Positions 1 to 42,441 of a stretch of 42,441 nucleotides of DNA are shown here, piece by piece. Origin of the DNA: Bdellovibrionales bacterium (GTDB lineage Bacteria; Bdellovibrionota; Bdellovibrionia; Bdellovibrionales; JAGQZY01). Every line of letters begins with the position of its first letter. Positions within the stretch are counted from its first letter, which is position 1. The stretch covers positions 1 through 42,441 of the forward strand of contig JANPLN010000035.1 in the NCBI GenBank assembly GCA_031426555.1. Direction: 5' to 3'. The notes under the pieces are model-generated. The model ran no database searches. It was not told the DNA's origin and worked only from the letters and a program-made list of their open reading frames with translations. A program made the position numbers and the translations under genes.

Positions 1-116
1 TGACCTGCAGTAATGTGCTTTCATGTAAGTGTTGGCAAAATATTTGCTATTCTGGGGATATGCCGCCGTTACGAACAATAACTTACGGAGAATGGTTGGA
101 GCTATATGGCAAATGA
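1..116 (+). CDS. 5'-truncated ORF end, Cys-rich C-terminus (possible radical SAM SPASM/twitch tail)
   Basis: Frame 3 is open from the window edge: TCSNVLSCKCWQNICYSGDMPPLRTITYGEWLELYGK*, TGA at 114-116, overlapping the next ATG (106). Four Cys in 15 residues; family assignment is inference. Confidence 0.55.
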   Translation, partial: TCSNVLSCKCWQNICYSGDMPPLRTITYGEWLELYGK

Positions 117-684
117 ATTGCGCCTGATTCGAAAAACAAAAAGACTGAGAGTTGGGGGAAGTGGTCCTAAGAGAAGTGAGCTAAAAACGTTTCAAAAAAT
201 TGGCGAAGTTAGTCCACTAGCAGTGGATGTTCTTAATAGAATTTTGGATGAAAACCAAGGAAATGATTTAGGGGGAGATGGGTACTCCATCAGTAAACAA
301 TGTAATTTTGAAGCGGTTTTCAACGCTAATAATCTGTATCGGCAAATATTGTTGCAAAAGTGCATCGCCGACCATTCCCATAGTGTGGATGAATATTTAT
401 ACGATCAATGGCGTACGTTTGAAGGTCTTGATCGTGTAAAACTTGAAATATCTAAATTTGTATTGGAAGTCTTCAGGATGAGATTAAGCGAAATGAAAAA
501 AGGACACTCACTGAACTGGCATATTGATACCGATCCAAGTGTAATTTGCCGCGCACAAATTTGTCTTAAGGCAAATAACGACGTTTTTGAATTTAATAGA
601 AGGGGAAGTGTCGAATTTTTTAAAATGAAACCGGGTGAAATTTTTTTTGTAAATACCGGATGGTCCCATCGTGTTGTGAATTGA
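106..684 (+). CDS. Aspartyl/asparaginyl beta-hydroxylase-like 2OG-Fe(II) oxygenase, interrupted by in-frame TGA (homology continues to 759)
   Basis: FRMRLS..WHIDTD (HxD), CRAQICL, FFVNTGWSHRVVN (distal His); same architecture as 2080..2775. Confidence 0.75.
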   Translation: MANELRLIRKTKRLRVGGSGPKRSELKTFQKIGEVSPLAVDVLNRILDENQGNDLGGDGYSISKQCNFEAVFNANNLYRQILLQKCIADHSHSVDEYLYDQWRTFEGLDRVKLEISKFVLEVFRMRLSEMKKGHSLNWHIDTDPSVICRAQICLKANNDVFEFNRRGSVEFFKMKPGEIFFVNTGWSHRVVN

Positions 685-759
685 GAAGGGGATCGCAGAG
701 TAGCCATTTTTGGTTTTGATTTTAATAGTCTTCAAGACCAGAAAGTCCTATTGTTATGA
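685..759 (+). other. In-frame C-terminal continuation of the 106 oxygenase beyond TGA 682-684
   Basis: Reads EGDRRVAIFGFDFNSLQDQKVLLL*, supplying the conserved 2OG-binding Arg strand; ends with an ATGA overlap on the 756 start. Confidence 0.7.
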
Positions 760-1616
760 TTTCGTGGAACCCTATAGAGTCTCACCTTGGGGCTAAAATT
801 CAAGGAATGTCCTGTCAGCAGGCACTTTCTATAGATTCAAAACATTGGCAAGATTTGCTTTATAAAGTTAATGTAATAGTTATTGATCACATCGATTTAA
901 CTCGCGAAAGTTTTTATCAACTGTCTTTAAAGTTTGGCATTCCCTGGAGTAAAGAATTGCATCACCTGCATGGTGAAACGATAGAAGAAGATATGGTTGT
1001 TAATTGGAGCGATAAATCTGGATTAAAAAAAGTTTGTATACCATGGCATACTGACAACTCTTGGCACCCCACTTGGCGAAATCCGATTCGAATGCTATAC
1101 GGTGTTGCGATTCCTGATCCAAACTCAGGATGTTTGAATTATTTAAATTTAAGTTACGCTTATGAGCATGTATTAGACGACCTCGAAAAAGAAGAAATCA
1201 AAAATTGGCAGGTCCTAGTCCAGGATTATAAAAATAAAAATATTCAATATTGGTACCCTCTCATTCAAAAAAACCCAGTTTCTGGCAAAAAAAGCATTTT
1301 TATCACAGCAATGGATATAAATTCTCCTGAATTTGGTTTTACTAAGGCTCCGGGGTATCAAAAAGGAAATACTTTTTTGCTCAAGATAAAAGATCAGCAT
1401 GGTAACGAGAGGCCGCTGTCTTTCTTGGTTGAATATGCAAAAAAATGCATGAAAATTAAAGGTTGTTTTTTTGAGCAAAAGTGGAAGCCTAAAATGCTAC
1501 AAATTATTTCAAATTTGGACATGGTTCATTGCAGGACCACACTTTCTGATATTGAAGATGAGAGAATGATATGGCGCAAAACCATAGCCCATTACTTTCA
1601 GGGTGCCGACGCATGA
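756..1616 (+). CDS. TauD/TfdA family 2OG-Fe(II) dioxygenase
   Basis: N-terminal LGAKIQG, PWHTDNSW (HxD), PLIQKNPVSGKKSIF, KWKPKMLQIISNLDMVHCR (distal His/Arg) and RMIWRKTI. Confidence 0.85.
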   Translation: MISWNPIESHLGAKIQGMSCQQALSIDSKHWQDLLYKVNVIVIDHIDLTRESFYQLSLKFGIPWSKELHHLHGETIEEDMVVNWSDKSGLKKVCIPWHTDNSWHPTWRNPIRMLYGVAIPDPNSGCLNYLNLSYAYEHVLDDLEKEEIKNWQVLVQDYKNKNIQYWYPLIQKNPVSGKKSIFITAMDINSPEFGFTKAPGYQKGNTFLLKIKDQHGNERPLSFLVEYAKKCMKIKGCFFEQKWKPKMLQIISNLDMVHCRTTLSDIEDERMIWRKTIAHYFQGADA

Positions 1617-2077
1617 CCTTAACTCATTTGTCGATGCAGCATAAAATTGATACCGAATGGCATGAGAAGTATTTTTTAAGTCCTGCATACAGGTTAACAG
1701 CAATAACTGAATCTTATCTCCCATCGGCCTACTATGAACACTTCAGTTCAGTTTATGAAAGCATGTCATCCCATCTTTTGTTTCGTGCTAAATTTTCAAA
1801 CAAGGTGGAAAAAAAGGTGAATGTGCTGACGGTTTGGGATAGTGCCCAGGCATATGAGGAATTCTACGTGCGCATCAATGGGGCGAACTGGTTCGAGCAA
1901 CTTCAGAAAACGAAAATCAACTTTTCTTTTAGGAAAGATGTAATCGATGAGTTTAAGCTAAGCCAGATTATATCAGAGTGTTGGAATCAAGATCGTATAA
2001 TTTTTCAAGACGTCGCGGCTAAATTTCAGACTCCGAATATGAAAATTGGCGATCCATTTAAGAAAAAAATGGAATAA
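1613..2077 (+). CDS. Hypothetical protein, possible ABM/dimeric alpha-beta barrel fold
   Basis: ATG 1613 overlaps upstream TGA (ATGA); LTVWDSAQAYEEF resembles the ABM-type W-x-S motif. Confidence 0.55.
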   Translation: MTLTHLSMQHKIDTEWHEKYFLSPAYRLTAITESYLPSAYYEHFSSVYESMSSHLLFRAKFSNKVEKKVNVLTVWDSAQAYEEFYVRINGANWFEQLQKTKINFSFRKDVIDEFKLSQIISECWNQDRIIFQDVAAKFQTPNMKIGDPFKKKME

Positions 2078-2079
2078 TA

Positions 2080-2775
2080 ATGCCCGTTCATAAATTAAAT
2101 ATACCAGTTGAGATTAAGCCATTTGATTACTCATCCATCCAGATGGCTGGATATGGTCGAAATACAATTAATGGTGTTGCTTTCACTAGTAGTGACGGCG
2201 GTGCGGCGACCGGGTTTAATTATAGTTTTGGGCTCATCCGCAACGTTGAGGGTAAAATGTGGTTTGATACAAATATGATATTAAAGCATCACATCGAATC
2301 ACCGTACTTTCACGTGGTTCCAACAGATTATTATAAATACATACTTCCAACATTTGGTCGTCTCCACGAAATTGGAATAAAATTTTTCAGAGTAAGGCTT
2401 AGTTTGTTGAAGGCAGGGGCCATAATTCCTCCACATAGAGATAGCACGTCAGAAGCTGACTATTGTGTAAAAATACATATTCCAATACAAACAAATGAAC
2501 ATTGTCGTTTTGTTTTTGGCGAGAAATCTTATTATTTAGAAGAAAATGGTTTTTATTTGGCTGATGTGGCACAAATGCATTCATTCGAAAATCGGGGTAC
2601 CGAAGATCGGTATCACATCATTGGTGATTGTATCGTTACCAACCCTGATCTACCTTTGTATTGCCGAGATCAGGAGGGAACTGTGCGGTTTTACGAAGAA
2701 TGGCAACGAAGACTCTTGAAGAAAGATAATTCTGTTAGGTTTTTTGCGCCATTTCAATACCGTGTCTCATACTGA
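2080..2775 (+). CDS. Aspartyl/asparaginyl beta-hydroxylase-like 2OG-Fe(II) oxygenase
   Basis: FRVRLSLLKAGAIIPPHRD (HxD), KIHIPIQTN, MHSFENRGTEDRYHIIGD. Confidence 0.85.
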   Translation: MPVHKLNIPVEIKPFDYSSIQMAGYGRNTINGVAFTSSDGGAATGFNYSFGLIRNVEGKMWFDTNMILKHHIESPYFHVVPTDYYKYILPTFGRLHEIGIKFFRVRLSLLKAGAIIPPHRDSTSEADYCVKIHIPIQTNEHCRFVFGEKSYYLEENGFYLADVAQMHSFENRGTEDRYHIIGDCIVTNPDLPLYCRDQEGTVRFYEEWQRRLLKKDNSVRFFAPFQYRVSY

Positions 2776-2865
2776 GATTTTAGATTCACTCGACCAAGGT
2801 GTTACGTTTAAATTATTCTAAAGAATTAAGAAGACAAAAAAAAGGACGCAAGCTATAATCTAGGA

Positions 2866-3324
2866 ATGTATTTGTCGAGTCGAAGAAAGATGATTGCTTC
2901 TGGCCTTTTACTCACGGCCACCTCAATGTTTACCTTCTCAAAAAAGAAGGGTTTACTTTCTTTTTTAACGTCTCATCTCGCTCCAAGCGATGAAACTGTT
3001 TCAGTTCGACAAGTGGTAGTCATTAAATCTAACGAAGGCAATTTTTCTGATGCAAATCACTTAAAAAACGCTTGGAATAACTTTGTTAATCAGTGCAACC
3101 TGTCTTTTTCTGATCTTTGTACCTGGCGTGAAAGTGGGAGTTTTTCGATGGAAAAAAGAACCCTGCTGGACTCAAAAACTCTTCAAACTGTTCGCGTTTG
3201 GAAATCCAGAAAAGATTTTGATAATTGGTTGATAAGCGAGCAGAGGAATTCGATGAAAACTCTATTGCAAAACAATTCAAAATTTTTTCTTGTTCAAGAT
3301 TCCTTCGATATAATTCAGTCTTAA
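2866..3324 (+). CDS. Hypothetical exported protein, Tat-like signal, ABM-like C-terminus
   Basis: SRRKMI plus hydrophobic stretch; VRVWKSRKDFDNW. Confidence 0.55.
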   Translation: MYLSSRRKMIASGLLLTATSMFTFSKKKGLLSFLTSHLAPSDETVSVRQVVVIKSNEGNFSDANHLKNAWNNFVNQCNLSFSDLCTWRESGSFSMEKRTLLDSKTLQTVRVWKSRKDFDNWLISEQRNSMKTLLQNNSKFFLVQDSFDIIQS

Positions 3325-4313
3325 TTAAGAAACGTGCGAGTGTAATTTTTTAGAATCGAGTAAGGCATTAGCATATCTGGGTTGCTGATTCTTCTAGGTT
3401 CAGCAAGAGAATTTTCTACAATGTATTTTAATCCGTCATTGCCATTGTTAAAATGAATTAACTTCGAGTAACTCTTTAGTTCTGCCAAATACTTTTTTTC
3501 CTGGGTTACCAAATATAAGCCATGAGTTGCAAGCGCTTTCTGGCTGAGGTTGGCTGCCAACTCAATAGCTTTTTGCAGATTTAGCTGGGCTACGTCTTTC
3601 CTTTTGTTAGTATATTCAAAAAGTGCAGCAATTATATAATCGATATAAATTTTTGGTTTTAAAATCGGTGCAGCTTTCAAAGAATCAACGGTTTCTAAAT
3701 ATCCAATAACTGAGGGGTCAGTACTTTTTGATATCTGATAAGCTAGATTTTCATTAGGTAATATTTTAATACATGTTAAATAGGCGAGATGCTCTTGTGG
3801 TGAAGCTACCAGAACCAAGGGTTTTTTCAAAACTTCTTTGCATGAATTTTCCATATCCTTTAAAGATGTGCTTAGGGAAGAGGCGCCACTCAAAAGTACG
3901 CGGTAAAGCAGTTCGGTCTCTTTAACTACAGTCCTCCACCTATAAAAAATTGCTGTGGGCGACATATAATACGATTGTACGTTAAGGAGTTGAGTTACGC
4001 AATCGAGGCTGCATTTGCGAGGAAATTGTTTTTGTAGGTACGAAAAAAGAAACGTTTCGACCGGTTTAAATGATTCAATCGTGGAAGGATCTTGTTTATA
4101 CTGTTGCAACAGAAATTCACAAAGAATTCCAAAGTTTTCTGAATTAATATCTTTTGTATTTGCAGAAACTTTTGCATCAACCATCGCAAGTGCGATATCT
4201 GTGCGCTTGGCTTTTATCGCTCTCGCGACAACCATAGTAAATCCCTTTTCTTGCGCAAATGCGAGATTACCGTTTGTTATAAAAATTAAAAATGTGATTA
4301 TTTTATAAATCAT
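3321..4313 (-). CDS. Hypothetical secreted, mostly helical protein
   Basis: 330-aa ORF with signal peptide (..LAFA|QE); converges on the 2866 gene with a 4-bp overlap. Confidence 0.6.
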   Translation of the reverse strand: MIYKIITFLIFITNGNLAFAQEKGFTMVVARAIKAKRTDIALAMVDAKVSANTKDINSENFGILCEFLLQQYKQDPSTIESFKPVETFLFSYLQKQFPRKCSLDCVTQLLNVQSYYMSPTAIFYRWRTVVKETELLYRVLLSGASSLSTSLKDMENSCKEVLKKPLVLVASPQEHLAYLTCIKILPNENLAYQISKSTDPSVIGYLETVDSLKAAPILKPKIYIDYIIAALFEYTNKRKDVAQLNLQKAIELAANLSQKALATHGLYLVTQEKKYLAELKSYSKLIHFNNGNDGLKYIVENSLAEPRRISNPDMLMPYSILKNYTRTFLN

Positions 4314-4873
4314 TTGCGTGTTAGTTTAACTAACTATAATTCGGAAAACAATTCATAAAAGAAGTCTTCTTCAGATTGCTAGAATATTTGTTTTTATGAC
4401 CTAAGGTTCATGTTTTCAATGCATAAAAATATTTTCTCTAAAACTTGGTAAAGAGGAATGGTCAGTGTTTCGATGATTTTTCAAAGCTAAATTGCAAATC
4501 TGAAGGTGCTAGTCCGAAAAGTTTAAGTACTGCACAGGTACGGTCTTCTTCAACCCAGACAGGAAAAAACGAAGTTTTGTTTTGCTGCCCCGCATGCATT
4601 TACACACCTATCCAAATTATTTATGTCCCAATAAGAACCAATGGTTTGATTTGCTATGCCAACTATTAGTTTTAAGAGGCACGACTTTAGTTTCGGTGCA
4701 CCCAAGTGAGGATACTAATGAAATTCAGCAGATGGATAGTCTAACCACAGAACGGGTGTGGGAGTTTTAGGTGTTATTTTTTATATTGAACTGTCGTTTT
4801 TTGTTACATCCATGAAAAAAAGTCTACCAAAAAATGTCAAATCGGAAGGCCTTGCAAATTAACAGGTAGGGAA

Positions 4874-4890
4874 TTGGCATATGAACTGCA
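4874..4890 (+). promoter_or_regulatory. Putative sigma-54 promoter for the S8 protease
   Basis: TTGGCATATGAACTGCA = GG-N10-GC, about 47 nt before ATG 4937. Confidence 0.5.
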
Positions 4891-4936
4891 TATCCAATCA
4901 CGTAACTTTATTCACAAAGATAACAAAGAGGAGCTT

Positions 4937-6139
4937 ATGCGACGTTTATTTTTTTTCATCGCTTGTTTTTTTGCAATATCATCCATTGTTAATGCGGAAG
5001 ATCAATTGGACGCTGCATGTAGATCTTCTGATCCTGTCCTTGTTTATGATAATTTTCCTATTACCGATCCCGAGAAAATGAAGTTGTTAATGATGTTGCC
5101 GTCTCCGGTCGTCGATGTCAGCGGTGATAGCATTCCTGATATTTTTCATGGAGAGTTGGTTGAAAAATTAGTGCAGTTGAGTGGTTATAAAACCGAACGT
5201 TTCATTGTTTCTGGTGAATCAAGTCTTCCTGAGATTGCGGAGAATCTAGAGATCTTAGTTAAAAAATTAGAGACTGGTGAAGTGCGATATTCGAGAATTA
5301 ATTTCTCTCAAGAAACCCCTTTGAAAATTTCCTCTTTTAAAGAAGATTTATTTCCAAATGATCCCCAAATACCGGAAATCACAGTAGCTAATCTTCCGAA
5401 ATATAGAACTACGATTCTTGAAAAGATTATGAGTGATAGACCCGATTTTAAATTGCAGGAAACCATAGGCTTGTTAAAGCGTTTGCAAAAATTAGGTGTA
5501 CCTTTGGTCGTAGCGGGTGGAAATTTTGGACCAAATTATGTTAACGTGTTTTCATTGTTGCCCGGTGTAATTTCAGTGGGCTCTTTGAATCTTGACGGTA
5601 GTAAGAGAGCAGCCTCCGCTGATAATCCATTTGTTACGGTTTGGCGCAAAGGAGTTTTTGTGTCACGAGCTTCAGTCGGAGGAGTAGATATCGATGGAGA
5701 TCGAATCACCGATTTCAGCAGCACAATCTTTTCAAGCGGGCCATTGATTCCCACTTTATTCGAGGGCAAACAAATCAAAGATGTTGTCAGTGAAGTGCCT
5801 TCAGATTTGGTAGAATATGCTAATAAAACTCTTGTTAATAGCAAACATGTAGTACCAAATGCAGTTTGGAATATTATGCCGACGGGCTTGTATCGAGTGG
5901 GCGACTTAGTGAATCTGGGAACTATTACACCTGGCACACGAAAGTTATGGAAAAGCTCCGGAAAATATATTTACAAGGACAGAGAGAATGAAGGCTTTCC
6001 ATTTTTCTTTGTTGATGACGGTAAATACATCCGCTTCGATCCTCTGGGCAACGGAGCTCATTCGCAACGAAGTGTCCTCGCGGGGACAAGTTATGCGGCT
6101 CCAACGATTTGCCTAAAGGGTGCCGTGTTTAACAAATAG
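4937..6139 (+). CDS. Secreted S8 (subtilisin-like) serine peptidase
   Basis: SD GAGGAG before ATG 4937; signal peptide; VYDN (Asp), FHGELV (His), VVAGGN (oxyanion Asn), ISVGS, AGTSYAAP (Ser). Confidence 0.8.
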   Translation: MRRLFFFIACFFAISSIVNAEDQLDAACRSSDPVLVYDNFPITDPEKMKLLMMLPSPVVDVSGDSIPDIFHGELVEKLVQLSGYKTERFIVSGESSLPEIAENLEILVKKLETGEVRYSRINFSQETPLKISSFKEDLFPNDPQIPEITVANLPKYRTTILEKIMSDRPDFKLQETIGLLKRLQKLGVPLVVAGGNFGPNYVNVFSLLPGVISVGSLNLDGSKRAASADNPFVTVWRKGVFVSRASVGGVDIDGDRITDFSSTIFSSGPLIPTLFEGKQIKDVVSEVPSDLVEYANKTLVNSKHVVPNAVWNIMPTGLYRVGDLVNLGTITPGTRKLWKSSGKYIYKDRENEGFPFFFVDDGKYIRFDPLGNGAHSQRSVLAGTSYAAPTICLKGAVFNK

Positions 6140-6259
6140 TCAAGGAAAGCCCTTGGATCGATTCAGCTCATTGCGCCTACGCCGATTAATGGTAACTGTG
6201 GCAACGGGACAAAGCTACTTGTTTGAAATTAAATGAATTGGTTTAAAAGATAGAGAAAT

Positions 6260-6336
6260 TGGGGTGATCGACGGGGCTTGAACCCGCGACAACTGGAATC
6301 ACAATCCAGTGCTCTACCAACTGAGCTACGACCACC
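6260..6336 (-). tRNA. tRNA-His (GTG)
   Basis: Reverse complement GGTGGTCGTAGCTCAGTTGGTAGAGCACTGGATTGTGATTCCAGTTGTCGCGGGTTCAAGCCCCGTCGATCACCCCA; anticodon GTG, encoded G-1/C73 and CCA. Confidence 0.97.
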
Positions 6337-6444
6337 AAAACAGATTTGGAGTCCTCTTTATAAAAGCGGAAGGGGAGTTTATCAATAGCTAATATAGAGC
6401 TCGCGGCAAATTGAGCGAGCTATCGGATGCCCCTGGGGTCGGGC

Positions 6445-6945
6445 CTAATCTTCGGGTGTGAACTCTTCTTCATCCCCAGAAGTTTCATCTTCCTTGGGTG
6501 AGTTATCGATCACATCGAGGTCACTCGACTTACCAGACTCTTCGCTGGCAGCCGGAGGGGTGGCCTTTTGTGACTCGCCGCCCAAACTGGCCGTGGATTT
6601 TTCGAAATTGAACGGATAAACAACTTCCAAGGATTTGCCAGTGGGAAACTGCCATCCATGAACCACCTTTTTTAAGCAGGCATTGAGCAGTTTGTTGTAA
6701 AGAGTGGAGCGTTTTTTCATGTAGATGGTTTTGTAGGCTTTGCCGTCATCGTTGATCAAAAATTTGAGCTCGACAGTTCCATTGCCTAAATCGGGCTGCT
6801 TTTTAGCCACTTTTTCGTAACAAGATTCAACTTGCGCTTTGTTTTCCGAAAATGGAGCTTTCAGATCTCCTGTTGCAACATCCGACGACGTTGAGCATCC
6901 AGAAATAAAAAATACTGTGAGTAAAACCGCAAACCATCTATTCAT
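6445..6945 (-). CDS. Lipoprotein with AgmX/PglI-type TonB C-terminal domain
   Basis: Lipobox ISGC; VESCYEK..PDLGNGTVELKFLINDDG..ACLKKVVHGWQFP..VVYPFNF; acidic tail. Confidence 0.75.
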   Translation of the reverse strand: MNRWFAVLLTVFFISGCSTSSDVATGDLKAPFSENKAQVESCYEKVAKKQPDLGNGTVELKFLINDDGKAYKTIYMKKRSTLYNKLLNACLKKVVHGWQFPTGKSLEVVYPFNFEKSTASLGGESQKATPPAASEESGKSSDLDVIDNSPKEDETSGDEEEFTPED

Positions 6946-6983
6946 GAAATGTCCCCTTTAATGCCTATCACTTAAATTTAGAA

Positions 6984-7910
6984 TTAATCGAGCTTATTGA
7001 CAACATCATTCAGCGCTTTAAGGATGTCGGGATCATATTTGTCTTTTATCTTTGTACTGATAAACAGCAGCGCATCCTTTGGAGTCATGGGCTGGTTGTA
7101 GGAGCGCTGGGTGGTGAGGGCATCAAAGGTGTCGGCAATGGCCACAATGCGCGCCATGGGATGGATGGAGGGGCCATCCAACTTCTGCGGATAGCCGTTC
7201 CCCAAAAAACTTTCGTGGTGTTCAAAACAACAGGCCTTAATGGCTTCCGAAACATCATACTCGCTGAGTATTTTTAGGCCGTACTCGGGATGGCGTTGCA
7301 TCTGCGCCCATTCGGTTTCGTCCAGAGCGCCTTTTTTGCATATAATTTCAGCAGCAACCCATTTTTTGCCGATATCATGAAACAGCGATCCGCGTCCCAG
7401 TTCGGCCAGCATCTCGTCGTTGTAGCCCACAAGTTTGCCAATACCTAGGGCATACACACTCACATCCAAAGAGTGATTGAAGGTGTAAAAGTCGTGGGTC
7501 GAAAGTTGAATCAGATGGTCGATGCTCTCCGGAGTTTCGTTAAGCAGCTTTACAAAATGGCCCACAACTTCCTTGGAGTCATTGAGAGCTTCGCTGATGT
7601 CCTTTTTTTCGTAGATTTCTTCCACCAACGAAATCGAAGTGTCGCGCAGGATTTTCGCTTTGGCAGCCACGCTCACGCCATCTTGGTTCAGTGCGGACGA
7701 GATGAAATTTTTAAACGCCTGTCTTTGTGACAGTGGAACAAAAAACTGTTCGGATCCCTTTAACTTCGAAATTTTTTCTTGGGAAATTTTTCCGCCAGCC
7801 GGAAGATAGTGGATGTACTTCTTGTTGACGAGCACATAAAGATCAAACGGCAAAGCTGCGTCCGGAAGGAGCGTGCCCACTCGAATTTGAAAGTACGAAT
7901 CGTTTTCCAC
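6984..7910 (-). CDS. HD-GYP domain c-di-GMP phosphodiesterase
   Basis: YTFNHS, FHDIGK, HHESFLGNGYP, IADTFDALTTQRSY; GTG 7910 preferred because the 7961 start overlaps recG. Confidence 0.9.
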   Translation of the reverse strand: MENDSYFQIRVGTLLPDAALPFDLYVLVNKKYIHYLPAGGKISQEKISKLKGSEQFFVPLSQRQAFKNFISSALNQDGVSVAAKAKILRDTSISLVEEIYEKKDISEALNDSKEVVGHFVKLLNETPESIDHLIQLSTHDFYTFNHSLDVSVYALGIGKLVGYNDEMLAELGRGSLFHDIGKKWVAAEIICKKGALDETEWAQMQRHPEYGLKILSEYDVSEAIKACCFEHHESFLGNGYPQKLDGPSIHPMARIVAIADTFDALTTQRSYNQPMTPKDALLFISTKIKDKYDPDILKALNDVVNKLD

Positions 7911-7954
7911 TCGAATAGTTTGCCAGGTTCTGGGATTCTGTCTATAAAAACAAA

Positions 7955-10060
7955 ATGGCATTCAGTGTCGATACTCCTGTTCAATACGTCAAAGGGGTTG
8001 GACCCAAGCTTGGGGTCCTGCTTAAAAAAAAGGGTATCGAAACTCTTCGCGATCTTTTAGTATTTTACCCACGAGCCTACGAGGACCGCAGAGCCGCTCG
8101 CAGCATCGCCTCGCTCAATGACGGCGATTTTGTCGGTCTGCAGGCCGAGGTGGCCCGCTCCGCAGCCATCCCCATGGGACGCACCGGCCGAAAAATCTAC
8201 GACATCAGCATTCGCGACGCCAGCGGGCTCATTCACTGCAAATTTTTTCGCATTCCCTTTCGCGGTTACTTCGACAAATTCCAACCCGGTATGAAAGTCC
8301 GGGTTGTAGGCAAAGTGATTTTGTACCGCAACCAGCTGGAGTTTCATCACCCCGAACTGCACGAATGGACGGATGAAGAAATTAATGGCGACAAAGACGA
8401 GCTTCTGCCTATCTATTCCGAAACCGAAGGTCTCTCGTCCAAAAAACTGCAAGCCATCATTCGCTCCGCGCTGGAAGCCCTCGAGCTGCCAAAGAATTTA
8501 AGTCTAGATATGGAAAAGGATCCCGATTGGTTGCGCAAAAAGTACAACCTCGCAACCTATGCCGAATCTATTTATCGCATCCACGTGCCCGAAGCAGGAA
8601 TGGGGCAGAGTTACCTGGATCGACAAACGCCGTATCATCGGCGTTTGATCTTTGATGAGTTTTTTATGCTGGAGCTGATCCTCGCCTCGCGCAAAAAAGG
8701 CATGCAAAGCGAAAACGCTCCGCCCATTCCAGCCAACCCAGCCATTGAAGCAAAATTTTTAAAAAGTTTGCCCTTCGAGCTCACCAACGCGCAAAAAAAA
8801 GTCATCCTCGAAGTGCAACAAGACATGGCGCTCGCGCGTCCCATGAATCGCCTCGTGCAAGGAGATGTGGGCAGCGGAAAAACCATGGTGGCCATGATCA
8901 CCGCGCTGTCGGCACTCGCCAACGGCTATCAGGTGGCTATGATGGCACCCACCGAAATTTTAGCGCAACAGCACGCGCTCAACGCCGAAAAATTTTTAAA
9001 GCCGTTAGGGATCCAGGTTGGCTTCTTAAGCGGTCAGCTCAAAGGCAAAGAAAAATCTCAATCTCTCGAGGATCTCGCTTCAGGAAAAACCCAGTTTGTT
9101 GTGGGCACCCACGCTCTGATTCAAGACGGAGTGGCGTTTCACAATCTCGGCTACGTGGTGGTGGACGAGCAGCATCGCTTCGGCGTGCAACAACGGAGCA
9201 TGCTTAAAGGCAAAGCCCAAGAAAGCGGCCTATCGCCGCATTTTCTACTGATGACGGCCACGCCCATTCCGCGCAGCCTTGCCATGACTGTCTACGGCGA
9301 TCTCGACGCCTCCATCATCAACGAACTGCCAAAGGGCCGCCAAGCCATTGTCACGCGCGCCACGTATCAAAGCAAACGTGTGCAGGTGCTGCAATTTCTT
9401 CAAGAACAACTTGAACAAGGCCGTCAAGCCTACATTGTGTTTCCCTTGGTCGAAGAGAGCGAAAAGATAGATCTCAAATCGGCCACCAATGAATTTGAAA
9501 AATTAAAAAACGATCTGCCAAAATACCGGTTGGGATTGTTGCACGGAAAAATGAAAGCCGAAGAAAAAGATAGCATCATGGAATCCTTCCGCAAGCACGA
9601 AATCGACGTGTTGGTTTCTACCACCGTGATCGAAGTGGGGGTGGATGTTCCGAACGCCAACATCATGTGGGTGGAGCACGCCGAACGCTTCGGACTTTCT
9701 CAATTGCATCAGCTGCGCGGGCGCGTGGGGCGAGGTGAATACAAAAGCTATTGCATCTTGATGATGGGCTACGCCGTCTCGCCCGAAGCCCAAGACCGCG
9801 TGCGTTTTTTAGAAACCACCAACGACGGCTTCAAGGTCTCAGAATACGATTTAGAAATTCGCGGCCCCGGGGAGTTCCTCGGCGTGCGCCAGTCGGGCAT
9901 GCCGGGTTTTAAAATGGCCAGCCTCGTGCGCGATTTACCCATCCTCGAAGAAGCCCGGCAAGCCGCCTTCGAACTCCTCGAACGCGATCCAAAGCTTGCA
10001 CAAAAACAACACGAAAGCCTGCGCACTCTCCTCCAACATAGCCAAAAAAGCCTCGCCTAA
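7955..10060 (+). CDS. recG: ATP-dependent DNA helicase RecG
   Basis: QGDVGSGKT, MAPTEILAQQH, DEQHRFG, MTATPIPR, HQLRGRVGR, RGPGEFLG. Confidence 0.98.
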   Translation: MAFSVDTPVQYVKGVGPKLGVLLKKKGIETLRDLLVFYPRAYEDRRAARSIASLNDGDFVGLQAEVARSAAIPMGRTGRKIYDISIRDASGLIHCKFFRIPFRGYFDKFQPGMKVRVVGKVILYRNQLEFHHPELHEWTDEEINGDKDELLPIYSETEGLSSKKLQAIIRSALEALELPKNLSLDMEKDPDWLRKKYNLATYAESIYRIHVPEAGMGQSYLDRQTPYHRRLIFDEFFMLELILASRKKGMQSENAPPIPANPAIEAKFLKSLPFELTNAQKKVILEVQQDMALARPMNRLVQGDVGSGKTMVAMITALSALANGYQVAMMAPTEILAQQHALNAEKFLKPLGIQVGFLSGQLKGKEKSQSLEDLASGKTQFVVGTHALIQDGVAFHNLGYVVVDEQHRFGVQQRSMLKGKAQESGLSPHFLLMTATPIPRSLAMTVYGDLDASIINELPKGRQAIVTRATYQSKRVQVLQFLQEQLEQGRQAYIVFPLVEESEKIDLKSATNEFEKLKNDLPKYRLGLLHGKMKAEEKDSIMESFRKHEIDVLVSTTVIEVGVDVPNANIMWVEHAERFGLSQLHQLRGRVGRGEYKSYCILMMGYAVSPEAQDRVRFLETTNDGFKVSEYDLEIRGPGEFLGVRQSGMPGFKMASLVRDLPILEEARQAAFELLERDPKLAQKQHESLRTLLQHSQKSLA

Positions 10061-10142
10061 GGGCAGGAAATCTTCAGAAATCATCAGCAAACTCGTCCAT
10101 GGTCTCAGCACTTTTTGCTCTAAAATGCCGATGTTTTAACGT

Positions 10143-11090
10143 ATGGTATTTCTTAAACAATTGAAAAATTATCTGGTGTTTTTGAGTGCGGGCGCGCTTA
10201 TCAGCTCTTGTTCGTCCGAAACCAGCGAATTTTATTATGCAAATCTCGGTGTGGGCACACCAAAAATCATTGTCGCTAGCAACGCCGCCGGTGAGTACGC
10301 GCTCGCCATGTACGACATCAACGGAAATTTTATTCGCGTGCTCGCGGACTACAATCCTTCCAATTTGGCCCCGCGCGGTTTGGCGGCGCTGAATGAGTTT
10401 GAATTTTTAGTTTCCTACGACGGAACGAACATCGACGGTGTGAATCGCTTTAGCATTCTCGACGGCGAAGACACTTACATTCAAGACGTCAACCTCACTG
10501 GAAATATTTTTCAACTTCGGCGAAATGCAAACGACGAAACTTATGTTATTGAAACAAACACCATCGAGTCTTTTGACGATCTTGGACAAAGAATCAGCAA
10601 CCCGCGCATCGCAACCACCACGGGTTCCTGTGTGCTAGCTATTCCACGAGGAATGACCTTCAACGCCGCAGGAAATCTGATTGTTGTAGGAACTGGGAAC
10701 GACGACATTTTGGTTTACGATGTCAGTGATCCCACAACTACAACTTGCGTTCGGGCAAACGGTGTCTTTGCGGGGACTGTAGACCCTGTGGCGGTGCTCG
10801 CACACTCCGACGGTTTTTTGTATGTGGCCACTCAAGGTGACGATCGTATTTATCGCTTTGCCGGCGACGGCAGTGGGGCTGCGACAATTATTTTTAACAA
10901 CATCAGCTTCGTCAATAACCCAACAGCCCTTGTCGAAATGCCAGATGGCTCCTTGCTCATCGCATCCGACGGAACATCCACTCTCGTGAATATCAGTACC
11001 GCAGGCTTGCTAATCGGTTCCAATTATCTGGTGGGCGATGTATATACGAATTCGGTCAGCGATCTTATTATCTTGCAGGAGGAGCCTTGA
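10143..11090 (+). CDS. Lipoprotein with NHL-like beta-propeller
   Basis: Lipobox ISSC; repeated PRG / P-x-A-L blades, DGFLYVAT, DGSLLIAS. Confidence 0.65.
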   Translation: MVFLKQLKNYLVFLSAGALISSCSSETSEFYYANLGVGTPKIIVASNAAGEYALAMYDINGNFIRVLADYNPSNLAPRGLAALNEFEFLVSYDGTNIDGVNRFSILDGEDTYIQDVNLTGNIFQLRRNANDETYVIETNTIESFDDLGQRISNPRIATTTGSCVLAIPRGMTFNAAGNLIVVGTGNDDILVYDVSDPTTTTCVRANGVFAGTVDPVAVLAHSDGFLYVATQGDDRIYRFAGDGSGAATIIFNNISFVNNPTALVEMPDGSLLIASDGTSTLVNISTAGLLIGSNYLVGDVYTNSVSDLIILQEEP

Positions 11091-11782
11091 TTTTTTGGCT
11101 CGCTCTCCTAATTCAGACGGCTTCAGCTCAATGGTTTGATCAGGGATGGAACTTCGAGGCAGCCTATGGAATTTCCAATCACGAAATCACCAATCCCAAT
11201 TCCTCGAAAGCCATTTACGAAGGTTATGGCGGCCACGCTCTTGCAGCGTATCCTATTTGGCAGAACGAAAGTTTTTCGTTTGGCCCCCATCTCAAATATT
11301 TTTACTCGGAATTAAAAAACAACGCCAACACGAGCAGCCTTTCCGAAGACATTCGTTACTACGGCCTTGCACCGGGACTGGAGCTCAAGGTGGCCAATTT
11401 TTTTGTGGGCTACAATTTTAAATATCAGTGGTTGGCGGTGGAAATGTCGGGCGCCTTTAACAACAAAGTGAGTTCGCGCTTTAGCGGCGGGGAAGCTTAC
11501 CTCGGCATTGAAATTCCCTGGGAGCACTGGGCCCTGCGAATTTACTATTTACGCAGCGAAGGCGAAATCCCGTCATCCAACTCAGGCCTTTCTGCAAATT
11601 CCCCGTGGGCCGAAGAGAACGTGTTCTTAGCGATCCGCTACCGTTTCGGTGCAGCCCCCAAGCGCTCTGCCTTCGAACGCTCAGAACCCACCACCAGCGA
11701 ACCCTCCGAATACAGCGCCCCACGGCTTCCACGCCGCTCCTTCCGCGTCACCCCCAGCGGCAACAGCTACCTCAACGACTAG
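11087..11782 (+). CDS. Outer-membrane beta-barrel protein with Pro/Ser-rich tail
   Basis: Signal peptide, alternating aromatic strands ending AIRYRF; 4-bp overlap with the upstream gene. Confidence 0.6.
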   Translation: MIFWLALLIQTASAQWFDQGWNFEAAYGISNHEITNPNSSKAIYEGYGGHALAAYPIWQNESFSFGPHLKYFYSELKNNANTSSLSEDIRYYGLAPGLELKVANFFVGYNFKYQWLAVEMSGAFNNKVSSRFSGGEAYLGIEIPWEHWALRIYYLRSEGEIPSSNSGLSANSPWAEENVFLAIRYRFGAAPKRSAFERSEPTTSEPSEYSAPRLPRRSFRVTPSGNSYLND

Positions 11783-11791
11783 GCAACCACT

Positions 11792-11831
11792 AAAAGGTAC
11801 GGCGTACCGCAAGCGGTACGCCGTACCTTTT
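11792..11831. terminator. Perfect palindrome, bidirectional terminator or REP-like hairpin
   Basis: AAAAGGTACGGCGTACCGC-AA-GCGGTACGCCGTACCTTTT (19-bp arms) just after the 11782 stop. Confidence 0.75.
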
Positions 11832-11843
11832 GGTTGAGATCCG

Positions 11844-11881
11844 CGTCATTGGGGATTCGGCGTATTTTTTGCCCAATGACG
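11844..11881. repeat. 10-bp inverted repeat
   Basis: CGTCATTGGG-N18-CCCAATGACG. Confidence 0.5.
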
Positions 11882-12017
11882 ATTTTGCGCCTAGGAATTG
11901 CATTAATTTCTGTCAGAGATTTTAAAACAAATAAAGAGAGTTTGGAGAAAAGTTAAGCGTTGGTTGCCGAGACACTCAAGTAATTATTACAGGCGGGCAG
12001 AGTGGTTGCCTAAGTGT

Positions 12018-12046
12018 TTGATTAAATGTGTCAAAAGTGCTACACA
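12018..12046 (+). promoter_or_regulatory. Putative sigma-70 promoter for carD
   Basis: TTGATT-N17-TACACA with TG extended -10. Confidence 0.4.
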
Positions 12047-12083
12047 ACTTAGCTTCTGAATGCTGTCTCTCAAAGGAGAACTG

Positions 12084-12581
12084 ATGACTCAGGCCAGTGA
12101 ATTTATAGTTGGAAGCAATGTAGTGTACCCTGGACACGGTGTGGGTGAAGTCACCTCCATCGAAACCAAAGAAATTATGGGTAGCAAACATGTGTTTTAT
12201 TCTATACGTATTTTAGAAACTGGCATGAAAATCATGGTTCCCAAAAGCAACGTGACGAACGTAGGCCTCCGCCCCATCATTTCTAAAAACGAAGCCGGCA
12301 AAGTCATGGAAATCCTCAAACAAAAGAACGTCAAAATTGACAACCAAACCTGGAACCGCCGCTATCGCGAGTACAAAGAAAAAATCGATACGGGTTCCGT
12401 CTATGAAATTGCTGAAGTTTTGCGCGATCTATTCCTTTTAAAAGTTGATAAAGAACTCAGCTTCGGCGAACGCCAGATGCTGGATAAAGCCCGCAGCTTT
12501 TTGTTAAAGGAACTCTCTCTTACAACAAGCACTAGCGAGCTTTCACAACAAGACGACGTCCGCGATATTTTCGGGTTGTAA
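12084..12581 (+). CDS. carD: CarD/CdnL family transcription regulator
   Basis: VVYPGHGVG, MKIMVP, GLRPII, TWNRRYR, LSFGER; SD AAGGAG before ATG 12084. Confidence 0.95.
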   Translation: MTQASEFIVGSNVVYPGHGVGEVTSIETKEIMGSKHVFYSIRILETGMKIMVPKSNVTNVGLRPIISKNEAGKVMEILKQKNVKIDNQTWNRRYREYKEKIDTGSVYEIAEVLRDLFLLKVDKELSFGERQMLDKARSFLLKELSLTTSTSELSQQDDVRDIFGL

Positions 12582-12654
12582 TTCGTCTTTTCCGCGAGTA
12601 CTCGAATAGTAGCTACTCGCAAAGTCTCCTCGGGTAGCCTCTATGGAGGCGATC

Positions 12655-14109
12655 ATGTCCGTTCGTTTACGTTTTGCTCCCAGCCCTACAGGCCATTTGC
12701 ACGTCGGCGGTGCGCGAACCGCTCTCTACAATTATCTTTACGCTAAAAAAATGGGTGGCCAGTTTATCCTGCGCATCGAAGACACTGATGTTGAACGCAG
12801 CACCGAAGCCGCTTTAAAAATGCAAATCGAAGACTTGGTTTGGCTGGGTTTAAAATGGGACGAAGGCGTGGACCCAAAAACCCACGAGAGCTTTGGTCCC
12901 CACGGTCCCTATCGACAAAGTTTGCGAAAATCCATTTATCAAGAGCACGCGCAAAAACTTCTTCAGCAAGGCAAAACCTACTACGATTTTCGCACCGACG
13001 AAGAGCTCGATGCCATCAAACAACAGGCCGAAGCGGATGGTGGATTTCATCGAACCGCCCGACCAGAAAAAATTTATTCCCTCGAGGAAGCGCAAGCTAA
13101 ACTCGCCAAGGGCGAAAAAGCCGCTGTGCGCTTTCGCGTGGACGACATTCGCGATTACAAACTTCATGATCTGGTCCGCGGTGAGGTAAGCTTTCCCTCC
13201 GACATGGTGGGGGACTTTGTGATTTTGCGTTCCAACGGAATGCCTGTTTATAACTTTTGCTGTGTGGTGGATGATGCCCTTATGAAAATCACGCACGTGC
13301 TGCGCGCCGAAGAGCACTTGAGCAATACTTTACGCCAGCAAATGCTTTACGAAGCCTTTGGATATCCAACGCCACACTTTGGACATCTTTCGTTGGTGCT
13401 GGGGGAAGATCGACAGAAACTCAGCAAACGCCACGGCGCCACCAGCTGCCACGAGTACATGGAGCGCGGGTATTTGCCCGATGCACTTTTAAATTTTATT
13501 GCGCTTTTGGGTTGGGGAACCACGGACGACAAAGAAATCTTTTCGCGCCAAGAACTGATCGACGCGTTTTCGTTAGATCGTTTAAATCCTGCTGGCGCGG
13601 TGTTCGACGAAACAAAACTCAAGTGGATGAATTCCATCCACCTGCGAGCCATGGAACACAAGGAACTTTGGAAGCTGATTGACCCGCGCTTAAAAGCCCA
13701 CGGCATTGAATGCCCGCAGGATGCAGAATGGGTGGATCGCGCGCTCGGCTTATTTAAAACCTCCATGGAAACGCTCGAAGACGCCATCCCTCGGTTTCAA
13801 CCCATCGATGATCGACTGTTTAGTATCAAAGACGACGCGGCCGAAGTGTTTACCTGGGAGAGCACAAAAAAGGTTCTCGAAGCCTGGAAATTAGGATTGG
13901 AGAGCGCACCTGATTATATGACGGGTGAAGATTTTGAAAAATTACAAAATGGAATCAAAGACTCCGTGGGCGTAAAAGGCAAAAATCTTTTTATGCCCAT
14001 CCGTGTAGCGGTGATCGGTCAACCCCACGGAGCAGAACTAAAAATCTTGGTTCCCTTGCTGCATAAAAAATCTTTGCTCAATCGTGTTGATCAATGTTTA
14101 AAAAAATAA
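12655..14109 (+). CDS. gltX: Glutamate--tRNA ligase
   Basis: RFAPSPTGHLHVGG (HIGH), LRIEDTD, KLSKR; SD GGAGG before ATG 12655. Confidence 0.97.
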   Translation: MSVRLRFAPSPTGHLHVGGARTALYNYLYAKKMGGQFILRIEDTDVERSTEAALKMQIEDLVWLGLKWDEGVDPKTHESFGPHGPYRQSLRKSIYQEHAQKLLQQGKTYYDFRTDEELDAIKQQAEADGGFHRTARPEKIYSLEEAQAKLAKGEKAAVRFRVDDIRDYKLHDLVRGEVSFPSDMVGDFVILRSNGMPVYNFCCVVDDALMKITHVLRAEEHLSNTLRQQMLYEAFGYPTPHFGHLSLVLGEDRQKLSKRHGATSCHEYMERGYLPDALLNFIALLGWGTTDDKEIFSRQELIDAFSLDRLNPAGAVFDETKLKWMNSIHLRAMEHKELWKLIDPRLKAHGIECPQDAEWVDRALGLFKTSMETLEDAIPRFQPIDDRLFSIKDDAAEVFTWESTKKVLEAWKLGLESAPDYMTGEDFEKLQNGIKDSVGVKGKNLFMPIRVAVIGQPHGAELKILVPLLHKKSLLNRVDQCLKK

Positions 14110-14140
14110 TATTTGGCAAAATAAATGAGTAAAAAATTGA

Positions 14141-16186
14141 ATGGCAAAAAAAACCGAAGTTGAAAAGACAAAAATAAAAAAACAAGATAAAGGCGATAAA
14201 CTTTTTCGCCTCGAGACCACCTATAAACCTTCGGGCGATCAGCCCAAAGCCATTGAGCAGCTGGTTGGAAATTTTAAAAGTGGTCAAAAGCATCAAACCC
14301 TTTTGGGTGTCACGGGCAGCGGTAAAACCTTCACCATGGCCCATGTGATTGAGCAAATGGATTCTCCGGCATTGATCTTAGCGCACAATAAAACTTTGGC
14401 AGCGCAGCTGTACGCTGAGTTTAAAGAACTTTTTCCAGACAACGCCGTAGAATATTTTGTCAGCTACTACGATTACTATCAGCCCGAAGCTTATCTCCCA
14501 GCCTCAGACACATTTATCGAAAAAGACTCTGCGATTAACGAACAGATCGATCGCATGCGCCACTCCGCCACGCGTTCATTGTTTGATCGCCGTGATGTGA
14601 TCATTGTGAGCAGTGTATCGTGCATTTACGGTCTGGGGTCGCCCGAAGCCTACGAGGGCATGATGATTCACTTGATTGCGAATTCCGAAATGAAGCGCGA
14701 TCATTTGCTGCGCGAACTCGTGCGCATTCAGTATCCCCGGAACGACATCGACTTTCACCGTGGAACATTTCGCGTGCGCGGCGACGTGGTAGATATTTTT
14801 CCTCCTTACGAAGAAGATAAAATCATTCGCGTGGAATTTTTTGGCGACTACATCGACAAGCTGATGTGGATGGATCCGTTGACTGGGGAGGTCCTGCAGG
14901 AGCTGGATCGCATTGCGGTTTATCCAGGAAGCCATTACGTCAACACCGATGATCGCAAGAAACATGCTGTTGTCACAATACAGGAAGAGCTGCGCGAGCG
15001 TCTGCAAAATATGTCGGATAACATGAAGTTGCTCGAAGCCAAGCGCCTTGAGCAGCGCACCTATTACGACATTGAAATGATCGAAGAGATTGGCTTTTGC
15101 CAAGGGGTGGAAAACTATTCCCGCCACTTTACGGGGCGCGCTCCAGGCGAAGCGCCGCCGACGTTGCTCGAGTATTTTCCAAAAGATTTTATTACCTTTA
15201 TCGATGAGTCCCACGCGACAGTGCCGCAAATCGGCGGCATGTATCGCGGCGATCGCTCGCGCAAAATGACGTTGGTCGAACATGGCTTTCGTTTGCCATC
15301 GGCTCTGGACAACCGGCCCTTAAACTTTCAAGAATTTGAAAAATGTGTGGATCGTGTTGTCTATGTTTCTGCCACCCCCGGCGCTTACGAATTTGAGAAG
15401 TCGGGTGGCCTTATCGTGGAACAGATCATTCGTCCTACGGGGTTGGTCGATCCGATGATCGAAATCCGACCTGTTAAAAACCAGGTGCAAGATCTTATGG
15501 TTGAGATCAAACTTCGCACCGATCAAAAAGAGCGAGTGCTAATTACCACTCTCACAAAGAAAAGCGCTGAAGATCTGACAAACTACCTCGACGAGCAGGG
15601 GATTCAGGTTAAATATTTGCACAGTGATATCAAAACTGTGGAGCGCATGGAGATTATCAAAGATTTGCGTTTGGGAGTTTTTGATGTGCTTGTGGGAATC
15701 AATCTTCTGCGCGAAGGATTGGATATCCCCGAAGTGAGTTTAGTGGGAATCACCGACGCCGACAAAGAGGGCTTCTTGCGCTCGGAGCGCTCGCTGATTC
15801 AAACGATTGGTCGAGCGGCGCGGAACGTGAACGGGCGAGTGATTTTGTACGCCGATAAACAAACTGACAGCATTAAAAAAGCCATCGCCGAAACTGATCG
15901 TCGACGCACAATTCAAACCGCCTACAATTTAAAACATGGCATCACTCCGCAGACCATTAAAAAGTCCATTCCCAAGGGGCTCATGGAAGTTTATGGCAAA
16001 GTGGCTGGCGGGCAGCCTGCAGTGGCACTGGACAAGTTTATCAAGTACCCAGAAAAGATTGTGGCCGAGATCGAAAAGCTCAAACAGAAAATGAAGCAGG
16101 CATCCTTGGATTTAGAATTCGAAGACGCCGCCCGCTATCGCGACGAAATCCGCCGCCTGCAACTGATGCAACTGGAAGTGATGTAG
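14141..16186 (+). CDS. uvrB: Excinuclease ABC subunit B
   Basis: [32 protein letters not shown]-terminal UVR domain. Confidence 0.98.
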
Positions 16187-16380
16187 GTACGGACACACTT
16201 TTTGGGACTCTTTGCATAAAAAAATCTCCAATTTTTTAAAGGGCTTCTTTTTAAGACACGTCCATCCATGGACTCGCTCGCAGCTCGAAACATCGTGTTT
16301 GCGAGAGGTCTTAAAAAGAACCCTTTAAAAAATTGGAGATTTTTTTATGCAAAGAGTCCCAAAAAGTGTGTCCGTACCTA
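16184..16380. repeat. 197-bp foldback element (MITE/REPIN-like), 74/73-bp inverted arms
   Basis: Arms 16184-16257 and 16308-16380 are identical reverse complements except one extra C; the 50-bp spacer has its own hairpins. Confidence 0.9.
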
Positions 16381-16851
16381 GCAGCCGGCGGGGATGTGGT
16401 CGGCGGCGTCGATGGCGCCGATGGCCTCGAGCATGGCTTTCGAGCGCTTCTCGGTAATCTCGCCTGACTTGATCATTAGCCTGAGTTCGGATTTGAGAAC
16501 ATTGCTTCGCGTATCGTAAATCGCCTTGAAGAGTTCACTATTTAATCCAGTGAGATCGCCCTGATTATCGTAAAAGCAGGCGATGCGACTCAATAGTTTT
16601 AATACAGCCCGGGCATGTTCTTTTTGAAAAGGGCGAATTTTTAAAATTCTTTGCAGAGCTTCGGCACTGTCGTCCACAAAGCGATCTTGCTGGTTGATAG
16701 TTTTTGCATTCATGGGGTCGGGTTTAATTTGCGATATGGCAATTTTCTTTTCGAGAGCAATCGCCTGGGCACAGGGTTCGCAAACGGAGGGAGACTTAGC
16801 GAAGCTAAAACTTCCAGAAACAAGAACTAAGCTGCATAAAAATAGTCTCAT
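16378..16851 (-). CDS. Hypothetical secreted helical protein
   Basis: Signal peptide, CEPC motif; 10 bp downstream of the amidase gene. Confidence 0.65.
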   Translation of the reverse strand: MRLFLCSLVLVSGSFSFAKSPSVCEPCAQAIALEKKIAISQIKPDPMNAKTINQQDRFVDDSAEALQRILKIRPFQKEHARAVLKLLSRIACFYDNQGDLTGLNSELFKAIYDTRSNVLKSELRLMIKSGEITEKRSKAMLEAIGAIDAADHIPAGC

Positions 16852-16861
16852 AAATCCTTAC

Positions 16862-17944
16862 CTACATTAGACTGTATATGGCTTCGATTTTATTAGTACT
16901 CTTAATTGTTGGAGTCGCACGGCAGTAATCACTGCAATACATGTAGTCTCCCACTTGATAATCCAGGGCATCTTTTCCCATTTTTCTTTTAAGCTCGGCC
17001 GTAATGGGAACTTTGATTTCAATGTGCCCATAGTTGTGTTTTCGGCGTCCCGCGTAGCCACTATAAACGATAACGCTTCCACCGGGAGCATTAGCGATAT
17101 CGGCCGCACTCAGTGGATTATCTTTTGTGGAGTCGTTCCTTAGTCTCAGTTTTGGGCAAGAGCGCAAAAGGCTGCCCTTGGAGTGTGTTTCAAAGGCGTC
17201 TCCCTCTGGTTTTGAGGTGCAAATGCCAGAGTCCATAAGGCTTTCTTTAACCGCCTGCGCACACATTCCCTTTGAGCGGTTGCCGCTGCGGTAACCGCGT
17301 CCCATAAAACTTGCGAGTCTTCTTTTTTCAATGGCGTTTGTCCATGTGTTCAGTCCGAATTGTGAAAGATAACCATATCTGTCGGCCGTTAAACGACTAA
17401 AATCCTCCCGCTGTGTGGTTTCCTCCGCAGTGTTGCCATCAAACTCACCGGTGTCTTGATCGGGAAGATCTTCGCTCACGTCACCAGACATGGTGAGATC
17501 TTCAGCGGGAGCTGATTCGGAAAATTCCGCGTTGTTCGTTCCACCACCTGAAGGAACCGCTGGGATAGCCCCTTGACGAATCAGCAGCGCTTCGTCACTG
17601 GTCAGTGTGAGCCTCAAAGGGCGAGGTAAGTTTTCTCTATTTTCCGTATCAGGATCGAGAACATCGGGCGCCACCTGGCGAATCACGCTTTCCAGGCGAG
17701 ATCTTTCAATAAAACCCTCAGTGCCGTCGGGAAGGCGAATTCGCGACTGAAAGTTATTCCAGCGTATCACCTCAAAAGTTTCTCCGGCTTTGAGCTGATG
17801 AATCACTTCTGAGTTTTTTTTGGCTTCGCGAAGAACGGGAATATCAGATCCCGAAAAAAGATAAAGATTAGCCCAAGAAGCATTAGAAAAAAAAACTAAA
17901 AAGGTAAAACTGGATATAATAGAAAATTGTTTCAAAGAGTGCAT
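16862..17944 (-). CDS. Secreted SH3 + NlpC/P60/CHAP-like peptidoglycan amidase
   Basis: Signal peptide, SH3b (LREAKKNSEVIHQLKAGE..GTEGFI), acidic linker, GMCAQAV (Cys) and YGHIEI (His). Confidence 0.7.
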   Translation of the reverse strand: MHSLKQFSIISSFTFLVFFSNASWANLYLFSGSDIPVLREAKKNSEVIHQLKAGETFEVIRWNNFQSRIRLPDGTEGFIERSRLESVIRQVAPDVLDPDTENRENLPRPLRLTLTSDEALLIRQGAIPAVPSGGGTNNAEFSESAPAEDLTMSGDVSEDLPDQDTGEFDGNTAEETTQREDFSRLTADRYGYLSQFGLNTWTNAIEKRRLASFMGRGYRSGNRSKGMCAQAVKESLMDSGICTSKPEGDAFETHSKGSLLRSCPKLRLRNDSTKDNPLSAADIANAPGGSVIVYSGYAGRRKHNYGHIEIKVPITAELKRKMGKDALDYQVGDYMYCSDYCRATPTIKSTNKIEAIYSLM

Positions 17945-18077
17945 CTCCCCAAACTCTATTAGATGGCAAATTTCGTAAAAGGTAAAGTCACCGATACCTA
18001 AGTCTAAGGGCTATTTAAAGGTCGAGCTAGAGCGGATCTGGTCTATATTTTTAAGGAATACGAAATAAACTAAAGAG

Positions 18078-18608
18078 ATGAAATTGATATATATCATTCT
18101 GCTCTCTTTAGGTTCTTTTGGGTCCGATTTAACCACTGTCAGTGTGGATCAAAGCCAAAAAAAATTGGTGATTAACTTACATGGGACATCCCATGAATTT
18201 CCGATCGGTGTTCCGCAGGGTATGTCTCTCGATGGAAGTCCGCATCTTTACTCAGGCGAAGGGCTGCATTTAATTTTTACGAACGTCGAAGATCATGAGG
18301 TGGCAACAACATTGGTTCTTGCCGTCGATTCAAAAGGAAAAAAACTTTGGAGTTTTGACACCGAAGCTTTTAATAATTCTCCTCCGCTGATTGAAAAAAA
18401 ACACGTCTATCTTGCCGGTATGGGCAAGGTCTACAAGTTGGATGCCAAAACCGGAAGTCTTGCGTGGCGACACGAAGGGCTTTATGAAAACAAAAAGTAT
18501 AATTTTAATGGTGGAGAAGCAATTTCAAGACAAAAAGATGTCATTATTTTTTCACCAACGGTCCATGTAAAAGATTCCTCGGGAAAACTTCTTGAGGTGA
18601 CAAAATGA
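18078..18608 (+). CDS. Secreted PQQ-like beta-propeller repeat protein
   Basis: AVDSKGKKLWSF and KLDAKTGSLAWR blades; ATGA overlap with the M23 gene. Confidence 0.7.
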   Translation: MKLIYIILLSLGSFGSDLTTVSVDQSQKKLVINLHGTSHEFPIGVPQGMSLDGSPHLYSGEGLHLIFTNVEDHEVATTLVLAVDSKGKKLWSFDTEAFNNSPPLIEKKHVYLAGMGKVYKLDAKTGSLAWRHEGLYENKKYNFNGGEAISRQKDVIIFSPTVHVKDSSGKLLEVTK

Positions 18609-19495
18609 TCTCCACGTCTGCTGCTTTAAAATTGTTGTTTTCATTATGTCTCGTGCAAAGTGCGTTCGCCGAAACTACCGACTCTGATCAAATGAGCACG
18701 GGTCCTGAAGAAGGTGAAACTTACTACGCAGGCGCTGCACCAATCACATGTACCCTTCGCGCAAAGGGGGGATATCTTATTCGTGAGGGTGCCTCAAAGA
18801 ATAAGTCCAAATGCAGTTCTTTCGAAAAAGGTTCCGATAGCGTTGCCACAGTGGTTGGACAAGACGGCAATTGGATTAAATTCACTTCTGAAGAAACCAA
18901 AAGCTGCCCAGGTGGCGTGGGCTATAGTTATTTTCGCGCTTTCAACGTGCAAGACTTTCAGCGCTACCAAAACGGTGAATGTGGTCGATCGGCGCTGGAT
19001 GGCGGTCGTACGCCGACCCCACCTGCACTTGCGGAGTCGTCGGTCGACACAATAAATAGTCGGGGACACACGTTCCCGTTGGATTCGTGCCACGGAATAA
19101 AAAATGATGGTGGACTTGGACACTACGGTGCTCCTCGCCGTCGCGGATCACGAAGATACGCCCACACCGGAACAGATTATTATGCTCCTTGTGGAACGCC
19201 GGCCCGATCACCGTGTAATGGAAGTGTGACAAGCTCTAATTATGGAGATGTTGCTGGAAATACAGTTGTTATCAAGTGCAACAATGGTGATACTTTCAAA
19301 TTCATGCATATGCATGCTCGTCCTCCAAAAGCGCGTGCCGGAGCAACTGTTACGGTGGGCTCAACGATCGGTGGAGTGGGCAATACAGGAAATGCTCGCT
19401 CACAAGCGTGTCACCTGCACACAGAAGCAATCATCAATGGACGCCGCTCAGATCCGCAATCTTTGTGGGCTTGCCACGGCGATTCAGGACACTAA
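18605..19495 (+). CDS. Secreted M23 family metallopeptidase
   Basis: HTGTD (HxxxD), VGNTGNA, CHLH (HxH); signal peptide; Cys-rich N-terminal domain. Confidence 0.9.
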   Translation: MISTSAALKLLFSLCLVQSAFAETTDSDQMSTGPEEGETYYAGAAPITCTLRAKGGYLIREGASKNKSKCSSFEKGSDSVATVVGQDGNWIKFTSEETKSCPGGVGYSYFRAFNVQDFQRYQNGECGRSALDGGRTPTPPALAESSVDTINSRGHTFPLDSCHGIKNDGGLGHYGAPRRRGSRRYAHTGTDYYAPCGTPARSPCNGSVTSSNYGDVAGNTVVIKCNNGDTFKFMHMHARPPKARAGATVTVGSTIGGVGNTGNARSQACHLHTEAIINGRRSDPQSLWACHGDSGH

Positions 19496-19564
19496 GGTAA
19501 AAGCGTCTCAGTTTAATACAAAATTACAACGCCTTGCTTAGCGGATTCTTTCTGGACTTGCTTT

Positions 19565-20176
19565 TTGGGTCAGACCTGGTTGATCCTATTTGTACGGGGT
19601 CTGACACGCCCTAGGCCTATCAGGAGGTGTCCAGGCAATAGCCTTTCATATCCACGAGTGCTGCTTCTCAATGCCACTTATGAGCCTTTACGAATCGTCA
19701 GCTGGCAAAAAGCAATGATCCTCTGGTTTCAAGAAAAAGCTGAAATTGTCGTCACTCACGAGCGTCTGATTCGATCCTTTCGAAGTCAGTACAACGCTCC
19801 TGCTGTTCTGCGCATGAAAAACTACATCAAACCGCGCTCCCATCGCAGCGTTCGTCTTTCGCGAGACAATATTTTTTTACGCGATAAACACACCTGCCAG
19901 TATTGCTCTAAAAAACTAGCCACGCGAGATTTAACCTTAGATCACGTCATGCCGGTTTCTCGGGGCGGTGGAAAAAGTTGGGAAAACTTAGTGGCCGCCT
20001 GTCACACCTGCAATCGTGTCAAAGCCAGCCGAACACCCAATGAGGCGGGCATGCCTCTCCTCAACGAACCAACGAAACTCAAATGGTCGCCCACCTTCGA
20101 TATCCAAGTGAAGTTTGAAAAAGTAGATTCTCTTTGGGAACCCTACTTAGACGCACTCATGGCTGTGGGGTTTTAA
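19565..20176 (+). CDS. HNH endonuclease (start uncertain; GTG 19658 possible)
   Basis: VLLLNATYEPL, RDKHTCQYC, TLDHVMP, WENLVAACHTCNRVK. Confidence 0.9.
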   Translation: MGQTWLILFVRGLTRPRPIRRCPGNSLSYPRVLLLNATYEPLRIVSWQKAMILWFQEKAEIVVTHERLIRSFRSQYNAPAVLRMKNYIKPRSHRSVRLSRDNIFLRDKHTCQYCSKKLATRDLTLDHVMPVSRGGGKSWENLVAACHTCNRVKASRTPNEAGMPLLNEPTKLKWSPTFDIQVKFEKVDSLWEPYLDALMAVGF

Positions 20177-20763
20177 GGCCACCAATGGGGTCCTTTTTTT
20201 AAAGGGCCATTCTTGAAATACCTGGCTCTCATCTTGCGAAAAATTTTATCAGAACTCTCAAACGGCTGATGTTTTTGCGCGCCGATGTATTTTTCCACTT
20301 GCCACAAGTTTTGTGCTGAAGCGCGCCAATCACTTTGCGTTTCATCAAGGTGAAAAACCTCGTAGCGCACAATGCGCCCCGTTTTATCAATGTAGGGGGC
20401 GTAATATGATTTTACTAACTGTTTAATGGAGGAAAAGACAGGTTTCCGACCGTGCAGGCCCTTATCGCGAGAGCGGCCAATGGTTCCCCACCCGCTCGTC
20501 GTGCGAAATAGAAACACCACATGATCCAAAAAATCATGGCTCTCCATGCTGAGAACACAGGGTTCGTAGCCGTGCTGTTCAAGAATAGCAGCTGCAATAA
20601 AAGCCGCTTCCAAACAATGCCCCGTGTTTCGTCGGAGGGACTCTTCGGCGGAACACAAAGTTTCGAGGTGTTTCTCGGAGTTGTACGGCATCTGCGCGAC
20701 AAACTGTTGCACGGCTCGCGGGGTGGTGTATTTTTTGGCGGCTTCTAGGATAAGACGCATCAA
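20173..20763 (-). CDS. Transglutaminase-like conserved hypothetical protein
   Basis: GHCLEAA ... DHVVFLF ... WGTIGRS Cys/His pattern. Confidence 0.6.
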   Translation of the reverse strand: MMRLILEAAKKYTTPRAVQQFVAQMPYNSEKHLETLCSAEESLRRNTGHCLEAAFIAAAILEQHGYEPCVLSMESHDFLDHVVFLFRTTSGWGTIGRSRDKGLHGRKPVFSSIKQLVKSYYAPYIDKTGRIVRYEVFHLDETQSDWRASAQNLWQVEKYIGAQKHQPFESSDKIFRKMRARYFKNGPLKKGPHWWP

Positions 20764-20766
20764 AAC

Positions 20767-21930
20767 CTATTGCACCGATTCGGTGAGCAACTTTAATATT
20801 TTTGCCGAGCCTTCGCGGGCCTTTGGAGTGCCAGAATTTACTAGCACGGTGATCACGATTTCGCGCGCAGGTGCCAACACCATGTGCGAGGTAAACAGAG
20901 AATCCAGGGACGACGACGTGAGAGTTCGTCCACCAGCCCACACGCGATCGTGCACAAGAAAGTGCGCATGGGTCATTTTGGGATCTAAACTTGGCCCAAA
21001 AAGTTTAGCAAAAGTTTCTTCCTGAAGAAATTGCGACTCGCGGTAAAGGCCCATATTAATTTCTTTTAACAGCTTGGCTAAATCTCCAGACGAACAACTT
21101 AATGATTCAGCTGGAGCGATGGCGGCTGGAACATCCAGCTTCTTTTCGGCAATGAGTTTAAAATTGCTCAGCGTATGACCGAGCGGATGATCAACGGCCT
21201 GGCTTTTTGGATTTGTTGCCAAACCGAAACCACATTGAGTCAGACCCATGTCAAAAAATATTTTATTCTTAACAAGCTCCTCCCATTGAAAATTTGTGTA
21301 TTTTTCTAAAATCCAGCCGAGCACCACATGATTGGTGGAATTGATATCAGTTTTGGAATTCGGTGTGAATTCTGGATTGTACGACAGCGCTGATTGGATG
21401 ATCAGTTCGCGGCCACGTCTTGCGGAATATTTGTCCAATGTCGCCATCACTTTTAACTTATCCAGTCCCACAAGTCCGCTTCTTTGGGCCATCAACATTT
21501 CAACGGTCACTGTGCGGAGTTGCGGGTTGACCGTAAAATCTTTTCCGACCAAGTCAGCGAGCGTTGAGTTCCAGCTGACAACTTTTTGGTCGATCAACTG
21601 CGCCATTAAAAGTGACGTCAGCGTTTTGGAAATGTGTCCCAAGTAATAACGATCGGTTTCAGCGATCGGGGTGGGGGCTCCAACGGCCCTAACGCCCAAG
21701 AATTTTTGATAGGCAATTTCGCCGCGCTCGTGAATTTGTACATGCACGGCCGGAAGATTAAACTTTGTGGCGATGTCTTCGATTTTTTTATCGAGGTCGA
21801 GATTCTTTTCGATCCTTATTTTTTTTAAATTTTCCTGAAGTGCCTCAGTTGGATTGCTTTGCGGCGCCTGGGATGTGGAGCAGGCAGTAAACATAACGAC
21901 GAGGGCGGAAAAAAATATAAATGTTTTCAT
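20767..21930 (-). CDS. Beta-lactamase-fold (serine hydrolase) lipoprotein with degenerate active site
   Basis: Lipobox FTAC; LGHISKTLT, VTVEMLMAQRSGL, PAESLSCSSGDLAK. Confidence 0.8.
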   Translation of the reverse strand: MKTFIFFSALVVMFTACSTSQAPQSNPTEALQENLKKIRIEKNLDLDKKIEDIATKFNLPAVHVQIHERGEIAYQKFLGVRAVGAPTPIAETDRYYLGHISKTLTSLLMAQLIDQKVVSWNSTLADLVGKDFTVNPQLRTVTVEMLMAQRSGLVGLDKLKVMATLDKYSARRGRELIIQSALSYNPEFTPNSKTDINSTNHVVLGWILEKYTNFQWEELVKNKIFFDMGLTQCGFGLATNPKSQAVDHPLGHTLSNFKLIAEKKLDVPAAIAPAESLSCSSGDLAKLLKEINMGLYRESQFLQEETFAKLFGPSLDPKMTHAHFLVHDRVWAGGRTLTSSSLDSLFTSHMVLAPAREIVITVLVNSGTPKAREGSAKILKLLTESVQ

Positions 21931-21989
21931 GGTATAAGTATAACGTGGACGGATCGCAAGTTCAAGATCCGTCCAGGAGCCCAGTACAG

Positions 21990-22295
21990 TTAAGCTGCGA
22001 CGGGCGTCTTTTTGGTGGTTGTGGAGAGAATGCCTCTTTGCAAAAACCACGTGGAGCAGTCTTGCCAAAATTTATCGCGCAATTTCTCCTCGGCAGGGCC
22101 AAAACGCATTTTTGGGTAGTCACTTTTTTCGATATGACCAATAAACCCTTGCTCGTTGCTATTTTTAACAACCTTCATTAAAAGTTGAAAGTGCACTTCG
22201 GTGAAAGTCTTTTGATCAACCAACATCTGTCGAAGCCCTTTCTCTGGCGTCTGATGTAAAAATTGATACAATCCTGCGTAATCATACTGATTCAT
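21990..22295 (-). CDS. Conserved hypothetical protein
   Basis: SD AGGAGA before ATG 22295; FliA-type promoter directly upstream. Confidence 0.7.
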   Translation of the reverse strand: MNQYDYAGLYQFLHQTPEKGLRQMLVDQKTFTEVHFQLLMKVVKNSNEQGFIGHIEKSDYPKMRFGPAEEKLRDKFWQDCSTWFLQRGILSTTTKKTPVAA

Positions 22296-22314
22296 GATGT
22301 CTCCTTTTTTAAAC

Positions 22315-22341
22315 TTATCGGCTGGACTTTTCGAATCTTGA
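22315..22341 (-). promoter_or_regulatory. Sigma-28 (FliA) promoter
   Basis: TCAAGATT-N11-GCCGATAA on the minus strand. Confidence 0.75.
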
Positions 22342-22362
22342 CCAACCATCTCAAAATAAAAC

Positions 22363-22382
22363 AAAAACGCCTCGAAGAGGCG
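22363..22382 (-). terminator. Rho-independent terminator
   Basis: CGCCTC/GAGGCG hairpin followed by a T run on the minus strand, after the 22418 stop. Confidence 0.6.
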
Positions 22383-22417
22383 CTAATGCTGAGCTTAAAT
22401 GGATCCTGGTAAATTGC

Positions 22418-22867
22418 TTAAAACTTTTTCGATGGTTTCAACTTTTTTCCTGCTTTAGGAACACTGGCCACCGACCGACTTTTTTTGACAACTAGTTTAT
22501 CTGGGGAATCATCTGCCGACTTGATGGTAGAACAGTATGCTTTTTGGCCCACGATAAATCCATTATGACACGAAATCGACTTAAATGTCTTTTTAGGCGG
22601 TTCAACCTTTGCTACAGGTTTGATTTCCTTTTTCGTTTTAGCGGGCTGATCAAAATCTAAGCGCACAACTTTTCGAGGGGAATTTGCAGCATTTTTTGTC
22701 TTTTTGGGCTGATCAAAGTCTAAGCGCACAACCTTCCGAGGTGCTTTAACTTGTTTATTTTTTTGTTTTTTAGCGGCCACTTCTTTTGTGGTGAGTAATT
22801 TTGCCTCTCCAGCAAACGAAACTAGAAAACACGCGACAAACATTAAAACCAAATACGACTTCATCAC
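22418..22867 (-). CDS. Secreted Lys-rich hypothetical protein with internal repeat
   Basis: Signal peptide; PRKVVRLDFDQP occurs twice. Confidence 0.7.
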   Translation of the reverse strand: MMKSYLVLMFVACFLVSFAGEAKLLTTKEVAAKKQKNKQVKAPRKVVRLDFDQPKKTKNAANSPRKVVRLDFDQPAKTKKEIKPVAKVEPPKKTFKSISCHNGFIVGQKAYCSTIKSADDSPDKLVVKKSRSVASVPKAGKKLKPSKKF

Positions 22868-22904
22868 TTTCGCCTCCTTGAAAGTTGCGGACCCTTACTA
22901 GATA

Positions 22905-22920
22905 TACAAATGGAGTGCCG
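22905..22920 (-). promoter_or_regulatory. Possible sigma-54 promoter
   Basis: CGGCAC-TCCAT-TTGTA (GG-N10-GT, one mismatch at -12). Confidence 0.3.
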
Positions 22921-23004
22921 AAAAGAGGGGGGCTGTAGCCTCCTAAAGTTGCAGGAAGCGTCAAAAGGACGAATTTGTCTTTTTTATCGACAGAAAAATG
23001 AACT

Positions 23005-23499
23005 TTATTTTACACAATCAGCTGGAACATAGGCCGTACCGCTTTTTTTGTAGGCCTTAAACCATTCGGTGTTGTGTGAGTCCAACCACAGCTTTTTACC
23101 CTTTGCCACGTTACCTACGGACTTACTCTCTGGAGATGGCGACGATTTCATATCGCAAGCATTGGCAAATACAAAGTAACCATTTTTTGCTGCGGAGGCG
23201 GGAGTTCGTTCTTTTTGCGCTTTTGCTGGTTGCACTTTAGTAGGCTCAGCCTTTTCAGTTTCTACAGGCTCAGCCTTAGCCACTTGCTGCGGTTCTTCCG
23301 CGGGAAGTTCTGCATCTTCAACAAAACCATTATCTGAATCGGGAAGCTCGATGCTTTCTTGTGAGGTTTCCGAATTCTCAAGGGCAATCTCTTGCGGAGT
23401 TGGCGCCTCAAATGGCTTAATCTCTGGGTGTGTTGAGCAGCCCAGCTGCGTGCTGAACATCAAAGATGACAATAGTAGAATATATTTTTGTGTTTTCAT
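23005..23499 (-). CDS. Lipoprotein with C-terminal SH3b domain
   Basis: Lipobox QLGC, Glu/Pro linker, SH3b (MKSSPSPESKSVG..WFK..AYVPA). Confidence 0.7.
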   Translation of the reverse strand: MKTQKYILLLSSLMFSTQLGCSTHPEIKPFEAPTPQEIALENSETSQESIELPDSDNGFVEDAELPAEEPQQVAKAEPVETEKAEPTKVQPAKAQKERTPASAAKNGYFVFANACDMKSSPSPESKSVGNVAKGKKLWLDSHNTEWFKAYKKSGTAYVPADCVK

Positions 23500-23507
23500 G
23501 TCCACTC

Positions 23508-23534
23508 TATCGGCGCATCTATAAAAAACTAAGG
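23508..23534 (-). promoter_or_regulatory. Putative sigma-28 (FliA) promoter
   Basis: CTTAGTTT-N11-GCCGATAG on the minus strand. Confidence 0.55.
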
Positions 23535-23635
23535 TCCCATTTCAACTCAGAGTGGACAATGTCTTTTTTTGAAACGCGAATCAGGACTTAGGTAAAGTGA
23601 CGTGTTTAAAACTTTTTCGAGAAGTTAGGGTTTAG

Positions 23636-24949
23636 CTATTTAGCTATCAATTCATCCATTGCATCGAGAGTCATCAGGCTTAAGGTGCGAACACCCACTT
23701 TCAATGCCGACTCATCAGCATAAAACAAACCACTGTGATTGGTTGCGGCCTTGCCAAGGTTTTTTAAGGGAGTGACACCTAAAAATACAAAAACGCCAGG
23801 CACTTCTTTGGCATAGTAGGAAAAGTCTTCAGAGCCTCCGATTTTATAGCCCTCAGTGATCTTCCCCTCTGCTGCCGTTTGCAACGACGGTAAAACTTGG
23901 CTTGAGAGCTTTTCATCATTGATTGTGACATCGTACCCGCGATGGATGCGCACCTTCGCCGTGGCGCCCACAGACTTCGCAGCATGTTCCGCGCCTTCGG
24001 TTGTAAACTGAATGGCTTTTTTGCGCGAATCATCATCGAAAGCGCGAATTGTTCCAGACAGTTTTGCAGTGTCGGGAATTATATTTTCGCGGTAGCCAGC
24101 ATTGAAGGTGCCAACAGTTACGACCGAAGTGTTTTTTGCGATGTTCAAGCGGCGACTCACGATTTGATTGAGAACTTCGACAATTTTTGCACCAGCTAAA
24201 ATAGGATCCACGCCTTCCCACGGAAGTGTTGCATGGGTTTGCCGACCTTCTACGGTGATATAAAAGTTATCGTAGCTCGCCATGGAGGGGCCCGGAGTAT
24301 AAACCAAGCGTCCGGACTCATAATTTGCAGACACGTGAAGGGCAAAGATCATATCGGGCTTGAGAATTTTTTTAAACAAGCCTTCTTTTAGCATTTGGTG
24401 CGCGCCCCAATCCACAGCAGAATTGTCGCGCCCGTCGCCAGGCCCTTCTTCGGCTGGTTGAAAAACAAACATCACAGTTCCCTTGAGGCGATTTTGTTTT
24501 TTGAGATCACTCAACAGCTCAGCAGTGGCCATTAACATCGCTGTGTGGGTGTCGTGTCCGCAGGCGTGCATCACATCCACGTCTTTGCCCAGATAACGGC
24601 CCTTGGCTTTGGACGCAAACGGAACGTCAGTGAGTTCTTTGATGGGAAGGGCGTCCATGTCGGCCCGCAGGGCAACCACCGGGCGCGCATTCTGGCCTTT
24701 TAAAATGCCGACAACTCCAGTTTTCGCGATATTTGTTTTTACTTCGAGGCCTAAATTTTTGAGGTGCTCAGCGACAAGCTTCGCGGTGCGAGACTCGCTT
24801 TCGCCAAGCTCGGGATTTTGATGAATGTCCCTGCGCCAGGCGATCAGTTTTTTTTCAAGTTCATCGGAGCGTTTAAAAACATCCTGTTTCCAAGCAGAGT
24901 CTTGGCTAGCCATGGAAATTTGCGTAAGAGCGAAAATAAGAAAAATCAT
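23636..24949 (-). CDS. M20D family amidohydrolase, secreted
   Basis: HQNPEL, LRADMDALP, MHACGHDTH, FQPAEEG, GSEDFS, NHS. Confidence 0.93.
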   Translation of the reverse strand: MIFLIFALTQISMASQDSAWKQDVFKRSDELEKKLIAWRRDIHQNPELGESESRTAKLVAEHLKNLGLEVKTNIAKTGVVGILKGQNARPVVALRADMDALPIKELTDVPFASKAKGRYLGKDVDVMHACGHDTHTAMLMATAELLSDLKKQNRLKGTVMFVFQPAEEGPGDGRDNSAVDWGAHQMLKEGLFKKILKPDMIFALHVSANYESGRLVYTPGPSMASYDNFYITVEGRQTHATLPWEGVDPILAGAKIVEVLNQIVSRRLNIAKNTSVVTVGTFNAGYRENIIPDTAKLSGTIRAFDDDSRKKAIQFTTEGAEHAAKSVGATAKVRIHRGYDVTINDEKLSSQVLPSLQTAAEGKITEGYKIGGSEDFSYYAKEVPGVFVFLGVTPLKNLGKAATNHSGLFYADESALKVGVRTLSLMTLDAMDELIAK

Positions 24950-25012
24950 GTATCTCCCCCTGAGAGAGAGAAATATATAATCAATCTTGACTTAAAGTCT
25001 GCTAAAATTTGT

Positions 25013-25231
25013 TTATTTATGACGTAAGAGAATAAGGCCGTGAGTGGGATCATATGGCGAAACGCCAACTGTGACACGGTCACCTAGGATCACGCGAATT
25101 TTAAATCGTTTCATTTTTCCGCAAAGCTTTGCGGTGATCATGAGTTCGTTAGGTAAGGTCACTTGATATGTGCCACCACCTAGAAGTTTTGATACTTTTC
25201 CATCGATGGATGTTAAATCATCCTTTGCCAT
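25013..25231 (-). CDS. infA: Translation initiation factor IF-1
   Basis: MAKDD..IDGKV..GKMKRFKIRVILGDRVTVGVSPYDPTHGLI; SD AGGAG. Confidence 0.93.
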   Translation of the reverse strand: MAKDDLTSIDGKVSKLLGGGTYQVTLPNELMITAKLCGKMKRFKIRVILGDRVTVGVSPYDPTHGLILLRHK

Positions 25232-25253
25232 GCAGCGGCTCCTTTGAGAGATT

Positions 25254-26549
25254 TCAAACTAACACGCCTGCGGGGGCATAGATATCATTATTTTGCTGGT
25301 TCGGTGCGACTGGCATGTGGGTCCCTGCGATCCACGCCGTGGTCCACGCATTTTGAAAGTTAAAACCGCCAGTGATACCATCCACATCTAACAGCTCTCC
25401 CGCAAAGTAGACTCCAGGGCAAAGTTTACTTTGCAGAGTTTTAAAATCGATTTCTCTTAAATTGACGCCACCGCACTCGACAAATTCGTCCTTAAAACGA
25501 TTTTTTCCAAGAATTTCGAAAGCGCACGAAAACAGCAGCTCGGCCAGTTTGAGAATTTGTTTTTTCGCAAGGTTTGCCCACAAAAGTTCCTGCGGAATTT
25601 CTGCCACATCAAGAGCCTGTAACCAAAAACGCTTGGCCACCTCGGAGGGATAAACATTCTTAATTTGCGACTTGGCATTCGTTTCTTTGAGGTCAGTGAG
25701 AAGAGATTGTACCTGCTCAATGCGTTCATATCCAAGCCAGTTGACGATCAGTTGAGCTTTGTAATCGGCGTGCATCATGTCCCGCGCCGCCCAGGCTGAG
25801 AGCTTAAGGATCGCCGGGCCACTCAAGCCCCAGTGAGTGATCAAGGTGGGTCCGTCTTGTTTAAACAGTGGAGCGCCTTCTATTTTGAGTTTTAACTTTG
25901 TTCTTTGAAAACTTAAACCCGAAAGATCCTTTAACAATGGATGTTCGATTTTAAAACTAAACAAGGAAGGCGCAAGCTCGGTGATATTGTGCCCGAGGGA
26001 CTTAGCAAAGGTGTAACCTGCCTGCGAACTGCCGGTGGCGATGAGCACGCGGTCTGCGACCATCGCTTCGTGGTCTTTTATGTTCAGGCGCAGTTGTCCA
26101 TTTTCCAAACGGCTAATGGACTGAACACTGTGATTGAGATGGAGTCCGATATTTAGTTTTTTCACTTCCTCTAAAAAGCAATTGATGATGGTTTCCGAGG
26201 AATCAGTGTCTGGAAACATTCGGCCGTCGTCCTCAGCCACCAAATTCACGCCACGGCTTTTAAACCAGGCTACGGTGTCCTGGGTCTGAAATCGTTGGAA
26301 AGGGGAGAGTAGCTCCTTCGCTCCGCGCGGATAATTTTGGCAAAAGCGTGGAACTTCGAAGCAATTGTGAGTGACATTGCAACGACCCCCGCCGGAAATA
26401 CGAACTTTCTTTAAAACTTGCGACGAGTTCTCGAGAATACAAACCACCACGTTTTGCCCCTGCTCGCGCGCCACCTCGGCCGCTCGAAGGGCAGCAAAAA
26501 AACCCGCAGCGCCGCCGCCAATAATGACAATGTGAAGTGGTTTTTGCAC
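25254..26549 (-). CDS. HI0933/BaiN (YhiN) family flavoprotein
   Basis: IIGGGAAG, KVRISGGGRCNVT, GRMFP, THWGLSGP, GELLDVDGITGGFNFQNA; GTG 26549 preferred. Confidence 0.93.
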   Translation of the reverse strand: MQKPLHIVIIGGGAAGFFAALRAAEVAREQGQNVVVCILENSSQVLKKVRISGGGRCNVTHNCFEVPRFCQNYPRGAKELLSPFQRFQTQDTVAWFKSRGVNLVAEDDGRMFPDTDSSETIINCFLEEVKKLNIGLHLNHSVQSISRLENGQLRLNIKDHEAMVADRVLIATGSSQAGYTFAKSLGHNITELAPSLFSFKIEHPLLKDLSGLSFQRTKLKLKIEGAPLFKQDGPTLITHWGLSGPAILKLSAWAARDMMHADYKAQLIVNWLGYERIEQVQSLLTDLKETNAKSQIKNVYPSEVAKRFWLQALDVAEIPQELLWANLAKKQILKLAELLFSCAFEILGKNRFKDEFVECGGVNLREIDFKTLQSKLCPGVYFAGELLDVDGITGGFNFQNAWTTAWIAGTHMPVAPNQQNNDIYAPAGVLV

Positions 26550-26731
26550 GCCGAAGCCTTCGTAAGTGGTTATTATATCTCGGTATATTAAACATACCTT
26601 GGGGGCGGTGGGAATCACTCTTTGTGAAATCGGGAGAACTTTCAACAAGTATGTCGCTATTTCAAATTGCTCCCCAAAAATTGCTATTTTTAGCGTTCTA
26701 AGCTAAATACTTTAAAATTAAAGGACCCCCA

Positions 26732-27841
26732 ATGAACTCATTTTCCTCTTTCAAATTGCTCGCAACGCTCCAATCCACGCTCACCGAAAAAGATTTTAAA
26801 ACTCCCACGGAGATTCAAAACAAAGCGTTGCCATTATTGCTCGAAGGAAAGTCGGTTGTTGGTCTTGCAGAAACTGGCAGCGGAAAAACTTTGGCGTTTG
26901 TATTGCCAATTCTGCAATTGGTAAAATCTCTCGAAGATCAGGGCGAAGCGGTAACCAAGCAAGGGCGCCCTCGCGCTGCCGTAATTGTGCCCACACGAGA
27001 GCTTGGCGAACAGATTTCAAAGGTTTTAAAAGTCTTTACGCACACCACACGAGTTCGCGTGCGAACGGTTTTTGGCGGCGTGGCCATGGATGTTGCAAAA
27101 CAAAACATTCGCGCCCCTTTTGAGATCCTCGTAGCCACACCGGGTCGGCTGATTCAGTTGATGGATACAAAGCAAGTTGATCTCAGCGATGTTCGTTTGC
27201 TCGTTTTTGACGAAGCTGACCAAATGCTCGATAGCGGCTTTTTATCAGACGCCACCCGCATCGCCGAAGCGTGCGTGCCGGATCGCCAAATGGCCCTGTT
27301 CACCGCGACACTTTCGGGAATGACTCAGGATTTGATTAACAAATTATTTATCAACGCCGAATCCGTGCGCAGCGGTGGTAGCCACCGTGTTGTTCCTTCG
27401 TTAGTCACAAAAAATTTAACGGTTGTCGATGGAAAACGCTTTCCATTGCTCGAAAAAATATTGTCCAAGCCCATCGAAGGCGGCACACTTATTTTTACCA
27501 ACACGCGCGAGCAATGCGATAACCTGGCCGAGCTTTTATTAAAGAGCGGAAAAAAATGCGCCATCTACCGCGGTGAGATGGACAAGGTTGTGCGCAAAAA
27601 TAATTTAAAAAGCTTCCGCGAAGGATCTGATAAAATTTTAATTTCCACCGATTTAGCTTCGCGAGGCCTCGATGTGGAGCATGTGTCGCTGGTGATTAAC
27701 TATCACTTGCCGCGCGAAATCGAAAACTACATTCACCGTGCCGGTCGCACAGCCCGTGCCGGGCGCAGCGGCACCGTTATTAACTTAGTCACCGAGCGCG
27801 ATGGCAGTTTGATGTCAAAGCTGGGCGACATTAAATATTAA
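26732..27841 (+). CDS. DEAD-box RNA helicase
   Basis: PTEIQ, AETGSGKT, PTREL, TPGRL, DEAD, TAT (motif III), HRAGRTAR. Confidence 0.95.
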   Translation: MNSFSSFKLLATLQSTLTEKDFKTPTEIQNKALPLLLEGKSVVGLAETGSGKTLAFVLPILQLVKSLEDQGEAVTKQGRPRAAVIVPTRELGEQISKVLKVFTHTTRVRVRTVFGGVAMDVAKQNIRAPFEILVATPGRLIQLMDTKQVDLSDVRLLVFDEADQMLDSGFLSDATRIAEACVPDRQMALFTATLSGMTQDLINKLFINAESVRSGGSHRVVPSLVTKNLTVVDGKRFPLLEKILSKPIEGGTLIFTNTREQCDNLAELLLKSGKKCAIYRGEMDKVVRKNNLKSFREGSDKILISTDLASRGLDVEHVSLVINYHLPREIENYIHRAGRTARAGRSGTVINLVTERDGSLMSKLGDIKY

Positions 27842-29415
27842 GAAGAGATAGATAGTGGCTCTTTTCTAAAGAAAACCTTAAAACTTTCTTTTAAGAACTT
27901 GATGACATTGACCTTTGCCGAAATATTTTTGGACCTTCGAATAGAGGCTCCGATTTCAAAGATGAGACTCCATTGCTTAAACAGCGTGCCGTAGGCCTCC
28001 CACAAGCGTGTTCTTGCATCCCAAATGTGCGTCGCTTCCGAGCCCGCCCCGTTAATCTCAACAATTTCAAAATTTTCCCCTTTCATTAAGGACTCCGAAT
28101 CTTTATAACGGATATCTAAGCGTCCAAAATAAAAATGCGGAAGGTGAGTTGCCACTTCGTGAATCGCAGCCGTTAAATCGGGGGTCAGAAGATTTTTTCC
28201 ATTTAGGAAAATAGCTCCCTGGCAATGATTTCCACATTCGGTCAGAGAGACCACCTCGCCATCTTTGGGCACGTCATTCAAGCGATTTCTGAGTCTTGCA
28301 AAATACGTAGAGGCGATGATCCGTGCTCGCCGGTCCTTCAGAATCAAGTCTCCAAGGTTGCGATAGCCATCGCCGGTCACTGTTGGAAAAATTTTGTCGG
28401 TGATGGAAAAAATTTGCCCTGCATTTTTTTTCGGGTGGCGCACGTAAAATATGCCAGCCTCGCGAGGAAACAAACTCAAGTCCTGGACGATCATATCAAA
28501 GTCCGCAAGCAGCAAATACTCGGTAAGGTCAAAATCATCACGGATAATTCGCACTCCAAATCCCCGTTGACCCACGTCTGGTTTTAGAATGTAGGGGTAA
28601 GAAAAGCCTTTCTCATCAAGGAGTGCGCGGGCCGCTATAAAATCTTCCTGTGGTGGAATTTTGAGACTTCGCAGCGTGTGTGGAGAACTCACTTTCAAAT
28701 GCCTAAGAAAATCCCACTTTGATTCTCCAATCAAGCCACCGTTTTCAATTTCGGGGTTTGCATAAAACGGCGTCAAGAAGCTGCGGTGTTTTACCGACAG
28801 AAAAATGTAATAGGGAACAATCGGAAGATAAAAAAGTGTGGCGGGCCAAAACTCAAAGGCAAGCAGTTGTCTCCATGAGTGCCATAGCGTTTTTCGATCC
28901 CAGGGATCTATAAGTTTTGGTATCAAACTTTTAGCAATGCGAAGAAAGATCAGCGAAGAAATAACAGTGGCCCAAAGGTGATTCATCAGCAAAGGTCTCA
29001 ACGACTGGCCGGCGGCAAAAGCGAGGGCCACCCAAGCAAAAACAGTCACCACCGTTAAAAAAATAAACCGCCAAATGGGATAGCGCAAAAACCCTGCGAC
29101 TAAGTAGGTGGGTAGCCGTGTTCCGGGAATAAACCGCGAGATAATGACCGAATAGGTGAGCAGATCAGTTCCCTGGGAGGCAACTCGGTCTGAGCTAAAT
29201 TTATCGATTGATTTAACGTATTTTTCTAAGCCCAATTTCCCTGCAAACAAGCCAATCAAATACAGAGCCAAATCGCCAAGAGAAATACCGAGGAAGCAGG
29301 CAACGAATGCCGGCACGACCATCACTTTTCCATCGGCAACCAAACCCAGTGCCAGCGCTAAGGCGACATCCTCCAGAACAAAAGTGCCAAAAAAAATAGA
29401 AAATAAGTATTCCAC
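27838..29415 (-). CDS. DedA/VTT membrane domain fused to an ATP-grasp ligase
   Basis: N-terminal TFVLED..LGD..SRFIPGTR (DedA); C-terminal YPYILKPDVGQRGFGV, TVTGDG, GNHCQG, FGRLDIRY, IVEING (ATP-grasp). Confidence 0.85.
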   Translation of the reverse strand: MEYLFSIFFGTFVLEDVALALALGLVADGKVMVVPAFVACFLGISLGDLALYLIGLFAGKLGLEKYVKSIDKFSSDRVASQGTDLLTYSVIISRFIPGTRLPTYLVAGFLRYPIWRFIFLTVVTVFAWVALAFAAGQSLRPLLMNHLWATVISSLIFLRIAKSLIPKLIDPWDRKTLWHSWRQLLAFEFWPATLFYLPIVPYYIFLSVKHRSFLTPFYANPEIENGGLIGESKWDFLRHLKVSSPHTLRSLKIPPQEDFIAARALLDEKGFSYPYILKPDVGQRGFGVRIIRDDFDLTEYLLLADFDMIVQDLSLFPREAGIFYVRHPKKNAGQIFSITDKIFPTVTGDGYRNLGDLILKDRRARIIASTYFARLRNRLNDVPKDGEVVSLTECGNHCQGAIFLNGKNLLTPDLTAAIHEVATHLPHFYFGRLDIRYKDSESLMKGENFEIVEINGAGSEATHIWDARTRLWEAYGTLFKQWSLIFEIGASIRRSKNISAKVNVIKFLKESFKVFFRKEPLSISS

Positions 29416-29475
29416 GGCGCAAATTTACATCAAAAGTTCCTAGTTTCAATAGCTTAAGATTTATTAATTAAAAGC

Positions 29476-29516
29476 TGTAACAAACACCCTCCCTCTCCCT
29501 CTAACTCCATGTTACA
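29476..29516. promoter_or_regulatory. Possible ECF-sigma promoter or operator in the divergent intergenic region
   Basis: TGTAAC-N17-CTCTAA toward the YHS gene; TGTAACA (29476) and TGTTACA (29510) form an inverted pair. Confidence 0.35.
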
Positions 29517-29542
29517 AAACAGCATTGTCAGGAGACGCCGAC

Positions 29543-30010
29543 ATGAATAAGCTGATTGCTATTTTTTTATGCACCATGGCCATCTTAATTAAGGCACCCA
29601 TCGCATGGGCAGCGACCCCATCGAATGTTGACGCCTATGGAGTCATTCTACAGGGGTACGACGCCGTTTCGTATTTCAAATCTTCCCAACAGCAAAAGGG
29701 TGACCCTAAAATACAAACAAATTTTGCAGGTTCGATTTATCTGTTTGCCACTGCTGCCAATAAAGAGGAATTTTTGAAAGCACCTAAGAAATACGCGCCG
29801 CAGTTTGGCGGGTGGTGTGCCTATGCCGTGGCGGATTCAAAATCCAAAGTAGAGGTGGACCCTCAGAGTTTTTTAATTCAAGATGGGCGGCTTTTGCTTT
29901 TTTACAATGGTGTTTGGGCGAACACGCGAAAAAAATGGTTGAACAATTCGCAAAACTTTTTAAAAACTGCAGACGCCAATTGGCCACAAGTTGAAAACAA
30001 GGAACCTTAA
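29543..30010 (+). CDS. Periplasmic YHS domain (seleno)protein family member, Cys form
   Basis: Signal peptide; GYDAVSYF, YLFATAANKEEF..PKKYAPQFGGWCAYA, VDP..IQDGRLLL, ADANW. Confidence 0.9.
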   Translation: MNKLIAIFLCTMAILIKAPIAWAATPSNVDAYGVILQGYDAVSYFKSSQQQKGDPKIQTNFAGSIYLFATAANKEEFLKAPKKYAPQFGGWCAYAVADSKSKVEVDPQSFLIQDGRLLLFYNGVWANTRKKWLNNSQNFLKTADANWPQVENKEP

Positions 30011-30011
30011 A

Positions 30012-30410
30012 ATGAAATCAAAAGTGCTTATACTTTTACGAATTGTAGCCGCCGCTATTCTAATACAAACGCTTTTTTTTAAGTTTACCGGGGCCGCGGA
30101 ATCAAAATTTATTTTCTCCACCCTGGGTGTTGAACCCTGGGGACGTATTTTTTCAGGCGTCGTCGAATTAGCAGCAGCGATCCTTCTGCTTCTTCCCACA
30201 ACCCAACTCATCGGTGCATTTATTGCTGCGAATGTGATGATCGGAGCCATTTTGAGCCATATTTTCATTCTCGGCATCGATGTGCAGGGTGATGGCGGTT
30301 TGTTATTTTCGCTGGCCTGTTTGGTTTTCATTTGCGGTGTATTAATTTTAGCCCTTCAGCTCGAACGGGTGCGCCACCTGCAAAATCGTCTTTTGGGCAT
30401 GCTAAAATGA
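30012..30410 (+). CDS. DoxX family membrane protein
   Basis: ILIQTLFFKF..ESKFIF..EPWGRI..ELAA..GAILSH..DGGLLF; four TM segments. Confidence 0.88.
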   Translation: MKSKVLILLRIVAAAILIQTLFFKFTGAAESKFIFSTLGVEPWGRIFSGVVELAAAILLLLPTTQLIGAFIAANVMIGAILSHIFILGIDVQGDGGLLFSLACLVFICGVLILALQLERVRHLQNRLLGMLK

Positions 30411-32050
30411 GCGAGGGGACAGGATGCTACCGGCGCGAAATTCTTTTCAGCACGGATTTTTTTGAAGTCGTGGCCATTGAATGGGCCAGCGAATCGGCCA
30501 TTCAGCCGGCCAGTCAAGCAATGTCGCCTCGGCACAACCACGGATGGAGTCAATGTTTGGTTTTGGTGCAAGAGGGAACTTTTGAAGATCAACTCGATCT
30601 GGGGATGAAAAAAGAAATTAGGATTCTAGTTAAAGGGGAGGTTCTTTCAACCCCTATCGGCGCACGCCACGAAATGAAGTGTAAAAGCCAAACGGGAAAA
30701 ACTTTGCATGTTTATACTCCAAAAATTAAAGAACTGACCGAGTTCAATCAGTTTAACTCCGCGCTCGAGGGTCGTTTTAAGTCCGATCTTGCACTGGTTG
30801 GAGCCACAGACATCGACACACTTCGCAATCTTCTCTCTCATTTCAAAGATTTGTCGGTAAGTACTCACTCTCCATACTTTATGAACCAATTGTTTTCTGG
30901 GGTGTTGCCTCAGATGCTGATCGCCGAAGAATTTATCGCACAAACCAAAACGACTCTTGCAACTTATGAGGCCAGTCCCGTTCTATCCGCCATGGAAAGT
31001 GAAGTGGTCAGTACTCTTTGCGAAAAAATCGGGTGGCCAACCGATCCTCGATGTGGAATCAGTGTGCCAGGTGGAAGCGCCGCAAACTTTATGGCCATCC
31101 ACTGCGCCCGGCAAAAACTCTTGCCGCAATCAAAAACAAAAGGTGCTGGGGAAAAAGTCTTAAAGGTTTTTGTTTCTGCAGAAGCCCATTACTCTTTTAA
31201 AAAAGCGTGCGCTGTTTTGGGTATTGGTACTGATAATATGGTGGGTGTGGCAGTGGATAGTCGTGGGCGCATGGATCCGCAGGATTTGGAAGCGCAGATT
31301 TTACAATGTCGAGAGCAGGGAGCGCTGCCGCTTTTGGTTGCCGCCACAGCCGGATCCACTGTCCTTGGCGCCTTTGACGACATTCAATCGTTGTCGGCTA
31401 TTTGCCGAAAGTACGAACTGTGGCTTCACGTTGATGGAGCCTGGGGTGGCCCGGTGATCTTTTCGCAAAAACATCGCCATCTCGTGAAAGGAATTGAGCT
31501 TGCTGACTCATTCACCTTCGACGCCCACAAGTTGATCGGGGCCAGCCTTACCAGTAGTTATTTTCTCACTCAGCATACGGATATTCTTTTAGAATCAAAC
31601 GATGTTTCCGGGGGCGATTACCTTTTTCACTCATCAAACGAAGCCACTCTCGACCGCGGACGACTTTCTTGGCAGTGTGGACGTAAAGGCGAAGCTGCAA
31701 GTTTTTGGACCATCTGGAAGAGTCTCGGAACCGAAGGCATCGGGCAGTTTGTCGATCGACTTGTAGACCTACGCGATGAGTGCATGCAGTGGATACAATC
31801 CCAGGACAGACTGCAAATCGTATCCCAGCCAGAGTATCTAAATCTTTGTGTGCGGGTGCTTCCGCCCAATAAAAAACACGATCCCAATTGGTCTCAACAT
31901 GTCCGCGAAGCGCTGAAGCAAAAAAACCTCGCATTTGTGAATTATTCTGCCAACTCCGATGGAACTTTTCTCCGCTTGATTCTAGCGAATCCGTATTTAA
32001 CGTTTGATCACGTAAAACAAATTTTACAATGGGCTATCGAGGTTGATTGA
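30407..32050 (+). CDS. Cysteine dioxygenase-like cupin fused to a group II PLP decarboxylase (CSAD/GAD-like)
   Basis: ATGA overlap with DoxX. Cupin: YRREIL, W, HNHGWSQC, RHEM, TLHVY. Decarboxylase: HSPYFMNQLFSG, TYEASP, PGGSAAN, AHYS, TAGSTVLGAFD, WLHVDGAWGG, DAHK, QCGRK. Confidence 0.9.
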   Translation: MSEGTGCYRREILFSTDFFEVVAIEWASESAIQPASQAMSPRHNHGWSQCLVLVQEGTFEDQLDLGMKKEIRILVKGEVLSTPIGARHEMKCKSQTGKTLHVYTPKIKELTEFNQFNSALEGRFKSDLALVGATDIDTLRNLLSHFKDLSVSTHSPYFMNQLFSGVLPQMLIAEEFIAQTKTTLATYEASPVLSAMESEVVSTLCEKIGWPTDPRCGISVPGGSAANFMAIHCARQKLLPQSKTKGAGEKVLKVFVSAEAHYSFKKACAVLGIGTDNMVGVAVDSRGRMDPQDLEAQILQCREQGALPLLVAATAGSTVLGAFDDIQSLSAICRKYELWLHVDGAWGGPVIFSQKHRHLVKGIELADSFTFDAHKLIGASLTSSYFLTQHTDILLESNDVSGGDYLFHSSNEATLDRGRLSWQCGRKGEAASFWTIWKSLGTEGIGQFVDRLVDLRDECMQWIQSQDRLQIVSQPEYLNLCVRVLPPNKKHDPNWSQHVREALKQKNLAFVNYSANSDGTFLRLILANPYLTFDHVKQILQWAIEVD

Positions 32051-32069
32051 GCAGATCAAGGGCATCCCT

Positions 32070-33278
32070 CTATGATAAGGACTTTTTTAGAACAGCGGCA
32101 TAAAAACCATCAAAATCGTGCAGGTGGGGCCAGATGCGATGTTCAGAAAGTAGCGACCAATTTTTACCGGCGGTTGAATCTAAAAACCACTTTATTTGAT
32201 CCTCGTTTTCGCTTTTTAAAATGCTACAGGTTGCATAAACCATAATTCCACCTGATTTACACATAGCTGAATACCTTGAAAGAATGTCTTTTTGCGTGTT
32301 CATCAAAGTTTGAATCTGCTCCAAATTTAAAGTCCATTTCGCATCTGGATTTCGACGTAAAACTCCGAGGCCCGAGCACGGTGAATCGACTAAAACTCGA
32401 TCGAAAGCATTTTCGAGGCGCTGAATCGCCTTTGGAGAATCAATCAGCATAGTTTCTACAATCGTCGCTCCCGCGCGAGTTGCGCGCAGTTTTAGATCCT
32501 GAAGTTTTTGGTCGACGATGTCCATGGCGACAATCTTGCCCTTATTCTGCATGAGAGCTGCCAAGTGCAGAGTCTTTCCGCCTGAGCCGGCGCAGGTATC
32601 TGCCACCGTTTGCCCGGGTTCAACCTGAAGCAACGGTGCAATGGCTTGCGAGCCAGCATCCTGCATTTCGAACAGGCCGTTTTTGAAAGCTTGCGTAGAA
32701 AAAACATTTTTCCGCTCTTGCAGGTGTAATCCCGTGGGGATGTTCATTGAATCTTTAATTTTCTGCGCTTCTATTTTTTCGTTCTTTAGAGTTTGAATGA
32801 GTTTTTCAATCGTCGTTTTTAGGGTATTGGCCCGCAGGTAGATCGACGGATCTTTGTTAAGGCTTTGCATGATCTTAGGCCAATCGCTAGAAAATTCTTT
32901 TTGCCCAAGTTCAACGAGCCAGTCGGGAAACGAGTGTTCGACGGCGGCCGGTTTTTGCATTTTCATGCGACTGGCTATTTTTGCAGTATCGATATTTTTA
33001 AACTCGGGCCTGACAACGGGCTTAAGATTTTTGCTCACAAGGTATGCAACAATAAGGGGCCAAAGTTCTTCCGATTCTGCTACAAATTCTAACTTTCTTT
33101 TATTTTTGACGATTCCGTAGACAGCCTCGGCAAAAAAACTTCGCTCATCAGACTTCCAGTTTTTATTCACACGCATGTACTTATCGATCATCCGGTCCGC
33201 GTGTTTGCCTTTTTCTAAAACTTCGATCAAGGCTTGAGACAAAGTATTTAAAATATGAAACTGCACAGATTTGCTCAA
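32070..33278 (-). CDS. RsmB/NOP family RNA m5C methyltransferase
   Basis: NusB-like N-terminus; QDAGSQ, DTCAGSGGKT, DSPCSGLG, YATCS, DGFY. Confidence 0.92.
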   Translation of the reverse strand: MSKSVQFHILNTLSQALIEVLEKGKHADRMIDKYMRVNKNWKSDERSFFAEAVYGIVKNKRKLEFVAESEELWPLIVAYLVSKNLKPVVRPEFKNIDTAKIASRMKMQKPAAVEHSFPDWLVELGQKEFSSDWPKIMQSLNKDPSIYLRANTLKTTIEKLIQTLKNEKIEAQKIKDSMNIPTGLHLQERKNVFSTQAFKNGLFEMQDAGSQAIAPLLQVEPGQTVADTCAGSGGKTLHLAALMQNKGKIVAMDIVDQKLQDLKLRATRAGATIVETMLIDSPKAIQRLENAFDRVLVDSPCSGLGVLRRNPDAKWTLNLEQIQTLMNTQKDILSRYSAMCKSGGIMVYATCSILKSENEDQIKWFLDSTAGKNWSLLSEHRIWPHLHDFDGFYAAVLKKSLS

Positions 33279-33301
33279 ATTAAAAAAATCCTATCCGTAG
33301 A

Positions 33302-34138
33302 TTAACTATTACTGAGTGGAGTGGCGAAGCGGGCTTTTAAATCTACAAGGCCCACGTCCTGCAAAATTCTCTGAAGTCGATCGCTGGCATGCTTTCGCGG
33401 GCCTTCGATTTTAGTGGCCACAATCAGCTCGTTCTTCATGGAGTGCTCCAAGCCTACGAGCTCAGTGACGGTGACCTTGTAGCCCCACGCCTCGAGCCGC
33501 AAACACCGCAACACATTGGTTACATGGCTGCCAAACTCCCGCGTGTGGATAGGGTGGCGCCAGATCTCGGTGAGCGGATTGGCCAACTGTTTGGGTTTAT
33601 TCTCTCGGAGCACTCGAGCTACTTCTGCTTGGCAGCAGGGGACTAGGAAAATATGTTTAGAATTTTTATTGAGGGCAAAGTCAATGGCATCGTCGGTGGC
33701 TGTGTCACAGGCATGGAGAGCAGTGACGATGTCGATGTTTTGCGGGAGTTTCTGAGATTCCATTGAATCGGCCACAGACGTATTCAAAAACGACATATTC
33801 TCAAAGCCAAATTTCTTTTGTAAGTCCGTAGATTTTTTTACCAAGTCATCGCGAGTCTCAACACCGTACACATGGCCTTTTTCCAAATTTTTGTAAAAGA
33901 GATCATAAATGATAAATCCCAAATAGGATTTGCCCGAGCCATGATCTACAAGATTTAAATCCGCCTCCGATTGCAGTAAGCTTTTAAGAAGAGGCTCAAT
34001 AAAACCGTAAAGATGGTAAACTTGTTTTAATTTGCGTCGGCTGTCCTGATTGATTTTTCCGTCACGAGTCAGGATATGCAGCTCTTTCAAGAGCTCCAAG
34101 GATTGGCCGTCGCGCATTTCTTCGAGAGGTTTTGTCAT
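33302..34138 (-). CDS. Class I SAM-dependent methyltransferase
   Basis: LVDHGSGKSYLGF, ALHACDTATD, VPCCQ, HSMKN. Confidence 0.88.
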   Translation of the reverse strand: MTKPLEEMRDGQSLELLKELHILTRDGKINQDSRRKLKQVYHLYGFIEPLLKSLLQSEADLNLVDHGSGKSYLGFIIYDLFYKNLEKGHVYGVETRDDLVKKSTDLQKKFGFENMSFLNTSVADSMESQKLPQNIDIVTALHACDTATDDAIDFALNKNSKHIFLVPCCQAEVARVLRENKPKQLANPLTEIWRHPIHTREFGSHVTNVLRCLRLEAWGYKVTVTELVGLEHSMKNELIVATKIEGPRKHASDRLQRILQDVGLVDLKARFATPLSNS

Positions 34139-34182
34139 AGGCCCCAAGGTATAGCAAAACTTCGACAGCCCTGCTGGATTAT

Positions 34183-34875
34183 TTACTTCCTTTTACCTTT
34201 ATTCCATTCACAGCCCGCGCTTTTCATAAAGGTGAGGACTTCTCTGGTCGGATCGAACGAGGCAGCTCCGTCGCTGTACTTTTCGTACCTTTTTTGCTGA
34301 GTACTAGGTGCCATAAAAAATTCGTAAGCTTCCAGGTTTCCATGGGTGGCGAGCTGTTGCAATTGCCAGACAACTTTTTCCCAGCGGGCGTTTTTATCGT
34401 CGAGTTTGGGCAAAGCCTTTAAATACAAACGATGAGCATTGGGGTCGTTAATCATGTGGCATTTTCCACTTTTGATAACATCTCCGTGTTCATTGGCCGA
34501 ATATGTCACGGTGACCTCTGACCCTTTTTCGGAAAATCGAAGCCACGTTAAAACGTCATCACTGGTGGAGACGTTTACAGTTCCCCAAACATACTCGGAA
34601 AAGGCATCTATCACTTTGCCAGTTTTCTTTTCGATAATTTTCAGATCGGTGACGCTGTAGGAGGAACCGGTTTTTTTAGAGGAGGCAAATTGCAGTTGAA
34701 TCCCTTTGACGGTGTCGGGTTCGTTCATTGCGGGGATTTCTTCGGGGAGGGGCGCTGCGATTTTTTGCGCTGGCTCGGCGGCGGGCGGAGAAGTCACTAC
34801 CACGGTCTCCGAAGTTTTGAGTGTACAAGCTGTTAAAAAAACGATGAATGCCATGAGGCTAACAATATTTTTCAA
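34183..34875 (-). CDS. Hypothetical lipoprotein (start uncertain)
   Basis: Lipobox LTAC and Pro-rich linker. Confidence 0.6.
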   Translation of the reverse strand: MKNIVSLMAFIVFLTACTLKTSETVVVTSPPAAEPAQKIAAPLPEEIPAMNEPDTVKGIQLQFASSKKTGSSYSVTDLKIIEKKTGKVIDAFSEYVWGTVNVSTSDDVLTWLRFSEKGSEVTVTYSANEHGDVIKSGKCHMINDPNAHRLYLKALPKLDDKNARWEKVVWQLQQLATHGNLEAYEFFMAPSTQQKRYEKYSDGAASFDPTREVLTFMKSAGCEWNKGKRK

Positions 34876-35119
34876 GGTTTCAACGTAATAGGGGCCATAC
34901 CAGCGAGTCAAACTCAAAATTTTTCCTCCCGGGTGTGCTTATTTTAGATTTTTGGATGTGAGGATCTCAGCGATAGCTTTCTCCTTGTCGAGTGCTTTAT
35001 TGTAGTTGCCTCGCTACCTGCAAAACGGCACAAAAACTTACCTTTGGAGCCGTTTTTTGTCTTCTAAAGTAAAACCCGTAGCGAATGGAGAGCTTGGAAC
35101 ACGATAGCGGCAGCCATTT

Positions 35120-35135
35120 AGGCCTGTTTTTTGCT
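35120..35135 (+). promoter_or_regulatory. Possible sigma-54 promoter
   Basis: AGGCCTGTTTTTTGCT = GG-N10-GC just upstream of 35150. Confidence 0.35.
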
Positions 35136-35149
35136 TTGTCTCACAGAGG

Positions 35150-36364
35150 ATGATTAAACTATATGTGCATCTCGCAATTATGATCGCCTTTCTAGCGCCC
35201 TTTACCACAAACGCACAGGGCGTCCGATCTTGCTTTCACATCTTCGAAACGATCCAGACAACAACTTCCTTTGCGGTCGACGAACAGTGGAAGGCTTTTA
35301 GGGCTCCGCACCCCAGTATGGCGGCGGTCAAAAGTCATGTTCTCGCTCTTGGGCACTTTACAACTTACACGGGGATTTTTCGAATCGGCCGACAGGGAGC
35401 CTTAAAATCCCGAGCGCAGCTCAAAAAAGAAGACAGAAGAGCGCGAATCAATTTGGGCGGAAACATCAATTCCTCCTATCTTGCACCAATTGGGGAAAAT
35501 CAAAGATTCATTTATGTCGGCTCAAGTTTACTGGGGCCAACGATTATTTTTTCCAACACTCTTTTAGACCGCAAGGATTACTACTTCAATACCGGTGCTG
35601 ACTATGGAGTTTTTAATTCGCCCAATTCGTACGGCGAACCTTCAGGATTTCGTGGAAGTTGGTCTCTAGATCGTTTGACTGCTCATCGTCTTCCTAAGGA
35701 GGTGGTTTTTGAAAACGAAATTCGTCTTGCAGATTACGCTGCAGCCATAGTCGTGCCGGCCTCCTACCGGCCTATTTTTCAAAGCCTCACTCTTCTTAAC
35801 GGAATCTCATGGAAAAAAATGGGTGTAGAAATAATTTTCGCAGATACACTTCCAGATTCACAAACAGTTCGGCAACTTGTCGAACGCAAGAATGCAAGTG
35901 TGCGCCATGCCCTCAATCCCCATGATGTTCATATCAATATTAGGACAAACTTGGATCTCCATTTACCGACTCTTGAGTCGAAATACGATTATTTGGATAA
36001 CCCACTTCATTGGCCAACAGAGCTCGGTCTGTCTACTCGCAATTACTTTATGACCGAACACAACACGCGCTCCTATGGGACCAAAAATCGTGATGAAGTG
36101 TTAAAATTTTTAGAAGTTCAGCTACGCACTGAAAGTATCAATTGGCACTGGTTTCAATACTACAACATTACTTTCCCACAGACTCAATCAGCCAAGCAAC
36201 TGACTGAGTTGTTAGCCCGCTACGACTTTACCATGGCCGACCTAGAAAAAAGATCAGGTCAGAGAATTCCGAGTATGATGAGAATGGAACTTTCATTTAA
36301 TAAAGGTCAAACAAATTTACCCCCAGAGTACCAGAACTTACGAAGCATCGAATCGTCGGATTAA
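35150..36364 (+). CDS. Secreted protein with DarT/ADP-ribosyltransferase-like N-terminal domain
   Basis: Signal peptide; LGHFTT..IFRIGRQGALKSR, IIFSNTLL, KEVVFENEIRL..AIVV pattern. Confidence 0.55.
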   Translation: MIKLYVHLAIMIAFLAPFTTNAQGVRSCFHIFETIQTTTSFAVDEQWKAFRAPHPSMAAVKSHVLALGHFTTYTGIFRIGRQGALKSRAQLKKEDRRARINLGGNINSSYLAPIGENQRFIYVGSSLLGPTIIFSNTLLDRKDYYFNTGADYGVFNSPNSYGEPSGFRGSWSLDRLTAHRLPKEVVFENEIRLADYAAAIVVPASYRPIFQSLTLLNGISWKKMGVEIIFADTLPDSQTVRQLVERKNASVRHALNPHDVHINIRTNLDLHLPTLESKYDYLDNPLHWPTELGLSTRNYFMTEHNTRSYGTKNRDEVLKFLEVQLRTESINWHWFQYYNITFPQTQSAKQLTELLARYDFTMADLEKRSGQRIPSMMRMELSFNKGQTNLPPEYQNLRSIESSD

Positions 36365-36536
36365 CGTTCGAAAGACAGTCCCAATTTATCTATTTGCAGC
36401 CTTTTGTTTGATTACCATGGAACAAGTCCCAAGAAATTTTCTACAGAACACAGTTGGTGCCGTTCCAAGCACTTTCTTCGTATAGCTTAAAGCTATTTTG
36501 ATGAGCTCTAAACTTTTCATCAAAAGGAGATGTAAA

Positions 36537-36863
36537 ATGAAAACATTTAGGACGTTAGATTTAGCTATAGAATTTTATGACAAAGTAGAACACCTCAAAA
36601 TAGCAGGACATCTTCGCGATCAGGTAATTAGAGCCGCAGCATCGATCCCGTTGAACCTCTCTGAAGGAAATGCGAAACCTTCGCCAAAAGAGAAGCGCAG
36701 GTTTTACCAAACGGCGTATGCATCGCTAAAAGAATGTCAGACAATTTTTAAAATGGCAAAAGTTGAGGATGTAGAAATACTGAAAACTGCAGATCATTTG
36801 GGCGCGAGCATCTATAAGTTAGTTCAATCAAAAATCACAGAAATCGGCAACAGTCTACCGTAG
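36537..36863 (+). CDS. Four helix bundle protein (23S rRNA IVP / bAvd-like family)
   Basis: LRDQVIRAAASIPLNLSEG..EKRRFYQTAYASLKEC; SD AAGGAG. Confidence 0.92.
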   Translation: MKTFRTLDLAIEFYDKVEHLKIAGHLRDQVIRAAASIPLNLSEGNAKPSPKEKRRFYQTAYASLKECQTIFKMAKVEDVEILKTADHLGASIYKLVQSKITEIGNSLP

Positions 36864-36868
36864 CCTTT

Positions 36869-36933
36869 CCTGTATTCCGAATACAGGTCACAGTATTCAG
36901 AATACTGTTTTAAATTTCGCGCAAGCGAAATTT
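36869..36933. repeat. Three tandem hairpins
   Basis: CCTGTATTC-C-GAATACAGG, ACAGTATTC-A-GAATACTGT, AAATTTCGC-GCAA-GCGAAATTT. Confidence 0.75.
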
Positions 36934-37024
36934 GGTGCCCCGGGCCGGACTTGAACCGGCACGCCCGTTTACACGAAGCTCAGGATTTTAAATCCTGTGC
37001 GTCTACCGATTTCGCCACCGGGGC
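36933..37024 (-). tRNA. tRNA-Leu (TAA)
   Basis: Reverse complement GCCCCGGTGGCGAAATCGGTAGACGCACAGGATTTAAAATCCTG...GCCGGTTCAAGTCCGGCCCGGGGCACCA; long variable arm, encoded CCA. Confidence 0.97.
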
Positions 37025-37136
37025 AGTGAAGAAAGTGAACGAAAACTAATGTCATTTTTAATGCGATTAGGCAAGCGCTGAGACTCAGCGCCATGGATTT
37101 TGCGTGCCGTAAAAATAGGCAGCTAACTAAGCAGCC

Positions 37137-38963
37137 CTAGGGCTGCTCGACAACCACATTCGGCTGATATGTCTTACGACAGGTATTGATCAGATGCGAT
37201 GAAATCTGAATGCTGTACGGTGAGAGTGGGGCATTGGTGTTTAAACAGTAGTAAATGTCCACAAGGGAGTTGGGTCCACCGGCATCCGAGATGTGCACTG
37301 TGTTCGTAGTGCCGCTGTAGCTGTGGCCTCGTTGCACGCCATCCACTTTCGCTTGAATCGTATTTGCATCGACGTTGAGATATTTCAAAATAAAGTCATA
37401 ACGGAGATCAAGGCGAGTCGAAGTGTAGCCACCAATGGACGACAGACCCGTTGGAATTGCCGTTTTTGTGATATCAATGATCGCTCCACCAGCTAAGTTG
37501 GTGATCATGTTATATCCAAGGCCCAAACCGTTTTCTAAACCAACAGGGATGCGCGACTTATCGTTGTAAATGATCGAAGACACATACAGCGGCATGGACT
37601 GACGCACCACTTGCAATCGTTGCAACACAGACTGAGCTGTAACGCCCGCGCAATAGCGGGAGCTAAAAGACGCCTCGAGACCGTCGGCATCTGCAACAGA
37701 AGGATCTAAGTAACAAATGTCGTTTTCATCCGAGATAAAAATCACAGCAAGAGCGGCGTCTGGGCGGAAAAAGTTTTTCTCACCGGCGATCGTCGAAAGC
37801 GTTTGAATGGACTCGTAACGGCTTGGCGACGTGGCGTAGGGGCGAACGGCCTCGTATGCACTCAGTAAGCCAGCTTCTCCACCATCGGCGTCGAAATCCG
37901 TTGGAAGGTTGCGCAAGGCTTGGCCGGGAATGGCGTTACCAGCATCATCCCACGCGCGAATGTCGTAGTTGTTTTGACGATACAAAAGTTTACGGCGCAA
38001 CCAGTATTGAACTTGCGACGTGCTGTAATCTTTTGTGCTAATTACGAATTTTTCTTTTGGATCTTTGTAATCAGATTTATACAGTCGACCCGTAAAGTAA
38101 CTTGAAGGTCCGTGTGCAAGCGTGACAGCAAACTGCACGTCGGTGCCGGAAGGCATTTTGCCAATGTAGTTTGTAATGCCATTAGCGAGTTGTTCGCGCT
38201 CAGTGTCCATAGATGACGAGGAATCTGTAATAATCCAAACATCAAGCTTACGTGTAATAATAGATCCAGGCTGTTGATAGCGCTCGGTGATGCAGTAACG
38301 GTTGTCGTGATCGCATCCAGGTTCGAAAGGTGTGCAGCTGCCAGTTGTACTACCTGTGGTTGTGCCACCAGTCGCTGAGCCACCAGTAGTTGAGCTACCA
38401 GACATCGTGCCTGAAGACGTTGTTCCGCTAGTTGTAGAGCCTCCAGAAGTTGTGCCGGAAGAGGTTGAGCCGCCAGAAGTGGTTCCTGAAGATGTGGAGC
38501 CGCCAGTTGTTGTGCCTGAAGATGTGGATCCACCAGAGGTTGTGCCACTCGTCGTCGTGCCACCAGTGGTTGTCCCGCCAGTCGTCGTTCCACCCGTGGA
38601 GCAGCATCCTGTTGTGGTTCCGATGCTTGTCGACCCACCATTTGTCGACCCACCAGTCGTCGTGCCGCCCATCGTAGATCCACCGCTCGTCGAACCACCG
38701 TTAGTAGTTCCACCAGAGGTCATTCCACCGCTGTTAGAGCCACCGCTTGCTGTTCCACCAGTGGGCCCACCAGGTCCGCCCGACGTGCCACTAGAGGTTG
38801 AGCCACCGGAGCCAGAACCGCCGCCTGAAGAACTGCTTCCGTTGCCTTGGTCCACTTCGCTCGTTTGCAATGTTTCGAAAGATTTTTTCGAACACGCCTG
38901 CGTGCTGAGCATCAACAGCCCAAGAACCGCGGTAAAGAAAAGTTTGTTTGAAAGAGTCTTCAT
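37137..38963 (-). CDS. Lipoprotein with Gly/Ser/Thr pentapeptide-repeat stalk and vWA-like domain
   Basis: Lipobox TQAC; (S/T)T(S/T)(G/S)G repeats; LDVWIITDSSSSM (MIDAS-like), FFRPDAALAVIFISDEND. Confidence 0.8.
   Translation of the reverse strand: MKTLSNKLFFTAVLGLLMLSTQACSKKSFETLQTSEVDQGNGSSSSGGGSGSGGSTSSGTSGGPGGPTGGTASGGSNSGGMTSGGTTNGGSTSGGSTMGGTTTGGSTNGGSTSIGTTTGCCSTGGTTTGGTTTGGTTTSGTTSGGSTSSGTTTGGSTSSGTTSGGSTSSGTTSGGSTTSGTTSSGTMSGSSTTGGSATGGTTTGSTTGSCTPFEPGCDHDNRYCITERYQQPGSIITRKLDVWIITDSSSSMDTEREQLANGITNYIGKMPSGTDVQFAVTLAHGPSSYFTGRLYKSDYKDPKEKFVISTKDYSTSQVQYWLRRKLLYRQNNYDIRAWDDAGNAIPGQALRNLPTDFDADGGEAGLLSAYEAVRPYATSPSRYESIQTLSTIAGEKNFFRPDAALAVIFISDENDICYLDPSVADADGLEASFSSRYCAGVTAQSVLQRLQVVRQSMPLYVSSIIYNDKSRIPVGLENGLGLGYNMITNLAGGAIIDITKTAIPTGLSSIGGYTSTRLDLRYDFILKYLNVDANTIQAKVDGVQRGHSYSGTTNTVHISDAGGPNSLVDIYYCLNTNAPLSPYSIQISSHLINTCRKTYQPNVVVEQP
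38340..38845 (-). repeat. Degenerate 15-bp coding tandem repeat
   Basis: Encodes about 30 TTTGG/STSSG-type pentapeptides. Confidence 0.85.
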
Positions 38964-39017
38964 ATTCCACCCCGTATGTAACAATAGTATAGCGCTAAAC
39001 TTATTTCCTCTGCACCA

Positions 39018-39044
39018 TCATCGGTAGGTTCGGCTAAAAAATTG
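39018..39044 (-). promoter_or_regulatory. Putative sigma-28 (FliA) promoter
   Basis: TCAATTTT-N11-ACCGATGA upstream of the vWA lipoprotein. Confidence 0.5.
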
Positions 39045-39233
39045 ACATCGCCAGGCTTATAAACGCAAAAACTAAACCATGACGTTTGGTGAGGTCAGGT
39101 TGTCTCAAATTGCGACAAACCCTTTATTTTCCGAGGGAAAGCCCGATAAATTGCCATGAGTTTTTTTAAAGGTGTTTTCTTACTGACAGCAATTCTTGTT
39201 CTAGCAACGCAAATTATTCTTCAAGTTTACTAG

Positions 39234-41822
39234 CTAAAAGTCCTGTGAGTAACCAACGTAGAAGGTGCGGCCGAGAAGAGTGTCGGACGCGGGTAGCAGA
39301 AAACCTTGTGCGCCGTTGTTGTACTGATTGTACACTTTGTAGTTCAAAATATTTCTTATTCCCACGGTGACAACGCCTTCCCACGAGCTAAACATTTCGT
39401 AGTGCAAGTCGTATTCAGTGTAAACCGGAATCGATCCACGAGTCCGAGCCAAATTGGAACGGTTGGTATCTTTATCACGAGCAGAAAATGTTCGCGCACG
39501 CAAACTCACAAGATGAATTCCCTTTGTCAGACTCAAAGACGTCAAATTTCGCCAATTCAAATCCAGCTGTTTTTCATAGCCCTGAAAAGAGAAGGGTTGG
39601 TTGCCGTTCGAAATGGTGTGTGAATGATCCGTGCGAAATGTATAGCCAACGCCAGATTGCAGCGTGCCAGAATATTTAATATCAAGATCGATTCCATTAA
39701 CATCGTAGCGCCCCGAATTTGTGCGCAATGGGAGTAGCACACTTTGAATGACGTTGGTAACCGGATCGCGCACAATCGTAACGCCGATGCCGTTTAAAAC
39801 GCCAGCGCCAAGCTGATTTTCGGCGGCAGTTAAATTACTCAGGTTGATGGTGTTAAGTGCGTCTGTTCCGCTCGCACGCCAGTGATCAAGACCAATTGTC
39901 CAATTTTTTTTGGGACGCATTTGAAGACCGAAATTCCAGTGTTTGCCCTTTTCGGCATCAAGATTAGGATTTCCTCGAGTCGTGGTGGAGAATAAATTAT
40001 TACAGTTAGGATCATCATCGCCGAGAGGGCTACTTGTACATATCACATTGTCGCGAAAACGCTGAGGACGGGTGATGTTCCCTTGGTACAGCGAGCGAAG
40101 ATCGGGTGCTTTGAAGCCAGTCCCAAAGGAGCTGCGAAACGCGAGTTGTTTATTGATTTGGTATCCAACCGCAAGTTTGGGATTGAGGGTTGTACCAAAA
40201 TCCGAGTACTTGTCCATGCGAACTGCAGCCTGGAGCTGTAACTCTTTGGTTGGATTTTGTGTGAACTCTAAAAAATAGGATTGCACGTCGCGCTCGCCAT
40301 CTTGGTTTGATGCCAAACCCGTTAACGGAAGATTCTGCAACGAAAGCGAGTCGGCCCGAAAGTTATAGCGCTGCAATTGTCCTTCGGAGCCAAACGCCGC
40401 GTAGATGGATTTTTCGCCCAAGTTTAAGAGTCGGCCGGAGGCGATGAGGCGTGCATTCCATACATCCGAAAAATTACTATTCCAGGTGTCGACCATGGCA
40501 TCTCTCAAAGAATCTTTGCTTCCAGCCGGTTTAAACGGATTCCACGTTCCATTGAGAATTTTTTGATGAAGTATGTCCATCCGAGCATTGCCTTCGTAAA
40601 CGTCGCTCCTAAAAGTGTTCAAACCATAACCGACAGAAAAATCCCAGTCGAAGTTTTCGGACTCCTGACCTATTTTAAACTGAGCTGTTCCGTTATTGGT
40701 AATTTGCTTGGAACGTTCCACACCAAGCTCTTGGTCCGCGCTGTAAAGAAGTCGAAGCTTATCCGCGTTGTTAAATGTTGGTGAACCATTTAAAAACGAT
40801 GAAAGAAATGTGTTCGCAGTGGATCCAGGAATAGAGTAGTCAGGCGCACCCGGAATTGTGCCGCCCGCGCTGAAATCTTCGAGATTAATGATTTTTGGCG
40901 TGTTGTAGCCTTCAACTCTTTGGTGAGCCAGTAGCAGAGAGCCTTCGATGCGCAGATTGTTGGGGAGGTTGTAGCCCCCACTGAGTAAAAGATTGTAATG
41001 ATCGCGGGGGTTACTGAGTGAAAGTGTATTGTAGTGATTGTACCGACATCGTCCGCTACCATCCACCTGCGCGGGTGGGCAATCAGCGGCGCGATAGTAA
41101 GTGTCCGTGCCGAGCTGAAGGTTCCCCGGATTGCTCGTTAAACTTCCGCCGAGCTTTACATTTTTGATTCCATATTCCGTATCTGGGTACATTAAGCGTT
41201 GGTTGGTTCGATACTGAAAAACAGAGAGAATATTTCCTCGTTTAAAATTTTTACCGTAAGTGGCAATGATATTTGCTTCGGATCCGCGGCCGATTTCTGG
41301 CAAAGTTCCGCGGGCCGCGATGTTTGCTCCCTCATACTCTTTTTTTGTAATTATATTTACAACACCGGCGAGAGCCTCGGATCCATAAAGTGCAGAGGCA
41401 CCATCTTTTAAAATCTCAACTCGTTCGATGGCGCTTGCAGGAATAAAGTCGATGTTAACGGACTCTTCACCGGCCCCTTTTGGAAGGCGCAGACCGTTAA
41501 GCAGGACAAGGTTGTTTGCGGAATTCTGTCCATGAAAAGAAATATTGGTGTTGCCCGAAAAATTACTCGACGCTCCGGAGATCACGGCATTGTCCTTTAG
41601 CATACCCGAAGCCGAAAAACTTCCAGCCTCTTGCGCTTTGGTATTATCGATGACAGAGACAGGGGACGGAGCTCCTTCGTCCACAGTCCGTTTAATGTAG
41701 GATCCTGTAACAACGATCTTTTTGAGAACCTTGGGGCTTTCGTCGATGGTTTGGTCCTGGGCGTGGGCCGAAAAAAATAGACAAAGGAAACTCAACGTCA
41801 GTAAAAACTTTTTCAACGGCAA
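39234..41822 (-). CDS. TonB-dependent receptor
   Basis: IVVTGSYIKR TonB box, LVLLNGLR, IERVEILKDGASALYGSEALAGVVNIITK plug, NPNLDAE, terminal Phe. Confidence 0.95.
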   Translation of the reverse strand: MPLKKFLLTLSFLCLFFSAHAQDQTIDESPKVLKKIVVTGSYIKRTVDEGAPSPVSVIDNTKAQEAGSFSASGMLKDNAVISGASSNFSGNTNISFHGQNSANNLVLLNGLRLPKGAGEESVNIDFIPASAIERVEILKDGASALYGSEALAGVVNIITKKEYEGANIAARGTLPEIGRGSEANIIATYGKNFKRGNILSVFQYRTNQRLMYPDTEYGIKNVKLGGSLTSNPGNLQLGTDTYYRAADCPPAQVDGSGRCRYNHYNTLSLSNPRDHYNLLLSGGYNLPNNLRIEGSLLLAHQRVEGYNTPKIINLEDFSAGGTIPGAPDYSIPGSTANTFLSSFLNGSPTFNNADKLRLLYSADQELGVERSKQITNNGTAQFKIGQESENFDWDFSVGYGLNTFRSDVYEGNARMDILHQKILNGTWNPFKPAGSKDSLRDAMVDTWNSNFSDVWNARLIASGRLLNLGEKSIYAAFGSEGQLQRYNFRADSLSLQNLPLTGLASNQDGERDVQSYFLEFTQNPTKELQLQAAVRMDKYSDFGTTLNPKLAVGYQINKQLAFRSSFGTGFKAPDLRSLYQGNITRPQRFRDNVICTSSPLGDDDPNCNNLFSTTTRGNPNLDAEKGKHWNFGLQMRPKKNWTIGLDHWRASGTDALNTINLSNLTAAENQLGAGVLNGIGVTIVRDPVTNVIQSVLLPLRTNSGRYDVNGIDLDIKYSGTLQSGVGYTFRTDHSHTISNGNQPFSFQGYEKQLDLNWRNLTSLSLTKGIHLVSLRARTFSARDKDTNRSNLARTRGSIPVYTEYDLHYEMFSSWEGVVTVGIRNILNYKVYNQYNNGAQGFLLPASDTLLGRTFYVGYSQDF

Positions 41823-41878
41823 CTCCCAACCCCAAAATTGAAATTCGGTGTAACATGCTTAGCAGGGTGAGCCAATAG

Positions 41879-41901
41879 AAAAGGCCTCGTGTGGAGGCCT
41901 T
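41879..41901 (-). terminator. Rho-independent terminator-like hairpin
   Basis: AAGGCCTC-GTGTG-GAGGCCTT with a short T run on the minus strand. Confidence 0.5.
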
Positions 41902-41942
41902 AACAGAGTCTTGTAAATGTGCTGACGCTTCGATCTAAAAAA

Positions 41943-42441
41943 TTAAAATGCGAAGTAAACGGCGAGTGATGGAATAATAATTTCGTCGCGGCGGCTGGCC
42001 GTGTTTGCCAAGCCAGAAACTTCGACGTCTTCAAAAGAAACTTTTCTGTAAGTCAGCTCGGGTCCGATGAAAACGTCTTCCATCAACTGAGCGCGATAAC
42101 CGGCAGTCACTTGCAGACCATGCGCTCCAGAGTATTTAACTCCACCAGAGGTTAAGTCTTGGTCGCCGTTAATTACGTAGCCCACAAGACCGTAAACGCC
42201 CTTGTAAGCATAACCAGCTTGCACACCCACGTAGTAGTCGCTGGAGTCATCGATGAACTTTTGTGATGTGAGGGAGTAGAAACCACCCAAGTAAAGTCCC
42301 ATTTCAAATTCATAGCCCACACGCAATTCAATTTGCGACATGCTATTTTCGCTGTCTGTTTTGTAGACGCCGTAGGACGGGTTCAACGAAAAGCCTGCAA
42401 ACACGATTTGCGGGGCGAGTAATAGTGAAGTTATTAAATAC
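41943..42441 (-). CDS. Outer-membrane beta-barrel protein, 5' end beyond the window
   Basis: Frame stays open to the edge (YLITSLLLAPQIVFA|GFSLNP..), consistent with a signal peptide; alternating strands, terminal Phe. Confidence 0.75.
   Translation of the reverse strand, partial: YLITSLLLAPQIVFAGFSLNPSYGVYKTDSENSMSQIELRVGYEFEMGLYLGGFYSLTSQKFIDDSSDYYVGVQAGYAYKGVYGLVGYVINGDQDLTSGGVKYSGAHGLQVTAGYRAQLMEDVFIGPELTYRKVSFEDVEVSGLANTASRRDEIIIPSLAVYFAF

Follow-up and report, generated by a model that had tools for sequence, protein, structure and literature searches.

Could a single bacterial gene hold both of the enzymes by which animals turn cysteine into hypotaurine and, if so, what would the product be for? 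This question is raised by a 547-aa reading frame in a 42,441-nucleotide stretch of Bdellovibrionales DNA (contig JANPLN010000035.1, hereafter the window), which an earlier note had read as cysteine dioxygenase (CDO) fused to cysteine sulfinate decarboxylase (CSAD). The implication would be that some predatory bacteria, relatives of Bdellovibrio, have joined the two animal enzymes in one gene.

One gene encodes both domains

The 547-aa frame is a genuine fusion (Table 1). It translates without a stop, as the earlier note had described; the codon that the note had picked out for the PLP lysine does encode it (K375), and the division into a cupin followed by a group II decarboxylase is borne out by residues, profile matches and split homologues. 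Near-full-length homologues number at least 119 (494-560 aa, query coverage 90-100%, identity 54-67%; from the best 120 of 991 matches), and both domains lie in one frame at 33 of 50 GTDB loci, with Bdellovibrio sp. qaytius (L008) providing a complete chromosome. Could an assembly frameshift have merged two genes, as the note had allowed? Relatives with split forms do exist: at 7 of the 50 loci the cupin is encoded on its own, six times immediately upstream of the decarboxylase gene and once with OlsB in between. Yet the homologues of the same length, at least 119, come from several sequence sources, and the fused proteins form one supported clade in a quick tree of the decarboxylases; together with the complete chromosome and the fused GTDB loci, these lengths refute a frameshift at the junction, whose probability we put close to nil. 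Sequencing data, which the note had proposed as a check of the junction, agree: a single contig from run X1 covers the whole region and shows no differences, although this DNA may itself come from X1, so that the agreement is not independent.

Table 1. The fusion gene, its parts and its neighbours, with coordinates in the window
Feature	Position	Strand	Basis or remark
DedA/VTT membrane domain + ATP-grasp ligase fusion, 525 aa	27838..29415	-	PF09335; points away from the YHS-DoxX-fusion run
Candidate ECF-type promoter (TGTAAC, spacer, CTC element)	29476..29505	+	ahead of YHS
YHS-domain protein, N-terminal hydrophobic segment (probable signal peptide)	29543..30010	+	NF041384 119 bits, cut-off 70
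132-aa membrane protein of the DoxX family with four hydrophobic segments	30012..30410	+	PF13564 above cut-off
Fusion of a CDO-type cupin with a group II PLP decarboxylase	30407..32050	+	547 aa, stop-free translation
Trimmed CDO-type cupin, residues 8-106	30428..30724	+	aligned by profile with the CDOs of B. subtilis and human
Cupin residues and CDO equivalents: Y8/R10 = Tyr58/Arg60; W26 = Trp77; C50 = Cys93
Cupin residues and CDO equivalents: H43/H45/H88 = His86/88/140; T99/H101/Y103 = Ser153/His155/Tyr157
Residues 107-148, variable linker plus two helices	30725..30850	+	AlphaFold2 model, identity profile
CSAD/GADL1/GAD-like decarboxylase, residues 149-547	30851..32047	+	alignment to mouse CSAD, conservation, Foldseek
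Decarboxylase residues and CSAD equivalents: F163 = Phe94; H261 = His191; K375 = Lys305; Y405 = Tyr335; R523 = Arg466
PLP lysine codon K375, AAG	31529..31531	+	Lys in 120/120 aligned rows

The start codon shares bases with the stop codon of DoxX, the gene upstream (ATGA). We prefer this ATG, where homologues also start, despite an in-frame TTG at 30332 that would extend the frame to 572 aa. The protein contains no hydrophobic segments; its AlphaFold2 model (pLDDT 92.8, pTM 0.91) gives only a hint that cupin and decarboxylase are held in a fixed arrangement, and mean identity is 0.28 in the linker, 0.54 in the cupin and 0.62 in the decarboxylase. No longer fusion carrying the cupin (959-2735 aa) scored, which is weak evidence, and a scan for sigma-70 promoters and terminators gave nothing usable (5 sites of each kind, where shuffles gave 3.0 and 4.3).

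The earlier note knew of no characterised natural fusion of this kind, and full-text searches, which covered few subscription papers, likewise yielded no natural single-chain cysteine-to-hypotaurine enzyme; an engineered carp CDO-CSD fusion is said to have been described by Honjoh in 2010. Compared with the animal CDO1 and CSAD taurine pathway (or GADL1), both folds are the same, but here they form a single polypeptide whose gene is clustered with that of a ligase in bacteria. Bacterial CDO and CSAD-like genes have been described as separate members of one operon (bioRxiv 10.1101/2024.03.02.583032, a second-hand account of Agnello et al. 2013, available in part). Those operons likewise bring the two functions together in a bacterium, whereas here there is one gene, linked with ligase and lipid genes, neither of which is mentioned in the available part of that account. 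Such a split CDO-CSAD layout occurs in one of our genomes (G357), with a Cys93-type CDO.

Resemblance to CDO and to CSAD

Searched against 177,635 PDB sequences, the family profile of the cupin (A2) returned Bacillus subtilis CDO first (E 1.2e-9), followed by human CDO as the next sequence type (E 4.2e-4). Arg60, Trp77, Cys93 and the Ser-His-Tyr motif are named as CDO features in the available portion of PMC8050391, and their equivalents are almost fixed across the family: R10 in 113 of the 115 rows that span it (Lys in two), W26 in 117/117 and C50 in 114/117 (Gly in two, Ser in one), the fourth cupin position thus lacking Glu. The metal ligands H43 and H45 are present in 117/117 rows and H88 in 120/120, whilst the motif reads Thr-His-Tyr, with Thr in place of the CDO Ser (Thr in 119 rows, Ser in one; His and Tyr in 120/120 each). 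R10, H43, H45, C50, H88, H101 and Y103 are all kept together in 111 of the 115 rows spanning R10. The cupin therefore shares with animal CDO1 the three His, Arg60, Cys93, His155 and Tyr157, and differs in having Thr for Ser153 and in lacking the N-terminal extension ahead of the barrel; only 5-16 residues precede the conserved Arg in fused cupins (9 here), against 29-57 in split and ligase-fused forms. The B. subtilis enzyme (3eqe, 4qm8, 4qm9), an Arg-type thiol dioxygenase and the top Foldseek as well as the top profile match, has the same Arg, three His and His-Tyr pair, but stands alone, with an N-terminus some 50 residues longer and Gly at the position of C50. Cys93 is not a hallmark of the fusion, as split bacterial CDOs carry it too.

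Might the trimmed cupin be something else, perhaps a metal- or cysteine-sensing regulatory domain, or an oxidiser of another thiol? The domain search proposed in the earlier note could be taken in that sense, as it succeeded for the decarboxylase (PF00282 above cut-off) and not for the cupin: Pfam CDO_I finds no match in it, and the sole match, to Cupin_2 at residues 38-96, does not reach that model's cut-off. In a scan of 11 fused cupins, six match CDO_I at E up to 0.1 and one is above the CDO_I cut-off, which 7/7 separate cupins from split loci pass. The short N-terminus, a Tyr58 equivalent kept in only 61/115 rows (Y8) and fold searches of low specificity point the same way. The cupin model (pLDDT 88.4) has all strands and finds cupin folds with both Foldseek and VIA-align, but Foldseek, with CDO at ranks 1-4, places KdgF within a factor of five, and VIA-align puts CDO 11th (Z 12.9 vs 14.5, rmsd 2.2, 100 aligned). 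CDO Glu104 aligns with residue 61, which is Asp in this fusion and Asn in most homologues. Against such a reading stand the near-invariant Arg60, Cys93, Trp77 and His-Tyr pair, and the presence of Arg, not Gln, at R10, which argues against a 3-mercaptopropionate enzyme; we regard it as very unlikely. The cupin carries CDO-like residues although formal CDO_I membership fails, and to judge from these residues it would work like a CDO.

The decarboxylase is closest to CSAD, as far as sequence comparison can tell. PF00282 spans residues 152-483 (E 8.5e-69, 232.5 bits vs a cut-off of 27), the best PDB matches are CSAD, GADL1 and GAD (mouse CSAD 6zek at E 2.1e-82), and the residues shared with CSAD and GADL1 (His191, Lys305, Tyr335, Arg466) are each present in 120/120 rows. 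So is F163 in the NQLF loop, the equivalent of Phe94 in CSAD, a residue which the available part of bioRxiv 10.1101/2020.09.25.308866 reports to block Glu and favour cysteine sulfinate, with Ser in GAD and Tyr in GADL1 at this position. We reject the glutamate decarboxylase label on the Bdellovibrio sp. qaytius homologue, which has Phe where GAD has Ser. Agnello (2013) is said to have given CSAD a three-residue motif, F-x19-S-x-Y. The fusion instead has F-T-A (F163 120/120, T183 119/120, A185 120/120), the places of CSAD residues 114 and 116 being taken by Thr and Ala, and F-S-Y is kept in L046, L047, L048, L050 and G357. The CDO and CSAD-like identity claimed in the earlier note is thus upheld by residues, profiles and split homologues, though not by the full motif. 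Ala185 does not mark CDO-linked enzymes: the third-position Ala recurs in 18 of 20 stand-alone decarboxylases without CDO or ligase within ~5 kb, seven of them exactly F-T-A, so that sequence alone leaves the substrate unfixed.

Perhaps, then, the main substrate of the decarboxylase is a different acidic amino acid (aspartate, yielding beta-alanine, or cysteate), and the cupin performs a separate or accessory step. CSAD and GADL1 do accept Asp, according to the same partly available preprint, and CDO or panD was present in 0/5 genomes with stand-alone Ala-type decarboxylases, all five from one family, a hint that the subfamily is able to use aspartate. We nevertheless think this reading distinctly improbable: panD is present in 6/6 fusion genomes tested, so beta-alanine supply is already covered; four genomes (G017, G173, G260, G284) hold a stand-alone paralogue as well as the cluster copy; and the pairing with CDO is repeated in three gene layouts. 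The NCBIfam equivalog cut-offs are missed both for the aspartate decarboxylase PanP (153.7/606 bits) and for the diaminobutyrate decarboxylase RhbB (176.5/900). Alternatively, the order could be reversed, the decarboxylase turning cysteine into cysteamine and the cupin oxidising this to hypotaurine. The end product would be identical and the changed third motif residue could alter the pocket, but the Arg that binds the cysteine carboxylate is retained almost throughout, the NQLF acid-binding loop is kept, and CDO is reported to be ~10,000-fold worse on cysteamine (PMC8050391, in the portion available); such a route seems exceedingly unlikely. Residues and context together make it likely that the fusion would convert cysteine to cysteine sulfinate and then to hypotaurine.

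A ligase locus shared across genomes

The DedA-ATP-grasp ligase and the amino-lipid genes around the fusion were absent from the earlier note. Across 24 well-flanked fused loci, each with at least 4.5 kb upstream, the ligase is present in 23, DoxX in 22, YHS in 21 and an ECF sigma factor in 17, with OlsB in 8, MsrB in 6, OlsA in 5, and MsrA and arginase in 3 each. OlsB-like and OlsA-like genes and arginase thus recur in the cluster, as for OlsB/OlsA and OlsF aminolipid synthesis, but there are no Ols genes in this fusion's own cluster, nor in most fused loci; in its genome, other contigs carry arginase, OlsA-like genes and two OlsB-like genes. The OlsB-like and OlsA-like proteins of the clusters have the OlsB and OlsA models as best NCBIfam matches, well below the cut-offs (OlsB-like 92-106 bits vs 320-350), which leaves their amino acid unfixed. 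The YHS gene has a further in-frame TTG at 29525.

Is the ligase tied to the two enzymes? Among 301 Bdellovibrionota genomes, 11 have an intact fused cupin and 22 the ligase, and in 16 of these 22 CDO plus decarboxylase lie inside the ligase locus. CDO is itself fused to the ligase in three genomes (L054-L056), between arginase and decarboxylase, and a quick tree (FastTree) places the CDO-linked ligases in three distinct regions. The two fused proteins found without a nearby ligase (L031, G186) have both lost His metal ligands. At L038, unfused and within the cluster, a separate CDO-like gene is present; the 165-aa frame between ligase and decarboxylase at L062 has no significant cupin-profile match (probability 0.1%). 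The ligase family extends further, to 47/201 Bacteroidota and 14/401 Pseudomonadota genomes, and OlsB/OlsF-like genes adjoin it in 5/20 and 7/14 loci, respectively. No CDO or decarboxylase was found within ~8 kb of the ligase in these 20 and 14 loci, and CDO_I occurs anywhere in 2/40 ligase-bearing Bacteroidota genomes vs 1/40 without ligase; these counts rule out that the whole family depends on its own taurine synthesis.

A possible role in aminolipid synthesis

What, then, would the hypotaurine be for? We infer the lipid steps from gene neighbourhood and gene fusions. The fusion would be soluble and catalyse two steps, the cupin, with Fe(II) held by three His, forming cysteine sulfinate from L-cysteine and O2 and the PLP domain releasing hypotaurine from it; co-expression and stoichiometry would be fixed by the fusion, whereas the channelling raised as a possibility in the earlier note is neither required nor supported here. 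Hypotaurine, or taurine after oxidation, would be the amine most likely used by the DedA-anchored ATP-grasp ligase, which would form an amide with the free carboxyl of an ornithine-type aminolipid; OlsB/OlsA would make this lipid, with arginase supplying ornithine, and DedA would move it. In this reading, the fusion would provide a membrane lipid with a group of the taurine type. The two-step route in the earlier note stands as far as the CDO/CSAD-like assignment goes, but given the ligase and amino-lipid genes the pathway probably ends beyond free hypotaurine. For the whole chain, from hypotaurine made by the fusion to its attachment by the ligase to an ornithine-type lipid, our support is tentative, at slightly under an even chance.

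Free hypotaurine or taurine could itself be the end product, an oxidant scavenger in an ECF-controlled methionine-sulfoxide-repair regulon in which the ligase is a co-regulated neighbour. This would fit the cluster's MsrA/MsrB and ECF sigma genes equally well, and in this genome YHS, msrA-ECF and msrB are all preceded, at a distance of 49-54 nt, by a TGTAAC-spacer-CTC pattern; [TG]GTAAC occurs on the + strand in 8 of 24 YHS-upstream windows vs 4.5% of background windows. A second TGTAAC, on the minus strand (29516-29511) and without the CTC element, faces the ligase gene. But the motif was picked after viewing this DNA and shows no enrichment across the genome (12 matches vs 11-22 in shuffles), which makes the promoter candidate a lead only, and a free antioxidant leaves unexplained both the CDO-ligase fusion in three genomes and the decay of the cupin at ligase-less loci. 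We consider this unlikely. Neither xsc, for taurine catabolism, nor an FMO-like hypotaurine oxidase gave a match in the genome, in searches whose long queries can miss matches.

Less probable again is that the ligase joins hypotaurine to a soluble acceptor, such as an amino acid, a peptide or a protein carboxyl. Its closest solved relatives by profile (A3), 7ta5 and cyanophycin synthetase, act on peptides, and most fused loci lack Ols genes; the DedA/VTT domain fused to or beside the ligase, and the OlsB/OlsA/OlsF-like genes that adjoin it in three phyla, favour a lipid.

If a lipid is indeed the acceptor, how far could the idea be taken? It is possible, though doubtful, that the fusion produces the head group for a kind of sulfur-aminolipid pathway not described before. 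Hypotaurine would then be made under an ECF stress sigma common to periplasmic MsrA/MsrB, and the DedA-ATP-grasp protein would join it to ornithine lipid and flip the lipid outward, where the sulfinate could act as a membrane-bound oxidant sink, becoming tauro-ornithine lipid. The ligase family could be a general head-group extender with swapped amine-supplying modules: CDO and decarboxylase here, a haem-oxygenase-like oxidase and methyltransferase at a paralogue, DinB and NRDE in other phyla. It could also include the orphan transferase that, with ATP, adds taurine in the making of cerilipin, the tauro-ornithine lipid of Gluconobacter cerinus, in which taurine is joined to the ornithine-lipid carboxyl at the expense of ATP. 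That transfer, reported since the 1970s, has no known gene according to the available text of a 2026 review (PMC12971839). It is the reaction expected of an ATP-grasp ligase whose gene lies next to OlsB/OlsA and to genes for taurine synthesis, although the amine here may be hypotaurine and the pathway is proposed from genes. The larger value of these loci perhaps lies in this context: they name an amine for a widespread DedA-ATP-grasp ligase family without a known amine substrate, so that the missing transfer gene becomes directly testable in E. coli. Gluconobacter is absent among the named matches of an acetic-acid-bacterial ligase, a minority of the best 120 of 1377; those named are Komagataeibacter, Novacetimonas and Gluconacetobacter.

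A cupin-decarboxylase fusion and its spread

The earlier note read one ORF as a cysteine dioxygenase (CDO)-type cupin fused to a group II PLP decarboxylase resembling cysteine sulfinate decarboxylase (CSAD), and this single-polypeptide architecture is borne out: within the best 120 of 991 matches, 119 homologues share it, with 54-67% identity across 90-100% of the query length, and cupin and decarboxylase lie in a single frame in 33 of 50 GTDB loci. These homologues and one-frame loci, one of the latter on a complete chromosome, rule out an artefact. In a Pfam scan, PF00282 matched residues 152-483, Cupin_2 matched residues 38-96 weakly, and CDO_I matched no part of the window's fusion.

Named homologue records come from Bdellovibrionota nearly throughout, plus one Myxococcales bin. 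Within the phylum, 301 evenly sampled genomes include 11 with an intact fused cupin, from seven families; it was not found in the two other genomes of the window's genus. So uneven a distribution suggests a mobile or frequently lost cassette. All fused decarboxylases form one clade in a quick tree (SH-aLRT 100), which also contains six unfused rows, one that breaks off where its contig ends and five that lack the cupin.

The fusion is real, conserved and a new form of a known pathway. In a few marine microbes, CDO and CSAD are reported as separate genes of one operon (bioRxiv 10.1101/2024.03.02.583032), whereas the window's CDO- and CSAD-like domains form one chain; a full-text literature search, with subscription papers mostly outside it, found no description of a natural CDO-CSAD fusion or of such a cluster.

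Catalytic residues of the two domains

A profile of 32 fused cupins retrieved Bacillus subtilis CDO as first PDB match (E 1.2e-9) and human CDO as next (E 4.2e-4). Thiol dioxygenases split into Arg-type and Gln-type, and features described for CDO are Arg60, Trp77, a Ser-His-Tyr motif and a Cys93-Tyr157 pair (PMC8050391). In the profile alignment, R10 and W26 of the fusion match Arg60 and Trp77, H43/H45/H88 match His86/88/140, C50 matches Cys93, and T99/H101/Y103 match Ser153/His155/Tyr157. R10, the three histidines, C50, H101 and Y103 are jointly kept in 111 of the 115 rows whose alignment spans R10, and Tyr58 in 61 of them. Judged by sequence, the cupin is predicted to work like an Arg-type CDO. 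The window's cupin fails the formal CDO family test, and in structure searches with the cupin domain CDO did not stand out among small cupins; the CDO_I cut-off is passed by only 1 of 11 fused cupins, and by 7/7 in the seven loci with a separate cupin gene at the decarboxylase. Fused cupins have 5-16 residues before the arginine, against 29-57 in split forms.

For the decarboxylase, the closest solved structures are CSAD, GADL1 and GAD (E 2e-82 to 3e-74), with bacterial entries far behind. F163 corresponds to Phe94 of CSAD, a residue that reportedly excludes glutamate and has a role in the binding of cysteine sulfinate (bioRxiv 10.1101/2020.09.25.308866). H261, K375, Y405 and R523 (His191, Lys305, Tyr335 and Arg466) are invariant across 120 rows, and the PLP lysine codon was correctly placed by the earlier note at 31529-31531, which encodes K375. 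Work by Agnello in 2013 is said to give the three-residue CSAD motif as F-x19-S-x-Y; the fused family reads F-T-A at these positions. Alanine in third place also occurs in 18 of 20 stand-alone relatives without CDO or ligase nearby, and the cysteine sulfinate assignment rests on the partner more than on the motif. Aspartate decarboxylases may be among the members of the wider subfamily, because panD and CDO are both absent from five stand-alone-decarboxylase genomes, all of one family, and panD is present in 6/6 fusion genomes; stand-alone enzymes may replace panD for beta-alanine synthesis, given its absence from the five genomes tested. Across twenty stand-alone decarboxylases of this subfamily (L127-L146), the first motif residue varies among F, Y, N, W, L and H.

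The ligase cluster and a candidate lipid route

YHS, DoxX and the fusion form a coupled run in the window, the fusion lying last with its ATG overlapped by the DoxX stop. In the 24 of 33 fused loci with at least 4.5 kb upstream (nine short loci excluded), neighbours are the DedA/VTT-ATP-grasp ligase (23), DoxX (22), YHS (21), ECF sigma (17), OlsB-like (8), MsrB (6), OlsA-like (5) and arginase (3). The ligase occurs in 22 of the 301 genomes, with CDO and decarboxylase at its locus in 16, as a CDO-decarboxylase fusion (10), a CDO-ligase fusion between arginase and decarboxylase (3) or all separate (3); the two samples overlap, and related genomes are not independent. The three layouts occupy separate parts of the ligase tree (FastTree). 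Two natural controls agree with this pairing of CDO and ligase cluster. In both cases where a fused protein was found away from the ligase (L031; G186), its cupin no longer has the His ligands; at locus L038 the decarboxylase, unfused yet in the cluster, is accompanied by a separate CDO-like gene.

Probably the fusion makes hypotaurine from cysteine, and the ligase would link hypotaurine or taurine to an ornithine-type aminolipid at its carboxyl group; the whole chain, from cysteine to the ligated lipid, is a more tentative proposal. In Gluconobacter cerinus, taurine transfer to ornithine lipid is described as ATP-dependent, its gene not known (PMC12971839, a 2026 review), and the fusion gives a testable link to this orphan lipid-modifying reaction. 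Among the matches listed, the named ligase bearers are Komagataeibacter, Novacetimonas and Gluconacetobacter, and no tie to G. cerinus was made. The available text of an aminolipid review (PMC11631085) mentions ATP-grasp enzymes only in the title of a reference.

The main rival reading has free hypotaurine scavenging oxidants: MsrA/MsrB and ECF sigma are repeatedly present in the cluster, a TGTAAC-spacer-CTC pattern precedes YHS, msrA-ECF and msrB by ~50 nt in the window's genome, and [TG]GTAAC occurs in 13/24 YHS-upstream windows (either strand), although the motif was picked after inspection of the window and has no genome-wide enrichment. Lipid ligation and scavenging are compatible readings provided that sulfinate is displayed on the lipid.

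Beyond the phylum, the ligase was found in 47/201 Bacteroidota and 14/401 Pseudomonadota genomes. Its neighbourhood was mapped in 20 of these Bacteroidota and in every one of the 14 Pseudomonadota: OlsB/OlsF-like genes adjoin it in 5/20 and 7/14 loci, DinB, NRDE, YHS and DoxX often accompany it, and neither CDO nor decarboxylase lies within ~8 kb (0/20, 0/14); CDO_I occurs anywhere in the genome in 2/40 ligase-bearing (40 of the 47) versus 1/40 ligase-free Bacteroidota. Ligase paralogues in the window's genome and on a Komagataeibacter plasmid neighbour a haem-oxygenase-like (iron redox) enzyme and a methyltransferase, not CDO and decarboxylase. As this paralogous gene nests within the fusion-linked ligase clade (FastTree), a swap of the amine-supplying module is suggested. 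Because partners differ in this way, the family appears to be a membrane amide ligase whose partner modules are interchangeable, CDO plus decarboxylase being the Bdellovibrionota one. In a Planctomycetota bin, an 837-aa hydrolase-ligase fusion directly follows an Orn/DAP/Arg-type decarboxylase, a possible further amine supplier.

Features of the window (plain coordinates) and of other loci (L-numbers; G, genome, G000 being the window's own; C, contig)
Feature	Location	Strand	Remarks
Fused cupin/decarboxylase ORF	30407-32050	+	547 residues, stop-free translation
DedA/VTT-ATP-grasp gene			525 aa; divergent from YHS-DoxX-fusion run
TauD-family gene	756-1616		within low-GC stretch
Asp/Asn beta-hydroxylase-like gene	2080-2775		within low-GC stretch
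Beta-lactamase-family serine hydrolase	20767-22068	-	433 aa; PF00144
'23S rRNA IVP' protein	36498-36863		four-helix
ATP-grasp ligase + C-terminal CDO domain fusion	L054:7377-8828; L055:7338-8789; L056:6948-8444		order arginase, ligase-CDO, decarboxylase
Fused proteins, cupin His ligands lost	L031:5974-7641; L149:6940-8676 (G186)		outside cluster
Paralogous DedA-ATP-grasp gene	L066:6892-10418 (G000:C5); L065; L094		L094, Komagataeibacter plasmid
Divergent msrA-ECF-anti-sigma and msrB-DsbD/thioredoxin-like operons	L114:6417-10258 (G000:C54)		back-to-back TGTAAC motifs resembling YHS-upstream one
Hydrolase-ligase fusion	L070:346-4220		Planctomycetota bin
659-aa CDO_I fusion	L001:64-2043 (G000:C22); L072 (G252)	- (L001)	L072, same genus
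551-aa ORF with CDO_I	L148:3555-5210 (G369)		Bacteroidota

Rest of the window and other CDO fusions

The PF00144 serine hydrolase is not linked to the fusion finding. Three long ORFs (244, 404 and 615 aa) at 34183-38984 have no Pfam match. Positions 106-6139, with a GC content of 0.36-0.38 against about 0.46, are possibly an acquired island, which also carries five ORFs without a Pfam match.

Further CDO fusions occur elsewhere. The Bacteroidota ORF passes the CDO_I cut-off, its partner being without assignment. The second CDO_I fusion of the window's genome has an Arg-type, Gly93-type cupin (PF05995 above cut-off), a middle part without assignment and a C-terminal SAM methyltransferase.
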